Origin: a virus | Reading direction: 5' to 3' (one strand) | Length of the DNA stretch: 64,000 nt | IMG/VR virus record: IMGVR_UViG_3300019124_000038 | Coordinates: 64,001-128,000 of that record | Notes under the pieces: model-generated | What the model saw: the letters and a program-made list of their open reading frames with translations, nothing else | Database searches by the model: none | What the model was told of the DNA's origin: nothing | Part shown: piece after piece, positions 1 to 64,000 of the stretch | How positions within the stretch are numbered: the stretch's first letter is position 1 | How the letters are laid out: every line of letters begins with the position of its first letter | Translations under genes and position numbers: made by a program

Positions 1-885
1 CGAAGAAATTATGTTTGCCCCTTTCCGCAAGCACTGGAGATCGCGTCTCAATTGGCAGGAATCCCAATTGACGAATCAACGTCTTCCTATAATAAGGAGA
101 TGCTTGACAAGCTCGACAACCAACGGTTCATCCGTCAAATGAATCGCATCCAGCAAGACGTAGAGCTTGACCCGATCAATGAAGACGAAATCGAAATATT
201 CAAAGCACACTTGCCAATGTGTGAGTATGCAGAGACTCGTAACTTCTCTGAAGATATCGTAGAGCTGTTTGAGTGGGGCTACTCTCATGATGGTGTAGAT
301 GAGCCTTGGGCATCTGGAAAACAGGATTTTGATGGTCGCCTGATCTTCCCTGTAAGAGATGACAACGGTGTGTTGGTAGGGTGGTCGGGTCGCCTTGCTA
401 CACAGGACAAGGTACGCATCAAGAAGTATGGCAAGTGGAGACACATGCTGGACTTCGAGAAGGGCTTTGTTCTATACAACTACGACAAGGCAAAAGAGTT
501 CGTCGAAGAGATGAAGGAACTGATCTTGGTAGAAGGGCCTTTCGACGTTCAAAGGCTATGGTCTTATGGCATTTACAATGTAGTAGCTGTCATGGGGGCA
601 TCGTTAACCCCTGAGCAGTTGTCAATCGCAATCTCATCTGCATTCAAAATCCACATCTGGCTAGATGGCGACGGCGCGGGGGAAAGCGGGTCAAACCGAA
701 TTGGTAAACAACTCTTGCCCTATGTCAACGTATACCAGATCAAAACAGAGAAAGACCCCGACGATCTCACGTTTGATGAAGCATGGGATGCACTCAGCAA
801 GGCAGAGAGGTTCATACCAAAGGAGGAGAAGCGAGATGCCAGAAGTACGACTGGAAATCGGCGCAACGGTTACAAGCCACGGTGA
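1..885 (+). CDS. dnaG: DNA primase (DnaG-type), 5'-truncated by window edge
   Basis: Frame open from base 1; GRLIFPV...GWSGR, TOPRIM motifs ILVEGPFD, WLDGDGAG, KDPDD. Confidence 0.9.
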   Translation, partial: RRNYVCPFPQALEIASQLAGIPIDESTSSYNKEMLDKLDNQRFIRQMNRIQQDVELDPINEDEIEIFKAHLPMCEYAETRNFSEDIVELFEWGYSHDGVDEPWASGKQDFDGRLIFPVRDDNGVLVGWSGRLATQDKVRIKKYGKWRHMLDFEKGFVLYNYDKAKEFVEEMKELILVEGPFDVQRLWSYGIYNVVAVMGASLTPEQLSIAISSAFKIHIWLDGDGAGESGSNRIGKQLLPYVNVYQIKTEKDPDDLTFDEAWDALSKAERFIPKEEKRDARSTTGNRRNGYKPR

Positions 886-997
886 ACGATGGGTTCTCTC
901 GTTTGAGACTATCGACGGCAAGTGGTTTGCCCGTAAGGAGAATCACCCCGCCATTACCACGACGCTTGACCCTGACGAGATTGAGGGTGAGGAGTAG
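836..997 (+). CDS. small hypothetical protein
   Basis: AAGGAGG RBS before ATG 836. Confidence 0.5.
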   Translation: MPEVRLEIGATVTSHGERWVLSFETIDGKWFARKENHPAITTTLDPDEIEGEE

Positions 998-1156
998 ATG
1001 TGGCAGGAGGAGTTGCTGAATATTGCGAGGGAGTTTAAACAAGTAGAGCTTCATCAATTTATGAGTCTTGATAAGCTCGATCAGTATCTTTCAGATAAGG
1101 CAAAACAGATCGAAGAAATCGTGCAACAAAACCGATAATCAAGGAGGTAGAGTAAA

Positions 1157-1591
1157 ATGTTCTACGCTAAGTACAAAGAAGAAATCATGGGTCTCATCAA
1201 GGATGCAATGAAGGAGCGAAACACAGTAGTTCTGAACACCTATCGCGGTTTGAAGAATGCCGTAGACACAGCGGCAAAAGAAAAGATGGCTGAACTCACT
1301 TCTGATGAGTTCGACGCAGTTGTGATGCGTGAAGTCAAAGCGTATCGAGATACATTGGATGCGGCGCAAAAACTGGAGAGATATGATATCATTGCTGACT
1401 GCACCTATTCTCTGGATATGCTGAAATACTTCATGCCAGATCAAGCAACGGAGGAGGAAATCCGTGCCTACCTCCAGCGTCTCACTGTAACAAATATAGG
1501 GCAAGCTATGTCAGCCATGAAGTTGAAATTCGATGGTCGCGCCGACATGAAAGTTGTTGCGTCTATTGTCAAGGAGCATCTTCAAAACTAG
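1157..1591 (+). CDS. GatB/YqeY domain protein
   Basis: IKDAMKER...R..K.A start and IGQAMSAMK.KFDGRADMK end typical of YqeY; AAGGAGG RBS. Confidence 0.85.
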   Translation: MFYAKYKEEIMGLIKDAMKERNTVVLNTYRGLKNAVDTAAKEKMAELTSDEFDAVVMREVKAYRDTLDAAQKLERYDIIADCTYSLDMLKYFMPDQATEEEIRAYLQRLTVTNIGQAMSAMKLKFDGRADMKVVASIVKEHLQN

Positions 1592-1597
1592 CATCCC

Positions 1598-1626
1598 TTG
1601 ACAAAGTTCTAGACTGATAGTATAAT
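1598..1626 (+). promoter_or_regulatory. sigma-A type promoter
   Basis: TTGACA-N17-TATAAT, perfect consensus. Confidence 0.9.
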
Positions 1627-1660
1627 ACATGTATAATATAATAGAGGAGAGATTACCACA

Positions 1661-1984
1661 ATGTCCCATTACCAACGCATGGAACTGAAAGGTGTGGCGC
1701 GTGACGCACACGAAAGTTTCCCGATTCGATTCGATTACTCTGATAAGAATACTGCATTCTTCATCGGTTGCAAGGTTGAGTCGAATATCGAGTACCCGAA
1801 CGGCGATACGTTCCCTCGCGACATGGAAATCCGCGCCTTCGGTGAAACCGCAGAATCCCTTGCCCATGTGCAAGCTGGTGATGAAATCACCGTAGCTGGT
1901 CGGTACGAGATGAAGAAAGTCGAGAAAGACGGCAAGACTCGCTACTACCCGATTGTTACGGTCGATACCGTGATCGAAGCCTAA
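1661..1984 (+). CDS. ssb: single-stranded DNA-binding protein (OB fold, no acidic tail)
   Basis: IRAFGETAE...GDEITVAGRY...KDGKTRY pattern of SSB. Confidence 0.75.
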   Translation: MSHYQRMELKGVARDAHESFPIRFDYSDKNTAFFIGCKVESNIEYPNGDTFPRDMEIRAFGETAESLAHVQAGDEITVAGRYEMKKVEKDGKTRYYPIVTVDTVIEA

Positions 1985-2263
1985 CAGTGATCTTGTAACA
2001 CTAAGGCTTTTCACGCGAAGCTAAATGGGGAAATGAGGCGAGTTTATGGAGAAAGAAATGTACATGCAGTACCGAGAAGAGAAGTGGGAGCAATTTTTCT
2101 CTGTGATGAGCAGACATTTCTCTTATAGTGTAGATGAGCAACTATTGCTGAAATTAGGCTTTATGAAAGGACTAGACACCGCAACAAAAGGTGGGCAATT
2201 TGTCAACCGATAGACTAAATGGAAGCTCAAAAAGGGCTTCCTCTCTAATTTCAAGGAGGAATC

Positions 2264-3052
2264 ATGGTGAATACAGTAGCAACTAATGTGGCCGATATCC
2301 TGAAACATCTAACCGTAGGCGAAGCACAGGCATTCGTGAACGCAAGCAACAAGATTGCTCAAGCGAATCGCTATAAAATGGATGAGATTATTGTCGTCGC
2401 TCCCACCGCAAAAGTGTTCGAAGATGAAGATGGCGTAACCAACGCGTACTACTTCCAAGGTATCAACGACTCTCTGGAACTGACTGCCCGTGTGCTGACA
2501 AATTTCGCAGATAATGTTACGTTCATGCGGCGGGGCACAGCAGAAGAAGACCCGAGTTTCAAACAGCTCATTCCATATACTCTTGTGACCAAGTACAACG
2601 AGAAGGCAGAGCCATCTGTCTTTGTCTATGAGCGTCTGTCTGCTGGTGGTGAAGCACGTCTGCACGGGAAGCTCTCTGTTGGTGTAGGTGGTCACATGAA
2701 TCAAATTTTCGATGCTTTCTCTGTTGATGGGACGATCTGCGAAGAAGCCAGACGTGAACTCTTCGAGGAGCTGAACTTCGTTGCAGAAGGCGGTGAGGAA
2801 CAACTATATGATGGTTGTGTTCTCAGCTTGATGGGTCTTATCAACGACGACAATGATCCCGTAGGCAAGGTTCATCTTGGTGTTCTGACTGAACTTGTCA
2901 TCGTAGATGAATCAATCAATGTCAGTGTCAGTGAAACAGATCAGCTTCGTGGCGGCTGGATGACGCTTGAAGAATTGCTGGAGCCAGCTAATTTTGAGCG
3001 TTTGGAATCTTGGTCAAAACTGGCTATGATGCTTCTTGTCAAGAGATCGTAG
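2264..3052 (+). CDS. NUDIX-family phosphoesterase (YmaB/COG4112-like)
   Basis: EEDPSFKQLIPY, GGEARLHGKLSVGVGGH, ARRELFEEL Nudix box, VGKVHLG. Confidence 0.85.
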   Translation: MVNTVATNVADILKHLTVGEAQAFVNASNKIAQANRYKMDEIIVVAPTAKVFEDEDGVTNAYYFQGINDSLELTARVLTNFADNVTFMRRGTAEEDPSFKQLIPYTLVTKYNEKAEPSVFVYERLSAGGEARLHGKLSVGVGGHMNQIFDAFSVDGTICEEARRELFEELNFVAEGGEEQLYDGCVLSLMGLINDDNDPVGKVHLGVLTELVIVDESINVSVSETDQLRGGWMTLEELLEPANFERLESWSKLAMMLLVKRS

Positions 3053-3066
3053 GAGAGTGACGGCAG

Positions 3067-3600
3067 ATGGCGAATCGTTCAGAGCGCGATATGGCGATCG
3101 ACAAGGTAGCACCCGAGTTCATCGAAAAACTGGTTGAGTGGATTGCGAACGAAAAAATGAATCTTGATGACTTCATTGCTAATCCACAGGGGCATGTGAT
3201 GTATAATCCATATATTGATGTGGACTTTGACATGCTGGCTATGCGAAGCGAGATGCTTAATCAAGTTATTGGTGGATTGCGCGTTATTATCGCTTTTAAA
3301 AATGGGAATCCCGATGTAACTCGCGCAATGCACGATCTTGCTCTGGACAGTATGCCATATCAAGTATTCGACCGACTCGTTGAATGGATTGATAGAATGC
3401 ACAGAAGTATGACAGGTAATGTCGATCTGCCATTGAAAGACTACGGAGAACTCATTTCTTTCAATCGTGAAAGGTATGAGGAAGACATGCGTAAGCATGT
3501 TGATGCGCTTGAAGGTCTGCGGATTGTGCAAGAGTTCGGGCGGGAGACACAGATGAGTGTTGCGGGCGCAGAAAATTTTGCGAAAGGAACTCTCTACTAA
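3067..3600 (+). CDS. hypothetical protein
   Basis: 177-aa ORF with RBS, operon-packed. Confidence 0.7.
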   Translation: MANRSERDMAIDKVAPEFIEKLVEWIANEKMNLDDFIANPQGHVMYNPYIDVDFDMLAMRSEMLNQVIGGLRVIIAFKNGNPDVTRAMHDLALDSMPYQVFDRLVEWIDRMHRSMTGNVDLPLKDYGELISFNRERYEEDMRKHVDALEGLRIVQEFGRETQMSVAGAENFAKGTLY

Positions 3601-3851
3601 TGGACAAAACAAAGCTGGTTGTCGGGTTGTTTTTAGCGGCTTCACTAGTTACTGCTGGATGTGCAACCAATACTGATTCTAGCGATGACTGTGAAGATAA
3701 AAACGAGCAGGTATGTGAACAGGATTCATCTTCATCTGGCTATGTTAAGCCTTCATCTTCTTCTGGTCATAAGTCTAGTATATCGTCTGGCCGATCTTCC
3801 TCTGGAGCGAAGGGCGGGGTCGGGCGTAGCTCGGGAGGAAGTAGCTCATAA
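3600..3851 (+). CDS. small lipoprotein with Ser/Gly-rich tail
   Basis: Signal peptide with lipobox VTAGC; S/G-rich C-terminus. Confidence 0.7.
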   Translation: MDKTKLVVGLFLAASLVTAGCATNTDSSDDCEDKNEQVCEQDSSSSGYVKPSSSSGHKSSISSGRSSSGAKGGVGRSSGGSSS

Positions 3852-3873
3852 GGAACAGGGCAAGGTTTATTCC

Positions 3874-3902
3874 TTGTCCTTTTTCTCGTTTCGTGATATA
3901 AT
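3874..3902 (+). promoter_or_regulatory. sigma-A type promoter for dnaE, -35 embedded in a terminator-like hairpin
   Basis: TTGTCC-N17-TATAAT with TG extension; hairpin AGGGCAAGG/CCTTGTCCT followed by T-run. Confidence 0.7.
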
Positions 3903-3989
3903 ATACTTATAATACAGGAGAGAAACCGCGTTGAACCTCCCAAGATGACTTGCCAAGTATCTCAATCCTACAGAAAGGGAAGTGAATAT

Positions 3990-6900
3990 ATGCGAGAGCC
4001 ATTCGCGGTATTGGACTCTGGAGTTTTCCGAGTCGTAAGTTACCGCAACCTCCATCTTCATACAGACGCTTCGCATCTTGACGGTCTGAACGATATCGAC
4101 AACCTCATAAAGCGTCTGAAAGAGATCGGTCATGATGTGTGCGCGATCACCGACCACGGCAATATGCACAATGCACTCAAATTCTACCAAGAGTGTATCA
4201 ACAATGGAATCAAGCCATTGCTCGGTTTCGAAGCCTACATGTTCCATGACCACACCCTGCGAAACATCGAGGACATTCGGGCTATCGTAGCAGAAGCAGA
4301 CGATGACTTCTTAGCAGTAGAGTCGCATCTTGTACTCTTGGCTAAAGACTTCACGGGTTATCAGAACCTCATGCGTCTGACTTCTATTGGCTACCGATAC
4401 GGCTTCTACAAACGCCCTCACATCGACTTCAACCTGTTGAAGCAGTACAGCGAAGGGGTCATCGTTATCAACGGTCACGTTGGTACGGATGTGGCGAAGG
4501 CGGCAGAGCGTCATTGCAATCCAGTGTCCGCTCTGGAGAAGTCCCTGAACGGCGAAATTGTTCGATTGAATCAAGAAAAGTATGTTAAGCAAGCGTGGAA
4601 GTTCTCTCCGAGACTATTCGACTTAGAAGGTCTGGACTTATTGGAAGAGAACGAGCGCATGTTTGCCATTAACATGCTATTTGAGAAGATCAAGAGCGAT
4701 GCCGTTATGGTCGAAAAATTGATCGCATGGGAAAAAGAAATGTACGCCAAGCGTGAGCTTGAACGGGTCTACGAACTCAATCGAAAGTATCTGGAGGTCT
4801 TTGGTGAGGACTACTACCTCGAAATCCAGAACCACGGATTGAATATTGAATACCAAGTATCGCCAATCATTTTACAGTCGGCGCGAGACTTGGGAATCAA
4901 AGTAGTCGCCACGAACGACTCCCACTACACTTGGCGTACTGACGCAGATGCTCACCGCGTTCACATTTCGAACGGCATCGGTAAGACTCTCGAAGAGTTC
5001 TATGCCGCTGACTTTGAAGGCTTCGCTACTTGCGACGAGTTCTATGTCAAGTCTGACGAAGAAATGTCCCAAGCACTTTGGGAGTACGGTGAAGAAGGTC
5101 TGCAAGCACTCGCAAACACTTGGGAGATTGTTAACAAGTGTAATGTCGAGATTCCAGCAATCGAGTTTGGCGGAGCGGAATATAGCGAAAAGAAAGGCAA
5201 GATGGTAGGGAATTGGAAGACAAAGGAGCACCTGTTCCCGCACTTCGAGATTCCAGCACCATATGCAGACGCTACCGCATACTTTAAGTACCTCTCACAG
5301 AAAGGCTTGGAGCAACGCATTCTTGATGGCGAATGTGATCTTGAAAACTTCGATCTGGCGCAATACCAGCAACGTCTCGACTACGAGATCGGAGTCATCG
5401 AGAACATGGGATTCCCGACATACTTCCTCATTCTGTGGGATGTAATCGACTTCTGTGCAAAGAACGATATCCCTGTTGGTAAAGGTCGCGGCTCTGGTGC
5501 TGGCTCACTGGTTGCCTACGCGCTCCGTATCACGGACGTAGACCCGCTCCCATACCAACTCCTGTTCGAACGATTCCTCAACCCAAGCCGTATCTCTCTG
5601 CCTGATATTGACACTGACTTCTGCTACGAACGAGTTGGCGAAGTCATTGACTATATCAAAGAGAAGTACGGAGAAGACCATGTTTGCATCATCGGTACTT
5701 TCGGTACGCTTGGATGTAAGGCGGTTCTCAAAGATGTCGCTCGGGTACTCGACTATCCGTTCGACAAGATCAATGCGATCACCCGCCAGATCACCGATCT
5801 TGATATTACAGTCAAGAAGGCAATTGAGAAGTACGATGCAATCCGTGACGTTGTAGCAAACGATACTGAACTCCAACGCATCGTGAACATTGCTATTCGT
5901 CTTGAAGGTCTACAACGGCATACTTCCCAACATGCGGCTGGTGTAATCATCTCTCCGTTCCCGATCACGGAATTGATGCCTGTCAAGGTTACGAAGGATG
6001 GTACGCTGGTCTCTCAGTATGATATGGGAGACTGCGAACTGCTCGGGTTCGTTAAATACGATTTCCTGAAACTTCGCACTCTGACCATCATCAAAGACAC
6101 CACTAATAGCATTGAGAGACTGACTGGCGAAGTCATTGATATTAACAAGATTCCGTTTAATGATCCGAAAGTCTTCGCTGAGTTTCAACGGGGCAATACG
6201 GTTGGTATCTTCCAGTTTGAATCAGACGGTATGCAACGACTTCTGCGCGGGATGAAGCCAAAAAGCATGGACGATCTTTCTGCGGCAAACGCTCTCTACC
6301 GTCCCGGCCCTTTGGACTTTAAGGTAGAAGACCCGAATGATCCGAACTTTGGCAAGACGATGGTAGAGGTATATGTTGACCGCGCTAATGGCACTGTGCC
6401 TGTTGTCTATGATCACCCTCTGCTAATGCAAGTGCAGGGTGAGACCTACGGGGTATTCGTATTCCAAGAACAGGTCATGAAAGCGTCAGTGGTGCTTGCA
6501 GGGTTCACACTCCCTGAGTCTGATGAATTGCGTAAGGTCGTAGGTAAGAAGCTGATGGAGAAGATGCCTGAGCAACGCGACAAGTTTATTGGTGGATGCC
6601 TGAACAACCCTGAGTTCATTAACGGATGCAAAGACATGGGGAAAGAAGCTGGAGAGGTTGCGCTGGTCATCTGGTTGCAGATCGAAACCTTCGGTCGGTA
6701 CGGTTTCAACCGCTCTCACTCAACTGCCTACGCGATTCTGGCATACCAGTCGATGTACCTGAAAGTCTACTACCCGACGCACTTCATGGCATCGGTTCTG
6801 ACCTCTTGGATGGGCAAGAAGATTGAGCAGATGGTTCCGTACCTGAATGAAGCACGAGCAATGGGAATTAGGATTCTGCCACCCGATGTGAACCAATCGA

Positions 6901-8006
6901 CCAATAAGTTTGAGGTATCGCGTGATGGTAATGGCATCCACTTCGGTCTTAAAGGTATCCAAGGCGTAGGCGATGCGGCGATCAAGAACATTCTTGATAT
7001 TCGCGAACGTCACAATATTCGCTCGATGGTAGACTTCCTGTTGCTGACCGACTCGTCTGTCAACAAGACGGTAGTAACAGCACTCATCAAGTGTGGCGCA
7101 TTTGACTCCCTTGGCTACAACCGCAAGACCTTGCTCACAGCGGCAGAAGACTTGCTGGCACTCCGCTCTAAGGCGAAGCAACGCATCTCGCAGAACAAGA
7201 AGCGCAAGAACCCTGAGACTGATATCAGTAAGTTCTTTGATCCTCTCTACGACTACGAGATCGTGAAGCATTATGAGTTCCCATTTGAAGAACTCTGCCA
7301 GATGGAACGAGAATTGACTGGATTCTACATGGCGCATCATCCTCTGGACGGTTTAGTTCCGTACATCCGTCACTATACTACACACTCGTCGGCTGAGATC
7401 AACGAAGGCGTGTTTGTAGGTTACGAAGAAGATGAAATGTCCAATGTGTATCAAGCTGAACTCGCCCCGCTAACAGACGACAGTGACACCCTGACTCCGA
7501 TCTACGAAAAACTCCCGAAAGGGCGCACGGTTATCTTCGGTGGCTTCATCAAGCAACGGAAGGAGATCACGATTGGTAAAGGGCGCAACAAAGGGAAGAC
7601 AATGCTGTCATTCATCGTAGAAGACGCATACCAAGGCGACGTTCGCTGTACGGCGTTCTTTGAAGAGTACGCCAAGTATAAACTGGCTCTCCAAGAAGGC
7701 AATGCGGTGCTCATTAAGGGTCACATCGACTACTATCATGACAAAGCACAAGTCAACATCAGTGATGTAGCTTCGGTTAACCGCGAGAAGGTACGGGTAT
7801 GGGAAGAGGAAGAAAAGCGCTATAGCAGTCAAAAAATTGACCGTGAAGAGATCGTTTGTGAACTGGAGAATCTGACTGAGGATATCCGTCTTTGCGAGGA
7901 GTGCATTCAACTCTTGGGAGATGATGCAGACCAACTCAGCGCAGTAACGGAGGAGTTAGTGACCATGTACGAACGCAAAGATCAACTGGAGGGGCTTCTG
8001 AAATGA
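3990..8006 (+). CDS. dnaE: DNA polymerase III alpha subunit (DnaE)
   Basis: PHP motifs HLHT, TDHG, ATNDSHY; GRGSGAGSLVAY; catalytic PDIDTDF; KYDFL; YGFNRSH; C-terminal OB fold. Confidence 0.97.
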   Translation: MREPFAVLDSGVFRVVSYRNLHLHTDASHLDGLNDIDNLIKRLKEIGHDVCAITDHGNMHNALKFYQECINNGIKPLLGFEAYMFHDHTLRNIEDIRAIVAEADDDFLAVESHLVLLAKDFTGYQNLMRLTSIGYRYGFYKRPHIDFNLLKQYSEGVIVINGHVGTDVAKAAERHCNPVSALEKSLNGEIVRLNQEKYVKQAWKFSPRLFDLEGLDLLEENERMFAINMLFEKIKSDAVMVEKLIAWEKEMYAKRELERVYELNRKYLEVFGEDYYLEIQNHGLNIEYQVSPIILQSARDLGIKVVATNDSHYTWRTDADAHRVHISNGIGKTLEEFYAADFEGFATCDEFYVKSDEEMSQALWEYGEEGLQALANTWEIVNKCNVEIPAIEFGGAEYSEKKGKMVGNWKTKEHLFPHFEIPAPYADATAYFKYLSQKGLEQRILDGECDLENFDLAQYQQRLDYEIGVIENMGFPTYFLILWDVIDFCAKNDIPVGKGRGSGAGSLVAYALRITDVDPLPYQLLFERFLNPSRISLPDIDTDFCYERVGEVIDYIKEKYGEDHVCIIGTFGTLGCKAVLKDVARVLDYPFDKINAITRQITDLDITVKKAIEKYDAIRDVVANDTELQRIVNIAIRLEGLQRHTSQHAAGVIISPFPITELMPVKVTKDGTLVSQYDMGDCELLGFVKYDFLKLRTLTIIKDTTNSIERLTGEVIDINKIPFNDPKVFAEFQRGNTVGIFQFESDGMQRLLRGMKPKSMDDLSAANALYRPGPLDFKVEDPNDPNFGKTMVEVYVDRANGTVPVVYDHPLLMQVQGETYGVFVFQEQVMKASVVLAGFTLPESDELRKVVGKKLMEKMPEQRDKFIGGCLNNPEFINGCKDMGKEAGEVALVIWLQIETFGRYGFNRSHSTAYAILAYQSMYLKVYYPTHFMASVLTSWMGKKIEQMVPYLNEARAMGIRILPPDVNQSTNKFEVSRDGNGIHFGLKGIQGVGDAAIKNILDIRERHNIRSMVDFLLLTDSSVNKTVVTALIKCGAFDSLGYNRKTLLTAAEDLLALRSKAKQRISQNKKRKNPETDISKFFDPLYDYEIVKHYEFPFEELCQMERELTGFYMAHHPLDGLVPYIRHYTTHSSAEINEGVFVGYEEDEMSNVYQAELAPLTDDSDTLTPIYEKLPKGRTVIFGGFIKQRKEITIGKGRNKGKTMLSFIVEDAYQGDVRCTAFFEEYAKYKLALQEGNAVLIKGHIDYYHDKAQVNISDVASVNREKVRVWEEEEKRYSSQKIDREEIVCELENLTEDIRLCEECIQLLGDDADQLSAVTEELVTMYERKDQLEGLLK

Positions 8007-8623
8007 AACCCTTCTCAAAAAAAGCCGTAGCAGAACTCGCACTCAGGGTGGCTAACGGAGAACAGGAAGCGTTTGTGGAGCTGGAGAGGGTAGCACAGCC
8101 TCTCCTTCGCTCTCTTTCTTCTCGGTTCTCTAGCTATCATCATAGATTCGAATACGATGATTTTTACATGATCGGAGCAATAGGACTTTACCTTGCTTGC
8201 TTATCTTATGATCCGATCAATCCCTCATTCCTTGACTATGCTAAAGTCGTGATGCTTCGAGAATACTGGCGCGAACTTGATTACCAAAATGCGGCGAAGA
8301 GAAGCGTATATGCTAATGATCTATCTTACGATCAAATGTTGGAGGATACTGGCGTAGAGCCGATAGAGGATGAGAGTGATTTGTTTGAGATTGCGCGTAT
8401 CAACGAAGTGCGAGAACACATTGAGTCAATCGTTGAACAGTGCTTCACCCAAGAAAAAGCAACCATCATGAAAATGTTCCTCTTTGACGAGATGCGCGTG
8501 ATTGACATTGCGACAGAATTGAACCTGAAGTATAAGAATGTTCATTCAACTGTCAAACGCGGTGTAGAGAAAATTCGAAAGGAATACTCTACTAGGTTCC
8601 TTGACGAAAAAATGGTGGTATAA
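8003..8623 (+). CDS. sigma-70 family RNA polymerase sigma factor (SigH-like)
   Basis: Region 2 YDDFY..G.IGLY.A..SYDP..SF.DYA; region 4 HTH IDIATELNL.YKNV. Confidence 0.85.
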   Translation: MKPFSKKAVAELALRVANGEQEAFVELERVAQPLLRSLSSRFSSYHHRFEYDDFYMIGAIGLYLACLSYDPINPSFLDYAKVVMLREYWRELDYQNAAKRSVYANDLSYDQMLEDTGVEPIEDESDLFEIARINEVREHIESIVEQCFTQEKATIMKMFLFDEMRVIDIATELNLKYKNVHSTVKRGVEKIRKEYSTRFLDEKMVV

Positions 8624-8629
8624 TATACT
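8601..8629 (+). promoter_or_regulatory. sigma-A type promoter
   Basis: TTGACG-N17-TATACT, overlapping a TGnTATAAT extended -10. Confidence 0.7.
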
Positions 8630-8655
8630 TGTAGTATAAGGTAGGTGAGACACAC

Positions 8656-9111
8656 TTGTTTGAAGTAATGCATACACGATCAGATGGAACCTCCTTGTGT
8701 TACGTCGATCACCCCGACTTTCTCAAATACTTGAAGGACAGATATGAGAAAGACAGCAAGGGAAAGGCGAACGGAATCAAGCTGTCTGTTACTCCGTACA
8801 TGAGAGCCAATAAGCGCGGTGTCATGCAAGAGATTGCATGGAATGTTGTTCTACCTCATGCGGACGTAAAAGGGCTAGAGAAGATTGCCAAGCAGGACAA
8901 GTACAAGAGTGAACGCGATCTGGAAAATGAACGCAAAGCGGCGGCTGAAAAGGTAGCGGCAAAAGCGGCAAAGAAATCTGAACGAGAAGCCGCACGTCTG
9001 GCGGCACGGGAAGCGGCAAAGGCAGAAAGAAAGCGTCTGAAGGAAGAACCGAAGCCGAAACGCACCCGCAAGAAAGCCGAACCAGCAGAACAACTCTCAC
9101 TCGATATTTGA
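8656..9111 (+). CDS. hypothetical protein with K/A/E-rich helical tail
   Basis: ORF after promoter and RBS; low-complexity basic C-terminus. Confidence 0.65.
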   Translation: MFEVMHTRSDGTSLCYVDHPDFLKYLKDRYEKDSKGKANGIKLSVTPYMRANKRGVMQEIAWNVVLPHADVKGLEKIAKQDKYKSERDLENERKAAAEKVAAKAAKKSEREAARLAAREAAKAERKRLKEEPKPKRTRKKAEPAEQLSLDI

Positions 9112-9656
9112 TGAAAAGGAGAGCGCGCCATTGTGGGCAAACAAGACATTGCTTTGGTATTCATAAGTATCGCCCTTTTTCTGGCGGCTTATGGTAGGGC
9201 AGGGAAATTTAGCCGTAAGGTAGGCTGGTGGATAATGGGTCTCTGCTTTATACTCGTAGTTGCGAGTAGCATCCTTGGTGATTTTTGACAGGAGGTAGCA
9301 ATAAATGAGACGCAAAGGAAGCACTGGCGGTCGCATTCGCAAGTCCTATCCTCATGATAAACCAATCCCGATGATGAAAAAACTTGGGTGGAGACAAGGC
9401 ACGGCTCGTAGCCCATATCGAAGACAGCGACTAGTCTGGCGGAAGACACTCAAAGACATGCACAAAACCAAACAGCGACAATACAACAAACGATTATGCA
9501 AGGAGGAAGGTTGATGGAAGACAATGGACAGATTCATTGTTGTGCTGAGTTTCCGTTTTGTGAGTGCTACGTTGATATAGAGATTGATGAAATGGAAATC
9601 CAACAGCTCTATACACAGCTACAAACAATGGTGATCGAAGGGGAGGATGAGGAATA

Positions 9657-9956
9657 ATGCCGAATGTCATATATGCATGGCATCGTAATGGCAAACTCGT
9701 GCAAGACAGATCGCGCCGCTTGTACTATACAGAGGGTATGGCTAAGGGGGCACTCAAAAATTCACATAAGGGTCGGCAAGAAAAGGAAGAAATTGAGATT
9801 GTCGAGTACATGCCAGTCAACGAAGCCCGCGAAGCAATCGCCGAGCTTGTTGCAATCTATGATCGCTTGCGGAACGGTAAATCAGAAATGTTCGATGAAG
9901 AGAATGTGGCTGAAATCTGTAGTCCATTCACTTTCAATATTAAAAGGGAGGAATAA
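9657..9956 (+). CDS. hypothetical protein
   Basis: RBS and ORF immediately upstream of thyA. Confidence 0.6.
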   Translation: MPNVIYAWHRNGKLVQDRSRRLYYTEGMAKGALKNSHKGRQEKEEIEIVEYMPVNEAREAIAELVAIYDRLRNGKSEMFDEENVAEICSPFTFNIKREE

Positions 9957-9959
9957 CAA

Positions 9960-10787
9960 TTGCACCAGTATCTTGACCTTTGCAAGCATGTACTAGAGAA
10001 CGGAACCTTCAAAGAAGATCGCACGGGCACAGGAACATACAGTGTTTTCGGCTATCAGATGCGATTTAACCTCGCAGAAGGCTTCCCTTTGGTGACGACG
10101 AAGAAAGTTCATCTGAAATCCATCATCTACGAACTGCTCTGGTTCCTTAGCGGCAACACTAATATCAAATATTTGACCGATAACGGAGTTCGCATTTGGA
10201 ACGAATGGGCAGATGAGAACGGCGATCTCGGTCCGGTCTATGGAGCGCAATGGAGATATTGGGTAAACCCTCATCAATCCTACACGCATCCTGACAAAGC
10301 TGTAACCTTCGGAACCATTGACCAGATATCTCGTGTTATCGAAGAGATTAAGCAAAACCCAGATTCCCGTCGCCTTGTGGTAAGTGCATGGAACGTCTCG
10401 GACCTCGACAAGATGGCGTTGCATCCGTGCCATGTACTATTCCAGTTCTATGTTCTCGATGGCAAGCTCTCTTGCCAGCTCTATCAGCGGTCAGGCGATA
10501 TCTTCCTCGGCATACCGTTTAATATTGCATCCTATGCGCTCCTCACAATGATGGTAGCGCAGGTATGCGATCTCGAACTCGGTGACTTCGTGCACACTCT
10601 CGGCGACGCACATATCTACAGCAACCATGTCGAGCAAGTGAAGCTCCAACTTACCCGTGAGCCATACCCGCTTCCGAAGATGCTGATTAACCCCGAGGTC
10701 AAAGATATCTTCGGCTTCAAGTACGAAGACTTCGAGCTTGTTGGCTACGAAGCGCACCCAAGCATCAAAGGAGAGGTCGCGGTATAG
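9960..10787 (+). CDS. thyA: thymidylate synthase
   Basis: [48 protein letters not shown]. Confidence 0.98.
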
Positions 10788-11211
10788 ATGGCTAGTAAAC
10801 CAAAGCGAAGCAAGACCTATATTCTTCATGAGCTTGCTACTGGAGGTCGCTTTCGTGTGATCGGCAGATATCGTGTAGGAGCAAAGAACGAAGAACAAGC
10901 CAAGGAGTTCCTGCGGGGCAAAATCGGTAAGCACAAGAAGGTTCGTGTCTACTACGAGGAGAAGAACGAAAGTAACTTTATAGAGCACGGCACTGTAATG
11001 CCAGACATTCCGATAGGGGGTCTTTATAGGTGATTTGGCTATGGCTGTTGTGCGGGCTATACCTAGCCTGTGGTCTGTTTTTACTAATCCTATTTGCTAC
11101 ATCTGATTGGGGTGTGGGCGGATGGAAGGGAGCATTATACCTGATCTTCGTTGTCCCTGCGTTCTTCATTTGGCAAATTATCGAAGAAGGAATCGGAGGA
11201 GGTTTTCGTAA

Positions 11212-11772
11212 ATGGCGATCAAAATGATTGCAGTAGTGGACGGACATGGTGCAATCGGACGGGAGAATGGGCTTCTGGCTCATCTCCCCGATGATTGGCG
11301 GTTCTTCATGGACAATACGATTGGGCATGGTGTCCTCATGGGGCGCAAGACATATGAGTCTCTTCCGTCCTTTGGCAAACAGTCTGGTGGAAAACATCTG
11401 CCGCGCCGCTACAACTTTGTGCTGACAAGGCAACCGATCTTCTACGGTCGTGCCGTTGAAACACTAGGTTCGGTAGAGGAAGCCTTGTTCATTGCTGAGT
11501 CTGTACAGCGCAGAGGCAAGGACTTCTGGATTATCGGCGGGGCAGAAATCTACGATCTGTTCTCAGATCATGTAGATGAGGTCTACCTGACCTATGTAAA
11601 TCATGTGTTCCCCGATGCTGATGCATTTTTCCCGTTGGATTTTTTGCGAGAACTAGAGTCAACTGACAAATGGGATTACGAAAGCCTTGGCAAGCATGAG
11701 GCCGATGAACGACATGCCTATAGCTTCGAGTTCGTTAAATATACTCGAATTAAAGGAGAAGAGACCTCATGA
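11212..11772 (+). CDS. dfrA: dihydrofolate reductase
   Basis: IAVV...AIG..N.L..HLPDD, MGRKTYESL, LP.R.N.VLTR, WIIGGAEIY, DAFFP. Confidence 0.95.
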   Translation: MAIKMIAVVDGHGAIGRENGLLAHLPDDWRFFMDNTIGHGVLMGRKTYESLPSFGKQSGGKHLPRRYNFVLTRQPIFYGRAVETLGSVEEALFIAESVQRRGKDFWIIGGAEIYDLFSDHVDEVYLTYVNHVFPDADAFFPLDFLRELESTDKWDYESLGKHEADERHAYSFEFVKYTRIKGEETS

Positions 11773-12240
11773 TTTGTATTAATTGCCAGAAGGATATCAG
11801 CGAATCGGTGTTTACCTGTGACTCTGGAGTTGCGGGTAGGTTGGATATGGGGTTCGAGTGCGAAGATTGTGAAATCGTGATCTGGACTCATAAGGTGGAA
11901 CGATCATCAGATGTTTGGGAAGTCAAAGAGGAGGAGTAGGCAAATGAGCAAGGAAGAAATTTTGCGAGATTTTGCGATAGAGGACAATTTGTCTATCGAC
12001 GAAGTACTAGCGGGCTATACAGTTGTCGATTGGGGTAGTGGAGAGCTGGCAGTTGAACCGAAAGGAGATGTCAATATGAAGAATGAAGAAATGGTGACGA
12101 TTCCTAAGAAAGAATACGACAAACTGGTTGAAGATAGCAATTGGCTTTCTTGTTTGGAGGGGGCTGGCGTAGACAACTGGGATGGCATTAGTGAAGCATA
12201 TGCGCTTCGCAGAGAGTGGTACGGTCAAGACTAGCGTTCC

Positions 12241-12269
12241 TTGACTTTCTTAGCGTCGAATATTATAAT
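12241..12269 (+). promoter_or_regulatory. sigma-A type promoter
   Basis: TTGACT-N17-TATAAT. Confidence 0.85.
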
Positions 12270-12516
12270 ATAGGTATAAGACAAGGAGGAGAGAATTTTG
12301 CTAGATGTAACATTGAAAACCATCACGGGAGCTGAAAGTGAAGACTCGTTCGATTATGTGAGCATCCGCATGTCCAAAGAGCAAGCATATTCGCTCGTTC
12401 GTTTCATTGAGACTGATGAAGCAAGTATCGAAGTCATGGAGTTCCTTGATAGACTTGTTGATCTTATCAGAGATGAAGTGCTTACTGATTGGTCAACGTC
12501 ATGAGGGGGAAGTAAA

Positions 12517-13695
12517 ATGATCATACATTACCTATCCGCCAGCAGACTTAAAAAGTATCTCCAATGTCCTGAAGCATACCATCAACACTACGAAAACGGT
12601 GTTAAGTCTGATGCTGAACATCTTCGGTTTGGAACGCTTATGCACAAAGTTCTGGAGCGGTGGTATCAAGAGTTTGATAAAACGATGAAGGAAATTTTCG
12701 ACTACGAGTGGATTCGGGCGGACATTGCCAGTCCTGAACTCCACAAGGACGCTTTGGATATCATAGATATCTTTGAGCGGCAGAACAACAGGAATGAATC
12801 CATTAACCTTGGTTTTGAGCTTGCGTTCGCTATCGACATTCTGAATGATCGGGTAGTTGACACATCTCACGTTGATTGGTCTGACTACGATCAGATGAAA
12901 GCGTTTCTGAAAACTCTGGAAGAGGACGAGAATCCTTATATCTTCGGATACATTGACCGTGTCGAATATGATGCGATCAGTGATACCTTGAAGATCAAGG
13001 ACTACAAGACCTCTCGAATCCCTCTAACACAGGCAGAAGCAGACACAGATGAGCAGATGAGTATGTATGCTCTTGTAGCTGAGTACATGTTTCCTGAATA
13101 CGAGCGTGTGGCTCTCCAGCTTGAATACGTGCGTCATGGTACTACTGTCACCACGTACCGAAGCGCAGAAGACAATGCTCGATTCAAAGACTGGCTCATC
13201 CTTATGTTCTACAAGATCAAGGAGGACACCGCACACGTTGCAACGCTTAACAAATATTGCGGATGGTGTGATGCTCGACATGGTTGTTATGCATACAAGC
13301 AACTGCTTGACGAAGGGTACGATGTAGACGCTGAGAAACTTGACTTCGAAGCTATGGACGTTGAGTTGGAGAAGTTGAAGGTCTACAAAAAAATCATGGA
13401 GGGTCGAATCAAAGAAATTGAAACCACCATGAAAGATCAACTGAAAGCCACTGACAATCGACCTATCGTGGCGGGCTCGGCAGAGCGTTATCTGACACCA
13501 AACATGCGTGTCAACTACGACCCTGCAACTGTCCTGAACATCTTCGGCGAGGATGGCTTTAAGTTCCTGTCGGTCAACAAAACCGAAGTGGACAAGGCTG
13601 TTCGAGGAGATGAGGAGAAGCAACGTGCTCTCATGGAAACGGGTCATAGCTACTATATTGCCCCAACTCTGCGGCGAGGTAAAGGGAAAAAGTAG
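12517..13695 (+). CDS. PD-(D/E)XK exonuclease, RecB/Cas4/AddB-like with Fe-S Cys motif
   Basis: LSASRL..Y..CP, FGTLMH, GYIDRV, IKDYKT, Q...Y, CGWC...C. Confidence 0.9.
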   Translation: MIIHYLSASRLKKYLQCPEAYHQHYENGVKSDAEHLRFGTLMHKVLERWYQEFDKTMKEIFDYEWIRADIASPELHKDALDIIDIFERQNNRNESINLGFELAFAIDILNDRVVDTSHVDWSDYDQMKAFLKTLEEDENPYIFGYIDRVEYDAISDTLKIKDYKTSRIPLTQAEADTDEQMSMYALVAEYMFPEYERVALQLEYVRHGTTVTTYRSAEDNARFKDWLILMFYKIKEDTAHVATLNKYCGWCDARHGCYAYKQLLDEGYDVDAEKLDFEAMDVELEKLKVYKKIMEGRIKEIETTMKDQLKATDNRPIVAGSAERYLTPNMRVNYDPATVLNIFGEDGFKFLSVNKTEVDKAVRGDEEKQRALMETGHSYYIAPTLRRGKGKK

Positions 13696-13894
13696 AATGA
13701 GGGGGCGAAAGCTCCCTTGTCTATGTTGCACAAGGAGACAAGGATAAATGAAAAAGACCACGCGTAAGATTGCGGCTTTCCCATTTAAGATAATCTGGTG
13801 GATTCTGAAAGCTCCATTCAAGCTCCTGAAAGAAATTGGAGAAATCCTTCTGGAGTGGCTAACAGGCGTCGAGGTGTAGAAAGGGGAGTTCTGG

Positions 13895-14377
13895 ATGTCA
13901 TTAGTACATGCATTGCGTCATGAAATCGAACAGATCAATGGCGACGAGATGCGCGGCTTCGTAGTTGATGTGCTGGCTGACTACGATGAAAAGGCGGACG
14001 AAAATAAAGACCGCAATGTGTACGCATACCACACAAAGCGCATCGTCAGCCTTATGAGAATTATGCTGGAAGAATTGGACATAACTGATCGTCTGATGGA
14101 CATTGGTACTGCCGCCGCGCTGATTCATCTTGCTGGAAGCCTGACCGATGATCCGACAGGTGTAGAGAACAGGTTGGGGGCATTAGCTCTTCGCGGTCGC
14201 TATGCTGGCTTACAGTCGAATATTGGATTGGAAGATTATGATGCGGTGATGCGTTTAGTCGAAGGTCAGCACGGCATCCATTCACCTATCCCGCAAGTAG
14301 AGCCGCAATTGGATGACCCTGTGTATGTTTGGCTTCTCCCATTGGCTATCCGCATCGCAAAGGAGGGGGTGATATGA
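13895..14377 (+). CDS. degenerate HD-domain-like protein
   Basis: HTKR...AAALIHL resembles an HD fold but lacks the Asp. Confidence 0.5.
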   Translation: MSLVHALRHEIEQINGDEMRGFVVDVLADYDEKADENKDRNVYAYHTKRIVSLMRIMLEELDITDRLMDIGTAAALIHLAGSLTDDPTGVENRLGALALRGRYAGLQSNIGLEDYDAVMRLVEGQHGIHSPIPQVEPQLDDPVYVWLLPLAIRIAKEGVI

Positions 14378-14531
14378 GCCGTGCCATAGTAATAACTGAT
14401 GAATTACTAGACTATCTAGCTGAAAAGTACCAAAGTCGTCCTGTGCATTTAGCTATGTCATTTGAGCAGTATGTAGAAAATTGCGTCTGTGGCATTGAAG
14501 ATCGACTTTATGAAATTGAGGTGTATAGCAA

Positions 14532-14897
14532 ATGAGATTGAAATACAAGTATATCGCAATCGACTTCGACGGAACTATCGCAGAAGATTCATTCCCTGAG
14601 CTTGGAGCGATCAAGCCATACGCCGCGCAAGTCATCAAGAAAGTGGCAGATCACGGGGGTCAAATTGCAATCTGGACATGCCGTGCAGGGGTGTACGTTA
14701 ACCAAATTAAAGAACTGCTGAATGAATACGGTATTCCATATCACACGTTCAACGAGCCGTTCCCTGAACAACTGGCAATGTTCCCCGACAATAGCCGCAA
14801 AATTTTTGCAGATGTGTACATTGATGATCGCAGTCTTCATGCTAAAGAAGAAGGGATTGATTGGCTCGATGTGGAGCGTCGTTTGTTCGATTTTTAG
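14532..14897 (+). CDS. HAD-superfamily hydrolase (cap-less)
   Basis: IAIDFDGT, IWTCR, RKIFADVYIDDR. Confidence 0.85.
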   Translation: MRLKYKYIAIDFDGTIAEDSFPELGAIKPYAAQVIKKVADHGGQIAIWTCRAGVYVNQIKELLNEYGIPYHTFNEPFPEQLAMFPDNSRKIFADVYIDDRSLHAKEEGIDWLDVERRLFDF

Positions 14898-14909
14898 GGA
14901 GGAATACAG

Positions 14910-15494
14910 GTGTCTTTTGATGTTAATTCATATAAGGCTGACGCTCGTTCAAAAGATGAGCTTGTCAGTGACATGACAAAAGGCTTACGGAACGAAGTTG
15001 TAGCCATCCGTCACTTTGAGAAACTTCTGGAAGCAAGTAGCGTAGAGAGTCCAAGCATCGTCTACTGTGGTTCAGAGAAGGAAGGAGAGGTGCTGATGGA
15101 AGGGGATCAGGTCGCGAATGTTGGTCTTTTCCCTGACTACTTACTGAAATTCCGTAGGCATCGTCGCGCACAGTTCAAGTTCATTGAGGTCAAGATTTGC
15201 AACCCGCACTCACGCTTGGCGTACTTCAAGGTTAAGCAACTCGAACAGTATCGGGATATGGGGAGTGTTCTCATTCTGTTCGTGATGGGCTTTGATACTT
15301 GCGATCCAAAGTACATGCTTGTAGAGCCAGAGGAGATTTTGAAGATCGACATTGATACCGAGCTGGTATACGGCAAGGAGACAATGAAGATTCCGACGAA
15401 TTTCTTCCGATGGGATGATTTCAGGCAATTCAATCGGAAGGCGAATCCACTGGAGAAGAGCTACATCAAAGAGCATGTTCCTCGCAAGGTGTAG
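14910..15494 (+). CDS. PD-(D/E)XK nuclease-like protein
   Basis: FPDYLL...FIEVK motif. Confidence 0.55.
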   Translation: MSFDVNSYKADARSKDELVSDMTKGLRNEVVAIRHFEKLLEASSVESPSIVYCGSEKEGEVLMEGDQVANVGLFPDYLLKFRRHRRAQFKFIEVKICNPHSRLAYFKVKQLEQYRDMGSVLILFVMGFDTCDPKYMLVEPEEILKIDIDTELVYGKETMKIPTNFFRWDDFRQFNRKANPLEKSYIKEHVPRKV

Positions 15495-15531
15495 AAGTAT
15501 ATGTAGTTGCCACTGAGGAGGAGAGGTACTA

Positions 15532-15891
15532 ATGGTCATTGTCTACGCTTCACGTACAGGCAATGTCAGACGGTTCGTGTCGAATATTCGACGCTACGAA
15601 TGCTACAGTATCTCCGAGTACGACAAGACGCTTGGCAAATATGTCCTCATCACCTACACCACTGGCTTCGGTGAAGCACCAGAAGAAGTGAAACAGTTTC
15701 TAACTGAGCACGGGGAGAACATGGTCGCAGTAGCGGCAAGCGGTAATCGTAATTGGGGTCTAGCATTCTGTAAGTCTGCCGACACGATCTCTGAACAATA
15801 CAACGTCCCTGTCCTGCACAAATTCGAGATGTCAGGATTGCAACGGGATGCAGAGATCATAGAGAAGGAGATGGACAGATTTGAGTGCTAG
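15532..15891 (+). CDS. nrdI: flavodoxin-like NrdI
   Basis: YASRTGNVRRFV, TYTTGFG, SGNRNWG..F, KFEMSG. Confidence 0.95.
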   Translation: MVIVYASRTGNVRRFVSNIRRYECYSISEYDKTLGKYVLITYTTGFGEAPEEVKQFLTEHGENMVAVAASGNRNWGLAFCKSADTISEQYNVPVLHKFEMSGLQRDAEIIEKEMDRFEC

Positions 15892-18013
15892 ATTTATTGC
15901 ACTAAACAACGAAGTTAAGATCAAGAAGGATGGGAAGTATCAGTTCGAGAAGGACTTGGAAGCGGTTCGAGCCTATTTCATTGACTATGTGAATCAGAAC
16001 ACAGTTTTCTTCCACGATCTTCGCGAAAAGCTCAATTACTTGGTCGAAAACGCATACTACGACAAAGAGATTCTTGACTGGTATACCTTTGACCAGATCA
16101 AAGAAGTCTTCAAACTAACCTACTCGAAGAAGTTTCGATTCGCTTCTTTCATGAGCGCATTCAAGTTCTACAATAGCTACGCTCTTAAAACGAACGATGG
16201 CTCTAAGTTTCTTGAACGCTACGAAGATCGTGTAGCGGCTAATGCTCTCTTCCTAGCGGAAGGCAACTTCGAAAAGGCAAAAGAGCACGTATGGAATCTC
16301 ATCGAACAGATGTACCAACCAGCCACTCCAACATTCCTGAACGCACTCCGAGAACGCGCAGGGGAGCTAGTATCGTGCTTCCTGCTGGACATGCCAGACT
16401 CTACTGAGGGTATCATGTATGTCGCAGAAGCGTGTGCTCAACTCAGCCGTAATGGTGGCGGCGTAGGCATTAACCTCTCCAAACTTCGTGCAGAAGGCGA
16501 AGATATCATGGGTGTGGAGGGGGCGGCAAGCTCTCCAGTCGGAGTGGCAAAGATGCTGGAGACAATTTTCAATCACTTCAACCAGCTCGGACAACGCAAT
16601 GGCTCTGGCGTTGCGTACCTGAATCTCTTCCACGCTAGCATCGAAGAGTTCTTGGACACCAAAAAGATCAACGCTGACGAAGATGCTCGATTGAAAACCC
16701 TCTCTATTGGCGTAATCGCTCCAAACAAGTTCTTCGACCTTGCAGAAGAAGAAAAGCCATACTTTGTCTTCTACCCGCACAGTGTTTATAAAGAGTACGG
16801 CATCCATATGGATGACATGGACATGAGCGAATGGTACGACAAATTGGTCGCAAACCCGAATGTTCGTAAGAAGAAACTCGATGCACGGCAGATGCTTACG
16901 AAGATTGAACAGATTCGTCAAGAGTCTGGCTACCCATACTACATGTTCGTAGACAACGCGAACCAGTATAACGCTCTTAAAGCACTTGGTCGCATCATCA
17001 TGTCAAACCTGTGTAACGAAATCTACCAGATTCAACTCCCGTCTGAGATCAAGGCGCGGGCAGAAAAAAGCGAGTACGGTTATGATGTATCTTGTAACCT
17101 CGGCTCCATGAACATCACAAACCACATGGAGAAAGGTCACGGCGGAAACTTCCGACGCTCCGTGCACCTCGCAATGGACGCTCTTAATACAGTAGCAAAA
17201 CGGACTTCGATTGATGTTGTGCCGACAGTTCGAAACGCAAACGCGGCACTCCGCTCTGTAGGACTTGGCGCAATGGGGCTTCATGGTTATCTAGCTAAGA
17301 ATCGAATTGTATATGGTAGCAGAGAATCGAAGGACTTCGCAAACACCTACTTCATGATGCTGAACTTCCACTCGCTCGAACGCTCGATGCAAATTGCGCG
17401 AGAAGAAGGGTTCGTGTTCGAAGGATTCGAAAAGTCTACCTATGCAACAGGAGAATACTTCACTAAATACCTGAACCATAGTTTTGCTCCTCGCACAGAG
17501 AAGGTTAAGGCGTTATTTGACGGCATCTACATTCCAACTCAGGAAGATTGGGCGCGATTGATGGCCGATGTACAAAAATACGGTATCGCTCATGCTTACC
17601 GTATGGCGATTGCTCCTACGGGTTCGATTTCCTATGTACAGAACGCTACTCCCTCCATTGCCCCGATCACTGAGCAAGTAGAGACGCGCACCTATGGTGA
17701 CAGTACAACACACTATCCGATGCCGTTTATGACGAACGAGAACATGATGTTCTACCGTACGGCTTATGAAATGGACATGATGAAATTCATCGACCTTGTA
17801 GCCGTCATTCAACAGCATGTTGACCAAGGCATCTCGACCACTCTGTATGTGACTTCGGAACACAGCACACGCGATATGGCTCGTTATGTCATCTACGCGA
17901 ACCGTAAAAAGCTCAAAGGGCTCTACTATGTTCGCACCAAGCTCATCACTACGATGACTGGTGATAATGGCGTAGAGATCGGCATTGACGAGTGCATGAA
18001 CTGTGCGGTATAA
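15881..18013 (+). CDS. nrdE: ribonucleotide reductase class Ib alpha subunit
   Basis: PATPTFLN, LVSCFL, SNLCNEI, SCNLGS, APTGSIS, LYYVRT, C-terminal CxxC. Confidence 0.98.
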   Translation: MSARFIALNNEVKIKKDGKYQFEKDLEAVRAYFIDYVNQNTVFFHDLREKLNYLVENAYYDKEILDWYTFDQIKEVFKLTYSKKFRFASFMSAFKFYNSYALKTNDGSKFLERYEDRVAANALFLAEGNFEKAKEHVWNLIEQMYQPATPTFLNALRERAGELVSCFLLDMPDSTEGIMYVAEACAQLSRNGGGVGINLSKLRAEGEDIMGVEGAASSPVGVAKMLETIFNHFNQLGQRNGSGVAYLNLFHASIEEFLDTKKINADEDARLKTLSIGVIAPNKFFDLAEEEKPYFVFYPHSVYKEYGIHMDDMDMSEWYDKLVANPNVRKKKLDARQMLTKIEQIRQESGYPYYMFVDNANQYNALKALGRIIMSNLCNEIYQIQLPSEIKARAEKSEYGYDVSCNLGSMNITNHMEKGHGGNFRRSVHLAMDALNTVAKRTSIDVVPTVRNANAALRSVGLGAMGLHGYLAKNRIVYGSRESKDFANTYFMMLNFHSLERSMQIAREEGFVFEGFEKSTYATGEYFTKYLNHSFAPRTEKVKALFDGIYIPTQEDWARLMADVQKYGIAHAYRMAIAPTGSISYVQNATPSIAPITEQVETRTYGDSTTHYPMPFMTNENMMFYRTAYEMDMMKFIDLVAVIQQHVDQGISTTLYVTSEHSTRDMARYVIYANRKKLKGLYYVRTKLITTMTGDNGVEIGIDECMNCAV

Positions 18014-18085
18014 GGGTTGGGGTCTCTTGACCCCTCCTTACTACAGTCACAAAATAGATCATTAAAACGAGGAGAGAGAAGCAAG

Positions 18086-19123
18086 ATGGCATATCCATTC
18101 ACAAAAGTTCACTCGGCGGTGAACTGGAATAATGTAATTGACAATTATACTCATTGGTTTTGGGAGCAAAACTTGAAACAGCTCTGGACAGACACCGAAA
18201 TGAAGCCATTGAAGGACATGAAAGTTTGGAAAAATGACTCTCTCATGACTCCCGAAAAACGATGGGTCTACTCTCGCGCTCTTGGTGGGCTAACGCTCCT
18301 TGATACGAAACAGGCAAATGTTGGGATGCCAATGATTGCCTACGCGGTTGAGGATGAACAGCGTAAGGGCGTGTTATCGCTGATGGGCATGATGGAGAAT
18401 ATTCATGCGAAGTCCTACTCAACAATCTTCACAACTCTCATGGTCAAGGAAGAGATTGACGAGGTGTTTGCATGGGTTGAGAACAACCGCTATCTCCAGT
18501 ACAAGGCAGAGACCATTGAGAGCTACTACATGCGACTCTTCAAGCCGAAAGACCAGCTCACGCAGAAAGAAATCTACATGGCAATGGTCGCATCGGTATT
18601 TCTTGAATCCTTCCTTTTCTACAGCGGATTCTTCTACCCATTGTATCTTGCTGGTCAATCTCCAGCAATGATGTTCCACTCTGGCGAGATCATCAATCTC
18701 ATTCTGCGTGATGAAAGTATTCACGGTGTCTATATCGGTTTGCTGGCACAAGAAATCTACAGCAACAAGCTCACTGATGTAGAGCGGGCAGAAGTAGACG
18801 CAGAAATGTACGAACTGCTTCAAAAGCTCATGGAGAATGAAGTTGCATACACGGAGGATATCTACGCTTGCATCAATCTCGACGCAGAAGTGAAGAAATT
18901 CCTCAAATACAACGCGAACAAGGCTCTTATGAACCTCGGCAAGCCAGCCCTCTATCAGAGTGTAGTGATTGACCCTGTTGTAGAAAATGGTCTTAGCACT
19001 GAAACCAAGACGCATGACTTCTTCTCAGCAAAAGGCAACGGATACCAAAAGGGTAAAGTCGAGCCGATTGAAGACGAAGACTTCAAATTTAACCTCGACG
19101 ATGAGTTCATCGTTGCGGCGTAA
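18086..19123 (+). CDS. nrdF: ribonucleotide reductase class Ib beta subunit
   Basis: GLTLLDTKQ, ME.IHAKSYS, LESFLFYSGF, RDESIHG, HDFFS.KGNGY. Confidence 0.97.
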   Translation: MAYPFTKVHSAVNWNNVIDNYTHWFWEQNLKQLWTDTEMKPLKDMKVWKNDSLMTPEKRWVYSRALGGLTLLDTKQANVGMPMIAYAVEDEQRKGVLSLMGMMENIHAKSYSTIFTTLMVKEEIDEVFAWVENNRYLQYKAETIESYYMRLFKPKDQLTQKEIYMAMVASVFLESFLFYSGFFYPLYLAGQSPAMMFHSGEIINLILRDESIHGVYIGLLAQEIYSNKLTDVERAEVDAEMYELLQKLMENEVAYTEDIYACINLDAEVKKFLKYNANKALMNLGKPALYQSVVIDPVVENGLSTETKTHDFFSAKGNGYQKGKVEPIEDEDFKFNLDDEFIVAA

Positions 19124-19141
19124 CTAATAGGAGGGAAATCA

Positions 19142-19927
19142 TTGCTACGAAATCAAGTATACTGTAGTGACTGTGTGGTTGGTATGCGAAATTTGCCAGA
19201 TGCTTGCGTTGATTTAACTGTGACATCCCCTCCCTATGACAATCTTAGGCTATATAATGGCTATTCATTTGATTTTAATAGCGTCGCGCACGAACTTTAT
19301 CGCGTAACCAAGGATGGAGGTGTGGTTGTATGGATTGTAGGAGATGCAACCCGAAATGGAAGCGAATCAGGTACATCTTTTAAGCAAGCCCTCTATTTTA
19401 TGGAGATTGGGTTTAATTTGCATGATACGATGATTTACATGTCGGATAAGCCGCCATTAAGTCATAGACGATATGAACAAAAATTTGAATATATGTTCAT
19501 TCTCAGCAAGGGGCGACCAAAAACTTTTAATCCAATCATGGAAGAAAGCAAATACGCAGGAGCCAGCAAAAAGGCTCGAACATTCAGACAAGATGAGCAT
19601 GGAGAACTTGAAGAGTCACATAGCAAGAGTGCTGTTAAAAAGGAAAAAATTAAAGGGAATGTGTGGTTTTATCCTACGGGTTATAACAAATCAACGAAGG
19701 ATAAAATCGCCTTTGCCCACCCTGCGATATTCCCTGAGCGTCTTGCTCTTGACCACATTCTGTCTTGGTCAGATGAAGGTGATCTAGTTCTCGACCCCTT
19801 TGCAGGGAGTGGAACGACAGCTAAAATGTCGCTTTTAAGTGGGAGAGAATTCATTGGTTTTGAAATTTCACAAGAGTATGTCGATATAGCGAATCAAAGA
19901 ATTGCAACAGTTCAGGAGGAGAAGTGA
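19142..19927 (+). CDS. orphan DNA methyltransferase, beta class (N4-C/N6-A)
   Basis: TSPPY motif IV before DPFAGSGTT motif I; HPAIFP. Confidence 0.92.
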   Translation: MLRNQVYCSDCVVGMRNLPDACVDLTVTSPPYDNLRLYNGYSFDFNSVAHELYRVTKDGGVVVWIVGDATRNGSESGTSFKQALYFMEIGFNLHDTMIYMSDKPPLSHRRYEQKFEYMFILSKGRPKTFNPIMEESKYAGASKKARTFRQDEHGELEESHSKSAVKKEKIKGNVWFYPTGYNKSTKDKIAFAHPAIFPERLALDHILSWSDEGDLVLDPFAGSGTTAKMSLLSGREFIGFEISQEYVDIANQRIATVQEEK

Positions 19928-19929
19928 GT

Positions 19930-20211
19930 ATGGCAAATGTAAAGATCATCAAGTATGAGAAGCCGTATTGCGCTCCATGCGCCCGCGTAGAAGGATACCT
20001 CAAAGACCTTGGGGTAGCAGATGTAGTTGACCATCGCAATCCGTTCGACGACCCTGACGCGGCGGCAAAACATGGCGTAATGATGAGTGTTCCTGTGGTA
20101 GCACTTGTCAATGCCGATACCGACGAACTGATCGTGAGTGCGGAAGGCGACAACCGAGACGGCATCAATGTCCTTGTCGATATGTACCACAAATTGAAAC
20201 AGGGGGCGTAA
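19930..20211 (+). CDS. glutaredoxin/thioredoxin-like NrdH
   Basis: CAPC active site, SVPV; located near nrdEF. Confidence 0.85.
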   Translation: MANVKIIKYEKPYCAPCARVEGYLKDLGVADVVDHRNPFDDPDAAAKHGVMMSVPVVALVNADTDELIVSAEGDNRDGINVLVDMYHKLKQGA

Positions 20212-20226
20212 GCTCCCTTTCTTTTT
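20201..20226 (+). terminator. intrinsic terminator
   Basis: AGGGGGC-GTAA-GCTCCCT then TTCTTTTT. Confidence 0.7.
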
Positions 20227-20246
20227 ACCAAGGAGGAGGAACCGAA

Positions 20247-20945
20247 GTGGCATTCATCTATATGAGCAACGGGGAGCCAGTAGAGATTGATGATGAGGAT
20301 TTCGCTTGGCTTAGTCAGTACAAATGGAGACCAGACAAAGATGGATATGCGCGAACGACTTGGAGGCAAGATGGGACACGGTATGACAGACGAATGCACC
20401 GCATGATTTTAGATGCTTCTAGGGGTCAAATTGTAGATCATATCGACGGGAATCGCCTTAATAATCGCAAAAACAATCTTCGTTTTGTGAGTAGCCGACA
20501 AAACTCACAAAACATGAAGAGACCGCGCACAAACACTACAGGCTATAAGGGTGTAGTGAAGCGCAGAGAAAATAGGTATGAAGCGAAAGTCACTCACGGC
20601 GGAGATTGTTTGTACTGCGGAACATACACGAATGCTCTTGCCGCCGCACATGCCTATAATTACAACGCTAAGTTATGCTTCGGTCAGTTCGCACAGCTCA
20701 ACGAGGTCGAACCTTTGGATGATTGGAGAGACTTTCGGGTTGCGACTGTTCCGAAATCACAATGGCGTGGAGTGAGTGAAAAAGGCGATAAGTGGCAAGC
20801 ATCTATTTTTCATGAAGGTCAAAGAGTCTATATTGGTCTATATGAGACAGAGATTCAGGCGGCTTTAGCCTATAACGCTAAGGCATCTGAGTTAAAAGGA
20901 GAAAGTGCTGTATTGAACGAAGTGGAGGATGATCTAGTATGCTAG
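20247..20945 (+). CDS. HNH homing endonuclease with two AP2 domains
   Basis: MHR.I...VDHIDGNRLNNRKNNLR; two (Y/W)xGV...AA.AYN..A AP2 repeats. Confidence 0.9.
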   Translation: MAFIYMSNGEPVEIDDEDFAWLSQYKWRPDKDGYARTTWRQDGTRYDRRMHRMILDASRGQIVDHIDGNRLNNRKNNLRFVSSRQNSQNMKRPRTNTTGYKGVVKRRENRYEAKVTHGGDCLYCGTYTNALAAAHAYNYNAKLCFGQFAQLNEVEPLDDWRDFRVATVPKSQWRGVSEKGDKWQASIFHEGQRVYIGLYETEIQAALAYNAKASELKGESAVLNEVEDDLVC

Positions 20946-21805
20946 GAATTGCATTCGCAGGAGGTGGAATCAGAGGAAGTGTCGAACTCGGCATCGTAAA
21001 GGCTTTCTACGAAGCGAACATTCGCCCAACAATCTTTACTGGTGCATCCGCTGGTTCAATTGTGGCAGGGCTACTAGCGATGGGCTACAGTCCTGACGAA
21101 GCATTCGCTGAGTTTTCAAAAGTTGGTAGTGATGTAATGGATGTAGCGTATGGTCATATCCTGTCTGGTCTCTTCTCGAAAGAACGAGTGCAAGGACTAG
21201 TTAGGGGTGACAGATTAGAGTCTATGTTGAACATGCTCTATTGCCGACGACAAATGCATGGGATTCCACAACCTAATAAGTTGGCAGTTGTTGCGACAGA
21301 CATCCAGACAGGCAAACAGATCATTTTTGCGAATCAAGACCCAGTAGACACAAGCATGATTGGTGATGATAATTTCGCATGGTTTAATCAGAGCACTTTG
21401 CCAATCAGTTTTGCTGTTCGCAGTTCATGCTCTTTCCCCGCCGTCTTCTTACCGAAGAGGTACATGGATTATGTATTAGTGGACGGGGGACTCACCAACA
21501 ATGTCCCATCGGATATTGCGCGGGCACTGGGAGCAACACAGGTCATTACTATTGATCTTGGCTACAACGGGGAGAAAGAGGAAGTAGGTGGTATCGCTTC
21601 AATCATCGGGAAAAGCATTTCAATTCTCATGGAGCGCGTAAACGATCATAATAACGATACACATGGAATCTATCTGAATCCTAGCGTGGATGATGTTGGA
21701 ACATTTGATTTCTCGCAAATGGACGAACTCTACCAGATCGGCTATAGATACGGGAAAGCAATGATCCAAGAAGTTCGTGAGAAGCTAGTCCTTGCCACAG
21801 CCTAG
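20939..21805 (+). CDS. patatin-like phospholipase
   Basis: GGGIRG, GASAG nucleophile elbow, DGG. Confidence 0.92.
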   Translation: MLGIAFAGGGIRGSVELGIVKAFYEANIRPTIFTGASAGSIVAGLLAMGYSPDEAFAEFSKVGSDVMDVAYGHILSGLFSKERVQGLVRGDRLESMLNMLYCRRQMHGIPQPNKLAVVATDIQTGKQIIFANQDPVDTSMIGDDNFAWFNQSTLPISFAVRSSCSFPAVFLPKRYMDYVLVDGGLTNNVPSDIARALGATQVITIDLGYNGEKEEVGGIASIIGKSISILMERVNDHNNDTHGIYLNPSVDDVGTFDFSQMDELYQIGYRYGKAMIQEVREKLVLATA

Positions 21806-21821
21806 CAATCTATGTTATACT
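21792..21821 (+). promoter_or_regulatory. sigma-A type promoter of the rSAM operon
   Basis: TTGCCA-N18-TATACT with TG extension, followed by the conserved ATAAGATAA leader and GAGGAGG RBS. Confidence 0.7.
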
Positions 21822-21851
21822 ACACCTATAAGATAAGAGGAGGAACACCGC

Positions 21852-22187
21852 ATGGTAACAATCGCAAATGGCGTTGTTTTCAATGACACCCATGTCGTAA
21901 CAACAACTGAGCTTTTACGGCTCTCCTTCTATGGGACAGGCAATGAGAATGTCATCATTGCCTTTGCTCCTAGTGTTGAGCGTCGTGGCTTGAAAGTTCT
22001 AAATGATTTCAAGCAAAACGGTACAGCAAAGATTCAAGTGTACAACAACGGTGTGCTTATCTTTGAAGATAGTGCCTATACAGATGTACAGTTCGAATAT
22101 GCCAAGAACGACACGCAAAATCTGGTAGAGCAACTGAACTTCACCAAGTCTGTTTCTTCGCTATCGACATCTACGGTCAGCGGGTAG
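21852..22187 (+). CDS. hypothetical beta-rich protein, first gene of rSAM operon
   Basis: GAGGAGG RBS, 111 aa; no family recognised. Confidence 0.75.
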   Translation: MVTIANGVVFNDTHVVTTTELLRLSFYGTGNENVIIAFAPSVERRGLKVLNDFKQNGTAKIQVYNNGVLIFEDSAYTDVQFEYAKNDTQNLVEQLNFTKSVSSLSTSTVSG

Positions 22188-22196
22188 GTGTTATAG

Positions 22197-22853
22197 ATGC
22201 CAGCACAGAAAGGTACAGTTTGGATTACCGATTCTGAGTTTCATCTGGTAGGTGAGGACGGACTGCATTGGTACTATGTCGGCACTGATGCGGGTGCGGC
22301 TCCAGCGGATGCAGACCTTGGCTCTATTTGGGTTAACACCAATCTGTATTACATCGACGCTAACGCTAGGATTCGGTATATCCCAAGCGTAGTCATGAGC
22401 GCTGTGCAGGGTGTTGCTGGTAGTGCATGGATTAATAACCGTTTCCTCTACTGGCTAGATAACACAAAGACCATCCGATACGGTCATTCAGATGTCGCAG
22501 GATACAACGACTACGGCGATTCACGCGCTCACGGAGACACGGCATTCTATGACAGGGCACATACCGATTCCTATGGCACATATACAAACTGGGCGCATAG
22601 CGACACTCCTCACTCTGACAACGCACACGGTGACTGGCAACCATACTGCGACGTAACTGGTTGCTCGCCTACGCACGGTGATTATGGACATGGCGATAGT
22701 CCACATAGTGATAATCCGCATGTAGATTCACCAGCGCAATATTTCGATATTCCACACGGGGATACGCCACATAGCGACACCCCACCATACTCGGATTACG
22801 GCGATTCTCGGGCACATGCAGACTACCCACGACAGGGAACGACAATTGCATAG
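22197..22853 (+). CDS. fibre-like protein with HxD/YxD repeat region; putative radical SAM substrate
   Basis: Three N-terminal G(S/T)xW repeats; 21 aromatic-x-D/N motifs in aa 97-209; directly upstream of an rSAM/SPASM gene. Confidence 0.8.
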   Translation: MPAQKGTVWITDSEFHLVGEDGLHWYYVGTDAGAAPADADLGSIWVNTNLYYIDANARIRYIPSVVMSAVQGVAGSAWINNRFLYWLDNTKTIRYGHSDVAGYNDYGDSRAHGDTAFYDRAHTDSYGTYTNWAHSDTPHSDNAHGDWQPYCDVTGCSPTHGDYGHGDSPHSDNPHVDSPAQYFDIPHGDTPHSDTPPYSDYGDSRAHADYPRQGTTIA

Positions 22854-22864
22854 GAGGGGAAAGG

Positions 22865-24079
22865 ATGGCTAACGAAGTTAGACCTATGGGTGTAGCATGT
22901 AATCTTAAATGCACTTACTGCTATCAGAACCCTCTTCGGGATGCGGGGAATATCAATACTCTGTATGATCTCGAAAAGATCATCGAGCAACTTGACAAGA
23001 CCACATCAGAGTTTCACCTTTTCGGGGGTGAAGCTCTACTAATCCCGAAGAAAGATTTAGAGGTTCTTTGGTCATACGGATTAAAACGGTTCGGACAAAA
23101 CGGGATTCAAACGAACGGCGTACTTATCGACGCTGAACACGTAGAACTGTTCAAAAAATATAAAGTTTCTGTCGGCATCTCTATCGACGGCCCTGCCGAA
23201 CTCAACGACATGCGTTGGGCGGGTTCTCTCGACAAGACACGGGAAGCAACGCAAAAGATCATGGACAACATCGTTATGCTGGCTAATGAGGGTGTGCAGA
23301 TGGGCATTATCATCACCATCCACAAACTTAATGGTATGCCAGAACATCTTCCACGACTGCTCAATTTTATTCGTTGGCTCGGAGATATCGGCGTTAAAGG
23401 CGGCAACATTCACACCCTTGAAGTCGATAATGAGATTGTAAGGAACATGTTCTGTCTGACAGAAGAAGAAAATCTTTATGCGTTCCTGACTCTGGCGCAG
23501 TTCTTTCAGGAGAACCCTGATCTGTCATGGAATCCGTTCGGAGAAATATACAAGCTCCTCCAAGGTGATGACTACGGGGCTAACTGTAATTTTAAACGAT
23601 GTGATTCTATGAACACTCAGGCGGTCTATGGCATTGAAGGGAATGGCGCACTGTCTAACTGCTCTCGCACTAACAAAGAAGGTATCGACATGTATAAGGC
23701 AGACGATCATGGCTATGAGCGCTACATTTCGCTCTACCACACGCCGCCTGAGTATGGTGGCTGTAACGGTTGCCGTTTCTGGTCGATCTGCGGTGGATCA
23801 TGTCCCGGTGAAAGTGTTAATGGAGACTTTAGAAACAAAACAATACACTGTCAAACAATGAAGGGTATTCTCGGTTTCTACGAAGAAGTTCTGGAGAGCG
23901 AGGGTATTCAACCTATCACTAAGCATCCGAATCTCTACGAATACGAGAGAGAGATGTTGAAGTGGATGGCGCAAGGTCAGAACTGCTTGCTCAGTGATGC
24001 TATCAGGATGGTTGATGGTCGCGGGGAAAATGGCGAAATTCGCGTAGTTCCTGTGTACAGAAATGAAGGGAGGGAGTAA
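22865..24079 (+). CDS. radical SAM/SPASM domain peptide/protein maturase
   Basis: CNLKCTYC, FGGEALL, IQTNG, ISIDGP; SPASM CNFKRC...SNC...CNGCRFWSICGGSCP...HC. Confidence 0.93.
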   Translation: MANEVRPMGVACNLKCTYCYQNPLRDAGNINTLYDLEKIIEQLDKTTSEFHLFGGEALLIPKKDLEVLWSYGLKRFGQNGIQTNGVLIDAEHVELFKKYKVSVGISIDGPAELNDMRWAGSLDKTREATQKIMDNIVMLANEGVQMGIIITIHKLNGMPEHLPRLLNFIRWLGDIGVKGGNIHTLEVDNEIVRNMFCLTEEENLYAFLTLAQFFQENPDLSWNPFGEIYKLLQGDDYGANCNFKRCDSMNTQAVYGIEGNGALSNCSRTNKEGIDMYKADDHGYERYISLYHTPPEYGGCNGCRFWSICGGSCPGESVNGDFRNKTIHCQTMKGILGFYEEVLESEGIQPITKHPNLYEYEREMLKWMAQGQNCLLSDAIRMVDGRGENGEIRVVPVYRNEGRE

Positions 24080-25041
24080 TGATGGAACTGCTTGGCTTTG
24101 ACATGCCGCCGTTTGCGCGTATTCAATATGTTACAGCAGGTGTCAAGAACGAGTGGGAGCCGCGTGTTGCAAGAGCCGCAAAAGCCTACTACGATCTGGA
24201 GCTTCTAACTGTCAAGCATGGAGTACGCGCATGTACTACACGTCATGTCTCTCCACAGAACTTGGAGTATGACTTACAGAACTTTGCGCGGCATGGTCTT
24301 GTGTGGCTTCCGATTCAACGAGTGGGAAGCTATCAGGGCTTTGCTCACAAGCATCCTCCTGTTCAGGAAGGTCGCCCTTGGGCTTGGTATGGTGTAGTGG
24401 CTCGTACAATGGAAGACGCTTTGAAGTTTGTCGAAGCATCGACGACAAAGTTCGACCACGATGTTCTTGGTCAGCTTCTTGGCTATCCCGACTGTTGTCG
24501 AAAGTTTTTTAATGAGGTGTGGGGGGCAGGGTATATTGACCCAATATGGCAACAAGCAGGAGGTGATCTTGAACACATGATACAGCATGAGGTCACGGAA
24601 GGTCAGGAAATGGTGCACTTCTCCAGTAGCGTCTCACATTTGACCGTATCCATGCTTCGTTATATTGGTGTGCGTATCGTACCGCATATCCCGTGCTCTG
24701 TAGGTTGCAAACATTCAGAGCATATTGCTCAGGCATGGTTTGAAGTCGGAGAGAAAGAGGAGGTAGAAGGTCTCCGTGATCTTGTAGCCCTCTTGACTCT
24801 GCCTACTGAATGGGACTGCCTGAGAGGGATTGCCGTTGTCTCTACACCTTTGTTCAAGATTCAGACGAACTCTATGACCACAACGAAGCGGTACATTGTT
24901 CGTAAGGATGGCGAATGGTATCCAGAAGAAGCACCAAGCGGCTTGAAGTTTCCTTGGCAAACGAAAGTAGGATTCGGATGTAATACCAGTATTCGCTCAC
25001 ACGCCAAGTCTGATCTGATTCAAGTAGAGAGTACACAATGA
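24079..25041 (+). CDS. Cys/His-motif protein coupled to the rSAM gene (possibly DUF483-like)
   Basis: Start overlaps the rSAM stop; motifs GQLLGYPDCCRKFF and HIPCSVGC. Confidence 0.7.
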   Translation: MMELLGFDMPPFARIQYVTAGVKNEWEPRVARAAKAYYDLELLTVKHGVRACTTRHVSPQNLEYDLQNFARHGLVWLPIQRVGSYQGFAHKHPPVQEGRPWAWYGVVARTMEDALKFVEASTTKFDHDVLGQLLGYPDCCRKFFNEVWGAGYIDPIWQQAGGDLEHMIQHEVTEGQEMVHFSSSVSHLTVSMLRYIGVRIVPHIPCSVGCKHSEHIAQAWFEVGEKEEVEGLRDLVALLTLPTEWDCLRGIAVVSTPLFKIQTNSMTTTKRYIVRKDGEWYPEEAPSGLKFPWQTKVGFGCNTSIRSHAKSDLIQVESTQ

Positions 25042-25429
25042 AACTTCTCCGCATATTGTTAGTGCCAATCACGTACCCGATTTTCGTGGTTCTCGTTATT
25101 CTCGCGAATTTACTTATAGTAGTAACATTTGGAGATGTTCGTTGGGCATGGATATTCGCAGGATGGGTACAGGATTACTACTATTGGATAAGTGAATGGA
25201 GGTATATGTAGTGGCTAAGGACACCAATATTGACACTCAAAAGTTTGACTGTTGCTACGAACTGAGCCACAAGGGGATTTACATGGAGGTTGACCTGAAT
25301 AGTACCCATGTGGCCTTCTCAATGTATAATCGTGCGCGGTTTGAAACACAAGTTTGTATCAATAGCAAGGACGACGCACGTAGGCTCATTGAGTTGTTAG
25401 AGGAATATTGTCAGCGATCCTAGCATTCC

Positions 25430-25458
25430 TTGACAAATCTGTCACTAAAGTCTATAAT
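25430..25458 (+). promoter_or_regulatory. sigma-A type promoter
   Basis: TTGACA-N17-TATAAT. Confidence 0.9.
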
Positions 25459-25499
25459 ATAACTATAAGATAACTGATTGAAAAGGAGAACGTAGCTGA

Positions 25500-26267
25500 A
25501 TGAAAACATCTGAAAGTCTAGTAAATTTCGCTCCTGCTTTTGTCGGATTTAGCTCAGAGGTAGAACGAATTGAGAAAGATCGTCGTAATCCGCACTTTAA
25601 GAATGACTACGCGACGCTTGACCAACTGATCGACGCAACACGTCCGATTCTTGCCAAATATGGTTTGGCTGTTACTCAGAGTGCGGCTGGAGATGAAAAC
25701 GGGAATGTCGTTCTTACAACTCGGGTAATGCATACCTCTGGCGAATGGCAAGAAACAGAGCCTCTTATCATGAAGCCTGTGAAAACAGACCCGCAAGGCA
25801 TGGGTTCCGCAACTACTTATGCGCGACGTTATCAATACGCGGCGGCTCTGAATCTGAGTACTGGCGAGGATGATGATGGCAACGACGCAAGCGGCATCGG
25901 TAATACGGATAAGACACCCGCTCCTGATGTAGAAACCCGTCGCCAAAATGCGCGACAAGAAGCCATGAATCGTCGCAACTCTGGAGGTAACAATTCCACT
26001 CCTACCGCACCGACTACTCCAGCAGAAACGACCTCTGCAAGCATGGAGAGCACAGGCATGATTACTGATGGTCAAGTCAAGTCCATCAATAACATGACGA
26101 ATGTACTTGACCGCAAGTACGGTGACGAACGCGTAGGTTCCCGACTGCTCGGCGACAAGCTGGCTGAATATGGCAAGGGCGATCTCTCCGAGCTAACCTT
26201 TGACGAAGCGGCTGGTATCCTGTCTACCTTCAACGGAGCAATGCGTAACAAACCGACCTTCAACTAG
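25500..26267 (+). CDS. erf: ERF-family single-strand annealing protein
   Basis: NPHFKNDYATL, HTSGEW, PQGMGSATTYARRY, EDDDG. Confidence 0.93.
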   Translation: MKTSESLVNFAPAFVGFSSEVERIEKDRRNPHFKNDYATLDQLIDATRPILAKYGLAVTQSAAGDENGNVVLTTRVMHTSGEWQETEPLIMKPVKTDPQGMGSATTYARRYQYAAALNLSTGEDDDGNDASGIGNTDKTPAPDVETRRQNARQEAMNRRNSGGNNSTPTAPTTPAETTSASMESTGMITDGQVKSINNMTNVLDRKYGDERVGSRLLGDKLAEYGKGDLSELTFDEAAGILSTFNGAMRNKPTFN

Positions 26268-26575
26268 GTCATATGGGGTAGGAGGAATCCTGCCCCTTTT
26301 CCATTTTAAAGGAGGGGCTAATAGTGTACGGCGCATTGGACGATTTCTACAAAGGGACACTTTTTTCGCGAGATGAACTGGAGCGAGAAATTGATTTCTG
26401 GCAAAAGGTCGTAGACGAAAAAGAAGAAAACGACGTATACCAAGGCGATCAATACTATCAAGATGACTTACAGGCTCTAGGAGCTTTGAGGGAAGCACTC
26501 GAAAATTTCTCTCAATACTATGAAGAGCAAGAGGATGGTAGCTTGACCTATATTTTCGGAACGGAGAGATAATAA

Positions 26576-27079
26576 GTGCAGGACTACTATTTCGTAACTA
26601 TTGATGGGCGGCCAATCGCAAAGTCGAACATGTACGGCGTTCGTGTTGTTGGGAAGCGCGGCATCATGTATACGACCAAGGAACTTGAAGAATATGAGTT
26701 GCTGGTAGGCAAAGCCGTGAGCGACGCAATCCCTACAATACTACCGCACGATTTCTACTCAATCTATCTCCGCATCTACCAGCACGGCAAGAAGTGGATT
26801 GATGTGGACAACTGCTTCAAGGCAATTCAGGATGGGATGGACTCCACCAAAACGATCAAGCGCGGGAAACAAGAGATCAAAGTCTGCGAAAGCGGCATTG
26901 AAAATGACCGCTATTTCCAACTGATCGTCGGTGAGCGCATCATTGTTGAGTCGGCGGAAGAACAGCGGGTAGAGTTGATTATTGCACCATATCGTGGACT
27001 GTTCAATTTGGTTAGCATTGTGAAAGAGCACTATAAAATTGATGAAGATTACCATGAGCAATTGATCTTGCCTTTGTGA
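26576..27079 (+). CDS. RusA-like Holliday junction resolvase
   Basis: GRPIAKSN, DVDNCFKAIQD, IENDR. Confidence 0.8.
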   Translation: MQDYYFVTIDGRPIAKSNMYGVRVVGKRGIMYTTKELEEYELLVGKAVSDAIPTILPHDFYSIYLRIYQHGKKWIDVDNCFKAIQDGMDSTKTIKRGKQEIKVCESGIENDRYFQLIVGERIIVESAEEQRVELIIAPYRGLFNLVSIVKEHYKIDEDYHEQLILPL

Positions 27080-27305
27080 TATGTTATATTATGGATATAG
27101 TTCACAAAGGAGTGGTAAAAATGTGTAATAAAAAGAATTGCAATTTGGGTAAGGAGTCACTTACGCCGTATGCCCCATATGTAGATGAAGTAATTAATGG
27201 CGACTATCTGGTAAGACAAACCTTTTACCCGTATAGATGTGAGTGTGGGTATTGGGAGCATTCGCCCGTCGATCTTTTTGAGGAAGAAGACTAATAGATT
27301 TTTCC

Positions 27306-27335
27306 TTGACAGATGGTAGTTGCGCCCAGTATACT
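27306..27335 (+). promoter_or_regulatory. sigma-A type promoter
   Basis: TTGACA-N18-TATACT. Confidence 0.8.
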
Positions 27336-27370
27336 ATAAGTGTAAGATAATAACAGAGGAGGAATTAGGC

Positions 27371-27538
27371 ATGATGAAGAAAATCACAGGAATGATGATT
27401 CGAGTGACCTTGGCACTCGCACTGGTGATGGGTACGGCGGTGCTCGACGAAATCATCCCGATCACACCCGACTCCCCGAGTGTGATCGCCCAAAATGACC
27501 CGCCGCTTCCGTGGAGCCATATCATCGTGATCGGCTAA
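27371..27538 (+). CDS. secreted pro-peptide, RRNPP/Phr-like signalling peptide candidate
   Basis: 55 aa, MMKK + hydrophobic signal, C-terminal AQNDPPLPWS; has its own promoter and terminator. Confidence 0.6.
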   Translation: MMKKITGMMIRVTLALALVMGTAVLDEIIPITPDSPSVIAQNDPPLPWSHIIVIG

Positions 27539-27544
27539 GAGAAC

Positions 27545-27576
27545 AGGGACAGCTTCGGCTGTCCTTGACTCTTTTC
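27545..27576 (+). terminator. terminator-like hairpin with UUCG loop
   Basis: AGGGACAGC-TTCG-GCTGTCCTT then GACTCTTTTC. Confidence 0.65.
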
Positions 27577-27593
27577 TAGTAGTCTAGTATAAT
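27565..27593 (+). promoter_or_regulatory. sigma-A type promoter
   Basis: TTGACT-N17-TATAAT. Confidence 0.85.
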
Positions 27594-28146
27594 ACAGGTA
27601 TAATACATGAGAGGGTGACATGAATGATGATGTTCAATATTGTGTTTCTGATCTTGGCAGTTCTGTTCGTGGCGTTTGGTGCGCTGATGATTTGCATTCT
27701 GGAAAGCGCGGTGGCTCGACTCATTTGGGTTGGCATCATTCTGATCTGGATGATTAATGGTGCAAGTGCAGTTAACAGCTTGCTCGGCAACTAGGAGGAG
27801 TCAATATTATTCTGAACGCTATCGCCACTGTAACTTCGGGACTTGCCGCCGCAATTTGGTTTGCAATGGACAAGCCTAAGTACGGAGCAGTTATGCCGAT
27901 AACGAATTACAAACCACTCAACATGATTGAAATATTGGAGTGGATTAAGCGGTAGGAGGTTTGGCTGATGACACTTTTAGAAATTGGGATTCTTACGCTC
28001 GGACTTGTTGTTGCGCTCGGCGCAATGAAGCAAGAAGTTGAAACTGAGAATCCAAGCCCGTTCTGGTTTTACGTTTCCATCGTTGCCACGCCGATTCTGT
28101 TCGTCGGTTTGTGGCGCGGACTTCTGAGCCTGTGGGGGTGATAGCA

Positions 28147-28755
28147 ATGGGACTGAAAGTAAACATCTGTGGTGCTCCGAGTAGCCGCAAGAGTACCGTG
28201 TGCGCGGGGCTGGAAGCAAAGCTCAAACAGCAACGCATCAATGCAGAGACTTCTAAAGAATATGTCCGTCAGTACATTCAGACCTACGGAGTGCCGCAAG
28301 AGCTTGCTACTGAGTTCATCATCTACCATAATCAAATGTCTCGCGACATTGGTGTTGCTAACAACACTGACGTAATGTTGTCTGATACTCCAGCCGTTAA
28401 CGCTTATATTTTTGGGAAGCGTTCTTTGATGGCTAAGATGGCGCGGCAGGAACGAAAAACACCGACCGAAGAGGAATACAAAATTTTGGAGGAGCTTCAC
28501 TCTATGGCACTCCGAAAACTTCACTGGTTCGATCTGATCGTTCTCTTCCCGCCTACGATGGATGTTATAGACGATGGCGTTCGTACTGAGACGGTAGAAG
28601 ATCAAGTGGCAATCTTCAACGCAATCAAGGGGTTTCTCGATGCTGAACAAGTCCCCTACTTGGTTGCCGAAGGTACTCCCGATGAGAAGATTGACTATTG
28701 TTTCGGAGCCATTATGTCTCGTCTGTTCGTGATTCCTGACACGCCGCCGTTTTAA
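28147..28755 (+). CDS. NadR/Ttd14-type P-loop kinase (AAA_28-like)
   Basis: NICGAPSSRKST Walker A variant, KEYVR, LSDT, DDGVR. Confidence 0.75.
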   Translation: MGLKVNICGAPSSRKSTVCAGLEAKLKQQRINAETSKEYVRQYIQTYGVPQELATEFIIYHNQMSRDIGVANNTDVMLSDTPAVNAYIFGKRSLMAKMARQERKTPTEEEYKILEELHSMALRKLHWFDLIVLFPPTMDVIDDGVRTETVEDQVAIFNAIKGFLDAEQVPYLVAEGTPDEKIDYCFGAIMSRLFVIPDTPPF

Positions 28756-28771
28756 TAGAGGAGGAAAATAG

Positions 28772-29977
28772 ATGGCAAAGATCGTAATGCTATCCGATAG
28801 TCCCACGCTGACTACTGGGTATGGTCGCGTCATGCAAGTTTTAGCTCCTGCGTTTCATGAGCTAGGACATGCTGTGACAGTGATCGGATGGGGATATACG
28901 GGAGAGCCCCATGACTTCCCGTTTCCCATCATTCCGTGCAATGCACATGCCGACCGATTCGGCGAAGATATCCTTGGTGAATTCATTCGCTATGAAAAAC
29001 CAGATATCCTCTTCACACTTGGAGACCCTTGGATGACTGAGTTTATTCCAGAAATGGAGGAGCGCGTAGCTGTCCATTGGGTAAGTTACTTTCCACTAGA
29101 CGGATACCCTATCCCGAAGTCATGGCATGGATGGTTGCTAAATATTGATACTCCTATTGTGTTTAGCAAGTTTGCTCAGAACTTGGCAGAGGAGGTTCTT
29201 GGTCGTAAACCGCCGCTGATCTACCACGGCGTTGACACAAACAAGTTCCAAGTTCTTGATCGGAGCACATGCAAGCAGGAAATTCTCGGATTCGATGACA
29301 AGTTCATCGTAGGCACGGTGGCGCGGAATCAACCGAGAAAGAATCTACCTGCGCTTGTAAGAGCATTTGCGGATTTTGCAAGGGGTAAGGACGATGTGGC
29401 TCTTTATATGCACACACAGATTCGTGACGTAGGATGGAACATCGACGAGCTAGTAGAACGGTTCGAGCTATATGACAAAGCCTACTGCACAGATAACTTT
29501 AATGCTCTCAAAGGTGTTCCCGACAGTGAGTTAAACAAACTATACTCGATGTTTGACCTCTTCGCTCTCCCTACGATGAGCGAGGGTTTTGGGCTACCTA
29601 TTTTGGAAGCACAGGCTTGTGGCACACCTGTTCTTGTAACAGACTTCTCAGCATGTCCAGAACTTGTGGTCAACCGCAACCAGCTCATTAAGGTCAAAGA
29701 TACGATCATTATGGGGCGGAACATAGAGCAAGCTATTGTCGATCACGACGATATGGTTCGCAAACTCAACTACTACTACGCCGATTGGAAGAAAACACGC
29801 GCTGGAATCATGGGAGCCAATAGCGTTTTGAAGGCATATGGGGTTGCTGGTCGTAGACTGGCAGAGAGCTTTGACTGGTCGATTCAGTTGAAAGAGTTTA
29901 ACAAGATGCTGAGACAGATTACTCCACAAGCTGAAAGGCGTTCAAAGGCTATCTTTCCTCAGTTCCATAAAATTTAG
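28772..29977 (+). CDS. glycosyltransferase family 4
   Basis: TGYGRV, IYHGVD, ARNQPRKNLP, EGFGLPILEAQACGTP. Confidence 0.93.
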   Translation: MAKIVMLSDSPTLTTGYGRVMQVLAPAFHELGHAVTVIGWGYTGEPHDFPFPIIPCNAHADRFGEDILGEFIRYEKPDILFTLGDPWMTEFIPEMEERVAVHWVSYFPLDGYPIPKSWHGWLLNIDTPIVFSKFAQNLAEEVLGRKPPLIYHGVDTNKFQVLDRSTCKQEILGFDDKFIVGTVARNQPRKNLPALVRAFADFARGKDDVALYMHTQIRDVGWNIDELVERFELYDKAYCTDNFNALKGVPDSELNKLYSMFDLFALPTMSEGFGLPILEAQACGTPVLVTDFSACPELVVNRNQLIKVKDTIIMGRNIEQAIVDHDDMVRKLNYYYADWKKTRAGIMGANSVLKAYGVAGRRLAESFDWSIQLKEFNKMLRQITPQAERRSKAIFPQFHKI

Positions 29978-30212
29978 AAGCGGGGTTGTTTGAAACTCTT
30001 TTACGGATCGTAGAATTGTACTATGGAGGTGTGGATGATGATTGAAGTAAAGAAAAATGAGCACCCTATTCCTCACATCAACATCAAGTTATCTGAACAG
30101 CAAGCGTCTTCGCTGGAATATGCACTGAGCCTAGTCAGGCTAAATGGGGCACTTGAAGGTGAGGTACAGGACTTCCTATACGCACTTCAAAAAGCTATTG
30201 GGGGTATTCTTG

Positions 30213-31367
30213 ATGAGTAATTACCAAGTGGTATGGCGGGGCATTGTGCACGATTCAACAGGGTACTCTCGGGCATCTCGGGAGTATCTTTTGTCTCTTG
30301 ACAGGGCAGGAGTTGATGTAAAAGTAGAGCCGATGAACTTTGGTTCACCGCCGACCGAACTGTCCACTGAACAAGCAAACCGCATTAGCGAATTAATCCA
30401 AAAGCCGTATGCAACAGACAAAAAAAAGGTACTGATTTACCATGCTCAACCAAGCGGGATTAATGTTGAAGCAGAACGATCTCAGTATGATTACGTCATC
30501 ATTAATACCGTATGGGAGACAACAAGAATTCCTGCTAGTTGGTTCCCTGGCGCAAATCTTTGTGACGCAATTATCGTGCCTTCTGAGCAGAACGTTCAAG
30601 CGCTACGGGATAGCGGTGTGACCGCTCCGATCTACAAGGTTCCGCACGGAGCAGACTTTGAGAGATTTAATCCAAACAACGCTCCATTTCATTTGCCGCA
30701 ACTCGAAGATCGTTTCGCATTTCTTTCAATCTTCCAGTGGCAACACAGAAAGGCTCCAGATATGCTTTTGAAAGCGTTCTGGTCTGAGTTCACAGCAGAA
30801 GAGAAAGTGATTCTTGTAATGAAAACGTACTGGGGTCATGCGCGGCATAGCGGTCGAGTGATTCGCAGTCGAATTTTCGATTATAAGGAACAACTCGGCT
30901 TCACTAATACTGCTCCGCTTTATTTAACAACAAGCCCGTTCAGCGACGATCAATTGAAAGGTCTATACACAATGGCTGATGTTTTTGTATTGCCGTCGAG
31001 GGGTGAGGGTGTGGGGCTTCCATATATCGAAGCACTATGTTCTGGTATTCCTGTAATTGCAACTGGGTGGGGTGGGCAAACTGACTTCTTGACAGATCAG
31101 AACTCTCTTCTTATTAACTACACATTGGAGAGTACACGATATCATCAGCATACCCTTGCCCCTGATTTTCATGACCTCTTCACGGCAGACATGCAATGGG
31201 CAGAGCCGAACATAGACAGCCTACGAAAAGCAATGCGCTGGTTCTATGAGCATAGATTCACCGCTCCGAAGGTATTTGGGCGACTCGGGCGGGAAGATAT
31301 GATGGAAATGTCATGGGACAATGCAGGACAAAGGTTTAAACAAACCATCGAGGAGGTGATTTCGTGA
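30213..31367 (+). CDS. glycosyltransferase family 4
   Basis: TGYSRA, TVWET, HRKAPD, PSRGEGVGLPYIEAL. Confidence 0.93.
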   Translation: MSNYQVVWRGIVHDSTGYSRASREYLLSLDRAGVDVKVEPMNFGSPPTELSTEQANRISELIQKPYATDKKKVLIYHAQPSGINVEAERSQYDYVIINTVWETTRIPASWFPGANLCDAIIVPSEQNVQALRDSGVTAPIYKVPHGADFERFNPNNAPFHLPQLEDRFAFLSIFQWQHRKAPDMLLKAFWSEFTAEEKVILVMKTYWGHARHSGRVIRSRIFDYKEQLGFTNTAPLYLTTSPFSDDQLKGLYTMADVFVLPSRGEGVGLPYIEALCSGIPVIATGWGGQTDFLTDQNSLLINYTLESTRYHQHTLAPDFHDLFTADMQWAEPNIDSLRKAMRWFYEHRFTAPKVFGRLGREDMMEMSWDNAGQRFKQTIEEVIS

Positions 31368-31502
31368 AAAACTCCAATAGAGAAAGATGCTCAAAATGTC
31401 AGACGAAATTAAAAACAGTTTCAGAAAAAGAGCGGAATACTTGCGCCAACTGTTACTTTGACGAAGTTGGTGGTCAATGCCACGATGGAAAGGAGTGAGC
31501 CT

Positions 31503-32225
31503 ATGCAAGCAATTATTCTGAGCGGAGGTAAGGGCACTCGCCTTTATCCTCTGACCCTTGAAGTACCAAAGCCGATGTTGCCGATTGGGGGTACTCCCCT
31601 CTTAGAGTATCAGATTCGACTCTTAAAGCAACACGGGATTGATGAGATCATCTTTTCGACTGGATATTTGCACGAACAGATTGTCGAGTATTTCGGTGAT
31701 GGTAGTAAGTTCGGTGTGAGTATCCAATATCGTGAGGATGGCGAGAAGCCATTGGGAACAGGCGGCGCGATCAAGAACTGCGCCGATCTTATTAAGTATG
31801 AAGATGTGCTAGTAATGAACGGTGATATTTTAACCGACATTGACTTGACCAAGATGATTGAATGGTGGGATACTTGTCGTTTTGACTGGAGCCTGATGAT
31901 AGCTCTGGCAGAGGTTGACAGCCCGCAGGACTATGGTTCGGTTATTCGAAAGTTCAATGGTGTTATCACGAGGTTCTACGAGAAGTCTGATAAACCAGCA
32001 AGCAACCAAGTTAATGCTGGTATTTACATTATGCAAGCAGAGTCAATCATTGATCTCCACTTACCAGACGGCTTCTCGATGCTGGAGGAGACTGTGTTCC
32101 CATCGTTCGCGGAGAGCTGGTCACTTCTCGGTTATGAGCATAAAGGTTACTGGCTTGACATTGGAACGCCTGAGCGATACGAGCAAGCGCAAGAAGATGT
32201 AGCATCGAAAAAAATTATTTTATAG
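31503..32225 (+). CDS. sugar-1-phosphate nucleotidyltransferase (mannose-1-P guanylyltransferase-like)
   Basis: ILSGGKGTRLYPLT..PKPMLP, PLGTGGA, NGDI, WLDIGTPE. Confidence 0.92.
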   Translation: MQAIILSGGKGTRLYPLTLEVPKPMLPIGGTPLLEYQIRLLKQHGIDEIIFSTGYLHEQIVEYFGDGSKFGVSIQYREDGEKPLGTGGAIKNCADLIKYEDVLVMNGDILTDIDLTKMIEWWDTCRFDWSLMIALAEVDSPQDYGSVIRKFNGVITRFYEKSDKPASNQVNAGIYIMQAESIIDLHLPDGFSMLEETVFPSFAESWSLLGYEHKGYWLDIGTPERYEQAQEDVASKKIIL

Positions 32226-32230
32226 TTGTG

Positions 32231-32259
32231 GTATACTTCCTCCCCTGTTGGTCATACTA
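32231..32259 (+). promoter_or_regulatory. sigma-G/sigma-F-like sporulation promoter
   Basis: GTATA-N17-CATACTA (also reads as GTATA-N14-GGTCATACTA). Confidence 0.5.
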
Positions 32260-32346
32260 TGTATTGTAACCAACAATCGTTTAGTGACCGCTATAGCACA
32301 TCTATGGTATAATGTGCGTACATGCGGAAGCTAAGGAGGGAACTAT

Positions 32347-32739
32347 ATGACAACCAAAGCAAAGAAATCATACAAGGTCTCCGAAGAGAACATCCGTGCG
32401 GTTGAGTCCTACATTGTTCGACGTATTCGCGAAACTGGCTCCAGAACAATCGCTGAACCGTTTAATAAGATAGCAGAGGGTTCAGGGGTATCGCTTGTTA
32501 CCACAACAAAGGCTATGGATGAACTTGCCAGATTGGGCGCTGTGCGCGTCGTGAAGTCGGCATCTCGCCGCAATCCGAACCAGTATACTTATCTTCTTGA
32601 TATTGAAGATTTTATCATGGAAGAAGAGGAGATGACACAACTGGAATATTTGAAGAAACAAGTGGAAGAACTGCGAAGACGCGTACAAGAATTAGAAACT
32701 GAGAATCGTGAGCTTCGTTTAACATGTAGTATCCGATGA
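32347..32739 (+). CDS. winged HTH protein with C-terminal coiled coil
   Basis: KIAEGSGVSLVTTTKAMDELARLG HTH, heptad-repeat tail. Confidence 0.75.
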   Translation: MTTKAKKSYKVSEENIRAVESYIVRRIRETGSRTIAEPFNKIAEGSGVSLVTTTKAMDELARLGAVRVVKSASRRNPNQYTYLLDIEDFIMEEEEMTQLEYLKKQVEELRRRVQELETENRELRLTCSIR

Positions 32740-32767
32740 GCCAAGCAAAGAGCTTGGTTCTTTTTTT
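32738..32767 (+). terminator. intrinsic terminator
   Basis: GAGCCAAGC-AAAGA-GCTTGGTTC + T7. Confidence 0.8.
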
Positions 32768-33026
32768 CCACTTGACTCTATTGCAATTTATTTGCTAGAA
32801 TAGTCTTACTTCAATCGAAGGAGGAAGAACTAGTGACACCAAAAGATATTTTGTCTACTGTCGTCTGTAATTTGCATTCCTGCGGTCAATTCACCGACGA
32901 AGACTTAGAAATTTGGTCTCGTATCATCGAGCAGATGACGGAGAATGGACTGCTTAAAATTGGAGAGAACTTGTACTTCCAACTGGTAGATATGGGCTAA
33001 CCACCCATTCTGCCTTTTTTCATTCC

Positions 33027-33056
33027 TTGACATTTTTTTTGGTAGAGTGATATAAT
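33027..33056 (+). promoter_or_regulatory. sigma-A type promoter
   Basis: TTGACA-N18-TATAAT with TG extension. Confidence 0.85.
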
Positions 33057-33081
33057 ATAAGCATAACACATCAAGGAGTGA

Positions 33082-33357
33082 ATGAAATTGTCTCAGGGCA
33101 TGACAAGCGCACAGATTGCTCAATCCGTCCCTGCCGATCTCCAGATCACTCCACCGCCAGCGGTAGAAACTGTTCCTGTTGTCACAGTCACGATGGACAA
33201 TATTGAAAAGTTTAACGCTGTAATGGCGGCGGTTCGGTCAAAGCTCGGGGAACTAGTGGAGCAAGGCGTGATCACTGACATGACTGCAAAGCGTGTCTTG
33301 GCGGAGTTGGAAGCAAACTACTTCCTGCAACTTGTACGAGTCTCCGTACAGCTCTAA
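33082..33357 (+). CDS. hypothetical protein
   Basis: AAGGAG RBS after promoter. Confidence 0.65.
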   Translation: MKLSQGMTSAQIAQSVPADLQITPPPAVETVPVVTVTMDNIEKFNAVMAAVRSKLGELVEQGVITDMTAKRVLAELEANYFLQLVRVSVQL

Positions 33358-33400
33358 CGGGTAGGGGAGGGGCATTCCCAATACCCAAGGAGGACTACTG

Positions 33401-34546
33401 GTGGACTTTAATAAGGAAAGGGAAATGTGCCTTGCGCTAAAAGAAGCAGGGCGCACAAGAAAAGAAATTGCTGAGATCACGGGACTGTCTGAACGTCAAG
33501 TCAAGCGTCGTCTGGCAAATAAAAAAAAGTCTGACGGTCTGCTCATCGACGGGAAAAGTCTTTTTGGAACGAACATTGTCGTTAGTGGTGATACAGAAGG
33601 CTGGTCGCGGACGATTAAGCCATTCGACCAGTCACCGCCGTTTGTAGACTATGAGCATCACCACAAGGTCTTGGAAGAATTCACGAAACAACGCACCGAA
33701 AAGACAGATATCCCGCAGATCGAGAATCCGCTTCTTGCTACAAACGATCAATTATTCGACTATAAGCGGTCGGACGAGAATCGTCAGGCAGTTCAGAAGC
33801 GTGTAGAAGATCGGTTCGTGGGAAGAGAAGTTAAGGTTCTCTACCTGTCAGACCTGCATATTCCGTTCACTGACTACGAAACAGTTTTTCGTATCGTAGA
33901 GCAACATAGCGATGCGAATGTATGTATTGTCAACGGCGATCTTCTCGATCTCTTCGCAGTCAGCAAATTCTCTAAGAATAAGCATGTAGCTCTTCGTAAG
34001 GAGATTGAAGATGGTCGAGTGTTTCTGGAGTATCTGTCCAAGCGTTTCGAAGTAGTGGTCGTTACAGAAGGCAACCATGAACGCCGCCTTCGTCGCTTCA
34101 TTGAAGAGGAAATCCCGCAAGAGATGCAGTTCCTCTTCCCGAAGGATATCCTGCGTGTGATCGTCAGCGGCGAGGTGCTTGACAAAGATCGTTTGGATAA
34201 TGTAGAGGTAGTTGGTACTTGGTGGGTGAAGCTATGGGATACAATCTACGCACATCCTGACAACTATAACTCTCCACCGATGCGAACTTCAATCAGTACT
34301 TCACAATACTTTATCATGTCTCGCGGCATTCAGCACCGTGTCTGTATCATCGGGCATACGCACAAGGTCGGTGAAATCATGAATGGTGGAGTGAAGATTA
34401 TCGAGTCAGGCTGTCTGTGTCATGATATGGACTACCACTTCGGCTCGAAGTTCACGCAACAACCGTGGGTCAAGGCATATGTCGTTCAGCGAATCGGAAA
34501 AGATGGATTAAGCGATCTGAATAGCACACGCGCAATTCTGCTCTAG
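33401..34546 (+). CDS. HTH + calcineurin-like metallophosphoesterase
   Basis: N-terminal KEIAEITGLSERQVKR; SDLH, GDLLD, GNHE, GHTH. Confidence 0.88.
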   Translation: MDFNKEREMCLALKEAGRTRKEIAEITGLSERQVKRRLANKKKSDGLLIDGKSLFGTNIVVSGDTEGWSRTIKPFDQSPPFVDYEHHHKVLEEFTKQRTEKTDIPQIENPLLATNDQLFDYKRSDENRQAVQKRVEDRFVGREVKVLYLSDLHIPFTDYETVFRIVEQHSDANVCIVNGDLLDLFAVSKFSKNKHVALRKEIEDGRVFLEYLSKRFEVVVVTEGNHERRLRRFIEEEIPQEMQFLFPKDILRVIVSGEVLDKDRLDNVEVVGTWWVKLWDTIYAHPDNYNSPPMRTSISTSQYFIMSRGIQHRVCIIGHTHKVGEIMNGGVKIIESGCLCHDMDYHFGSKFTQQPWVKAYVVQRIGKDGLSDLNSTRAILL

Positions 34547-34707
34547 GGGGAAACGAGCATGAATCCTGTTGTGTTAGGCACTCTCATCATTAACTATCTT
34601 CTGCTTATGACGGGGTTATTCTGGCACAGTAGCCATACGCCTAACCTCCGTCTGCGGCAGGAGAACAACGTACTGAAAGAAAAATAAACACTAGGAGGGT
34701 CTAATAT

Positions 34708-35139
34708 ATGACCGTAGTAACTGACGAACGTAAAGCTGTGCGCCAGATGGAAATTGAAGACGAGATGATTGCGTACTTCCAACGTAAGGAGATGATTAAG
34801 GAGCTAACAGAAGCAAATAAACTGAGCATGGAGAAATTTGAGGAATTCATGGAGGATATGCTGGACGACTTCGTAATTGCCCCGTTGCTCGATGGGACGT
34901 TTGCAGTTCTGCGCCGCCGTGTTCGTGAAGTAGAAAAGCTAGACAAGAAAGCTCTGGCTCTCCGCATTCTGGTTACGCCGCAAGACCTGAAAAAGCCGTT
35001 TGACTTCTCCATCCTGACACAGCAAGGCAAGCTCACGCCGCGACTTATCACGGAACACACCGAACATGAGACCAAGACTGTCGTAAGCCTGACGCGCCGC
35101 AAAACTGCTCCGAAGAAAAAGGATAATGGCAACGGATAA
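34708..35139 (+). CDS. hypothetical protein
   Basis: AGGAGG RBS, 143 aa. Confidence 0.7.
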   Translation: MTVVTDERKAVRQMEIEDEMIAYFQRKEMIKELTEANKLSMEKFEEFMEDMLDDFVIAPLLDGTFAVLRRRVREVEKLDKKALALRILVTPQDLKKPFDFSILTQQGKLTPRLITEHTEHETKTVVSLTRRKTAPKKKDNGNG

Positions 35140-35187
35140 GCAAGAGCGTATCTACTAGGAATCTACTAAATGGAGGAAAGTTTTTGC

Positions 35188-35216
35188 TTGACTTTCCTCC
35201 CTCGTCCTAGTATAGT
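35188..35216 (+). promoter_or_regulatory. sigma-A type promoter of the NAD operon
   Basis: TTGACT-N17-TATAGT. Confidence 0.8.
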
Positions 35217-35250
35217 ATAAGTATAAGATAACGAAAGGGGAAAACAAAAC

Positions 35251-36108
35251 GTGATCTATCTCGACGGCAAGGCTGTAGAGTTCGGGTCTTTCCCGAACGG
35301 GGAAACGATGTTGAAAGTCGAATTGGAGCGCAACCGCGTCTATTCGGTTGACTTCAAGTACGAGGGAGACGCTGATCTCTTCCGTCTGATGCTCCTGAAA
35401 AAGTACATCGACCAAGTTGGAGCACATGCCCTTTTGCGAATGATGTACATGCCATACAGCCGTATGGACAGAACGGAGAACGACTCTGCTTTCACCCTGA
35501 AATACGTCACGCAGTTCATTAACTCGTTGAACTTCGAAGATGTCTATGTTCTTGAGCCGCATTCCGATGTGACGATGGCTATGCTCGAACGAGCATTTCC
35601 GATCTACGTGACGGTCGAAATGCTGGACGATGTTCTAGAAATGATCGGGTTCGACAAGGATAAAGATTACCTGTTCTTCCCTGACGCTGGAGCGCAAAAG
35701 CGTTATAGTAAGCTGAAAGGTTTCAAGCAAGCAGTCGGCTTCAAGAAACGTGATTTCCAAACTGGGAAAATCGAGGGACTGGAGATTGTCGGCGATATCG
35801 AAACTGGCGCGAAAGTTCTCATCCTTGACGATCTCTGTTCCCGTGGCGGCACGTTCCTGCATAGCGCGTCTAAGTTGAGAGATATCGGCGCAGGAGAAGT
35901 GTATCTCTTTGTTGGACATGCAGAAGATTCAATGCTCGAAGGTCAAATGTTGTTGGCGAAACACGTCAACGCCAAGAACTATCTGGTTGATAAGATTTTC
36001 ACAACAGACTCGATGTTCTCAGAGAAAGCCAAGACATACATCAAGGATGAGCTGTCTGATCGCATCCATGTCTTCAATCTCATCAAGGAGTCTGGCAAGA
36101 ATGCTTGA
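35251..36108 (+). CDS. ribose-phosphate pyrophosphokinase homolog (NARP1 Adps-like)
   Basis: FPNGE, YMPYSRMDR, FPDAGAQKRY, ILDDLCSRGGTF. Confidence 0.9.
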   Translation: MIYLDGKAVEFGSFPNGETMLKVELERNRVYSVDFKYEGDADLFRLMLLKKYIDQVGAHALLRMMYMPYSRMDRTENDSAFTLKYVTQFINSLNFEDVYVLEPHSDVTMAMLERAFPIYVTVEMLDDVLEMIGFDKDKDYLFFPDAGAQKRYSKLKGFKQAVGFKKRDFQTGKIEGLEIVGDIETGAKVLILDDLCSRGGTFLHSASKLRDIGAGEVYLFVGHAEDSMLEGQMLLAKHVNAKNYLVDKIFTTDSMFSEKAKTYIKDELSDRIHVFNLIKESGKNA

Positions 36109-37054
36109 CCATTTTCTTGATGAGTATGCCGCTACAGAACGTTTGATTCGTGAATGGGAGAAATACGGTAGGCTGGTGATCGCGTATGACTTCGACAACA
36201 CAGTTTACGACTATCACGGCGGCGGCTACTCTTACTCGATGGTAATTGATCTCCTCCGTAAGTGCAAGGAAGTTGGAGCTTACTTCATATGCTTCACGGC
36301 GCGGGAAAATGACGAGCTAGACTTTGTGTGGAAGTATCTGAAAGACAACAATATTCCTGTGGACAAGCTCAATGATAATCCTGACTTCCTACCCTTTAAC
36401 GGTCGAAAAATCTACTACAATATCCTCTTGGATGATCGGGCTGGACTCGCTCAGGCATACAACATGCTGAGTTACGCCGCGACACACATGAAGGCAAAAA
36501 GGAGCGTGAAGCGATTGGGTGAAGAATGGCGACCAATAGAAGGGTACGAAGGTCTATACGAAGTATCCAATCTTGGTCGTGTAAAATCACTTGCAAGAAC
36601 AATAATTCGTAGTGATGGTCGTAGGTGCGTGGTAACAGAGAAAATCTTGACCGAGCGTGTCAACGACAGAGGATACATAGAGATCAAGCTGTCAAGGTTA
36701 GGGTCTAGCACCTACAAGAAACTACACAGAATCGTGGCTACGGCATTCTTGGACAATCCCGAAAACAAGCCCGAGGTCAATCACAAAGATGGCAACAAGA
36801 AGAACAACCAAGCTGAGAACCTTGAATGGGCTACGCACTCCGAGAATATGCAACACGCTTTCGCAAATGGACTACATTCCCACCAAGGAGATCGGAGTTC
36901 GACCAAGTTACTAACCGAGTCAGATGTTCTGTCAATACGGGAGCGTCAGGCGAACGGTGAAAAGCGCGGCGAAGTGTATGCCGACTACGCTGAAGTGATT
37001 TCCATTCATGGTTTTAAAGCAATCTGGTATCGCCATACTTGGAAGCATATCTGA
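36101..37054 (+). CDS. HAD-like domain fused in frame to a NUMOD4-HNH endonuclease
   Basis: AYDFDNT...KIYYNILLDDRAG then EEWRPIEGYEGLYEVSNLGRVKS and HR.VA..F...VNHKDGNK.NN...NLEW. Confidence 0.85.
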   Translation: MLDHFLDEYAATERLIREWEKYGRLVIAYDFDNTVYDYHGGGYSYSMVIDLLRKCKEVGAYFICFTARENDELDFVWKYLKDNNIPVDKLNDNPDFLPFNGRKIYYNILLDDRAGLAQAYNMLSYAATHMKAKRSVKRLGEEWRPIEGYEGLYEVSNLGRVKSLARTIIRSDGRRCVVTEKILTERVNDRGYIEIKLSRLGSSTYKKLHRIVATAFLDNPENKPEVNHKDGNKKNNQAENLEWATHSENMQHAFANGLHSHQGDRSSTKLLTESDVLSIRERQANGEKRGEVYADYAEVISIHGFKAIWYRHTWKHI

Positions 37055-37067
37055 GGAGGTAATGAAC

Positions 37068-38591
37068 ATGGGTAAATTCGTAACTCCCGCTTCATTGTTG
37101 TGCGATTTTTATAAGGTAAACCACCGTCAGCAATATCCGAAAGGCACTACTCGTGTGTACTCGAACTGGACAGGGCGGCTTTCCCGCATTGAAGGCGTAG
37201 ACAAGGTAGTGATGTTCGGTCTGCAAGCCTTCATCAAGGAATACCTGATCGACTACTTCAATGAACACTTCTTCGCTCGTCCGCACATTGAAGTAGTATA
37301 TGAGTATTATCGTTACATGCGGTTCACTTTAGGTATTGAGAATCCCGATGCTTCCCATATTGCCGCCTTGCATGACCTCGGCTATCTGCCGCTCCGTATT
37401 GAGGCGGTGAAAGAAGGTACGCTCGTACCGATCAAGGTTCCGATGCTTACTATCGAGAATACTCATGACGACTTCTTTTGGCTGACGAATTACGTTGAAA
37501 CCCTGCTGTCGTCTGAAATCTGGCAACCGATGACCATTGCGACCATTGCCCTGCAATATCGCAAACTGTTGGAAGACTATGCGGAGCAAACTGGTGCGGA
37601 TAAGTCTGCTGTTATCTTTCAAGGTCACGACTTCTCCATGCGCGGCATGGGCGGTCTGAAAGTGGCGGAACACGCAAATGCAGGTCACTTGCTCTCCTTT
37701 GTGGGAACCGATACTGTTCCTGCTATCGCCCATATGGAATCGTATTACAATGCTAACATTGAGACCGAGATGGTTGGCACTTCCATTCCTGCTACTGAGC
37801 ATTCTGTTATGTGCGCTGGCGGGCGGGAGAACGAAGGGGAGACCATTCGCCGCCTGATCGAAGATGTATACCCGAAAGGCTTTGTGTCTATTGTCTCTGA
37901 CACTTGGGACTTGTGGAATGCAATCGACGTTCACTATCGTGGTCTTAAAGATAAAATCATGTCCCGTGACGGTCGAGTAGTTATTCGTCCTGATTCTGGC
38001 GACCCCGTGAAGATTCTGGTAGGCGACCCCGAAGCTACCGACTATCGTGCACGTAAAGGTGTCATTGAACTCCTGTGGGATATCTTCGGCGGCACGGTCA
38101 CTGAGAAGGGCTACAAGCAACTTGACTCGCATATCGGCGTAATCTACGGAGATGCGATCAGCCTTGACCGTGCAAAGCGTATCCTCGAAGGTCTGAAATT
38201 TAAGGGGTTCGCATCTACCAACATCGTGTTTGGCATCGGTTCCTTTACCTACCAGTATCAAACTCGTGATACCTTCGGTTTTGCCCTGAAAGCTACTTAT
38301 GTAAAGATTGATGGCGAAGAACATTTCATCATGAAAAACCCAATCACCGACTCTGGCTTCAAGAAATCGGCAACTGGCAAGCTGGCGGTCTGCAAGTCTC
38401 ACTTTAATCCGCATAATGGTCGTATAACTTCAAAGCCTGAGATCATTCTGATTGACAGCCTAACAGAAGAAGAGCTTATGAATATCAACTACAACGATCA
38501 CAATATGCTCGAAGATGTGTTCGTGGACGGCAAGCTGGTGCGCGATCAGTCCCTCGCAGAAATCCGCGCTTTGCTGGAGTCGCAACTATAA
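37068..38591 (+). CDS. nicotinamide phosphoribosyltransferase homolog (NARP1 Namat-like)
   Basis: DFYK..H..QYP, HDFSMRG, IPATEHSVM, SIVSDTWD, RPDSGDP, IYGDAI, TRDTFGFA.K. Confidence 0.93.
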   Translation: MGKFVTPASLLCDFYKVNHRQQYPKGTTRVYSNWTGRLSRIEGVDKVVMFGLQAFIKEYLIDYFNEHFFARPHIEVVYEYYRYMRFTLGIENPDASHIAALHDLGYLPLRIEAVKEGTLVPIKVPMLTIENTHDDFFWLTNYVETLLSSEIWQPMTIATIALQYRKLLEDYAEQTGADKSAVIFQGHDFSMRGMGGLKVAEHANAGHLLSFVGTDTVPAIAHMESYYNANIETEMVGTSIPATEHSVMCAGGRENEGETIRRLIEDVYPKGFVSIVSDTWDLWNAIDVHYRGLKDKIMSRDGRVVIRPDSGDPVKILVGDPEATDYRARKGVIELLWDIFGGTVTEKGYKQLDSHIGVIYGDAISLDRAKRILEGLKFKGFASTNIVFGIGSFTYQYQTRDTFGFALKATYVKIDGEEHFIMKNPITDSGFKKSATGKLAVCKSHFNPHNGRITSKPEIILIDSLTEEELMNINYNDHNMLEDVFVDGKLVRDQSLAEIRALLESQL

Positions 38592-38831
38592 TAAGGAGGT
38601 ATGATCTATGACAAAAGAAGAAGTAATCGAAAAGCTGGAGCGCGAAAAGGAGTGCTATCGCGATTGCCGTCACAACGCTCATGACGAAGAAGAGAAGAAC
38701 TGGTACGATGGCGCGATTGAAGCAACCGTCATTGCAATTGGTCTTATCAAGCAAATCGACTAGGGCATAATTCCTCCTCTGTCGCGAAGTCTCTGTAAGA
38801 GAGATAGAACGACAAAGGAGGATTCCCCCTA

Positions 38832-39086
38832 ATGAAGAATCAATTCAAGAAATTCGGGTACGTCACCCTGCGGAAGAATGGTGTGGACGCTGGAACATAC
38901 AAGATCGACCAGATGGTTGCTAACGAAATCACTCTGGAGGATTGCCTGTATGTCTTCCGTCAAGTCGATGGGGTCTGCGTAACTGACGCAACAGTAACAA
39001 TCGTGCCAGCCGCTTATGTCGGCGAGGGCAACATCAAGGAAGTAAAAGATCAGAGCGGAACACCACGCGCTATCTTCTTCTCCTAA
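38832..39086 (+). CDS. hypothetical protein
   Basis: AAGGAGG RBS; followed by a terminator. Confidence 0.65.
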   Translation: MKNQFKKFGYVTLRKNGVDAGTYKIDQMVANEITLEDCLYVFRQVDGVCVTDATVTIVPAAYVGEGNIKEVKDQSGTPRAIFFS

Positions 39087-39094
39087 GAAAAGAG

Positions 39095-39124
39095 GGTCAC
39101 GGCAAACGCCGTGATCTTTTTTTT
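39095..39124 (+). terminator. intrinsic terminator
   Basis: GGTCACGGC-AAAC-GCCGTGATC + T8. Confidence 0.85.
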
Positions 39125-39134
39125 ATTTGAACAG

Positions 39135-39163
39135 GCATCAAAGTGGGCATATGCCCATAGGAT
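39135..39163 (+). promoter_or_regulatory. sigma-E-like promoter with a palindrome in the spacer
   Basis: GCATCAA-N14-CATAGGAT; perfect palindrome TGGGCATATGCCCA at 39144-39157. Confidence 0.55.
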
Positions 39164-39217
39164 GTTAGCACGAAGCAGTTATTAACTCTTCGAAAAACTT
39201 ATGAAGGGGTTGAACAC

Positions 39218-40222
39218 ATGAGCAAAGTGTATGTTGGCTATGACAATGGCAACGGCAACCAAGACGTGTGCTCGAATCACCATAAGGAAGTGATCGACTT
39301 TCCCTCTGTGACGGGTGAAATCGACGTACCGCGCCCTATCGAGGGAGACCCCGATAAAAAGCTCCAGCACATGACAGTGAAGAAAGGAATGAAGCATATC
39401 GGTGTTGGAGAGTGCGCCATCAACCACGCAAAGCTCCGTAACCATGACGTAGCAGATGATAAGTATACTACCAAGCAGTCTATTCTACTCGCCCATACTG
39501 CTGTTTCCTTGGTGGCTCCTGAAGGGTTTTCTACTGTCAAGATGGTTCTCGGATTGCCGTACTACAAGATGAACGAAGGTAAGCATATCGCCGACAGCTA
39601 CAAGGGCATGGTACATGGCTTGGAGATCGGATTCTACGGGAAGTACACGCCGCCGAAAACCATCAATATCGAAGACGTAGAACCCGTTCCGCAACATTAC
39701 GGTGCAATGTTCGATCTCACGCTCGATGACAACGGCGAGATTGCCAATAAAGACCTCGTTCTTGGCTACCTCGCGATCTATGACATTGGATACAAAACAA
39801 ATATGGGCGCAGTCTTCCACCGATTTAATCCCGTAAGTCGTCACAGCATCCACAGCAAGAACGGGATGCACGTCGCGTTCGATCAGATCGCCCGCAAGAT
39901 CGGTCAATTCTTTAACGGCTTGGAAGTGAAGGCATACGACATTCCAAGCATCATCCGTGGCGGTGGGAAGGTCAAGGGGCATGATGTAACACCGATCATC
40001 AACGAAGGTCTCTATGATCTCGCCGTTACCATCGTCAACGAGATCAAGGCACGATGGGGTGACGCATGGGAGATTACTCAGATGGCGTTCACGGGCGGCG
40101 GAGCAGTACTTCTAAAACCGTATCTGGAGCAAGCGTTCCAAGATGCAAAGTACGGCGATAACAAGCAGAACGCAAATGGTCTCCGCAAGTTCGCAGTTCG
40201 GAAGTGGGGTCGGACGGCGTGA
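39218..40222 (+). CDS. parM: ParM/StbA actin-like partition ATPase
   Basis: VGYDNGNG, LGLP, PQ..GA, YDIGYKT, FTGGGA. Confidence 0.9.
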   Translation: MSKVYVGYDNGNGNQDVCSNHHKEVIDFPSVTGEIDVPRPIEGDPDKKLQHMTVKKGMKHIGVGECAINHAKLRNHDVADDKYTTKQSILLAHTAVSLVAPEGFSTVKMVLGLPYYKMNEGKHIADSYKGMVHGLEIGFYGKYTPPKTINIEDVEPVPQHYGAMFDLTLDDNGEIANKDLVLGYLAIYDIGYKTNMGAVFHRFNPVSRHSIHSKNGMHVAFDQIARKIGQFFNGLEVKAYDIPSIIRGGGKVKGHDVTPIINEGLYDLAVTIVNEIKARWGDAWEITQMAFTGGGAVLLKPYLEQAFQDAKYGDNKQNANGLRKFAVRKWGRTA

Positions 40223-40554
40223 TCTTCTCGTTCAGCGTTCCCGAAGATAACCCGCGCTTCAAGGCTCTGATCCACTGGTACAATAGCTACAACGGTGACA
40301 AAGCGAAGAGGATGGAGCGTAGCCGTGACTTCCGCGAAATGTTTTTGCAATTGATTGGCGGCGGGGATGCTAATACAGAAGTAGAAAAATCGACCATAAT
40401 AGAAGATACTATCTCTGTTGTCGCGCCGCAACCGCAACGGCAGATTGTGAAAGACATATCTCTGCAACCTGTTAATCTTGTCGTTACCGCATCGCCAGTA
40501 CAAGAGGTAGACCTTGATAGTGAGCTTGATAATCTAAACTTTGGAGGCTTATAG
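40219..40554 (+). CDS. ParR-like partition adaptor
   Basis: Overlaps the parM stop; RHH-like N-terminus, acidic DLDSELDNL C-terminus. Confidence 0.6.
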   Translation: MIFSFSVPEDNPRFKALIHWYNSYNGDKAKRMERSRDFREMFLQLIGGGDANTEVEKSTIIEDTISVVAPQPQRQIVKDISLQPVNLVVTASPVQEVDLDSELDNLNFGGL

Positions 40555-40556
40555 GG

Positions 40557-40997
40557 ATGAAGAAGGCAAAACTCTGTGCCGCTGTTATGCTTTTAACATC
40601 AACAATCTTCGCGGGTGGGTGTAAAGAAAACAAACTACTCTCAGAGCAAGAGTATATCGACTACACCCGTGGTCAACTGACTAAATTCATGGAGATCGTG
40701 CAGAATGAAAACATCAACATTGACGACTATCGTACAGTCAAGAAATCTGTAGAAAATCAGAAGCGCAAGCTGGAGAAAATTGAGAGCACTCTGAAGGACG
40801 TACAGCCACCACCGAACTACGTTGGCGAACACCGTGAGATGTTGGAAGTTCTGCATTTCTTCATTAGGCGCGATGACGAACTATTGGAGTACGCAAAGAC
40901 GGGGAGTGGCTACGATCTGAAACAGGCTAACGATTACTTCCAAGTTGCCATCAACAATATGGAAGATGCACCTACTTTCTTTACCAAAAACGACTAG
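40557..40997 (+). CDS. lipoprotein
   Basis: MKK + hydrophobic stretch + FAGGC lipobox. Confidence 0.75.
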   Translation: MKKAKLCAAVMLLTSTIFAGGCKENKLLSEQEYIDYTRGQLTKFMEIVQNENINIDDYRTVKKSVENQKRKLEKIESTLKDVQPPPNYVGEHREMLEVLHFFIRRDDELLEYAKTGSGYDLKQANDYFQVAINNMEDAPTFFTKND

Positions 40998-41011
40998 GAG
41001 GAGGATTCCAT

Positions 41012-41479
41012 ATGAAAATCAACGTTGGGCATCGTGAGTACGGCTATCGTGATCTGAACTGCAACATCAATGTCAATGAAGTTCTGCAAGAAATCATTGA
41101 CAACCAAGACATGCAAATCAACAATTCCTGCAATGATCGCAAATTCGACGCTATCGGAAAAGTCTCTGCCGCTGGTGCTGGCTTCACCGCATTCCTTACG
41201 ATGGTTCCGCATCAAGCAATGGCGGCTGGTATCAACCTCACCCCTATCGAACGTGTTGCAAATGAGGGCTACTGGACGATTACTAAGATCGGTGTTCTGC
41301 TGGCTACTCCCTTTCTCGCATGGGGTATTCTCTCTCTTATCACATCTGGCGGCAATCCCGCAGGTCGCACCAAGGCAAAGGTAGTGGGGTTGGGAGTAGG
41401 TGGTGGCATCTTGGGTCTGGCGGCAACTCCGTGGGCTGTGAACAGCGCATGGAGCTATCTGCAAACGGCATTCCATTGA
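41012..41479 (+). CDS. TrbC/VirB2 pilin-like membrane protein
   Basis: AMAA processing-like site followed by two TM helices flanking GGNPAGRTKAK. Confidence 0.6.
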   Translation: MKINVGHREYGYRDLNCNINVNEVLQEIIDNQDMQINNSCNDRKFDAIGKVSAAGAGFTAFLTMVPHQAMAAGINLTPIERVANEGYWTITKIGVLLATPFLAWGILSLITSGGNPAGRTKAKVVGLGVGGGILGLAATPWAVNSAWSYLQTAFH

Positions 41480-41495
41480 TGGGAGGGATTAGGCA

Positions 41496-42629
41496 TTGAA
41501 AGTTCGCGTAGGAGGAAAAGTTGTCTATGACGACACGAAGCCCACCTTAATCGGCAAGCTCGATGAGGTGACAAAACAAGTTGAAGAAACGGTTGACAAG
41601 ATGAACCGCAAGTCGCGGCGGAACAAGCTGATAAAGAAGGTAGTTGGACTATTCGGTGTCATTTCTACTCTGGCATATTCTGCGGTAGCACATGCAGAAG
41701 AAGTCGCACCGAACATAACTCAGACCCCTATCCCTGAGCAGGGGATTCCTGAGAGAATTGCAAACGTTCTGGCTGATCGACTGATCGAACACGTAACTGG
41801 GTCGATGCCACATGCTGGTGAAACCGCTTCTATTTATTGGAAGCTCAACGAGATTGCATCCAAGTCTGTCCTAACGACGCAAGACTTTTTTCAAAATCCT
41901 AGTCTGGTCGGCATGTATACAGTAGTCTCATTCACCGCAATGTCCGTAACCTCGCTTATCATGGGGAAGAAGTGTCTTGACATGATTAAAGCACACACGG
42001 TAGGCGGCAGTACGATGGGAGTATCCGAACTTATCCTCCGTTGTTTTGCTTCGGTACTTCTGACATACCTTACGCTTCCGATCATGAGCTATGGAGTGAA
42101 GTTGTCAAATGTAGTTGTGCAAACCATGATGGCAAACTTCGGAAGCGGAATGATTCCTATGGGGGTACATGGTGTTGGCTCATTCGCCACAACGTTTATC
42201 GGGGAGTTCTTCTGGATTATCGGCTTCTTCCTTCTTATGGCTCTCCTGATGATTCAATACTGGGTACGCCAGATCAACCTCATTGTTCTCGGAATATTCT
42301 CTCCGTTCGCTACAACCTCTTGGATTGTGGATGGAGGAGCAATGATTGGAACTCTGGTTCAGGAAACCATTGTTCATCTGACTACGCCGCTGGTTCAGGG
42401 CGGTGTCATGGCAATCGGCACGGCTATCGTAACCTCTATCGCCGCATCTCAGGGGGTAGACCCGATCAACGCGGTCTTCGCTAGTATCGCCACGATGTTC
42501 GTCATGCTGACCGTTCCGTCTTTCCTTCGTAAGTTTGTCACTGGCACGATTAACCCATTCAAGTGGGCACTAAATACGGCAGTAGGTATCAAGGCAATGC
42601 CAGCAAGACTTTTGGCCGTAGCTAAGTAG
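41496..42629 (+). CDS. VirB6/TrbL-like polytopic membrane protein
   Basis: Multiple TMs with R...L..L....P motif (QYWVRQINLIVLGIFSPFA). Confidence 0.75.
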   Translation: MKVRVGGKVVYDDTKPTLIGKLDEVTKQVEETVDKMNRKSRRNKLIKKVVGLFGVISTLAYSAVAHAEEVAPNITQTPIPEQGIPERIANVLADRLIEHVTGSMPHAGETASIYWKLNEIASKSVLTTQDFFQNPSLVGMYTVVSFTAMSVTSLIMGKKCLDMIKAHTVGGSTMGVSELILRCFASVLLTYLTLPIMSYGVKLSNVVVQTMMANFGSGMIPMGVHGVGSFATTFIGEFFWIIGFFLLMALLMIQYWVRQINLIVLGIFSPFATTSWIVDGGAMIGTLVQETIVHLTTPLVQGGVMAIGTAIVTSIAASQGVDPINAVFASIATMFVMLTVPSFLRKFVTGTINPFKWALNTAVGIKAMPARLLAVAK

Positions 42630-42636
42630 AAGGGAG

Positions 42637-42987
42637 ATGGTTAGAGTGCAAGATTATATCATTCCGCGCAACATCAATGTGAAAGAAGGTCTGATCGCAA
42701 ATCTTAACGCAAAACAAGTCCTGTTTCTCATCATCGGCGGTGCGACTTCCGTAGGAATCTGGAAGCTAGGTTCTACTTGGGATGTTGCAGTTCGAGTATC
42801 GGCAAGCATCTTCGCAGTAGGCGGCGCACTGTTTTTCACTATCTACAAGGTAGAAGGACAGACATTAGATCAATATACGTGGAATATGATGAAGTATCCA
42901 TTCCGTACTAAGAACTATGATGGAGGTGTAGAAGAATATGTTCACCAGCAAACGCCAAAAGTATGCATTAGATATGCCCTGCAATGA
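42637..42987 (+). CDS. PrgI/VirB3-like protein
   Basis: IPRNI..KE.LI..L..KQ, two TMs, KVEGQTLD. Confidence 0.8.
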   Translation: MVRVQDYIIPRNINVKEGLIANLNAKQVLFLIIGGATSVGIWKLGSTWDVAVRVSASIFAVGGALFFTIYKVEGQTLDQYTWNMMKYPFRTKNYDGGVEEYVHQQTPKVCIRYALQ

Positions 42988-44734
42988 TCTTGCTCAATAC
43001 AAAAAACATTGGTACATGGTACTGCGTGTAGGGTCGGTAGACCTTGACATGTGCGACAAAGACGACCAAGAAGCTATCCTCATGACGTTTCAGCAGATCA
43101 TTAATTCGTTCCACGCGCCGATTCAACACATTCAGAAGCGTGTACCTCTCGACTTCTCTGAGCACATCCTTCGCGTTGACAAAATGATCGGCTGTATCGA
43201 CAATGAAAACGTTAAGAAGTACGGGGAGTCCTATGTCACATATCTGGATGAGGCCGCCCAAGGCAAACTCACTACCGTCAACTATTTGATCTTAAAAACA
43301 GATCGTTATTGCTCCTATGAGGCCGCCCAGTCTACGCTCGGTTCTTTGCGCGATCAGATCATGCGGGCTGTAGAACCGCTGAGCATTGACGTACATCAAC
43401 TGACTGGCAGAGAGTTAGATGACTTCTATGCTTTCCCGTTCAAGGTGCAAGAACGCAAGGACTACGTGATCTATGGCAATGAATACCGTCGCACGTATAT
43501 TGTGACCGACTATCCGAGAGTTGCCTATCCAAACTGGATGAAGCCACTCACTGAGTTTCCGTTCCCTGTAGAAATTAGCCAGCACATCCATCCGTACTCT
43601 CGGGACATGATAATCCGCAGTCTCGAAGTCTCTATCGCAAAGTTGCAGTCCTCAAAGGAGATGGTGATGAGAAGCGGCATCAGCGCGGGGAGCGAGATTC
43701 AAGCGAAGATCGACGACGCGAAAGACCTCCTTAAACGCATCTCCAGTGGTCAAGACAGTATCTTCCAGTATGGAATGTGCGTGACGGTAGTATCTGATAG
43801 CTTGGATGAGTTGGAACGTAATAGCTATGCTATCGAAGGTGCTCTCCGTAGCATACAGGTCAGCTTTCGACGAGCGATCTACCAGATGAACAAGGCTCTG
43901 ACTTCAACCCTGCCGCTCTGCTGGAACCAGCTTAATGAATGGTATACCCTCGACTCTCGCGCTCTGTCTACCATGCTTCTGTGGACAAATGCTAACTATT
44001 CCAGCACAGGCGGCATTCTTTATGGAATCAACGAACAAACGAATGCTCTCATCACATTCGACCGCTTCGAGATGCCGAACCCAAACGCCGTTATTATTGG
44101 TAGCTCTGGATATGGCAAAAGCATGACTGCCAAGACAGTAGAGATCAGCCGCAATCTTGTTACTGGCAGTCAGGTCATTGTCCTCGACTGGAGCGGCGAG
44201 TATCGTCAACTATGCGATCTTATGGGCGGACAATACGTGGAAAGAGATCAGGAACCAGACTGGAGCCGCCACCTCATCATCTTCTACGGCGATAATGTCA
44301 ACCAGCTTCGCAAGGTTTGGCAGTTCATTCAAGCCGCACCGATGAAATGCCGCTCTTTGATCGTTGAAGAGTTTCACAACATCCTGCGTGAAGACCCGAA
44401 TCTTATCCTCACCATCATGCAAGAAATTCGTAAACGATTCTGCGCCCCGACGCTCATCACTCAGAACGTGCAGGAGTTCATGAGATCGCCAGAAGGCAAG
44501 ATGATTCTCGATCTCTGCTCTATCAAGCTCCTGCTTCATCTCGGAGACAATGATGTAAAGGAAGCGGCAGAACTCTTCCATCTGACCAAGCAAGAGAAAA
44601 TGTACCTCCGTACCTGCGGCAAAGGACGTGGCTACATTTACGCCCCGAACTTCAAGACAAAGATCAAGATTGACTACTCTGATCGCGAAGAACGGCTGTT
44701 GACTACTGATCCGAGGGAGGTTGTGCTACAGTGA
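42938..44734 (+). CDS. virB4: VirB4-like T4SS ATPase
   Basis: YGIN, NPNAVIIGSSGYGKS Walker A, LDWSGEY, LIVEEFH Walker B, ITQN. Confidence 0.88.
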   Translation: MFTSKRQKYALDMPCNDLAQYKKHWYMVLRVGSVDLDMCDKDDQEAILMTFQQIINSFHAPIQHIQKRVPLDFSEHILRVDKMIGCIDNENVKKYGESYVTYLDEAAQGKLTTVNYLILKTDRYCSYEAAQSTLGSLRDQIMRAVEPLSIDVHQLTGRELDDFYAFPFKVQERKDYVIYGNEYRRTYIVTDYPRVAYPNWMKPLTEFPFPVEISQHIHPYSRDMIIRSLEVSIAKLQSSKEMVMRSGISAGSEIQAKIDDAKDLLKRISSGQDSIFQYGMCVTVVSDSLDELERNSYAIEGALRSIQVSFRRAIYQMNKALTSTLPLCWNQLNEWYTLDSRALSTMLLWTNANYSSTGGILYGINEQTNALITFDRFEMPNPNAVIIGSSGYGKSMTAKTVEISRNLVTGSQVIVLDWSGEYRQLCDLMGGQYVERDQEPDWSRHLIIFYGDNVNQLRKVWQFIQAAPMKCRSLIVEEFHNILREDPNLILTIMQEIRKRFCAPTLITQNVQEFMRSPEGKMILDLCSIKLLLHLGDNDVKEAAELFHLTKQEKMYLRTCGKGRGYIYAPNFKTKIKIDYSDREERLLTTDPREVVLQ

Positions 44735-47160
44735 AAGATTATACTGTACTGGAGGTCAACAACGTACCTGACGAGACCGATCTGGAGAATGCAGAACGGA
44801 TGTTGCGCTCCTTCTTTCGTACTATTGAACCCGAAGGGAAGCGGGAGAAATGGGACGATAGGGATAAAATCTCTTGGGAACTTTACGCAGAGAAGGATAA
44901 GATCGGGTTCTACGCAGTAGTTCCCCGTAGAATAGAACGTCTCATTCGTAGTCGAATCTTCGACGCTTATCCCAGTGCAGAAATCAAGTCCACTGAGTTC
45001 GACCCTGCCAAGCAGTTCACAGACAAAGCGTTCGTGGCACAGATGAGTCTGCACAAGCACTTTATGTTTGCCACTAAATCGAGCAAGGCTGGTGATGCGC
45101 CTATCAGCTCCATTCTGAACTCTATGAGTGGGCTGGAGGAAGATCAGCGGATGCTTCTGCAAATCTCTATGGTTCCGATCAATAACAAGTGGCAGGGCAA
45201 GGCGTACAAAGCATATCGTAAGATGCTATTTCAAGGCGTGAAGCCGAAGAGGGGCACAAACAATACATGGGTGCGCGGCACAGTGATTGGCGCGAAGGCT
45301 CTTATGGTTCTACTTGGTGGAGTACTCTACATGATGACTTTGGGCAATGTCAATGTGTTCGATAAGTCTCTGGAGAGTCAAAAGAACACGCCTATTGAAC
45401 GTGCAGAATTGAAGGGCACTCAGCAGAAGATCGCGCTACCCGCATTCAATGTAGCAATTCGGATAGCGGCAGAAGCAAAAGACAAGAATGTAGCATCGAC
45501 TCGATTAACCGAGCTGGCAAACTCCTTCATTGAAATGGATGCCGATAACGAATGGCGAAGAACACGGGTCAACATTCGTTCATGTTACAATCAAATGTTA
45601 GATCGTAGTGTGCCTAAGCATACGAATGATATCGTAACAACAAGTGAGCTTTCCCCGTTAGTTCGGTTGGTGAACAAACATATCGTTATTCCTGAACTGA
45701 AACACTCACTCAAAACGTATCCGTTGCCTCAAGGTCTGGAAGATGGAACGTTCTTCGCCAAACATGTTCACAATGGCGAAGAGAAGGAGTTCTACTATCC
45801 GACAGATCATGTCAGTGACTTTGTGCATCCGCTCATCATCACTGGTGCGATGGGCGCAGGAAAAACAACTCTTATCAATAACCTGATGATCTCCCGCGCT
45901 GTAGCTGGCTATGGTGTCATCATCATCGACACGCAAGGCGACCAATCTCGCGACTTTATTAAGATGCTTCCGCAGTCTGAGATGCATCGTTTAGTATGGC
46001 TCAACTTCGGAGATGTGCTGAACCCTCCGCCCATCGACTTGATGGAGTTCAATGAAGTAGCGGCAACTGCCAATCCCGTGTTCGCCAAATTCTACAAGCA
46101 GAACGCCAAGAACGAGATGATCGCTCTGTTCAAGAAGCTGTGGGGACAGAACTTTGGCCCTCAAACCGAGTATATTACTCGGCACAACATTACGGCTCAA
46201 ATGGAGACAGGTGGAACCTTCCTAGAGATGTTCCGCATGTTGACCGACAAGGAGTTCCGCGAGAGCATCATCCCTGATCTTCGCTCTAAAGCTCCGCTAT
46301 CATGGAAGTTCTGGAAAACAATTGAGGAGAACTACGAGGAAAAGCAACTGTTGAAGATGTTCATGCCGTCGATCAACAAGCTCGGCGCACTCATTGAAGA
46401 CCCGATGCTTATGAACATCACGTCGCAGGGTCGTCAGACTTATAACTTCCGTCAGATGATGGATGAAGCCAAGATCGTTGTCATCACTATCCCAAAAGGC
46501 ATTCTGGTAGAGAACTGGAACCTGATCGCCAGACTCATGCTGTCGAAAATCTGGCTTGCCGCCTTGTCTCGGGAAGAGATTCACAACATTAATGATCGAC
46601 TACCTTGCTTTCTTGCGGCTGACGAAGCAGACGATCTTATCAATGAGAACTTCCCGACTATGCTGTCTCAGTCCCGTAAGTTCCGTCTCGGCATTGTCAT
46701 GGGCTTCCAGTACCTCAAGCAGATCAAGCAGAATCATCCAAAGACCTACAGTGCAATGATGGGCAACATGCCACATATCGTTGCCATGAAGATCGGTACG
46801 GAAGATCAAGAGGAGTACGGACGTATCTTCGCTCCGCATTACGCGAAGCAGGAACTCATCATGCCGTCACTCCACGGCATTGCGCGTCTCAGTGTTCGCG
46901 GCAATACGCCACATCCGTTTACCATCAAGACTGAGTTTGACCACTACGAGCGGCGGGAAGACAACATAGAAGAAGCGGCGGCGTATAGCAGAGAACACTA
47001 CACACGCACCTACGAAGAAGTCGATGCTATCGTACAGTCGAAAATTGTATCCTTGCTTGATACGTTCCAGCTCATGCAAGAAGTGGCAGATGAATACGAG
47101 CAGGAAGAAGCCGATATGTCTCTGCTCGATCAGCTTCGTGACGAAGAGGATGTGGCATAA
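44731..47160 (+). CDS. VirD4-like type IV coupling protein
   Basis: TGAMGAGKT, IIDTQGD, ADEAD, SQSRKFRLGIVMGFQY. Confidence 0.85.
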   Translation: MKDYTVLEVNNVPDETDLENAERMLRSFFRTIEPEGKREKWDDRDKISWELYAEKDKIGFYAVVPRRIERLIRSRIFDAYPSAEIKSTEFDPAKQFTDKAFVAQMSLHKHFMFATKSSKAGDAPISSILNSMSGLEEDQRMLLQISMVPINNKWQGKAYKAYRKMLFQGVKPKRGTNNTWVRGTVIGAKALMVLLGGVLYMMTLGNVNVFDKSLESQKNTPIERAELKGTQQKIALPAFNVAIRIAAEAKDKNVASTRLTELANSFIEMDADNEWRRTRVNIRSCYNQMLDRSVPKHTNDIVTTSELSPLVRLVNKHIVIPELKHSLKTYPLPQGLEDGTFFAKHVHNGEEKEFYYPTDHVSDFVHPLIITGAMGAGKTTLINNLMISRAVAGYGVIIIDTQGDQSRDFIKMLPQSEMHRLVWLNFGDVLNPPPIDLMEFNEVAATANPVFAKFYKQNAKNEMIALFKKLWGQNFGPQTEYITRHNITAQMETGGTFLEMFRMLTDKEFRESIIPDLRSKAPLSWKFWKTIEENYEEKQLLKMFMPSINKLGALIEDPMLMNITSQGRQTYNFRQMMDEAKIVVITIPKGILVENWNLIARLMLSKIWLAALSREEIHNINDRLPCFLAADEADDLINENFPTMLSQSRKFRLGIVMGFQYLKQIKQNHPKTYSAMMGNMPHIVAMKIGTEDQEEYGRIFAPHYAKQELIMPSLHGIARLSVRGNTPHPFTIKTEFDHYERREDNIEEAAAYSREHYTRTYEEVDAIVQSKIVSLLDTFQLMQEVADEYEQEEADMSLLDQLRDEEDVA

Positions 47161-47539
47161 AGTGAAGAATAAGACTAGTTTTGTTAAGGTCTATTTGCCA
47201 GAGGTTCAGGGGATTGCTAATCGGGTCTTGCACCATCATAACGGAACTGCTTACGTTAAACATAATAAAAAAACATATGCCGTTAAGGAAATTGATGGTG
47301 TATTTCATTTGACAGAAGAGTTCAGTCCACAGAAAAAGAAATATAGGGAGAGATTAGGAGACTTAACTGGTAAAAGGTTTGGGAGCCTAACTGTTATTAA
47401 GTTCCATAAAAGAGAACGAAAGAGCTATTGGCTGTGCGATTGTGACTGCGGTAAGCAGGGGGTAGTAGTATTAGGTTCCGCACTTGTCTCTGGAAACACA
47501 AAAGGTTGCGGTTGCCTAAGAGGAAAGGGAGGAAATTAA
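47150..47539 (+). CDS. homing-endonuclease-associated Cys domain protein (no nuclease domain)
   Basis: DLTGKRFGSLTV...WLCDCDCG...SG.TKGCGC; locally AT-rich. Confidence 0.6.
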   Translation: MWHKVKNKTSFVKVYLPEVQGIANRVLHHHNGTAYVKHNKKTYAVKEIDGVFHLTEEFSPQKKKYRERLGDLTGKRFGSLTVIKFHKRERKSYWLCDCDCGKQGVVVLGSALVSGNTKGCGCLRGKGGN

Positions 47540-47916
47540 AATGGCAAAAGCGCATTGCCCGATATGCAAGGAAGACTGGCACTTTAACTCCCATCAGGCT
47601 GTCTTGACCAAGGAGGGAAGGGAGGACTTACAGGCGCACGGCGATCTCAATATTATTTGTGAAAACTGTAGCCACAAGGAAGAAGAGATCGAGCGGGCGG
47701 CAGAAGAGCTGGAAACACAAGGTCGTGTATTGAGCTTTGTAGAATGAAAAGACCCCTCTCTAGGAGGGGGCAGGATAGTATTTATAGGCTGAATCCCAGT
47801 ACCAAGTGTATCCATGATCATGGAAGAGGAACGAAGTCTCCCCATTGATGATACTGACAGCATACACCGTCAAAAATTCATCATAAAGAACTTTGGTGCT
47901 ATCAATGGGATGTACT

Positions 47917-48273
47917 TTAAACATGGTTTTCATCCTCCTCATTGTCATGCTGTTCAGACATAAACTCCAAAGATTCACCACAGACCCCACAGTCGTAGCA
48001 GTAGACATAAAATTCATCAATCATTCCTTCGTCGTCAACATCAGTCTCTTTGTATTGACCTGAGCTAGTCAGTTGATCTTGGGGGTGCGGACATTCTCTG
48101 CGTAGGCGACTAATTTCTTGCTCGATCTCGTAGAGACTCTTTTGAATAGGCATGATCTGTCTTTCCAGTCTTTCCTTTTGTCCTTTTAGAACCTTTAAGC
48201 GTTGTGTGATTGGATGCGTCACTGGCACATCATCTCCTTTCGCTTCGTCTTTTCTTGTCAAGAACTTGCTCAT
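47917..48273 (-). CDS. hypothetical coiled-coil/Zn-ribbon protein
   Basis: Heptad repeats then CPH...CYDCG. Confidence 0.6.
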   Translation of the reverse strand: MSKFLTRKDEAKGDDVPVTHPITQRLKVLKGQKERLERQIMPIQKSLYEIEQEISRLRRECPHPQDQLTSSGQYKETDVDDEGMIDEFYVYCYDCGVCGESLEFMSEQHDNEEDENHV

Positions 48274-48944
48274 GGTTAGATTCTTTTAGCTCCAGTTTCC
48301 AAGCCAACGAGCCTTCTTCCGTTAGTTCCTTGTATCTCCTATTCCAGTCTCCTTTATCGGCGAAGCTATCCATTCCTAGATCGCCTAAGCCGATAAATGT
48401 TTGGTACACGACAACGTACTTCTTTTCTTTTTGCATATTACAGCTTCTTTCCTTTGCGATATTCAAGAAACTTTTTGGCAAGAGGAGTTAGTTCATAGTC
48501 ATCATGCCAAGCTCCGTCAATATAGGAAAGAAAGCCATTAGCGATAAGTGATTCTGCTTCTGATTCTCGAAAGCGTCCAGAGTCATCGAGTCGATCTTCC
48601 TCTAGGTATCTAGTCCGCCACTCAATCATGCGATTCTGGTCTACGAATTGAAGGATTTCAATTTCACGCTCGTTAAGCTGGTATTGCATGATTACACCAG
48701 AGCCGTCAGTGAGAAATCCAGTTGTCACTTTCATTAAGATCATCGCTCCTTTGAGTTTAGAGTTGCACGATACGTGTTATCGTTCGCAGTCTTCGAGCTT
48801 CAAGCTCTGCGGCATTGAAATCATAATTGCACTCTTTGTAGATGCGGTTCGCTTCGGGGTATGTGAGCTTGTATTGTGTCACCAAGAAGAAGATGTTGCG
48901 TTCGTGCTCTCGGTACTGTTCTGGTATCATAGTGGATACCTCCC

Positions 48945-49235
48945 TTATTTAGATTGGAAGATGGCGTTCATCCATGCTTTAACAGCTTCCCTGTCATCGG
49001 TGTCATATGGACATTTGTAGAAGTAAACTGCTTTCGTCATGTCTGCTTCTACATTAAACTGATTGAACAGGAAGTGTTCCTTATGTTCGCCCATAAGCGT
49101 ACCAGAATCAACTCGCTTGCCTTCTAGGGTAACGCCAACAACCTTTACGACTCCACCGTCATGAAAAACCGCAAGAGCTTCATTGAGAGTAATCGGATAG
49201 TATTGACGCTCTTTGGGATTAAAATTTTGTCTCAT
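48945..49235 (-). CDS. hypothetical protein
   Basis: RBS and minus-strand promoter TTGCAT-N18-TATAAT just upstream. Confidence 0.65.
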   Translation of the reverse strand: MRQNFNPKERQYYPITLNEALAVFHDGGVVKVVGVTLEGKRVDSGTLMGEHKEHFLFNQFNVEADMTKAVYFYKCPYDTDDREAVKAWMNAIFQSK

Positions 49236-49296
49236 TTTGACATCCCCTTTCGTCTTATACGTGTATTATATCACAAGGAGGAGAGTGTATGCAACC

Positions 49297-50289
49297 ATGT
49301 TTACACCTGAAAGACGTGTCATCAAGAAGCATGATAGGTCTTCAATTCGTGTTACAGTCGAATATGTTCAAGAATTAGTGCGGTCATTGCCCAATCGAGA
49401 TTTTGAAATCCTGCACTGGCTATTTAAACGCCCGTTTATGACGGGTGAGCAGATCGAGATGCTGGTATTCGGAGACCTGAAACCGTCTAGTCGCCGCGAG
49501 AAGGCGAATCAACGCATCCGCAAGCTCTACCATAGCCACTGTATCGACCGCTGGTTCCCGCCCGTTGCAGAGGGTGCAGGAAGCTCCAAACAACATCTAG
49601 TTCTTGACCGTGCGGGTCTCTTGGCTCTTGCCTTGAAGCGCGGCATCGACCCATCCGATGATCGCATAAAAAAATGGCGTAAGCGAAACCATATTCCCCA
49701 GAACTATCAGCACACTTTGAAAATTCAGGATTTCTACGGTCTGCTCCATCTGTTTAGTAGACAGCTCGAATGCGGGGAGATCATTCGGTGGGAGTGGGAA
49801 GACAAAGCGAAGATTAAATTTGCCATGCGGGAGGATGGAAGAAATCGCAACGTAGAGATCAAGCCAGATGCGTTCTGCATCTATAAGTACAACACGCAGG
49901 GCGGGTTCAAGATGTTTTACCTCGAAGCTGATAACGCAACAGAAGACATGGATGTGTTAGAGACAAAGATTAGACGCTACAAGGCTATGTACGAAAGCGG
50001 GGAGTGGCGAGACAGACAGTGGGCTCGGGCAACGCAAGGAAGAATGTTCCCTGCCGTCCTCTTTCTCTTTCATGATCTAGGGCAAGCAAAAGAATTGCAT
50101 AAATTCGCCAAACGGCAGAACACGCCAGTTCGTTTCCTCTTTACCGCTTATGACCAGTTGATTCGGCAGGAGGTCAAGGAGTATCATAGTAGAGGTGGCA
50201 AGACCATGAAGGTTCCACAAGAGCAACACATTAGACTCTTTGAGCCGATCTTCTTGTCAAGTAAAGAGGAAGGAGAAGTACCACTATGA
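49297..50289 (+). CDS. replication-relaxation (Replic_Relax, MOBC-related) family relaxase
   Basis: N-terminal wHTH RD..IL..L.....T.EQI; HTL.I; IKPDA...YLEAD..TE...L..KI.RY; FP.VLF. Confidence 0.85.
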   Translation: MFTPERRVIKKHDRSSIRVTVEYVQELVRSLPNRDFEILHWLFKRPFMTGEQIEMLVFGDLKPSSRREKANQRIRKLYHSHCIDRWFPPVAEGAGSSKQHLVLDRAGLLALALKRGIDPSDDRIKKWRKRNHIPQNYQHTLKIQDFYGLLHLFSRQLECGEIIRWEWEDKAKIKFAMREDGRNRNVEIKPDAFCIYKYNTQGGFKMFYLEADNATEDMDVLETKIRRYKAMYESGEWRDRQWARATQGRMFPAVLFLFHDLGQAKELHKFAKRQNTPVRFLFTAYDQLIRQEVKEYHSRGGKTMKVPQEQHIRLFEPIFLSSKEEGEVPL

Positions 50290-50543
50290 CTAAGCATCTA
50301 CGAGAAGCAGTTCGCCATCTCAAAAGGAGCGGGGTGAAAAAATATCGTATTGAAACTACAGGTAGGAGTCACCCAAAAATTGTTTTTAGCCATAATAATA
50401 TCGAGCATGTCGTCATCATGTCGTGCTCCCCGTCCTCCCCCGTTGCACTTAATAATTTCATCAAAGATGTTGAGGGTATAATCAGCGGGAAGGAAAGGAG
50501 AAGAGGAAATGGTAGAAAACAAGGCAATCTACGAGCGCGTTAA
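50286..50543 (+). CDS. HicA-like fold protein
   Basis: TGRSHPKI...SCSPS pattern. Confidence 0.45.
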   Translation: MTKHLREAVRHLKRSGVKKYRIETTGRSHPKIVFSHNNIEHVVIMSCSPSSPVALNNFIKDVEGIISGKERRRGNGRKQGNLRAR

Positions 50544-50976
50544 GGTTAATCGAAAAGCGGTACGTGCGGTGATGGGCATGGTCAAGAACACGGGATACTA
50601 CAAGAAGTGCAAGCCTGAACAGCAGATGCAACACTTGAGAAGGCTATGCGACTATCTCGGAGCTGTCTATAGGGTTCCTGTGCCCTCTGTAGAATTTGGC
50701 CTGTTCCCCTGCTACATGCCTAGTTTGCAGACAATCTTATTGGATAAGCCTTCGATCATCTCGTTTCTGCATGAGTATCGTCACCATCTCCAGTGCTACG
50801 CAGGGAAGCAGTACAAGGGACTAACAATCGAACAGGATGCCCGCGCATGGTCGTTACGCATCTTCCACTTGGGGTTTCCCAAGATGTTCGAGAAAGCAGT
50901 TAAGGAGGGCAAGGTATACTTCGTCGCATGGGACACGGAGTTAGGTAAAATTGTGGATGACGCACCGTATATTTGA
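50509..50976 (+). CDS. HExxH zincin-like protein
   Basis: SFLHEYRHHLQ...EQDA. Confidence 0.65.
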   Translation: MVENKAIYERVKVNRKAVRAVMGMVKNTGYYKKCKPEQQMQHLRRLCDYLGAVYRVPVPSVEFGLFPCYMPSLQTILLDKPSIISFLHEYRHHLQCYAGKQYKGLTIEQDARAWSLRIFHLGFPKMFEKAVKEGKVYFVAWDTELGKIVDDAPYI

Positions 50977-51014
50977 TTTTTTAATTGCATGTTTTGGCAA
51001 ACTGAACAATAGGC

Positions 51015-51049
51015 AATGGGGCTGGTCATTCGACCGCCCCATTTTCTTT
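51015..51049. terminator. terminator at the convergence of the two gene arms
   Basis: AATGGGGC..GGTC/GACC..GCCCCATT followed by a T-rich tract. Confidence 0.7.
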
Positions 51050-51483
51050 ATTGGTATACATAGACTATCTGACGGTAAAAGCATTCAGCGATACCCGCCA
51101 ATAAGACTAGAATCGACACAATAGTCCAGACCATATCCTGCTTCTTAGTCACCTGCCCACTCTCCCTTCTATTTATCTATGGTTAATGCCATAACGTTCA
51201 AGCAATTCTCGGGCTGTCCACATCGCGTCATCAGCTTCGGACTCAGTGTGCGGGTAAGCTACTTTTTTCATGGCTTCCAGCAATTCTTCATAGGTCGGCT
51301 GATCGTTCTCACGAACCACATCACAGCAATATGTTTTGGGATATGCGTGAGTAATCTTATCGAGAGCGAGAAGACACACTTCTCGATCACTAGTGCCAGC
51401 ACTTGCTTCGACCTCAATAATTTCATGCGGTGTCCCAATGGGGCTGTAAGTGCCCCACCAGAACTCCACCTTGTATTTGACCA

Positions 51484-51954
51484 TCACGCGTCGATTTCCT
51501 CCTTCACAGTTTCGCTCGAATATTTGACCTTAGTACGGATGAAGCGATAGCCGTACATTTTGATGCCCTTTTGTGCGGCATACTCCCGAGCACGGCTCAC
51601 GATGATTTCGAACTCTTCTTCGGTGGGAATATCATCAAAGAAGATCGCCACATTGCTGTAGTTCAAGCCCATTCCGTGGTTCGGATCTCCTTCGATGGTT
51701 GCCATCATTGTGACAGGTCGATGGCAACCATGATCGTCTGGTTCATCACGGATGATCTCACGAAGATTGTTTGTGAAGTCGTCGCCAAACTCTTCTGTGA
51801 AATCACGCGCTTCACGGTAACCAACCTCACATTCACCGACTGCACCCGTAGCGTAGGCACACAATTTGCGCTCAAAGTTCCCCGCGTAGCTGTCGGTCAT
51901 GATGACCATGAGATAACTCGTCGTCGTACCATTGAGATTGATACTAACTGCCAT
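51484..51954 (-). CDS. hypothetical phage protein
   Basis: Directly downstream of nadR; YAGNFER.LCAY.TG. Confidence 0.7.
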   Translation of the reverse strand: MAVSINLNGTTTSYLMVIMTDSYAGNFERKLCAYATGAVGECEVGYREARDFTEEFGDDFTNNLREIIRDEPDDHGCHRPVTMMATIEGDPNHGMGLNYSNVAIFFDDIPTEEEFEIIVSRAREYAAQKGIKMYGYRFIRTKVKYSSETVKEEIDA

Positions 51955-53046
51955 TTATACCGCCATCCCTTCAATGAGTTTGTCAACGGCTTCTACCGCC
52001 GCTTTGAAGCGTTCTTCGTAATCGAAAGAGTCAATGTCTACTACGTTCATGCCACGCATTCTGTAGCCCTCTCGAAGCATTGTAGCAATCTCCTGACGGC
52101 GATGTGGAAGGTTGCGCTGACCGTCATCTACCCACGGTACGGTCGGGTGAAGGAGCAGAATAAGGTCAAACATTCGACAATACTCTTCGCTCCAGATCAG
52201 TGCTCCGAGTTCAGCGTCAACCTCATTAAACCACTCTACCTGAAATATAGCAGAAGTCAGGGCATCAGTGTCAGAAAAGATGAGCTGACTATCTCCGTTT
52301 TCTCCGAGAGCCTTCACCATTGCATGTTGCGTTTTCCCGAAATGAGTGATATGATCGAGCGTTACTTTGGATACGTCACCGCCCAAGTTCCCATCAATCC
52401 AGCTCCGTGCGTACTCCTGAACATTTGCACAGATCATTCCTTGCCCAGTGTAGTGCGCCGCCAGACGATTCGTGAGAGTGGATTTCCCGCACGATTCGCC
52501 GCCTACGATCAGCACCTTTTGAGTGAAGTGCTTACGAACAACAGGATGCATGTGCTTCCATTCCGCAAACGGGTTGGTACGGCAAGCAGTACCAGAGGTC
52601 GGCACATACTTGCGCTCTTGGTCAACCATGAAATGTCGGCATTTGTGGTAGTGCTCATCGGCTTCACCAAAGCCCCACATATTGCCAAGGCTCAGGTACG
52701 GAGCGAATTTCTCACCGTATTCCTCGGAGGTAAACAGAACATCGAATGGATTATGCCAACCATTGACCTTGTAGAGTTCTTCGCTCCAGAGCTTGTAGAA
52801 CGCTTGCGGCGTTTCCATCTCCTCGGGTGTTTGCGGCAGATCAGCATGGAGATGAAGTACACGCGCCTTATCACCGTATGCTTCCTTCATCCACTTGTAG
52901 CGAAGATGACCGTCGATCTTTTCATGTGGCGTAGAACAGACGATAATAGTCAGCTTATCGCAATTTCGCAGAGCAACATCGCAGAGGAAGAAGTGCCCCA
53001 AGTGCGGCGGGTAGAACTTACCAAAGCACAATCCATGAGTCGTCAT
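51955..53046 (-). CDS. nadR: NadR-type bifunctional NMN adenylyltransferase / nicotinamide riboside kinase (no HTH)
   Basis: GKFYPPHLGH, SGT..R, GGESCGKST, EYAR, DTD, WVDDGQR. Confidence 0.93.
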   Translation of the reverse strand: MTTHGLCFGKFYPPHLGHFFLCDVALRNCDKLTIIVCSTPHEKIDGHLRYKWMKEAYGDKARVLHLHADLPQTPEEMETPQAFYKLWSEELYKVNGWHNPFDVLFTSEEYGEKFAPYLSLGNMWGFGEADEHYHKCRHFMVDQERKYVPTSGTACRTNPFAEWKHMHPVVRKHFTQKVLIVGGESCGKSTLTNRLAAHYTGQGMICANVQEYARSWIDGNLGGDVSKVTLDHITHFGKTQHAMVKALGENGDSQLIFSDTDALTSAIFQVEWFNEVDAELGALIWSEEYCRMFDLILLLHPTVPWVDDGQRNLPHRRQEIATMLREGYRMRGMNVVDIDSFDYEERFKAAVEAVDKLIEGMAV

Positions 53047-53245
53047 TGTAAGCCCCTCCAGTTTATTATTCGATTTCTACGGAATAAGTCAATCTATCAA
53101 GACTGCCACTTGCTTCAATCACTGTCCTAACTCGTCCATCCTGATCGGATTTAGGAGACATACCCTTCCTTTCAAGATATTCAAAAACAGCCTGAGCAAT
53201 CTCTTCTTTGCTTAGAGTAATCATCGGCATTTTAATCATCCCCTT

Positions 53246-53638
53246 TTATTTCAGTGTCTTAAGCATCTCAATGATATCACGCATTGCATAGTATTCAGGG
53301 TTGAACATCTTCATCATGTTCGGAACTACCTCTAGTACGGTGAGGAGCACCAATCCGAAGCCACCAAAAACCCCGAAGAGGATTAGTGCTGGAGTCCAGT
53401 CGTCGTCTTCCTTAACAAGACGAATAAGAAAGCGAGTCATAAAGACATATACAAGCCATAGTACAATACCTCCACCAGTCCAGACGCATCCTTCTACGAA
53501 TTGTTGACGGACAAGGATTCCATATACATGCTCTGCCGCTACGCCAAGACCACTTGCGATTTCAGCGATTACATTGCCGATTTTATCTACGTAAGGCTGA
53601 ATCTCGTTCCATTCAGGCATGATTCTCACTCCATTCAC
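53246..53638 (-). CDS. membrane protein
   Basis: Two TMs, conserved-looking FNPEYYA end. Confidence 0.65.
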   Translation of the reverse strand: MNGVRIMPEWNEIQPYVDKIGNVIAEIASGLGVAAEHVYGILVRQQFVEGCVWTGGGIVLWLVYVFMTRFLIRLVKEDDDWTPALILFGVFGGFGLVLLTVLEVVPNMMKMFNPEYYAMRDIIEMLKTLK

Positions 53639-53679
53639 GTATTATGTGGGTAGGGAGGGACAAGCCCCCCCCCCTTATA

Positions 53680-54309
53680 CTAGGTGGCGAGTTCTTTCTT
53701 CCAAGAACGAAGCGAGAACACGCAGATGATGAGGAACACAAAGTACAGAGCCGAAGTCAGGTGCAGATCACGCATCCAATACATGAAGACCGATACCACG
53801 TCAATTACAATCCAGATGTGCCAGTTTTGCAGAACTTTGCGGGAGAGAAGCAACTGAGCAATAATCGAAGCAACAGCGACAGGAGCGTCAATCCACGGCA
53901 TCGCCGCGTCGGTCAGCTTGTCCAGCAGAACAGCCCATACAGCCGAACCGATAAGCCAGAAAACAATGGAGTTCCAGAACTCTACTTTCGAGATATTACG
54001 AGTCTTAGCAACCTTCTCGCCGTTCCCACGGTTTCGAATCCAGTAGATGATACCGTAGAGAGTCAGCGGCAAGAAGAATCCGATTTGCAGAGTCATGTCT
54101 GCATACAGTTTTGCGTCGAAGAAGATGAAGGAAAAGGCGACGATGTTTGCTACGCCAGTAATGGTCGCCATCCAGATCATTTGTCGCCCGTAGGCGAATA
54201 CGGACAGGAGACCCATCGTTGCCGCAAAGATTTCAAGCGGAGTCGAGCTGACTTTCCATGCGACGAGACCAAGGGCGACCGCCGCGATCAGAGTATACAC
54301 GTTTTTCAT
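53680..54309 (-). CDS. pnuC: nicotinamide riboside transporter PnuC
   Basis: LYADM.LQ, YG..W, P.W.DA, AQ.L..RK.LQNW..WI..D. Confidence 0.92.
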   Translation of the reverse strand: MKNVYTLIAAVALGLVAWKVSSTPLEIFAATMGLLSVFAYGRQMIWMATITGVANIVAFSFIFFDAKLYADMTLQIGFFLPLTLYGIIYWIRNRGNGEKVAKTRNISKVEFWNSIVFWLIGSAVWAVLLDKLTDAAMPWIDAPVAVASIIAQLLLSRKVLQNWHIWIVIDVVSVFMYWMRDLHLTSALYFVFLIICVFSLRSWKKELAT

Positions 54310-54503
54310 TTCACTCTCTCCTTTGATGTTGAATGGTTAATACAGAAGAGCACCGACACCGAGTGCCACAAGGAAGGTTAGCCCCCATCGTGCCATGAAC
54401 TGTGGGTTTTTTTCATCTTCAACCCAAGAGAAAAATACGGATACAACCCCAGTGCTGACAGCCGCTACCAAGATATCTAAGTTTGTTTCACCTCCTTGTC
54501 TCT

Positions 54504-54532
54504 ATAATACAACTATCTTATAACACTGTCAA
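54504..54532 (-). promoter_or_regulatory. sigma-A type promoter upstream of the pnuC/nadR cluster
   Basis: TTGACA-N17-TATTAT on the minus strand. Confidence 0.75.
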
Positions 54533-54542
54533 CTACTTTTTG

Positions 54543-55079
54543 CTAGATTTTAGAGATAAGAGCCATATACTCGATCTCGGATACATTCAGAGCTTTCAGC
54601 CAATTCTTGAAATATTGATCGAGATCGCAAATATCTGACATGACCGTCATGTCGTAGGCGGCGGCATAACGAGCATACGGTACAAACCATTCCTCGAAGT
54701 CTTTACGATTCTGAACCTTGTCAGCTACCAGCATGTCATTGACTTCAGAATAAGTGCTCAAAGAAACAGCATCATCGGGAGATCGATAGTGCAATTTTCG
54801 TAGATAGGAGTTCGCAACACGAGCATACTCTTCTGCCAGTTCCACGGCGTAAGGGTCGAACAAGTGACCGTAACGTTTACGTACTGCGACCATGCGCGGA
54901 TCATCGAACATTTGGTAAATCGGATGCAACATAAAAGCGTTTTTAGCTTCCTGAGTCGCACCGATCAGATCGAGAATACGGACACCCTCGTCGATATGCT
55001 GAATGAAGGGAACGCCCGAACGCTCTGCCTTTCCTTCGCCATATGCTTCTTTGATTGCGATGTAATGGATGTTGGTCAT
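54543..55079 (-). CDS. SpoT/Mesh1-hydrolase-like protein with altered HD motif
   Basis: RSGVPFIQH...AFMLHP...VADKVQN. Confidence 0.55.
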   Translation of the reverse strand: MTNIHYIAIKEAYGEGKAERSGVPFIQHIDEGVRILDLIGATQEAKNAFMLHPIYQMFDDPRMVAVRKRYGHLFDPYAVELAEEYARVANSYLRKLHYRSPDDAVSLSTYSEVNDMLVADKVQNRKDFEEWFVPYARYAAAYDMTVMSDICDLDQYFKNWLKALNVSEIEYMALISKI

Positions 55080-55430
55080 TCTTCTCTGCCAGCTCCTTTA
55101 GTAAAGTAGAAGTGCATTTTTTTCATCTCGTCAAGACGAGACCACGCGCTACTTGCAAAACCATAATCGTTCTTTTCAGTGTAATGCCTGTAGAGCTTTT
55201 CAAGCTCCTTGATACGTTTTTCAAGGTAAGCAATATACTTGTCCATAACTACACCTCCTTGTTCGGCGGCTCCATGTAGTTTGAGATCATGATAATCGGG
55301 AGCCATAACAGCATCATCATCGGATACTCCCACCAGCTTACTTCGTATTCGTTTCGTGCACGATAAGTCAGCACATAGCCCGTGAGAATGTACATAACTC
55401 CTGCGAAGTACCAAAGTTCGTTAGTCAATG

Positions 55431-55859
55431 CTAGTCCTCCTCCAGATAGCAGACAAGGATATCTATATCCAAGTCTCCAAACGCTTGCTTGATAGCCGCC
55501 TCTACCTTGCTCCACCTCAAACGATCAAGACCGCATCCGATTTTAGGCATTCCTAACTTCTTAACACCGAAAGCGATTATGTAATCTCGCATTGACAGCA
55601 GGGAACAATAAAGCGTCATGTAGTTTGGCTTTTGCCAATACTTCTGTTTTGTGATAAGGTTGAATATTCGACCCCAAGGGATACAGTCTCCTACCTCCCC
55701 ATAAACCCATCCCTCGCGAAGAACGGCAAGGTCAGGGAATCGCCGCACAAACTCTTTAGCGATTCCCGCTCCCATTACAAAATCTGCCGAGATGCAATGC
55801 GCTAGATACCAGCTTTCATCAAGATCAAACAGATTCCGTCGCTCGATGCTGAGATTCAC
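55431..55859 (-). CDS. macrodomain ADP-ribose hydrolase (TARG1/DarG-like)
   Basis: HCISAD..MGAGIA, NLITK, MPKIGCGLDRL.W. Confidence 0.9.
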   Translation of the reverse strand: MNLSIERRNLFDLDESWYLAHCISADFVMGAGIAKEFVRRFPDLAVLREGWVYGEVGDCIPWGRIFNLITKQKYWQKPNYMTLYCSLLSMRDYIIAFGVKKLGMPKIGCGLDRLRWSKVEAAIKQAFGDLDIDILVCYLEED

Positions 55860-57486
55860 TGATAAACCCCTCCTCGCGGAGCAAGTTAACCACACCAGTC
55901 TTGATACTATCGAGTGCTCTTCGAGCTTCTTCTTTGCGATGATGACGAGTACCAATGTAAAACTTCAACTTGGATTCTGTGCCTGACTTACGAACCGCCA
56001 TCCAGAAACGACGATGATCTGCTTCAAATCGCACTAGAGAAGCCGTGTCAATATGACGATTCAGCCCTGCAATGCGAGACATGTTGCGAAGCATGTCCAT
56101 CGCGATTGCAGACTCAATCTCCGTCATCTCGAAGGAGAGAAGTTCTGTGCATCGGTATCCGTACTGGAGGTAGAGATCATTGAGAACTTGGTAGAGCGAA
56201 CGAGCATCTTCTGCATTTGCCTTCCAGTAAGCCGCCGCATCAGCGATCAGGAGAGATGACTGAATGCCGTCCTTATCACGGATTAAATCCCGATAGAGGT
56301 ATCCACAGCTTTCCTCGTAGCCGAAGAAGAACTCCCCTGTCCCATTAAACTTGCTCTCCCGAATCTGTTCCGCGATATACTTGAAGCCAGTCGGAACAGT
56401 TAAGGTAGCGAAGCCGTAGTTAGATGCGATATCGGCGGCAAGAGAGTCGGACACTAACGTCTTGACTACGTAACCTTCTCGCGGCAATTGTCTACGAGTA
56501 CGGATGAGGTAATCTACTAGAATTGCCGCCACTTCATTGCCAGTGAGGACTACAAACTGATCGTCGTCTTTGCGTACCGCAACTCCTACGCGGTCGCAGT
56601 CTGCGTCGGTCAAGATCACAAGATCGGCTTGCGTGTCAAAAGCCAACATCGTCGAGGTGATAAAATTATCCTTCAACTCGGGGCTAGGAGCGTCGCCAGA
56701 AATGCCAGAGAAGGTTGGGTCGATCTCGCACTCTACGAGTTCAACATCAAAGCCATAGTGTTCCAGCAGTTGCGGCACTACTGTTGCTCCTACGCCCTCC
56801 AACGCGCTGTACACAACTTTCACATTGCGACGATTGTCTTGAGACGTATCTGTCATGATAGCGTCGATTTTTTGACGGTAGAGTTCATCAAGACCTTCCA
56901 TGTCTCCAGCGGCGGGGAAGCCAATTTCAGGAATCGGGATGATCTGCCCGCGAAGAACATCGTACTCGTCTTGAATGAACCCTGCTATCTCCTCGGTGAT
57001 CTGCCCGCCATCCTGCCAATATACCTTGTAGCCGTTGTATTCAGCGGGACTATGGGAAGCCGTAATCATCACACCAGCAATCGCTCCTAGTTCGCGAATT
57101 GCAAGTGATACATATGGTGTCGGGCGCATGTCATCGAAGAGCACGGGCTTGATTCTGTTCACATGCAGAACGTCAGCCACTACCTGAGCGAACTCCTTAG
57201 ACGTGGTACGTCCATCGTATCCGATCACGACTAATCGGTTTTCAGCATCACACCGTTTGATGAAATTCGCCAGTGCTGTTGTAATCTTAGCTACCGTATA
57301 CTTGTTCATGCGGTTTGTACCAGCACCGACCAGTCCTCGTATACCGCTCGTGCCAAAACGAAGATCGGAGCCAAAACGATCATTGACTTCTGCGGGATTG
57401 TCGATGATGCTTTCAATCTCAGCAATGGTCTCGCTGTCAAGTTCATCTGCACGACCAAGCCATTGCAAAGCACGTTGTCTGCTCAT
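55825..57486 (-). CDS. phosphoglucomutase/phosphomannomutase
   Basis: FGTSGIRG, ITASHSP phosphoserine loop, DADCDR, GYEES, DKDG, RKSGTESKLK. Confidence 0.93.
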   Translation of the reverse strand: MSRQRALQWLGRADELDSETIAEIESIIDNPAEVNDRFGSDLRFGTSGIRGLVGAGTNRMNKYTVAKITTALANFIKRCDAENRLVVIGYDGRTTSKEFAQVVADVLHVNRIKPVLFDDMRPTPYVSLAIRELGAIAGVMITASHSPAEYNGYKVYWQDGGQITEEIAGFIQDEYDVLRGQIIPIPEIGFPAAGDMEGLDELYRQKIDAIMTDTSQDNRRNVKVVYSALEGVGATVVPQLLEHYGFDVELVECEIDPTFSGISGDAPSPELKDNFITSTMLAFDTQADLVILTDADCDRVGVAVRKDDDQFVVLTGNEVAAILVDYLIRTRRQLPREGYVVKTLVSDSLAADIASNYGFATLTVPTGFKYIAEQIRESKFNGTGEFFFGYEESCGYLYRDLIRDKDGIQSSLLIADAAAYWKANAEDARSLYQVLNDLYLQYGYRCTELLSFEMTEIESAIAMDMLRNMSRIAGLNRHIDTASLVRFEADHRRFWMAVRKSGTESKLKFYIGTRHHRKEEARRALDSIKTGVVNLLREEGFISESQHRATESV

Positions 57487-57654
57487 TTAAGTCACTCCTT
57501 TAAAATTTTTCAAGAATACCTTCGACCACCCCTGCAAGTCCAAAAACACCAAACAAAACTAGAATGGGGATGGAGCCAACATCGTTATACCAGAGTGCGG
57601 AAGCAGTACCTATAATGCCTACGAGAGTCATCAAACCACACGCAAAAATGCGAA

Positions 57655-58041
57655 TCATTTTTTCCCCTCCTTGATATCCCTCAACAGTTCGGTCAAATAT
57701 TCGACGCTTGCGTATTCAACGCCGTACTTGTAGAAGATTGGGTCTCCATATCTATGTCGAGACCAGCGTTGTACTCGGCACTTCGTTGGGTCAAGCTGAA
57801 CGCGGGGGATGTGAGGGTAGTCACGCATGATAGCTTCTGCTACCCGATCTCCCGCTTCGTCGGGGTCAGTCATGATGTAGAGCTTGTCCACTTCTGCAAG
57901 TGCCCCATCAATGATGCGACGGAGCTTCCCGCCGAATGGCGTACCGAACAGAACAAAGCATCTGATCGACTCGTCAATCGCGTGGATTCTGGCTCGGTCG
58001 CTGACTCCTTCAACGATCACGCCGATTGTCATTTTCTTCAC
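57655..58041 (-). CDS. Toprim domain protein (RNase M5-like, short)
   Basis: VIVEG.SD, TDPDEAG, GVEYAS. Confidence 0.8.
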   Translation of the reverse strand: MKKMTIGVIVEGVSDRARIHAIDESIRCFVLFGTPFGGKLRRIIDGALAEVDKLYIMTDPDEAGDRVAEAIMRDYPHIPRVQLDPTKCRVQRWSRHRYGDPIFYKYGVEYASVEYLTELLRDIKEGKK

Positions 58042-58389
58042 CTACTTTTCTTGGTTAACGATAGCTACGGCAATTACCATCGGTGTCTTTTGTTGGAAGG
58101 ATGGAGTAGGGTCTGTGATGAAGTCCATCTTCAACCCCTCGTAGCCCATGCTTTTGTGAGCGGAGATCAACTCGTTAATTTCAGTAGTAGATACCCGTTC
58201 TGTATCTACCAAAATTCGTTTGTTTTGACCTTCGAGAGTGTACAGGAGGTAGCTTCCCTCATTTCGCACGTAGTCGGTTCCCGTGACGATTGCGCCATGA
58301 ATTGCAGAGCTACGTGAGATATTCTGACCTCCACAGCCAGTGAGGAGTAAGGCTCCTACTAGCATGACAGAAATAATGGCTTTCTTCAC
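58042..58389 (-). CDS. lipoprotein
   Basis: MKK...LLLTGC lipobox. Confidence 0.75.
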   Translation of the reverse strand: MKKAIISVMLVGALLLTGCGGQNISRSSAIHGAIVTGTDYVRNEGSYLLYTLEGQNKRILVDTERVSTTEINELISAHKSMGYEGLKMDFITDPTPSFQQKTPMVIAVAIVNQEK

Positions 58390-58700
58390 TATTTTCCTCC
58401 TCCTTCAAGTGCATCGTTGTATACGTCGATTCGCCAGACTTCGTACTTGTCATGAGTGCCGCTTCTTTGCGTGTAATATTCGACCGTATACTTTTGTCCT
58501 ACTTCAACCTGAGAAGCATGATAGGAGTTCCCCGTAACCATCTTCACTTCGTTACCCCTGCTATCCTTGAAGATCATCAGGCGACGGTTTCCTTCGCTGT
58601 CATTACGAAGGAAAGTTCCGTGAAATGTTGCTGTGCTATCTACCGCACAGCCCGTAAGGAGCATCGTGGCAATCAGAAAGCCAAGCAGAGTTTGCTTCAT
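58389..58700 (-). CDS. lipoprotein
   Basis: MKQ...LLTGC lipobox. Confidence 0.75.
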   Translation of the reverse strand: MKQTLLGFLIATMLLTGCAVDSTATFHGTFLRNDSEGNRRLMIFKDSRGNEVKMVTGNSYHASQVEVGQKYTVEYYTQRSGTHDKYEVWRIDVYNDALEGGGK

Positions 58701-59507
58701 TAATTATCGCTCCTTTCGAGCTTGATCGCCTTTTCGAGCAGACTGAGCGAAAATGATAGTGCGTACTTCCCATGCTTCGGCAACAGCCGCAACAGCGTCA
58801 ATCTCTCTCATATTAAGCGGGAAGTCAAGGACGAACATATCATACTTTTTGCTCATCATATCCCGTAGGATATTTTGAAGGTTGCACTCTACGTAGTACA
58901 CTGTACCGAATAAAGACATATCAGCGTTGTTTCGATGGAAACTTGCCCCACCAGAAATTCCTTCAGTCGCAAGAAGAGCCTTCCCGCCTACCTTAGCTAC
59001 TGCTTCTGCTTCTTCCCGCGCCATCGTCGTTTTTCCTGTTTTTAAGTTGCGGGTAATCACCTTCGAATACTTTTTGTTCATTCCCAATCTCTCCTCTTAT
59101 GTTTGTTCTCGTTAGCGTCGATTTTTTCACGCTTAGACTTGGTACGCTTCGGTAACGGAATCGGCGGCTTTCGTTCTTTTACGATCTGTCCAATGCGCTT
59201 ACGTTTCTTTCGAGTCAACACAGCAACCCTCCAACTAGCTTCATCTCGTAGATATGGCAGTATCCGTCAATCGCTCTTGTCTGAGGATCAATGATCGCAA
59301 CAACATCACGCTTGCTCACAGTCAGTTGCCCCATGCCATACACGTAAATAGAGCTGAACTGAGAGTCACCGAATGGCCTATTCACATCCAGCAGTTCTTC
59401 AAAGTTATTAACAAGGTAGGACTTATTACCAACTCGGAAGACCACTTTCTTGATGCTCCACCAGTCGTCGCTTCTCATGGTTCGCAATCTCCTTGTCTTA
59501 TATCTGT

Positions 59508-59536
59508 ATTATAGCACGTATGAGTCTAGCAGACAA
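59508..59536 (-). promoter_or_regulatory. sigma-A type promoter overlapping a terminator-like hairpin
   Basis: TTGTCT-N17-TATAAT; CTAGCAGA...TCTGCTAG hairpin. Confidence 0.75.
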
Positions 59537-59565
59537 GCATTTTTGCCTATCTGCTAGAGTCGTTT

Positions 59566-60504
59566 TTATACGGTTGCGGCTACAGCACGAGACTCGTTCA
59601 GCCTATCGTACATGTTGGCGATAGCATCCTCTCCGATCAGCGGCGGAGTAAAGCCAAGGCCAATTGTCTGACAAAAACGGTCAGCCGCTTGCTCAGGGGT
59701 TGTCGCACGATACATGCGACGGATTGCACTGTTGATATCGCCAATATCTGTGTTCTTAACATACTCAACGATCTTGTACGCCATCAGCGCAAAGGTTTGA
59801 ATTTGTTCAAGATTTTCGACACAGTTGAACAGTCTGAACTCAACAGTCGGATAGCTCGAACCAAATACGTTCATCCAATGGTATTTCGAGTTGTTGGCTC
59901 GTGGAAATCCGTTCTGCCCGAACCAATAAGGGAGGTCGTTATAGGGATCATTGTTCGCTTGCTCCCAATCGACGGTTGAGAATCGGCTGGAGCGATGGAA
60001 AACGCGCCGCCATGCTTCATCGAGACTACGACAGTAGCTGTTGCCAAGGCGATAGTTGCGAACGAACATGAAGATGATTCGCTCAATGCCCTTCCCGAAA
60101 CGCAAGAGCTTTGCCTTCTCTTCCATCGTGAAGTCGCTGATATCTACATGTACGTGAGTACCAGCTTCTTCGCCCGTATGCCAGCCAACTTCCTGCATCT
60201 TACTCCAGATTCCCACCAGATCATTAAGATCGCGAATCGGCTCACAAAGAGTCAGCTCTACGCCAAAGCTCGAACTACGCTCACGCCAAGTACAATCGCA
60301 GGAGTATTCGTCACAGGAGTAACAGAAGCCGTCATCATCATCGTCATCACTATCGTCTGCCCAATCACCGTTACGCAGAGAGCCATCATAGTCATTGTAG
60401 ACGTTGGGGATAGAGAAATTTTTCGGGTTTGTTTCAGTATAGCCTTCCATTTCGATGCCGATTTGTCGATTAAGGTTAGAGATCGTTTCTACGGCTAATG
60501 GCAC
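59566..60504 (-). CDS. putative amidoligase (COOH-NH2 ligase) family protein
   Basis: IGIEMEG, DGSL, GVEL, GTHVHV, TVEFRLF. Confidence 0.85.
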   Translation of the reverse strand: MPLAVETISNLNRQIGIEMEGYTETNPKNFSIPNVYNDYDGSLRNGDWADDSDDDDDDGFCYSCDEYSCDCTWRERSSSFGVELTLCEPIRDLNDLVGIWSKMQEVGWHTGEEAGTHVHVDISDFTMEEKAKLLRFGKGIERIIFMFVRNYRLGNSYCRSLDEAWRRVFHRSSRFSTVDWEQANNDPYNDLPYWFGQNGFPRANNSKYHWMNVFGSSYPTVEFRLFNCVENLEQIQTFALMAYKIVEYVKNTDIGDINSAIRRMYRATTPEQAADRFCQTIGLGFTPPLIGEDAIANMYDRLNESRAVAATV

Positions 60505-60535
60505 TTGTGATTCCTCCTTGTTATCTTATGTTTAT

Positions 60536-60564
60536 ATTATAGAAGATTGGTAGAAAAGAGTCAA
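60536..60564 (-). promoter_or_regulatory. sigma-A type promoter
   Basis: TTGACT-N17-TATAAT on the minus strand. Confidence 0.85.
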
Positions 60565-60869
60565 GGAAAGATCGCCGCTAAATTTCCTCCCACGGTAGTA
60601 GCTCAGTCCCTTCCAAAAGAAGGACATTCGATTTCGGTAGTGCTGTTACATGCAGGATACGGATAAACCAGCCACTAAGATTTAATATTGCGCCCTCGGA
60701 TAGCATGTCCATAACTTGTTCAGCATCATTTGTAAATTCGAACCGTTGGTAGTTCATCAATCCGTCATGGTAGACGTAAAGAACTGCCCTATCTAGTTTC
60801 ATTGTGAATTCTCCTTATAGTCAGATATTTGACGATAAAAAAGAGGGAGGGGAGTATTACACCCCGTCC

Positions 60870-61712
60870 CTACATGTTTTCACGGATTTGCTGGTTGAAC
60901 GCCGCGATTGCTTCTTCAATATACTTGGTTTGGCTGTAGCCCATCAGCTCTGCATATGCCATCATTTCGTCTTTGACCGACTTCGAGATCGCCGTGTTGA
61001 TCTGTGCTTTTTCGACAGCAGACGTTTGTTCCTCTGATTCTACGGGAAGCGGCTCACCGATTTCAAAGAGCGTGTCGTTCAGTTGCTTGACTTCGCCCTC
61101 ACGCTTGATGAGCAACATGCGCCATTTCGGAGAGGATAGTGCGCCAAGCACGTCTTCCACGTCAGATTTTCGAATGACGATATGCGGTGCGGTGATGACG
61201 TAGTATTCGCCGTTAGTCTCTAGCGTTGCATTCGGCGTTGCGTTCTTAATACGATCAGCCAACGAGCGCATCTGGCGGCCATCAGCGAAAGTCTTTTTCA
61301 GCGAAAGGGCTACGTGGTTAGTGGGCATGATCGTTACTCCTTCGATGGGAGATTGGGGAATATCGGTCGAATGTTGCTGTCCAGTCTGCGTATTGGCTGG
61401 CAGTTGTTCGGTTGCGGCAGACGCGTCTGCTAGCGGTGTCGTGGTTTCAGTATTGGCGGAAGCGGATGATTCGTTGTTTTGCTCTTCGGTAGCGGTTGCC
61501 GCCGCTTCTTGCAGACCTTGAATGTGCTGTTCTTGGAAGGTGTCGTCGTTACCGATTGCCTGAGCTACGTGAGCAAGAGTTTGAGTTTGCACTTGTTGAG
61601 TTTGGGATTGTTCTTGGTTCATGTTGTTGACCTCCACGTTGTTGTTGGTGTTGCGACGGTTGCTACCACCACGGCGGTTGTTACGAGCTTCTTGTTGTTC
61701 TTGACGCGGCAT
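60870..61712 (-). CDS. protein with disordered N/Q/T-rich N-terminus and C-terminal ribbon-helix-helix
   Basis: RNNRRGGSNRR, Q/T-rich linker; INTAISKSVKDEM..YA...G.SQTKYIEEAI. Confidence 0.7.
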   Translation of the reverse strand: MPRQEQQEARNNRRGGSNRRNTNNNVEVNNMNQEQSQTQQVQTQTLAHVAQAIGNDDTFQEQHIQGLQEAAATATEEQNNESSASANTETTTPLADASAATEQLPANTQTGQQHSTDIPQSPIEGVTIMPTNHVALSLKKTFADGRQMRSLADRIKNATPNATLETNGEYYVITAPHIVIRKSDVEDVLGALSSPKWRMLLIKREGEVKQLNDTLFEIGEPLPVESEEQTSAVEKAQINTAISKSVKDEMMAYAELMGYSQTKYIEEAIAAFNQQIRENM

Positions 61713-62031
61713 TATTCATGCACCCCTTAGTTGAGTTTTTGTTGTTCCCTCTCTTCTTGGTTATAGTATAGTCGATCTCTACCCGTTTGATACCTACATG
61801 TTGAATATTTTTTTCTACAGTACGGTGAGCGATACTCTACGGTGGAGACCATTCGCGTCAACGTAGTAGAAGTAGTTCTTATCCCACCAAGCTGTGCTCG
61901 CTGGAGGATACTCCCACCATTCTGTCTTGAACCAAAGAAATCCAGAGATGCGGCGAAACTTCCGTGGCTCGATCTCTTCTCCCAACAGATCGCGCACTTC
62001 AATGCCGTCATATAGGCATAGATATGAGCCA

Positions 62032-62685
62032 TCAATCCATACGCGAACTCCTTCCATGCTCTTCACCCTTTCGCATTCCTTCATTATATGCGTCGCGATT
62101 GCCATTGACATACATCTTGGGTACAGCGTAGCTCAGATTCATTTTTGCAATCTCAGCAGTAACGAGAGGATGTAAGCCAATCGCCAATGCCCAATCATTC
62201 TGCTGGACTTGCTCTTGGTATTTCCGCGCCAACTCTTCAATAAAACCGTCGCGCCAATCATTCTTAATGCGTTCCATTGGACGGCGGGAAAGCGGGTCAA
62301 GTGATTCGAAGTACAAACGTAGCTCCCGTTCCATTGTAGCACATGTTTGGCGGAATACCTCAACAGCAAGTTCTACATCATTCTGTAGTCCAAGGAAAAT
62401 CAGACGGCTTCTTCCTGCCATAGTGACCGTATAGGCAAAACAACGGAAGTTTGTGGAGATGACTTTTGCCAAAGGTCGCACCCACGAAGGCATACGCCCA
62501 CTTCTGAACACTTCTATCTTTACAACCGACTCGGGCTTTTGCTCTAAGTCTTCTGCATTGATCGAATATTCGACCATAAGGCTTTGAGCTTTTAGAAGGG
62601 CGGCTTTGCTTTCATAAGAGTTACCGTTCCCATTAGCCAAGGCAAACAGGAGACGTACTTTTTCTATAACCTTCTGCTTGTCCAC
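62032..62685 (-). CDS. DUF2786 domain protein
   Basis: KVIEKVRLLFALA...E..AA..KAQ.LM..Y; F.G...DVE.A. Confidence 0.8.
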   Translation of the reverse strand: MDKQKVIEKVRLLFALANGNGNSYESKAALLKAQSLMVEYSINAEDLEQKPESVVKIEVFRSGRMPSWVRPLAKVISTNFRCFAYTVTMAGRSRLIFLGLQNDVELAVEVFRQTCATMERELRLYFESLDPLSRRPMERIKNDWRDGFIEELARKYQEQVQQNDWALAIGLHPLVTAEIAKMNLSYAVPKMYVNGNRDAYNEGMRKGEEHGRSSRMD

Positions 62686-62903
62686 TCTCTCTCCTCCATA
62701 CAGAGTCTTATCAGTTCATTTTAAGCAAACCATCAATTGCCCAAACAATGAGGGTAGACATCAAAACAACTGAGCATAGCATCAAAAGACAACCAAGAGA
62801 TCGCCATTTGTTAATGCGACGCATGTATAGCTCTCCTCCTTTCTGGATATAAGATACTTACATTATACCCACAAGGGAAGGGAGCTATCCTCCCCCCTAT
62901 CTG

Positions 62904-63338
62904 TTAGTCATTGAAGTAGCGAAACTCAGGAATGTTGATTCCAAGCACTCCAATCGCAAGCGTCTCACGAAGCGGAATATATCCTTTGAGAGCGTTCACG
63001 TCACCATCAGCGATTGCGGCTTGGTATGCATCCATCTCGGCTTTGCTCGGCTTATCGAGACCAGCGACTTGCTTGAGAAGCAGAACAGCTTTCTTCTCGG
63101 TATCGGTCATTGCTCGAACTTCGAGAGCGGAGATAGTGGCTTCATCAGCCTTATCAGGGCTTTCTCCCTCACGATAGTCTTCATCAATTTCATTGAAAGC
63201 CGTTGCGAGTTCTTGCCGAAACTGCTCAGAGCTGAAACCGAGAGATCGAGCGTGTGCGTTCGGGTCGGGAGACTCACAGCCCACCATCACCGTTGCCGCC
63301 ACGATTGCCGCTACTGTCAGACCGATTGCTTTTTTCAT
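62904..63338 (-). CDS. lipoprotein
   Basis: MKK...VMVGC lipobox; own promoter upstream. Confidence 0.75.
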   Translation of the reverse strand: MKKAIGLTVAAIVAATVMVGCESPDPNAHARSLGFSSEQFRQELATAFNEIDEDYREGESPDKADEATISALEVRAMTDTEKKAVLLLKQVAGLDKPSKAEMDAYQAAIADGDVNALKGYIPLRETLAIGVLGINIPEFRYFND

Positions 63339-63372
63339 TGTTTGTTTCCCCCTTGGGTTATGTTATGGTTAT

Positions 63373-63401
63373 ATTATAACACTACTTACACAACTTAGCA
63401 A
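63373..63401 (-). promoter_or_regulatory. sigma-A type promoter
   Basis: TTGCTA-N17-TATAAT with TG extension. Confidence 0.7.
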
Positions 63402-64000
63402 CTATTATTTTTCCCTGACCCTGAAAGTATTTGTTCCATGAAAGACAGGTCGGTAATGCCCCTCGTCATAGCAGTCTTGTGGCTTAACCCATTCTTCTTG
63501 GGCATCCAGCTTGACCTTTTCGCCATCTACCAACTCATAGCCCTTAGATGCAATATCGGCAAGGATGAGTTGCATGATTTCTTCTGTAGTATAGTTTGCT
63601 TCGATGACGCGCTTGAACGCCATTCTGCTTCCCTCCGCTCTACTTTGCGTTAAATGTGATCTTACAGTTTCCTAACACGAATGGTAGACGGTGAACGCTC
63701 CAATAACTTCACGTCGATTCCGTCTACCTCTGTTACTTGAAAGGTTCGGGCACTCCCGTCTGTTTGCTCTGATGAGATAAAGTTTCCCCGCATCAATTTC
63801 AGCGGGGATTGAATCATCCCAATCAGATCAGTACGGTAGGTGTAATGGCGCGTTTGCCCCATTAGTGTGCTACCTCCTTAGAGTCTTCCTTTCGACCATT
63901 AGCTACTTCCACCAGAGCACGGAGGGCATGGAGCAGAGCTTCCATGTGGTAGCGCATGGTGTAGATGTGATCGTCATACTCAGGGTACATTCGAACAGCA

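Follow-up and report, generated by a model that had tools for sequence, protein, structure and literature searches.

The window, the whole stretch of 64,000 nucleotides of viral DNA analysed here, carries on its + strand a compact set of genes headed by a sigma-70-type promoter-like site at 21792..21821 (TTGCCA-18-TATACT, with an upstream TG in the 18-nt spacer). The four ORFs that follow encode a 111-aa protein without a match in Pfam, PHROG or NCBIfam (21852..22187), a 218-aa protein composed of an N-terminal domain and a repeat array, which we call the carrier (22197-22853), a radical SAM/SPASM enzyme of 404 aa (22865..24079), and a DUF483-like partner of 320 aa (24079..25041). The first two intergenic gaps measure 9 and 11 nt, and the third junction is a 1-nt TAATG overlap, through which the partner is translationally coupled to the enzyme. 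The original prediction had described one promoter and four tightly packed genes, and all of these features are present where it placed them. The single-promoter unit may nevertheless be larger than the four genes proposed: two small overlapping + strand ORFs, of 57 aa (hydrophobic; 25038-25211) and 75 aa (25196-25423), lie between the partner gene and the next strong promoter match past the operon (12/12; 25430-25458), and no + strand terminator was found between the two promoters. Because these ORFs precede the next promoter, six genes may be transcribed together, with both ORFs on the same transcript as the carrier, enzyme and partner genes. The two ORFs are not conserved, and a related, syntenic phage contig of 178 kb (L078) has a different 58-aa gene there. 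Genes for a patatin-like phospholipase and an HNH endonuclease flank the operon upstream, and ERF and RusA genes flank it downstream; as predicted, no protease or transporter gene adjoins it.

The sole homologue found for the 111-aa protein is the product of a 102-aa gene at the same position in L078 (36% identity), and none was detected in any of the other loci or in a search of 5.8 billion proteins. Judged by sequence comparison, this first gene is lineage-specific and stands outside the conserved module, and the conserved unit is the trio of carrier, radical SAM/SPASM enzyme and DUF483-like protein. Hundreds of viruses that infect bacteria or archaea carry the trio, as do some cellular genomes. 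Its description as phage-borne applies to most of its occurrences, although no phage genes were seen around the examined loci of Pseudomonadota and Bacteroidota, which a Bacillus cereus locus appears to resemble in its surroundings.

The enzyme matches Pfam Radical_SAM (1.1e-16) and phrog_1802 (2e-34). It has C12/C16/C19, the auxiliary-cluster Cys 241, 246, 266, 300, 303, 309, 313 and 329, and also G261; each of the 11 cluster cysteines is kept in 31-32 of 32 orthologues. With CxxxCxxC beginning at residue 12, the enzyme has no room for an N-terminal RRE, in agreement with the original prediction; the motif occupies the same position as in anSME, AmcB, YhhB, XyeB, GrrM and FxsB, whereas RRE-bearing maturases align 70-120 residues further in. 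Profile placement puts the enzyme in no curated family, whether triceptide, HxsB/C or anSME. Its best NCBIfam matches score about 37-76 bits against cut-offs of 310-450, with anSME and cyclophane synthases about equally low, so that the enzyme constitutes a clade separate from the triceptide synthases and the type of bond it forms is a guess on these scores.

The best NCBIfam and PDB sequence match is anSME (TIGR03942; PDB 4K36-4K39; closest solved sequence 4k36/4k37, E 1e-10), which shares the leaderless architecture, and as in anSME, eight conserved Cys suffice for two fully Cys-ligated auxiliary clusters. It is known that anSME works on a folded-protein substrate via C-beta hydrogen abstraction. 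However, at 76 bits the match stays well under the cut-off of 349, the alignment covers only the N-terminal 150 residues, and neither a sulfatase gene nor a C/S-x-P-x-R motif lies nearby, the linked protein being the HxD array. A second comparison is the His-Xaa-Ser system, in which HxsA, a His-x-small repeat protein, is paired with the radical SAM maturases HxsB and HxsC. The concept of a repeat protein with radical SAM/SPASM enzymes is the same, but here position 3 of the motif is Asp or Asn instead of Ser, one enzyme plus the DUF483-like protein is found instead of HxsB, HxsC and HxsD, and HxsB and HxsC are absent from the best 25 of 64 NCBIfam matches.

As anticipated, homologues of the enzyme co-occur with omega-x-D repeats, across phyla and in bacterial and archaeal viruses alike. 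At 32 of 36 orthologue loci, but at none of 49 control loci with distant radical SAM enzymes, the enzyme gene has a dense H-x-[D/N] array no more than 5 kb away (Fisher p≈2e-19). Three orthologue loci (L023, L032, L033) have sparse motifs only, and at the Geitlerinema locus THDQxLx heptads replace HxD. The association also appears from the other two genes: in searches started from the carrier, a radical SAM gene and one of 318-407 aa lie downstream of each of four carrier homologues, and in searches started from the DUF483-like protein, five family representatives all have an adjoining or fused radical SAM enzyme; an HxD or HxN carrier is present in all four DUF483-family representatives with DNA at hand. 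Furthermore, 13 of 32 enzymes carry a C-terminal HxD tail of their own (2-9 motifs). There is good support for an enzymatic modification of the repeat array, and we infer that the array is the substrate. It has been considered instead that the enzyme pair acts on DNA or nucleotides, which would make the repeat protein an unrelated neighbour; homologues adjoin deazapurine DNA-modification genes in cyanobacteria (bioRxiv 10.1101/2024.08.14.607894), the Geitlerinema homologue is followed at about 3 kb by a DpdD gene, and the window operon itself sits among DNA-metabolism genes. We give this reading very little credence, since nearly all loci link the enzyme to H-x-[DN] arrays, the linkage holds in both directions and the controls lack it, HxD tails are fused onto the enzyme itself, and a SPASM architecture typically marks a maturase of peptides or proteins. 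In Geitlerinema, moreover, no DNA enzymes are encoded directly upstream of the enzyme; the genes there specify a protein of 2144 aa and a His-repeat protein of 271 aa.

The DUF483-like partner scores 20.5 bits with Pfam DUF483, below the cut-off of 25, which one homologue exceeds with 30.2 bits. It shares 44% identity with its phiLo/Cumys counterpart, has a conserved Cys cluster (C139, C140, C206 and the invariant C210), and is modelled by AlphaFold2 with a pLDDT of 89. No strong structural match to its fold was found, the best being 2guk (Z 6.0) and NleE (Z 4.3), both in the range of unrelated folds. The family is large, with at least 1147 cluster representatives matching its profile at E<=1e-30. 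For 28 of the 29 radical SAM orthologues screened, the partner is either encoded next to the enzyme or fused with it, and the contig of the sole miss (L005) ends just upstream of the radical SAM gene. Enzyme-DUF483 fusions occur in L028 and L032, and a SAM methyltransferase domain accompanies the DUF483-like protein in many systems; the 914-aa protein P0022, in which a Radical_SAM domain precedes a stretch that matches the DUF483-like/methyltransferase profile, looks like a fusion of all three.

The N-terminal domain of the carrier (aa 1-96; 22197..22484) contains three G-S-x-W...L-x-Y-x-D beta repeats and is predicted to be all-beta (AlphaFold2 pLDDT about 90), with W9, W45, W78, Y52 and G29 conserved among homologues; it weakly resembles the beta-prism II lectins (LlpA 3m7h, Z 4.0, rmsd 4.6, 92 aligned residues). 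The array, the proposed substrate region (aa 97-209; 22485..22823), is built of HxD together with YxD, FxD and YxN. Our recount agrees with the earlier figures of 13 HxD and 21 [HYFW]-x-[DN] motifs, all of them within residues 96-218 and far more numerous than in 5000 shuffles of this segment (HxD mean 2.1, maximum 9; aromatic-x-D/N mean 5.5, maximum 13). Across arrays, position 1 is His in about 89% of motifs and Tyr, Phe or Trp in about 11%, position 2 is a small residue, and position 3 is Asp (92%) or Asn (8%), with nothing else tolerated. HxD is a classic metal-binding pair, so that the array could serve a purpose for which no modification is needed; the restriction of position 3 to the isosteres Asp and Asn fits C-beta chemistry better than pure carboxylate-metal binding.

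The spacing of the motifs in the window array is mirrored around residue 152, with 20 of 22 motifs pairing, a result not reached in any of 2000 spacing shuffles. Mirror spacing is also significant in Cumys, in both L017 proteins and in L026, L029, L030, L034, P0007, P0008, P0010 and P0012, and not significant in the carriers L008, L009, L010, L018 and L022. Such symmetry implies an array that folds back on itself, most likely a long antiparallel hairpin with a Gly/Pro-rich turn, as far as the spacing indicates.

The gene neighbourhoods of other viruses suggest where the carrier acts. In Cumys and phiMa the order is baseplate, tail collar fibre, carrier, radical SAM enzyme, DUF483, and in the haloarchaeal provirus L034 it is Baseplate_J, baseplate protein, tail fibre, carrier, radical SAM enzyme, DUF483; the carrier is therefore in the tail-fibre slot of the Thermus phages and of this provirus, and in L079 a tail-fibre gene lies upstream of it. 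By analogy, the carrier would be a fibre-like protein located in the virion. In this phage and L078, the operon has genes of nucleotide metabolism on one side and of recombination on the other, and the large structural ORFs are roughly 34 kb or more away.

This context, together with the up-and-down chain path implied by the mirror spacing, also recalls the needle of T4 gp37, a phage fibre in which a short His motif is repeated along such a chain; gp37 binds seven iron ions via HxH, and similar motifs are reported for other phage fibres (PMC11705849). The array could accordingly be a metal-lined oligomeric fibre needle, for which the radical SAM and DUF483-like proteins would serve in assembly, metal loading or folding, or perform an unrelated modification. 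His and Asp amount to about 31% of the array, and AlphaFold2 leaves it unstructured as a metal-free monomer (pLDDT about 36). We consider this explanation unlikely: the carrier has HxD and lacks HxH, it shows no sequence or fold match to gp37, and Asn, a poorer metal ligand, replaces Asp through most of the array in the L087 clade. The aromatic residues that replace His fit a crosslink donor better than a metal ligand. Finally, gp37-type needles need chaperones, not a radical SAM enzyme. The two ideas are partly compatible, as crosslinked motifs could chelate metal.

A classical RiPP pathway, in which the carrier would be cut into small modified peptides and released, for example as metallophores or antimicrobials, has in its favour the separate repeat peptides (68-96 aa) encoded next to the enzyme in L028, L026, L086 and L090, and the multi-motif precursors typical of triceptide systems (PMC11499958). 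We judge it improbable because arrays often sit as C-terminal tails of 870-1500-aa proteins, the window carrier begins with a well-folded domain and not a leader, and viral carriers occupy tail-fibre positions. The window has neither a protease nor an exporter beside the module; in the other examined loci no protease was seen, and the only transporter genes within 5 kb were an MFS gene (L029) and, at the edge, an OEP gene (L085). The folded domain and the tail-fibre slots elsewhere make the reading of the original prediction, RiPP-type chemistry on a protein as opposed to a secreted peptide, a reasonable one, with the reservation that the window operon lies among replication genes.

The explanation that we favour, and hold to be probable, is a three-gene protein-maturation module that places triceptide-type crosslinks on a carrier displayed on a fibre. 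The leaderless enzyme, with one SAM cluster and two auxiliary [4Fe-4S] clusters, would act repeatedly on the omega-x-[D/N] motifs, most likely first abstracting the C-beta hydrogen of residue 3 and then coupling that residue through a C-C bond to residue 1, at its imidazole C2 or its aryl ring, to give a three-residue cyclophane many times over on one protein. The DUF483-like protein would be an obligatory partner, either a substrate-presenting subunit or a second tailoring enzyme. The specific His-C2 to Asp-Cβ bond is suggested by analogy with the triceptide synthases (HaaB, HtkB, XyeB, GrrM/OscB, FxsB, YhhB, AmcB, ChlB), which likewise combine radical SAM and SPASM domains without an N-terminal RRE, have cognate substrates with multiple aromatic-x-x motifs, and are among the best-scoring curated models, the ChlB structure being the third-best PDB sequence match. 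Crosslinks from His-C2 to C-beta on H-x-x motifs are established for HaaB (HAA) and HtkB (HTK) (PMC11499958). The present system differs from them in its scores (about 37-74 bits against cut-offs of 310-450), in the Asp or Asn at position 3, in a carrier that is no short leader-core peptide but a protein with 10-50 motifs and a length of up to 1500 aa, in its mirror-symmetric spacing and obligatory DUF483-like partner, and in being mostly viral without a linked protease or exporter.

The same three orthologues form the "rSAM module" of the Thermus phages Cumys and phiMa (radical SAM enzyme 47-51% identical, DUF483-like protein 44%, carrier BLASTP E 2e-22), for which the third gene was given as unknown, histidine repeats were unmentioned and DNA modification was suggested (bioRxiv 10.1101/2024.08.14.607894 = PMC11437467). 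To that description, our analysis adds the reading of the carrier as substrate, a definition of the motif, its mirror-symmetric spacing and a wide distribution. The recurring trio points to an enzyme system, so far uncharacterised, for the chemical modification and probably the cross-linking of a fibre-like virion protein. Its product would probably be a rigid needle, resistant to proteases and heat, that is displayed on a fibre or receptor-binding protein of the virion and may also chelate metal.

The four co-directional ORFs described in the original prediction were confirmed exactly, at 21852-25041: a 111-aa gene (21852-22187), the 218-aa repeat carrier (22197-22853), a radical SAM/SPASM enzyme (22865-24079) and a DUF483-like partner (24079-25041), with 9 nt and 11 nt between the first three and a TAATG stop/start overlap between the last two. 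A promoter-like site on the + strand (21792-21821) lies ahead of the operon, the next strong one, which matches the consensus, is found at 25430-25458, and no + strand terminator was found between them; therefore, two small overlapping ORFs located 3' of the DUF483-like gene (25038-25423), which encode a strongly hydrophobic 57-aa protein and a 75-aa protein without family matches, may be co-transcribed with the module formed by the carrier, the enzyme and the partner. At this position, the syntenic 178-kb phage contig L078 has a different, VbhA-like 58-aa gene. The 111-aa protein has no Pfam, PHROG or NCBIfam match; a role for it as adaptor or chaperone of the module is unsupported, the gene being common only to the closest relative and its ESM-Atlas matches lying below chance level.

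The parent record is a 146.5-kb IMG/VR virus, estimated to be 76% complete, with genes for DNA polymerase, ribonucleotide reductase, NAMPT, glycosyltransferases and the large terminase in the window, and no near-identical DNA was found among GenBank phages. The nicotinamide phosphoribosyltransferase (37008-38591; phrog_448, 1e-195) and the two tandem glycosyltransferases (28772-31367; phrog_2170) are auxiliary genes unconnected with the module. Directly upstream of the operon is a patatin-like phospholipase gene (20939-21805; PF01734, 3.5e-26); L078 and the contig that carries P0073 likewise have a patatin gene close to the module, which hints at a recurrent association.

The pairing of the enzyme with an aromatic-x-D repeat protein, first proposed from the window alone, was borne out in the neighborhoods of its homologues. 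The search of GenBank phage proteins returned enzymes with 47-51% identity in phiLo, Cumys, and phiMa, which are phages of Thermus. Directly 5' of the enzyme, Cumys and phiMa encode a 343-aa protein in which the N-terminal G-S-x-W...Y-x-D repeats of the carrier recur and which has 54 HxD motifs; the gene 3' of the enzyme shares 44% identity with the fourth gene of the operon. Pattern-seeded scans yielded 7 viral and 18 genomic full-length enzyme orthologues (34-52% identity), the latter from Bacillota, Gemmatimonadota, Acidobacteriota, Armatimonadota, Bacteroidota, Pseudomonadota, Planctomycetota, Leptospirales, Actinomycetota, and one haloarchaeon. For our analysis, an array was considered dense if a six-frame scan found a stretch with 5 or more H-x-[D/N] motifs per 60 residues, and the 49 distant radical-SAM loci returned by the same scans served as controls. 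A dense array was present at 32 of the 36 orthologue loci and at none of the 49 controls (Fisher p 2e-19); among the four loci without such an array, one is on a contig that ends just 5' of the enzyme. In 28 of the 29 orthologues screened, and in none of the controls, a DUF483-like gene lies beside the enzyme or is fused to it.

The linkage between enzyme, carrier, and partner is reciprocal. Four homologues found with the carrier as query all lie ahead of a radical SAM gene and a gene of 318-407 aa, and five representatives drawn from the DUF483-family profile search all have the enzyme adjacent or fused; for the four with available DNA, a repeat carrier was present every time, once as a 68-aa peptide missed by the gene caller. 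Two kinds of fusion provide independent support. First, 13 of the 32 aligned enzymes, among them L001 (phiLo), L002, L004, L007-L010, L018, L022, L080, L082, and L086, have a C-terminal HxD tail of their own, with 2-9 motifs such as HGDHWD or HGDHTD, which may represent self-modification, a pseudo-substrate, or docking to the carrier. Second, enzyme and DUF483-like protein are fused at loci L028 and L032. The 914-aa protein P0022 is an apparent rSAM-DUF483-methyltransferase fusion, since the part of it that follows the Radical_SAM domain matches the DUF483-like/methyltransferase profile.

The known substrates of radical SAM/SPASM maturases are small secreted peptides and sulfatases. The window enzyme belongs to the Radical SAM superfamily (PF04055, 61.9 bits against a cut-off of 29.5), and its CxxxCxxC motif lies at residues 12-19 (C12/C16/C19), as originally noted. 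The Pfam SPASM model gave no match at E<=0.01; nevertheless, the enzyme has the seven-Cys SPASM pattern (C-x9-15-G-x4-C ... C-x2-C-x5-C-x3-C ... C) as C246-x14-G261-x4-C266, C300-x2-C303-x5-C309-x3-C313 and C329, together with C241, and the alignments to the PapB, Clo7bot, CefB, and QhpD models extend through this region. The three cysteines of the SAM cluster and the eight of the auxiliary clusters are kept in 31-32 of the 32 orthologues, as is the SPASM Gly. The best curated models score far less than their cut-offs of 340-450 bits (anSME 76, DynA 76, AmcB 74, YhhB 68, PapB 68). Placement among the anaerobic sulfatase maturases does not hold, since TIGR03942 gives 76.4 bits against a cut-off of 349.45 and aligns to residues 5-156 only, and no sulfatase gene, which would be expected to bear the C/S-x-P-x-R motif, was found in the operon or its flanks. 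Nor is the enzyme a recognized triceptide synthase, the family of three-residue cyclophane-forming enzymes, as AmcB (74.4 bits; cut-off 425), YhhB (68.0; 445), XyeB (52.7; 450), GrrM/OscB (50.1; 310), and FxsB (37.4; 370) all fall below their cut-offs. HxsB and HxsC, the maturases of the His-Xaa-Ser system, are absent among the best 25 of 64 NCBIfam matches, all of these far under cut-off. Among solved sequences, anSME is nearest, together with a weak match to ChlB, a triceptide synthase. The CxxxCxxC occupies the same N-terminal place as in anSME and the three-residue cyclophane synthases, whereas in RRE-bearing maturases the cluster motif aligns 70-120 residues further in. The low scores and the position of the motif together indicate, at the level of sequence, a separate SPASM clade with a leaderless architecture. 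The family comprises at least 934 sequence clusters at E<=1e-40, all only generically named. One orthologue (L079:6682-8895) is 737 aa long and has about 330 additional residues at its N-terminus.

The partner family appears to be related to DUF483 (PF04467). The window protein by itself is sub-threshold (20.5 bits, E 4.9e-4, cut-off 25), the L006 orthologue passes with 30.2 bits, and 16-43% of the members of the partner's ESM-Atlas neighbor clusters carry PF04467. A cysteine cluster (C139/C140, C206, and the invariant C210) is kept, and at many loci the protein also has a C-terminal class-I SAM methyltransferase domain. The structure of the window partner is predicted with confidence (pLDDT 89). 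Foldseek found no match to this model at E<=0.001, and the best results of a wide VIA structure search, 2guk (Z 6.0) and NleE (Z 4.3), are within the range of unrelated folds, for which reason we make no methyltransferase claim for the DUF483 core; a PDB sequence search with the DUF483-like profile gave chance-level rows only. At E<=1e-30, the family profile matches at least 1147 representatives of 50%-identity clusters; judging by its ESM-Atlas neighbors, the family is largely viral. Its near-universal presence beside the enzyme and its fusions suggest that the DUF483-like protein is needed by the module in some way.

The analysis of the carrier confirmed the 13 HxD and 21 aromatic-x-D/N motifs reported for it, all within the C-terminal 123 residues and far above what is obtained with composition-preserving shuffles. 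Across 654 motifs from 25 carriers, position 1 is occupied by His (89%), Tyr (8%), Phe (2%), or Trp (1%), position 2 by a small residue, and position 3 by Asp (92%) or Asn (8%); the spacing has a mode of 5 residues and a range of 3-9. Carriers come in three forms: peptides of 68-96 aa, proteins of 200-340 aa such as that of the window, and C-terminal tails on proteins of 870-1500 aa. In the predicted structure, residues 1-99 of the window carrier form a confident all-beta domain with three repeats, and residues 100-208 are unstructured in the monomer. Pfam, PHROG, and NCBIfam gave no match to the carrier, and a PDB sequence search returned chance-level rows only; its model matched only the phiMa-type orthologue in BFVD, and its N-terminal domain showed only a weak resemblance to beta-prism lectins in the PDB. 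Pentapeptide repeats are defined by a regular A(D/N)LXX five-residue unit and a match to the Pfam Pentapeptide model; we rejected this reading of the array because there is no Pfam match and the spacing is irregular (3-9 residues).

Some carriers depart from this description. In the carrier of a cyanophage-like contig (L087:5970-6641), where the gene order is DUF483-like, carrier, and enzyme, the H-x-D repeats are replaced by H-x-N, Y-x-N, and F-x-N, with H-x-N almost throughout the array. The same contig has a heme oxygenase, a bilin reductase gene, and, upstream, a second pair of radical SAM and methyltransferase genes. At the locus of Bacillus cereus (L090:4697-10653), a culturable host, a 981-aa protein has 16 C-terminal HxD motifs with a period of about 8 (HxDxPxxx) and is followed by a 96-aa HxD peptide, the radical SAM gene, and, in the position of the DUF483-methyltransferase, a 490-aa gene with a weak Methyltransf_36 match, a layout in agreement with that of the Pseudomonadota loci L026 and L029.

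The locus of Geitlerinema sp. PCC 7407 bears on the published guess that the enzyme pair of the Thermus phages modifies DNA, since it is the locus used for that argument and a DpdD gene lies about 3 kb downstream of the enzyme homologue. The genes directly upstream of this enzyme, however, encode a 2144-aa protein and a 271-aa protein (L089:7140-7955) in which a THDQ(S/R)L(N/S) heptad is repeated about seven times and which has a poly-Pro tail. No HxD motifs were found in this repeat protein, and the locus is an atypical member of the system.

The surroundings of the module differ among genomes. In Cumys and phiMa, the carrier comes after the baseplate and tail-collar-fiber genes; in the haloarchaeal provirus L034, it is preceded by Baseplate_J, a baseplate protein, and a tail-fiber protein; and at L079 there is a tail-fiber gene upstream of it. 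In the window phage and L078, the operon is located between the patatin/RNR genes and ERF, at least about 34 kb from the large structural ORFs. At those loci of Pseudomonadota and Bacteroidota that we examined, no phage genes were found within about 5 kb of the module, and the locus of Bacillus cereus appears to resemble them.

The spacing of the motifs is mirror-symmetric. In the window carrier, 20 of 22 motifs have a mirror partner around residue 152, the positions of each pair adding up to 304, a value reached by 0 of 2000 spacing shuffles. The symmetry is also significant in Cumys, both L017 carriers, L026, L029, L030, and L034, and four homologues that were found independently show it too, all of them with a Gly/Pro-rich center; it is not significant in several other carriers. 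A palindrome of spacing at the protein level is impossible to obtain from DNA repeats and makes an antiparallel hairpin likely, with each motif beside its mirror partner. The center of the window carrier, YCDVTGC (residues 150-156; 22644-22665), contains two cysteines. This pair is not conserved, and the W that replaces the second Cys in the 60%-identical homologue P0007 indicates that a disulfide at the turn is not a feature of the family.

We consider repeated enzymatic modification of the array, in which the enzyme would act on the carrier many times over, to be the best-supported reading. The carrier, encoded next to the enzyme, has aromatic(1)-x-x(3) motifs as triceptide substrates do, 21 of them in the window protein, and three-residue cyclophanes joining His-C2 to C-beta on H-x-x motifs have been established for HaaB and HtkB (PMC11499958). 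By analogy, a bond of this type fits our data, as Tyr, Phe, or Trp can take the place of His and position 3 is limited to the isosteres Asp and Asn; other radical outcomes, such as cross-strand links, C-beta oxidation, or epimerization, are also conceivable. The carrier could instead be a classical RiPP precursor, but the module has neither a protease nor an exporter linked to it. The array could also be a metal-binding needle like that of T4 gp37, which is partly compatible with its being modified; gp37, however, coordinates iron along the trimer axis through HxH motifs, and the carrier has 0 HxH.

A more specific form of the modification reading, which we put forward tentatively and regard as rather improbable as a whole, is that in tailed viruses of bacteria and archaea the radical SAM/SPASM enzyme and its DUF483 partner covalently staple a His/Asp hairpin needle on a virion fiber through tens of His-Asp (or Tyr-Asp) C-C crosslinks, within motifs or across strands. 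A register sum of 306 would place each His opposite the Asp of its mirror partner. If true, it would be the first time that RiPP-type radical crosslinking is seen to mature a structural protein of a virus, and possibly a new covalently pre-organized, metal-chelating protein material.

In our searches on HxD repeats, DUF483, and radical SAM enzymes with tail fibers, the only publication found was the Thermus-phage paper, which noted the three-gene module once, gave its function as unknown, and guessed at DNA modification (bioRxiv 10.1101/2024.08.14.607894 = PMC11437467). To this our analysis adds the proposed repeat substrate, the definition of its motif, the mirror symmetry, the D/N variant, the fusions, and the wide distribution, and it redirects that guess. 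The system of enzyme, partner, and substrate is large, mostly viral, and uncharacterized: an enzyme clade of at least about 900 sequence clusters, with about 1100 for the DUF483-like family that accompanies it, is tied to arrays on protein-sized, fiber-like carriers, mostly in viruses. Tractable systems are available in Cumys and phiMa, with T. thermophilus HB8 as host, and in a locus of Bacillus cereus. If confirmed, our results would give a first function to DUF483-related proteins, provide a small set of three genes with which a protein scaffold could be crosslinked many times over, and widen the scope of cyclophane-type (or other radical) chemistry to include virion proteins and Asp/Asn as the third residue; they would also account for the presence of the module in thermophilic and halophilic viruses, where covalent stapling of the fiber would make sense.

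What the first reader, a model, noticed from the sequence alone, without database searches (positions are those of the whole stretch)
22485..22823. Exact mirror symmetry of the HxD/YxD motifs implies a long hairpin needle
Seen: motif starts at aa 97,103,106,112,117,122,129,134,139,144 and 160,165,170,175,182,187,192,198,201,207. The spacings are 6,3,6,5,5,7,5,5,5 and then 5,5,5,7,5,5,6,3,6, so all ten pairs sum to 304 (H97/H207, Y103/Y201, Y106/Y198, H112/H192, F117/H187, H122/Y182, Y129/H175, H134/H170, H139/H165, H144/H160). The centre is WQPYCDVTGCSPT with two Cys (151, 156). Simple tandem duplication does not produce mirrored irregular spacing. Inference: the chain folds back as a ~50-residue antiparallel hairpin with a disulfide- or metal-closed tip, each aromatic residue facing an Asp on the opposite strand. 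This is analogous to the HxH iron-bound needle of the T4 gp37 fibre tip, but could be rigidified by rSAM crosslinks and/or His/Asp metal sites.
Basis: partly seen in the sequence, partly recalled or inferred. Interest (0 to 1): 0.9.

Follow-up and report, generated by a model that had tools for sequence, protein, structure and literature searches.

The report
Mirror-spaced His-x-Asp hairpin, phage protein
The mirror-image spacing of the His/Tyr-x-Asp triplets is real and recurs, with matched insertions in both halves, in many related phage proteins, so this stretch most likely folds back on itself as one long two-armed hairpin that the neighbouring radical-SAM enzyme probably modifies; no paper I could search describes such a design.

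Summary
Observation confirmed with two corrections. "Y129" is Y-T-N, not Y-x-D, and a 21st triplet (Y150-C-D) sits unpaired in the centre. The ten pairs do sum to 304, and no shuffle of the spacings reaches this (0/2000; 0/5000 with strict aromatic-x-Asp).

The closest homolog (60% identity) keeps the mirror through paired +2 insertions. Thermus phage phiMa and many other relatives are mirrored too, some with ~150-residue arms. Mirror order far exceeds direct-repeat order (z>=3 in 34 vs 3 of 143 proteins).

The centre is a short Pro/Gly turn. AlphaFold brings the C-terminal tail back into a strand beside the confident N-terminal beta domain.

- **Supported:** a single long antiparallel hairpin.
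- **Not supported as a family feature:** the disulfide-closed tip. The second Cys is already lost in the closest homolog.

The gene always travels with a radical-SAM/SPASM enzyme and a DUF483-like protein, elsewhere inside tail modules. The scan met this cassette before on other DNA, and another reading of this genome noted the same spacing. The new point here is that the mirror holds across the family.

The parts
21852..22187 (+). 111-aa upstream gene of the cassette, function unknown
   Evidence: ORF. No Pfam, NCBIfam or PHROG family. 34% identical to the 102-aa gene at the same place in the syntenic contig L001, and not alignable to the ~95-aa upstream genes of L005 and phiMa.
22197..22484 (+). 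N-terminal all-beta domain (aa 1-96), three copies of G-x-x-W-[IV]-x4-[LF]-[HY]-[LYW]-[VIL]-D
   Evidence: AF2 pLDDT 89-98 with 11 strands. Conserved across the family. Only weak fold matches: LlpA beta-prism II at Z 4.2, and cell-wall-binding repeat proteins at Foldseek E 0.2-0.7.
22485..22634 (+). ascending arm (aa 97-146), ten aromatic-x-Asp/Asn triplets
   Evidence: Motif list; antiparallel print-out.
22635..22673 (+). turn / tip (aa 147-159, WQPYCDVTGCSPT), holding the unpaired Y150-C-D and Cys151/Cys156
   Evidence: AF2 puts a beta bridge at 151-152 / 155-156, at low confidence. Cys156 is not conserved in P0002.
22674..22823 (+). descending arm (aa 160-209), ten triplets at mirror positions (start sum 304, residue sum 306)
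22824..22853 (+). C-terminal tail (aa 210-218, Y-P-R-Q-G-T-T-I-A) and stop codon; Pro211 is invariant in the family
   Evidence: Alignment A2: P211 invariant, D209 nearly invariant. AF2 pLDDT 79 with a strand at 212-213.
22865..24079 (+). radical SAM/SPASM enzyme (404 aa), with CxxxCxxC at residues 12-19 and no N-terminal recognition domain
   Evidence: Pfam Radical_SAM 1.1e-16. Best NCBIfam matches are anSME, DynA, AmcB, YhhB and PapB, all far below their cut-offs. The C-terminal Cys pattern G-x4-C ... CxxCx5Cx3C ... C can be read in the translation.
24079..25041 (+). DUF483-like partner (320 aa); its start overlaps the radical-SAM stop
   Evidence: Pfam DUF483 4.9e-4, below cut-off. 36 homologs. 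AF2 pLDDT 91.5. No convincing solved fold.

Best explanation
Residues 97-209 form one long antiparallel two-armed hairpin: up arm 97-146, turn 147-159, down arm 160-209. It leaves and re-enters a small all-beta N-terminal domain.

The hairpin is a ladder of ten rungs. In each rung an aromatic-x-Asp triplet on the up arm lies opposite a triplet on the down arm, so that each His/Tyr/Phe is level with the Asp of its partner (residue numbers sum to 306). Linkers between rungs may have any length, provided both arms match.

The protein belongs to a large undescribed phage family. Elsewhere this family sits in tail modules or is fused to fibre-type domains. It is always encoded with a radical-SAM/SPASM enzyme and a DUF483-like protein. 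The triplets are the probable targets of that enzyme, most likely aromatic-ring-to-Asp-C-beta crosslinks of the triceptide type. These could form within each triplet or, less likely, across the rung.

Shown: the mirror spacing and its co-variation in homologs, the gene neighbourhood, and the triplet rule.

Inferred: the fold-back itself, virion location, and any chemistry.
For: 1. Mirror spacing is beyond chance: 0/2000 and 0/5000 shuffles.
2. Paired indels. P0002 (60% identity) changes both innermost linkers from 2 to 4 residues and keeps all ten pairs, now summing to 308. P0006 and P0013 differ by 4 to 5 at the fifth gap from the base in both arms (gap strings).
3. Family-wide signal. With the centre fixed at first + last motif, 19 of 98 proteins have p<=0.01 and 32 have p<=0.05, against about 1 and 5 expected. 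Mirror z>=3 in 34 of 143 proteins against 3 for direct-repeat order.
4. Strong single cases. P0016 has 30 identical gaps from tip to base over 149-residue arms. P0065 reads 5,6,4,4,4,4,5,7 | 7,5,4,4,4,4,6,5. Cultured Thermus phage phiMa gp29 has 38 of 59 motifs mirrored about first + last motif, 0/2000.
5. Tips are 5-27 residues and 24 of 26 contain Pro or Gly.
6. The AF2 N-domain is confident, the C-terminal tail forms a strand at pLDDT 79, and the tip bridge lies at 151-152/155-156. The first triplet (H97) is nearly invariant in the family; of the last triplet only D209 is, together with invariant Pro211.
7. The cassette repeat protein / radical SAM / DUF483-like was found complete in six other contexts looked at; in a seventh, short contig (L009) only the rSAM follows. 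In five of them it lies in a region with large or recognisable virion genes, next to Baseplate_J or SU10 adaptor genes in two; in L001, as here, it lies among replication genes. Some members are fused to Laminin_G_3 or virion-protein domains.
8. Of 4914 Asp in family repeat regions, 90% have an aromatic at -2 (H 80%, Y 6.3%, F 2.8%, W 0.8%). Asn replaces Asp in 8%, and nearly throughout P0137. This is the aromatic-X-X3 rule of triceptide crosslinks: YxdB Tyr-C3 to Asp-C-beta, HaaB/HtkB/YhhB His-C2 to C-beta (PMC11002830, PMC11499958).
Against: - No structure. The AF2 monomer leaves both arms at pLDDT 45-63 and the oligomer could not be tried.
- About half of the family members show no detectable mirror with the exact-match test. 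The rung-index test is only modest: 30% against 18-24% when slid.
- No residue-level co-variation across rungs.
- In this window the cassette lies among replication and nucleotide-metabolism genes, not among tail genes.
- The enzyme is far below the cut-off of every curated cyclophane-synthase model.
- No modification has been measured. In the HxS system the related chemistry turned out to be an unexplained +8 Da, not a simple crosslink (PMC13128918).
Confidence: 0.62

Rival explanations
1. A metal-zipped His/Asp needle in the manner of the T4 gp37 tip, probably trimeric. His and Asp of facing triplets bind Fe, Zn or Ni ions, and the radical-SAM enzyme has another or an auxiliary role. This is compatible with the hairpin and differs in what holds it together.
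For: Each rung offers two His and two Asp at the same level. His is 80% of the aromatic positions. T4 gp37 holds seven iron ions on HxH pairs (PMC11705849, citing the gp37 structure). Family members sit at tail-fibre positions.
Against: Phe and Trp, which cannot bind metal, and Tyr fill half of the non-His positions, although they make up only about 5% of the composition. Asn often replaces Asp, and P0137 is almost all HxN. A radical-SAM enzyme accompanied the array in all seven other contexts looked at. Mirror partners at the same height would give twelve ligands per level in a trimer, unlike gp37 (inference). No sequence match to any solved chain.
Confidence: 0.15
2. The palindromic spacing reflects pairing between two chains, as an antiparallel homodimer or zipper of extended chains, rather than a fold-back within one chain.
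For: Any antiparallel self-pairing demands the same palindromic spacing (logic).
Against: The centre is a short motif-free Pro/Gly segment in 24 of 26 members. The mirror centre coincides with first + last motif, directly flanked by the N-domain and the conserved C-tail. AF2 puts the C-tail into a strand next to the N-domain.
Confidence: 0.1
3. An ordinary RiPP precursor: the N-domain is a leader, and the repeat region is modified, cut into small cyclophane peptides and released.
For: Multi-core triceptide precursors with repeated aromatic-x-X motifs are known (PMC11002830). The radical-SAM/SPASM enzyme is adjacent.
Against: No protease or exporter in the cassette. The DUF483-like model shows no protease-like fold. 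Mirror spacing has no use for released tripeptide rings. The N-domain is a confident folded domain. Fusions to virion domains and tail-module placement also argue against it.
Confidence: 0.05
4. The radical-SAM/DUF483 module modifies DNA, as suggested for Thermus phages, and the repeat protein is unrelated cargo whose symmetry has another cause.
For: PMC11437467 (section 3.4) notes radical-SAM + DUF483 homologs next to deazapurine DNA-modification genes in cyanobacteria.
Against: The repeat protein is the constant third partner in every locus seen here. The enzyme's nearest families all act on peptides or proteins. The triplets obey the aromatic-X-X3 rule.
Confidence: 0.05

Closest known systems
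Triceptides / three-residue cyclophane-forming radical-SAM/SPASM enzymes (YxdB on Y-x-D; HaaB, HtkB, YhhB on His motifs)
   Same: A SPASM-type radical-SAM enzyme sits next to a protein with many aromatic-X-X3 triplets. The aromatic may be His, Tyr, Phe or Trp, and X3 has a C-beta-H2 (Asp or Asn). Y-x-D is a proven substrate motif of YxdB (PMC11002830, PMC11499958).
   Different: Here the substrate is a 218-aa (up to >1000-aa) folded phage protein with 20-60 triplets in mirror order, not a short leader-core peptide. There is no protease or exporter. The partner is a DUF483-like protein. The enzyme falls far below every curated 3-CyFE model. H-x-D rings have not been shown.
Needle domain of the T4 long tail fibre tip gp37 (HxH iron sites)
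   Same: A phage fibre element in which the chain runs out and back, with His-x-X triplets on both the outgoing and the returning strand (own knowledge of the gp37 tip structure; iron/HxH as cited in PMC11705849).
   Different: HxD rather than HxH. No sequence or fold match. No head domain at the tip, only a 5-27-residue turn. Partners sit at the same height rather than in one axial metal file. A dedicated radical-SAM enzyme is present. Trimer not tested.
Type I sactipeptides (subtilosin A, thurincin H): nested hairpins stapled by radical-SAM/SPASM enzymes
   Same: Donor and acceptor residues lie at mirror positions of a hairpin and are joined by a radical-SAM/SPASM enzyme (PMC8172795). AlbA is among the weaker matches of this enzyme.
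   Different: No Cys donors here. Arms are 50-150 residues rather than about 10. Each arm carries both partner types. Cross-arm links are only a possibility.
rSAM module of Thermus phages phiMa and Cumys (PMC11437467)
   Same: The same three genes. phiMa gp29 is a homolog (29.5% identity, E 4e-14) followed by a radical-SAM gene and, by position and length, the DUF483 partner that PMC11437467 reports there; my own Pfam scan of gp27 found no family. gp29 is mirror-spaced as well.
   Different: The paper left the third protein unexplained and guessed at DNA modification. It did not note the repeat triplets or their symmetry.
HXS anti-phage system (HxsA with HxsB/C/D; PMC13128918)
   Same: A radical-SAM-dependent covalent change on a His-x-X repeat within a protein rather than a small peptide.
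   Different: Bacterial defence effector with five HxS repeats, two radical-SAM enzymes plus HxsD, and export to the periplasm. No mirror order is reported.

Membership tests
Triceptide (3-CyFE) systems | Radical-SAM core CxxxCxxC plus C-terminal SPASM seven-Cys domain | tested here: met
   Pfam Radical_SAM 1.1e-16. The Cys pattern is read in the translation. PapB, CefB and QhpD models align over residues 10-336.
Triceptide (3-CyFE) systems | Substrate with aromatic-X-X3 triplets (aromatic = W/F/Y/H) | tested here: met
   All 20 Asp in aa 97-209 have an aromatic at -2. Family-wide the figure is 90% of 4914 Asp.
Triceptide (3-CyFE) systems | Enzyme scores as a member of a curated cyclophane-synthase family (XyeB, GrrM/OscB, YhhB, AmcB, FxsB) | tested here: not met
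   Scores are 37-74 bits against cut-offs of 310-450. It is a separate branch.
Triceptide (3-CyFE) systems | Aromatic-carbon to C-beta bond between residues i and i+2 | not testable with these tools
   Needs mass spectrometry or NMR.
T4 gp37-type iron needle | HxH pairs binding axial iron in a trimer | tested here: not met
   The triplets are H/Y/F-x-D/N. The trimer itself could not be tested.
T4 gp37-type iron needle | Sequence or fold relation to gp37 | tested here: inconclusive
   No solved chain matched the family profile at E<=1. The arms are not modelled, so fold searches say nothing about them.
Sactipeptide nested hairpin | Cys sulfur to alpha-carbon links | tested here: not met
   Only two Cys in the region, both in the tip, and one is not conserved.
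Sactipeptide nested hairpin | Partner residues at mirror positions of a hairpin | tested here: met
Phage rSAM module (phiMa/Cumys type) | Repeat protein, radical-SAM enzyme and DUF483-like protein encoded side by side | tested here: met
HXS system | HxsA with HxS repeats, two radical-SAM enzymes and HxsD | tested here: not met
   There is one radical-SAM gene, the triplets end in Asp or Asn, and no HxsD-like small gene was recognised.

The most novel reading that the evidence does not exclude
The rungs are covalent. The radical-SAM enzyme joins each aromatic ring to the Asp C-beta of the opposite arm, giving two bonds per rung and up to 20 here. This would make a giant nested, carbon-carbon-stapled hairpin rod of about 16 nm here and about 50 nm in relatives, on a phage particle: a protein-scale analogue of sactipeptide topology built with cyclophane chemistry.
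Probability: 0.15. Interest if true: 0.92.

Novelty: new variant of a known kind. Interest (0 to 1): 0.74.

Why it matters
If the hairpin reading holds, it gives the first structural logic for a large phage protein family without a name or family model. That family has at least 964 sequence clusters at E<=1e-3 and travels with its own radical-SAM enzyme.

The triplets would then be paired rungs of a rod, not beads on a string. This turns an open chemical question into a clean experiment: after digestion, up-arm and down-arm peptides either stay linked (cross-arm bonds) or separate (rings within triplets).

It would also be a case of enzymatic post-translational stapling of a probable virion fibre. 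I found no such case in any paper I could search. It offers a simple spacing code for building stiff protein rods of chosen length. Thermus phages phiMa and Cumys are cultured and carry the same design, so the test is practical.

Tried and rejected
- The AF2 monomer did not model the arms (pLDDT 45-63).
- Fold searches of that model gave no convincing match. Foldseek on PDB found nothing at E<=1e-3. VIA wide found LlpA at Z 4.2 at best. BFVD returned only an unnamed 342-aa viral protein at 30% identity, the same length as phiMa gp29.
- Pfam, NCBIfam and PHROGs found nothing for the 218-aa protein or its halves. The PDB sequence profile found nothing. The protein atlas gave scores below 0.8 only.
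- blastn against phages and two viral-contig scans found no close relatives. The alignment was too variable for a pattern scan.
- Residue-level co-variation across rungs (His/non-His, Asp/Asn) was not significant. Only Gly-Gly middle residues are under-represented, 3 against 8.9 expected.
- Indexing rungs from the base gave a modest signal, because extra triplets (3+3 opposite 6) shift the index.
- The DUF483-like protein was modelled at pLDDT 91.5, but the best solved matches were 2guk (Z 5.8, unknown function) and NleE (Z 3.9). This gives no function and no protease-like fold.
- Rejected, disulfide-closed tip as a family feature.
- Rejected, tandem duplication as the cause: direct-order z scores are near zero, and the two Y-x-D-Y-G-D-S-R-A-H-x-D copies differ at most synonymous sites. 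An inverted DNA repeat cannot mirror a protein.

Full report
**What is there**

The finding lies in the C-terminal half of a 218-aa ORF, window 22197-22853 on the + strand. The next gene (22865-24079) is a radical-SAM enzyme with CxxxCxxC at residues 12-19 and a full SPASM cysteine set. Its best curated matches are the anaerobic sulfatase maturase, DynA, AmcB, YhhB and PapB, all far below their cut-offs. A 320-aa DUF483-like gene (24079-25041) overlaps its stop codon. The window is part of a 146.5-kb viral record, and this is the only copy of the repeat protein in it. The surrounding genes are DNA polymerase III alpha, ribonucleotide reductase, a patatin, an HNH endonuclease, ERF-like proteins and glycosyltransferases.

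**Checking the observation**

Aromatic-x-Asp triplets start at 97, 103, 106, 112, 117, 122, 134, 139, 144, 150, 160, 165, 170, 175, 182, 187, 192, 198, 201 and 207.
- Its "Y129" is Y-T-N, with Asn in place of Asp.
- Y150-C-D, in the middle, was omitted and has no partner.

With these choices the ten pairs do sum to 304, and the centre is WQPYCDVTGCSPT. Shuffling the observed gaps never reproduces the symmetry: 20 of 23 starts mirrored against a null mean of 10.8, 0 of 2000. With strict aromatic-x-Asp, 18 of 20 are mirrored, 0 of 5000.

One caveat applies to this protein taken alone. The outer 6,3,6 block is a direct repeat (Y-x-D-Y-G-D-S-R-A-H-x-D at 103-114 and 198-209) whose spacing is palindromic in itself. 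What separates mirror from direct order here is mainly the position of the 7-residue gap.

**The test in homologs**

A profile search found 964 representative clusters at E<=1e-3, of which 356 are at <=1e-10. Many share the N-domain plus repeat layout. Others are 500-1250 aa with the repeat region at the C-terminus.

- The closest relative, P0002 (60% identity, on a syntenic 178-kb contig), has two extra residues in the innermost linker of both arms (NA to SSTS and YG to YPAS). It keeps all ten pairs, which now sum to 308.
- P0006 and P0013 show a second case, at the fifth gap from the base.
- With the centre fixed at first + last motif, 19 of 98 family proteins have p<=0.01 and 32 have p<=0.05. 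About 1 and 5 are expected.
- Mirror order beats direct-repeat order clearly: z>=3 in 34 against 3 of 143 proteins, mean z 1.75 against 0.41.
- Unambiguous examples include P0065 (5,6,4,4,4,4,5,7 | 7,5,4,4,4,4,6,5) and P0137.
- P0016 has two 149-residue arms showing the same 30 gaps read from the tip.
- gp29 of the cultured Thermus phage phiMa has 38 of 59 motifs mirrored exactly about first + last motif, 0 of 2000. Most remaining mismatches are 3+3 on one arm opposite 6 on the other.

About half of the members show no mirror with this exact-match test, and a rung-index test is only modest. The trait is therefore widespread but not demonstrated for all.

**Why a fold-back**

- No DNA-level process mirrors a protein, so the symmetry must be selected at the level of structure.
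- The motif-free centre is short (5-27 residues), variable, and contains Pro or Gly in 24 of 26 well-mirrored members.
- H97 of the first triplet and D209 of the last are nearly invariant, and Pro211 just after it is invariant.
- AlphaFold models residues 1-96 confidently as eleven strands. It leaves the arms at pLDDT 45-63. It puts a small beta bridge at 151-152/155-156, which is the predicted centre. It gives the C-terminal tail pLDDT 79 with a strand at 212-213. I had no coordinates to see which strand the tail pairs with.

Read antiparallel with residue sum 306, every H-x-D faces a D-x-H and all linkers have equal length.

Pairing between two chains would give the same palindrome. I keep this as a minor rival because of the turn-like centre and the returning tail.

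**What is not supported**

The Cys pair is not conserved. Cys156 is Trp in P0002, and only 2 of 26 tips have two Cys. No solved structure matches by sequence, and fold searches only touch the N-domain, weakly.

**What it probably does**

The three-gene set repeat protein / radical SAM / DUF483-like was found complete in six other contexts that I opened. In a seventh, short contig (L009) only the radical-SAM gene follows the repeat protein.
- In five of them it lies in a region with large or recognisable virion genes. In phiMa the repeat-protein gene lies about 1.5 kb downstream of a Baseplate_J gene, with three genes between them. In another contig it follows an SU10-type adaptor and a 639-aa gene.
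- In L001, as in this window, it lies among replication genes.
- Some members are fused to Laminin_G_3 or virion-protein domains.

Of 4914 Asp in family repeat regions, 90% have an aromatic two residues before: His 80%, Tyr 6.3%, Phe 2.8%, Trp 0.8%. Asn replaces Asp in 8%. Phe and Trp cannot bind metals, but any aromatic ring plus a C-beta-H2 residue is what triceptide synthases join. Y-x-D is the proven motif of YxdB, and His-C2 links are made by HaaB, HtkB and YhhB (PMC11002830, PMC11499958).

I therefore favour enzymatic crosslinking of the triplets over pure metal binding. Rings within triplets are the simplest reading. Links across the rung would explain the mirror directly and have a topological precedent in nested sactipeptide hairpins (PMC8172795). 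The HXS study shows that a radical-SAM enzyme can modify a His-x-Ser repeat in a whole protein. It also shows that the chemistry may be unexpected, in that case +8 Da (PMC13128918).

The only paper I found that mentions this module notes the three genes in Thermus phages and guesses at DNA modification (PMC11437467, section 3.4).

**Partner protein**

The DUF483-like protein gives a confident model (pLDDT 91.5) but no convincing solved relative: 2guk at Z 5.8 and NleE at Z 3.9. In other loci it carries a methyltransferase domain. No protease-like fold was found, which fits a protein that stays whole.

**Standing**

Earlier notes of this scan describe the same cassette in other genomes, and mirror-spaced hairpin fibres in other phages. 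I did not check those notes. Another reading of this same genome noted the same mirror spacing (e1-5902825). The new point here is the test: the His-x-Asp arrays of this cassette are mirror-spaced ladders in many relatives as well.

I rate the hairpin itself at about 0.7, the full best explanation at about 0.6, and the covalent cross-arm ladder at about 0.15.

Noticed in passing
window 22197-22484 (aa 1-96): The three N-terminal repeats (G-S-x-W-V-x4-L-[HY]-Y-I-D-x2-G-x2-R) resemble cell-wall/choline-binding beta-hairpin repeats. Several such proteins (dextransucrase DSR-E, CbpJ, LytB, Pce, C. difficile toxin A repeats) appear among weak Foldseek and atlas hits, and the best VIA match is the beta-prism II lectin LlpA (Z 4.2). 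This is a lead towards a carbohydrate-binding role and nothing more.
   Followed up: partly
window 24079-25041; L003:7069-8292; L005:6305-7516: The DUF483-like partner folds confidently (pLDDT 91.5) into a fold without a convincing solved relative. In two other phage loci the same gene carries a C-terminal class I methyltransferase domain. Conserved residues include L-L-G-Y-P-x-C-C, D154, R194 and C210 (in the P-H-I-P-C-S-x-x-C motif).
   Followed up: partly
L005:3913-4200 and L007:6698-6991 (phiMa gp30): A ~95-aa gene just upstream of the repeat protein in two phages is homologous to the N-terminal extension that other family members (P0004, P0007) carry fused (ending V-L-P-V-G-[TS]-D-R-W-A). 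The window's 111-aa upstream gene is not alignable to it.
   Followed up: partly
window 25038-25211: A 57-aa hydrophobic ORF directly follows the DUF483-like gene. The gene at the same place in the syntenic contig L001 (58 aa) has a Pfam VbhA hit.
   Followed up: no
window 42938-47160: Two adjacent large P-loop proteins (598 and 809 aa) have TraG/TrwB/HerA-type ATPase motifs, which is unusual in a phage-like record.
   Followed up: no
window 20247-21805: An HNH_3 endonuclease (232 aa) overlaps the start of a patatin-like phospholipase (288 aa) just upstream of the cassette. The patatin is syntenic in L001; the HNH gene is not.
   Followed up: no
family-wide: In mirrored rungs the middle residues of the two facing triplets are rarely both Gly (3 observed, 8.9 expected, z -2.4). 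This may be a packing constraint across the rung.
   Followed up: no

Follow-up and report, generated by a model that had tools for sequence, protein, structure and literature searches.

The locus lies in a 64,000-nucleotide stretch (the window) of the 146.5-kb virus record IMGVR_UViG_3300019124_000038 and consists of a run of overlapping or closely spaced operon genes, all on the plus strand and placed behind a strong terminator, followed by a short minus-strand cassette and a relaxase gene. Its features are as follows.

39088-39123, plus strand, intrinsic terminator (inverted repeat with 16-nt arms and a 4-nt loop, then a T-run)
39125-39217, plus strand, operon leader/promoter region
39218-40222, plus strand, ParM/Alp-type actin-like partition ATPase (ALP_N 8e-14, MreB-like_C 4e-10)
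40204-40554, plus strand, putative ParR-like adaptor (overlaps the end of parM; RHH-like N-terminus, acidic C-terminal tail)
40557-40997, plus strand, small lipoprotein of 146 aa (signal peptide and Gram-positive lipobox FAGG/C)
41012-41479, plus strand, VirB2/T4SS-pilin-like membrane protein of 155 aa (long leader, two hydrophobic helices)
41496-42629, plus strand, VirB6/TrbL-like polytopic membrane protein (TrbL_4 5e-9; about 7 hydrophobic segments)
42637-42987, plus strand, PrgI (VirB3-like) small membrane protein (PrgI 3e-10)
42938-44734, plus strand, VirB4-like ATPase of 598 aa (P-loop_TraG 7e-12; PDB 4AG5 VirB4 8e-12)
44731-47160, plus strand, DUF8128 ATPase of 809 aa (predicted VirB4-type N-domain and VirB4/VirD4-superfamily motor; phrog_5156 3e-112)
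47541-47747, plus strand, small zinc-ribbon-like protein (CxxC...CxxC), the last plus-strand gene of the run
47917-49235, minus strand, five small genes between ATPase and relaxase (from the ORF list)
49297-50289, plus strand, Replic_Relax (CloDF13 MobC-like) relaxase/nickase (Replic_Relax 2e-25)
50509-50976, plus strand, conserved 155-aa protein 3' of the relaxase (67% identity, same position in the metagenomic relative L010)

The record, for which completeness was estimated at only 76%, is a true tailed-phage genome encoding terminase, portal, capsid and tail genes and 27 tRNAs, together with large replication and nucleotide-metabolism modules that include its own DnaE polymerase. The terminase is only 28% identical to that of any isolate, indicating a different, uncultured phage lineage; the carrier of the module is a large uncultured tailed phage whose host is a Bacillus-like spore former. 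The initial annotation had described a phage-type replicon carrying ParM together with a minimal conjugation-like module, and both the family matches and the phage structural genes agree with this description. A reading of the module as a plasmid leftover was rejected, as it corresponds to the 'DNA translocation operon' known in Bacillus phages. Collinear modules with ATPases 51-79% identical were found in metagenomic relatives on contigs of 31-178 kb.

The terminator closes the upstream gene, insulates the operon and is usable in both directions; it had been called strong, a judgement upheld by its arms, loop and T-run, and a terminator is also located just 5' of parM in all four relatives. 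The leader contains a palindrome, GGGCATATGCCC (39145-39156), with a single occurrence in the 146.5-kb record. As had been claimed, the promoter scanner returned no near-consensus sigma-A promoter between terminator and parM. However, the sigma-E-like box proposed there (GCATCAA-14-CATAGGAT, 39135-39163) proved marginal, matching a degenerate consensus at 12/15 positions with a p of about 0.04 (some 4% of random windows are as good on this loose consensus, and five sigma models were tried) and scoring no better than the median window on a stricter consensus. The box is kept in 0/4 collinear relatives, one of which has a good sigma-A-type promoter in its place.

ParM matches phrog_691 'partition protein' (2.6e-43) and SPO1 gp27.9 (29% identity, 1e-26). 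The product of the overlapping gene is probably a ParR-like adaptor, judging from its sequence; it has no Pfam match and matches SPO1 gp27.8 weakly, and alignment with four relatives revealed conservation of W25, Y26, E38, S40 and R41 and of a VDLDSxLDxLG tail. ParMRC plasmids (R1 ParM, pLS20 Alp7A) likewise have an actin-like ATPase followed by a small overlapping gene with an RHH-like N-terminus and an acidic C-tail, but here no parC-type iterons or centromere repeats were found, the pair heads a secretion-type operon, and it occurs in strictly lytic phages too. The lipoprotein is poorly conserved, with no family match and no homologue detected in the relatives. The pilin-like protein itself reaches only E 0.074 against Pfam T4SS_pilin and is 31% identical to a 171-aa protein of the relative L011; in its family, T4SS_pilin is matched by five of nine members (best 3.7e-6) and TrbC/VirB2 by two of nine.

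The genes from parM to the presumed VirD4 lie where the initial annotation had placed them, and those for ParM and the VirB6-like, PrgI and VirB4-like proteins match the families named, whereas the VirD4 identity did not stand. For the 598-aa ATPase the best named family was the NCBIfam VirB4-like CD1110 (5e-64, under the family cut-off). The 809-aa ATPase gave weak VirD4 Pfam matches (1e-6), with TraG-D_C under the cut-off, and an AlphaFold model with a pLDDT of 87.8 was used for structure comparison. The C-domain of the model aligned with 4AG5 (Z 27.4) and TrwB (Z 25.1), and the N-domain with the TrwK/VirB4 N-domain (Z 16.3; next best 7.5). Because the N-domain fold is VirB4-type and there is no N-terminal membrane anchor, the VirD4 identity was rejected, and by its predicted fold the protein is a VirB4-type ATPase. 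Its homologues include SPO1 gp27.4 (2e-41) and 0305phi8-36 orf201 (2e-22), and its Walker motifs are invariant.

The ATPase gene is followed by a Cys-rich ORF ending at 47539 and by the zinc-ribbon-like gene, whose product is 79% identical in L010. The five-gene minus-strand insert is absent in relatives, and in L011 and L096 the relaxase gene comes almost directly after the ATPase gene. The relaxase reported downstream of the operon was recovered in that position, although its start is most likely Met 49297, the TTG at 49213 being disfavoured. It matches phrog_9381 'replication initiation by nicking' (1e-48) and has homologues in SPO1 (gp27.3, 3e-28), phage G (gp146, 5e-22) and 0305phi8-36 (orf200, 2e-12). 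Its catalytic residues H139, P190-D191, E210-x-D212, K224 and Y228 are invariant in nine phage homologues.

Searches of the whole record (about 76% complete) identified no CHAP, NlpC/P60, SLT, M23, Amidase_2 or TcpC-type VirB8 domain, the only wall hydrolase being an Amidase_3 endolysin encoded some 49 kb upstream of the module, which bears out the earlier observation that the module has neither a wall hydrolase nor a VirB8-like protein. As an anchored coupling protein is missing as well, there is no evident conjugation channel that would span the whole envelope. Lack of a hydrolase does not characterise the family, however, since the homologous module of Tsamsa/Thrax3 carries an M23 peptidase.

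The closest described systems are those of Bacillus phages, in which orf200-207 of 0305phi8-36 and gp27.3-27.9 of SPO1 were named a 'DNA translocation operon' (Pathria et al. 2012, PMC3357382). These operons share with the present module a ParM at the head, small membrane proteins, an anchorless DUF8128 ATPase, a CloDF13 MobC-like relaxase, a single coding strand, the phage context and a Bacillus-group host. In comparison, the module described here has PrgI and a second VirB4-like ATPase in addition, its TrbL/VirB6-like protein is readily recognised (E 0.058 against 0305phi8-36 orf203), and it includes a lipoprotein; its relaxase is displaced by the inserted cassette, and it is carried by a phage of a different lineage. 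In phage G, a 498-kb jumbo myovirus whose module is treated only in annotation notes, gp153-gp156 encode VirB6-like, PrgI-like, VirB4-like and DUF8128 proteins in matching order (2.5e-9, 3e-5, 2e-41 and 1e-56; identity about 24%, 25% for gp155) with the relaxase homologue nearby, but this relaxase lies upstream on the other strand, and the best ParM homologue, gp506, is elsewhere in the genome. The Tyrovirus (Tsamsa/Thrax) 'plasmid-like region' gp11-gp19 also has ParM, an RHH protein, small proteins, a large ATPase labelled 'type IV secretory' and a replication-relaxation protein in matching order (PMC9703825); it differs in its M23 metallopeptidase and adjacent tyrosine recombinase and has no separate VirB4-like and PrgI genes. 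Monoderm conjugative systems (MPF-FA/FATA: pCF10 Prg/Pcf, ICEBs1, CTn2 CD1110/CD1115) share the VirB4-family ATPase, VirB6-like protein, VirB3-like PrgI and relaxase, whereas here no wall hydrolase, TcpC-type VirB8-like protein or membrane-anchored VirD4/TcpA was found, the setting is a virion-forming phage, and every score against these systems stays under the curated cut-off of the family. DUF8128 ATPases are also abundant in Patescibacteria (full-length identity about 25%), for which thousands of 'VirD4-like T4CP' genes have been counted, most of them at a distance from virB4 and most lacking a relaxase (PMC12102498). At the locus examined, the chromosomal ATPase gene stands among cysS, dus and dnaX with no adjoining ParM, VirB4 or relaxase gene, indicating that the family can work outside a T4SS.

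The module is best explained, with a probability of roughly 60%, as a phage accessory operon of the 'DNA translocation operon' kind that moves phage DNA without a virion. A ParM filament and the ParR-like adaptor would position phage DNA in the cell, the MobC-like (Replic_Relax, PD-(D/E)xK-type) nuclease would process it, and a membrane-only type IV secretion core, composed of the pilin-like protein, the VirB6-like channel protein, the VirB3-like PrgI and the two VirB4-family ATPases, would pass DNA or nucleoprotein across the cytoplasmic membrane. The analysis establishes which genes are present, their order, conservation and phage setting, and the fold of the large ATPase; that these parts act together, with phage DNA as the substrate of an actual transport, we infer. 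Phage context, gene identities, operon structure, homology to SPO1, 0305phi8-36 and G, the collinear modules of the relatives, the invariant catalytic residues and the modelled VirB4-type fold suggest this reading; the annotation of the relaxase family as a replication initiator too, the missing anchored coupling protein, VirB8-like protein and dedicated wall hydrolase, the failure to find oriT or parC repeats and the solitary ATPase of Patescibacteria argue against it. Pathria et al. 2012 read the 0305phi8-36 operon likewise, and deletion of orf200-207 caused no growth defect in the laboratory (PMC3357382), which fits an accessory role.

The same deletion argues that the set is not the main replication system and so speaks against a reading without any transport, in which relaxase-family nicking would start rolling-circle-type replication, ParM and its adaptor would segregate the replicating genomes, and the membrane proteins and ATPases would anchor or organise replication or segregation at the membrane. 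The PHROG and GenBank annotations as 'replication initiation by nicking', the position of the ATPase in the early/replication region of small Geobacillus and Bacillus siphoviruses and the Patescibacteria ATPase adjoining dnaX are in keeping with such a role, but a DnaE polymerase and further replication genes are encoded by the phage itself, and the pilin-like, VirB6-like and PrgI proteins have no ready explanation if there is no membrane channel, making this reading improbable. Least probable is a minimal T4SS-like machine that takes up DNA, or that blocks or expels competing phage or plasmid DNA. The archaeal Ced system is a DNA importer, which we take the module to resemble in composition (pilin-like, VirB6-like, VirB3-like and VirB4-like proteins; no VirD4, VirB8 or hydrolase), and the 598-aa ATPase has NCBIfam matches to CedB (7e-7) and CedD (9e-10); these are weak, however, and cover mainly the P-loop region, and a relaxase and partition pair would be unexpected in an importer. 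Cell-to-cell conjugation of a phage-plasmid, with a partitioned plasmid prophage spreading by mating and host or phage lysins passing the wall, is unlikely, though less so than either of these. The ParM/ParR-like pair, relaxase and T4SS core would serve it, the XerC/D-like tyrosine recombinase encoded in the record (2e-75) would suit circular dimer resolution, and an integrase lies near the module in L096. The Tyrovirus authors describe gp11-18 as plasmid-like and propose a life cycle with a plasmid-prophage stage (PMC9703825), and cell-to-cell spread in biofilms has been proposed (Pathria et al. 2012, PMC3357382). The ATPase also occurs on 50-95-kb plasmids of the Bacillus cereus group, but PLSDB rates 89 of 97 ATPase-carrying plasmids non-mobilizable; the module is also present in the strictly lytic SPO1, CP-51, G and 0305phi8-36, no VirB8-like protein, adhesin, canonical coupling protein or dedicated hydrolase was found here, and the 27 tRNAs, like the large modules for replication and nucleotide metabolism, are what virulent phages typically carry.

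Transfer of phage DNA into the forespore, either out of the mother cell or through the polar septum, so that the phage is carried in the spore ('virospore'), is plausible but speculative and has a similarly small chance of being correct; ParM would drive copies poleward, and the T4SS core would cross wall-poor septal membranes. The initial annotation had put this idea forward, naming as one check whether homologous modules are confined to spore formers and keep the sigma-E box. Phage-borne homologues do come almost only from phages of endospore formers, with counts of 99/99 for the ATPase (Bacillus, Geobacillus, Lysinibacillus, Brevibacillus), 27/27 for the relaxase and at least 192/195 for ParM, and none of the matches derived from Staphylococcus, Listeria, Streptococcus, Enterococcus or Lactococcus phages. 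The carriers belong to many unrelated lineages and include strictly lytic phages such as SPO1, for which plasmid maintenance makes little sense. In one relative a SASP gene directly follows the ATPase gene, the phage encodes a SigB/F/G-like sigma factor, SPO1 entrapment in spores is documented with gp27.9 (ParM) proposed as a possible factor (PMC12991052), and lytic growth does not require the operon (PMC3357382). However, the ATPase family extends to non-sporulating Patescibacteria chromosomes and haloarchaeal plasmids, where it is common, the ATPase homologue search gave no match from Clostridium phages, and the host restriction may reflect a gene pool common to Bacillus-group phages. The two props of the forespore idea are weak, because the sigma-E box is marginal and not conserved in the four relatives and because the Tsamsa/Thrax3 peptidase undoes, for the family, the step from a missing hydrolase to a wall-poor target.

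Some spore link for the module nevertheless has independent, circumstantial support from the phage hosts, the SASP gene and the sigma factor. As a 'DNA translocation operon', the module belongs to a gene set known in related Bacillus phages since 2012, of which it is, in common with phage G, the fullest form.

The record (146,499 bp, linear, estimated 76% complete), of which the window forms bases 64001-128000, is a genuine large tailed phage, as it carries terminase, portal, head, tail, endolysin and tRNA genes as well as genes of replication and metabolism. The large terminase, portal, major head protein and tail proteins are encoded outside the window, and a DnaE-type polymerase, ribonucleotide reductase, a radical-SAM enzyme, glycosyltransferases and NAD-salvage genes inside it. 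When the 11-kb module was compared with phage and plasmid sequences by megablast, no match was returned; no close relative of this lineage has been sequenced from an isolate, and the terminase shares no more than about 28% identity with any isolate's. The endolysin (Amidase_3) is nearest to Geobacillus and Bacillus phage lysins (about 40% identity) and one relative was binned with Psychrobacillus, which, together with the module homologues, all of them in Bacillus-group phages, suggests a probable Bacillus-group host. Contamination by a plasmid or ICE joined to the phage contig was considered and rejected, as the gene order and the flanking phage genes are alike in five independent contigs and the region shows no shift in GC content. 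The module and its borders are arranged as follows.

Features of the module (window positions)
39088-39123: strong terminator directly preceding the operon
39145-39156: perfect 12-bp palindrome GGGCATATGCCC in the operon leader, unique in the record
39218-47747, plus strand: operon, a tight run of overlapping or nearly abutting genes
47917-49235, minus strand: five small genes parting the relaxase from the operon in this phage
49297: most likely start of the relaxase gene

The ORFs were recovered where the initial annotation had placed them, as was the strong terminator before the operon. Its gene identities proved essentially right, mostly by family searches, with the exception of a "VirD4" call that needs correction, and its description of a minimal conjugation-like module plus ParM is supported by family matches for ParM, the VirB6-like protein, PrgI, the VirB4-like ATPase and Replic_Relax. 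ParM was matched by ALP_N (8e-14) and phrog_691 (2.6e-43), and by the NCBIfam ParM model at 1.7e-17, far below its equivalog cut-off. The 116-aa ORF that overlaps the end of parM has no Pfam match; aligned with its counterparts in four relatives, it displays two conserved parts, an N-terminus resembling a ribbon-helix-helix and an acidic tail at the C-terminus. ParR adaptors combine ribbon-helix-helix DNA binding with a C-terminal tail that binds ParM, and from this resemblance in sequence features and conservation we infer a putative ParR-like adaptor. ParMRC systems carry parC repeats beside parM. In 38550-39260 no iterons were found, just the single 12-bp palindrome. In the relatives a palindrome TTAATAAnnnTTATTAA adjoins the ribosome-binding site instead, and these leader palindromes are possible operator sites. 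Upstream, the interval between parM and a conserved metallophosphatase gene (33401-34546) contains genes for a PRPP-synthetase-like protein, a NUMOD4/HNH_3 homing endonuclease and a nicotinamide phosphoribosyltransferase (35251-38591); the relatives examined have no more than two small genes in this interval.

Among the remaining proteins of the operon, the 146-aa ORF carries a lipobox and the 155-aa ORF combines a long leader with two hydrophobic helices. The latter alone matched T4SS_pilin at only E 0.074; in a Pfam scan of nine proteins of its family, T4SS_pilin was matched by five and TrbC/VirB2 by two, so that "VirB2-like" is a fair putative label; the SpoIIIAC/AD family did not appear in that scan. 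The VirB6/TrbL-like protein (TrbL_4, 5e-9) and the VirB3-like PrgI (3e-10) both scored above the Pfam cut-offs, and the 598-aa VirB4-like ATPase was matched by P-loop_TraG (7e-12), PDB entry 4AG5 (8e-12) and the NCBIfam CD1110 family (5e-64, below the family cut-off). The module thereby shares VirB4, VirB6-like and VirB3-like (PrgI) components with the conjugative type IV secretion systems (T4SS) of monoderm bacteria.

The second ATPase, of 809 aa (phrog_5156, 3e-112), is the protein that had been called VirD4. Its matches to VirD4 Pfam families are confined to the P-loop (1e-6), TraG-D_C remains under its cut-off, and N-terminal transmembrane segments are absent, the sole hydrophobic helix being internal (181-199). 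Sequence-level searches of the PDB with this ATPase and with the relaxase gave no informative matches. A confident AlphaFold model of the ATPase was obtained (pLDDT 87.8), in which the C-terminal motor aligned with VirB4 (4AG5) with a Z-score of 27.4 and an rmsd of 3.2 over 342 residues, and with TrwB/VirD4 with a Z-score of 25.1. The N-terminal DUF8128 domain, folded alone (pLDDT 81), aligned with the N-domain of TrwK/VirB4 from R388 with a Z-score of 16.3 and an rmsd of 3.7 over 244 residues, the next match reaching a Z-score of 7.5. The predicted fold is thus of VirB4 type, and this fold, the DUF8128 match and the missing N-terminal segment together speak against the VirD4 identity. For the same reasons both ATPases of the module belong to the VirB4 family, and a canonical coupling protein is absent from it; monoderm conjugative T4SS possess a membrane-anchored coupling protein of the VirD4/TcpA type, whereas the only candidate in the module, this 809-aa protein, is without an N-terminal anchor.

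The relaxase was matched by Replic_Relax (2e-25) and phrog_9381 (1e-48), and in relatives L011 and L096 its gene follows that of the ATPase almost directly. Residues H139, P190-D191, E210-x-D212, K224 and Y228 are invariant across nine phage relaxase homologues, forming a PD-(D/E)xK-like signature, as would be expected if the nuclease is active. A search for oriT-like repeats gave no convincing candidate.

Comparison with known phages shows that the module is real and conserved, a fuller version, common to phage G, of an operon described in 2012. The "DNA translocation operon" of 0305phi8-36 was reported to encode a CloDF13 MobC-like relaxase, a VirD4-like ATPase without a membrane domain, a VirB6-like protein and an MreB/ParM-like protein, with a counterpart in SPO1, and 0305phi8-36 deleted for orf200-207 grew without a defect under laboratory conditions (Pathria et al. 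2012, PMC3357382). The actin-like gene, the ATPase of orf201/gp27.4 type lacking an N-terminal transmembrane segment, the MobC-like relaxase and the VirB6-like protein of the 0305phi8-36/SPO1 operon are all found in the module, and gp153-156 of phage G have the same gene order.

Similarity of module proteins to proteins of known phages (local comparison)
ParM: SPO1 gp27.9, 1e-26
VirB6-like: phage G gp153, 2.5e-9; 0305phi8-36 orf203, only 0.058
PrgI: phage G gp154, 3e-5
VirB4-like, 598 aa: phage G gp155, 2e-41
DUF8128 ATPase, 809 aa: SPO1 gp27.4, 2e-41; phage G gp156, 1e-56; 0305phi8-36 orf201, 2e-22
Relaxase: SPO1 gp27.3, 3e-28; phage G gp146, 5e-22; 0305phi8-36 orf200, 2e-12

The homologous gp11-18 of Tsamsa/Thrax phages have been termed "plasmid-like" (PMC9703825). 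Metagenomic relatives, the longest of whose contigs reaches about 178 kb, have ATPases 48-79% identical to this one; four of these relatives keep the gene order and a fifth contig begins inside the module. The match in SPP1 (NC_004166.2:26155-27486, H141) covers the motor half of the ATPase only, lies under four annotated hypothetical proteins and may be a fragmented remnant.

Several components of monoderm conjugation were not found. Profile searches of the 146.5-kb record, about 76% complete, found no CHAP, NlpC/P60, SLT, M23 or Amidase_2 domain, the only wall hydrolase being the Amidase_3 endolysin of the lysis region, and a TcpC profile search found no TcpC-type VirB8 (PF12642); nor did precomputed Pfam annotations of the module in four relatives include a hydrolase. 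The absence of a wall hydrolase from the module, as first read, is thus borne out at the sensitivity of profile searches in a record about three-quarters complete, and differs from monoderm conjugative T4SS, which have a dedicated VirB1-like peptidoglycan hydrolase. It is not a family trait, because the homologous ParM-ATPase-relaxase module of the Tsamsa-like Bacillus phage Thrax3 contains an M23 metallopeptidase gene (L099:6207-6929), followed by a tyrosine recombinase. The module thus has no recognised hydrolase, TcpC-type VirB8 scaffold or adhesin, parts that serve wall and recipient functions in monoderm conjugation, and no classical coupling protein. These absences are compatible with transport at a site that has little or no wall, or with the use of other lytic functions.

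Further genes of the record were noted on the coordinates of the whole record (G000:C1). On the minus strand, 27 tRNA genes form a block (G000:C1:1674-8616, locus L002, upstream of the window) that covers all 20 amino acids as listed; large tRNA blocks are typical of large virulent phages. Two phage sigma factors are encoded, one at G000:C1:13045-13755 (L098:1342-2052) and one at window positions 8003-8623, just downstream of DnaE. The best match of the former is the SigB/SigF/SigG family (2e-21), followed by the SigG and SigF equivalogs, and phage-borne sporulation-type sigma factors are known to alter host dormancy. Adjoining it, just upstream of the terminase, is a XerC/XerD-like tyrosine recombinase (2e-75; G000:C1:13685-14584, minus strand, locus L094), whose role could be that of an integrase or the resolution of dimers formed by a circular replicon. 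Two family-4 glycosyltransferases that also match the "GT4-conflict" family (window 28772-31367), a phosphoglucomutase (55825-57486, minus strand) and an amidoligase (59566-60504, minus strand) hint at sugar modification of DNA or of a surface.

Phages encode and conserve together a partition-type actin with an adaptor-like partner, a pilin-like protein, a polytopic VirB6-like and a VirB3-like protein, two VirB4-type motors and an intact MobC-like nuclease. The reading preferred here, at a probability of roughly 60%, is that they carry out particle-independent DNA translocation, with the destination left general. The MobC-like nuclease would process phage DNA, ParM would carry it to the transport site, and the VirB4-type motors, docked on PrgI and the VirB6-like protein, would drive it through the cytoplasmic membrane. 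If the phage were instead a phage-plasmid that spreads between cells by ordinary conjugation, it would draw on the same T4SS core; this is improbable for a module without recognised wall and recipient functions. A role outside transport, in replication or segregation, is less probable still: the T4SS core, fullest here and in phage G, strengthens the case for a real membrane channel.

The initial annotation had proposed a more specific destination, the forespore. In such a scheme ParM would lead copies of the phage genome to the pole, where the relaxase and the VirB4-type motors would thread DNA across the septum of the sporulating cell by way of a VirB6/PrgI channel. This attractive but unsupported hypothesis, which we regard as unlikely, on a par with cell-to-cell conjugation, fits the carriage of the module by strictly lytic phages, in which plasmid maintenance makes little sense. 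Part of its original basis was a sigma-E-like promoter, and this claim is weak. With sigma-E as one of five sigma models tried, the best site in the leader, GCATCAA-14-CATAGGAT, scored 12/15 on a degenerate consensus, a value that only about 4% of random windows of the record reach; on a stricter consensus the best site scored 9/14, the median of random windows. The two mismatches lie in the -10 CATACA, whose conserved CA is replaced by GG. Nor is a sigma-E box kept by the four relatives, in which 8-57% of the random windows of each locus match as well as the best site, and one of which (L095) has a good sigma-A-type promoter, TTGTCA-16-CATAAT, instead. As the phage has its own sigma factors, any reading of promoters by host consensus is unsafe; the SigB/F/G-like factor itself counts in favour of the forespore hypothesis. 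The M23 peptidase of Thrax3 weakens the argument drawn from the lack of a hydrolase. More favourable is the host range: over 50,697 phage records, phage-borne homologues belong to phages of endospore formers in 99/99 cases for the ATPase (tblastn; all Bacillus, Geobacillus, Lysinibacillus or Brevibacillus phages, including SPO1, SP82G, CP-51, SP-10, SPP1, TP-84, D6E, Tsamsa-like phages, G and 0305phi8-36), 27/27 for the relaxase and at least 192/195 for ParM, and none was matched in Staphylococcus, Listeria, Streptococcus, Enterococcus or Lactococcus phages despite their many records. Against this, Clostridium phages gave no match either, and the restriction may reflect a gene pool common to phages of related hosts. 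Confinement to spore formers holds for the phage-borne copies only, since the ATPase family is widespread among housekeeping genes of non-sporulating Patescibacteria (PMC12102498) and occurs in haloarchaeal, Clostridium and Bacillus plasmids; a profile-based genome scan for the family matched almost only Patescibacteria MAGs. On two such MAG contigs the ATPase genes (L043:9689-12223 and L092:510-3020) lie among cysS, dus and dnaX, and no homologue of the VirB4-like or VirB6-like protein, PrgI, ParM or the relaxase was detected beside them by tblastn. Two further points favour forespore delivery. A gene for an alpha/beta-type SASP (60 aa, Pfam SASP; L095:12441-12623, minus strand) lies directly downstream of the ATPase gene in one relative, whose ATPase is 53% identical, and none is present in the record itself. 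Entrapment of SPO1 in spores is documented, with its ParM mentioned as a putative factor, without a test (PMC12991052).

If forespore delivery were true, virulent phages of spore formers could survive inside spores as "virospores", conjugation machinery would have a new use within one sporangium, and there would be a molecular basis for the spore entrapment of phages, known since the 1960s. Spore carriage is directly testable, since SPO1 and B. subtilis are genetically tractable.

Beyond phages, the predicted VirB4 N-domain fold of DUF8128 clarifies what thousands of Patescibacteria "VirD4-like" genes may be, as the "VirD4-like T4CP" genes tallied in PMC12102498 may correspond to the DUF8128 ATPases of that group. 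For the phages themselves, restriction of the genes to phages of Bacillus-group endospore formers, occurrence in many unrelated lineages, lytic ones included, and dispensability for plaque formation, known from 0305phi8-36, point to an ecologically important step of the life cycle, most likely the particle-free movement or the safekeeping of the genome.
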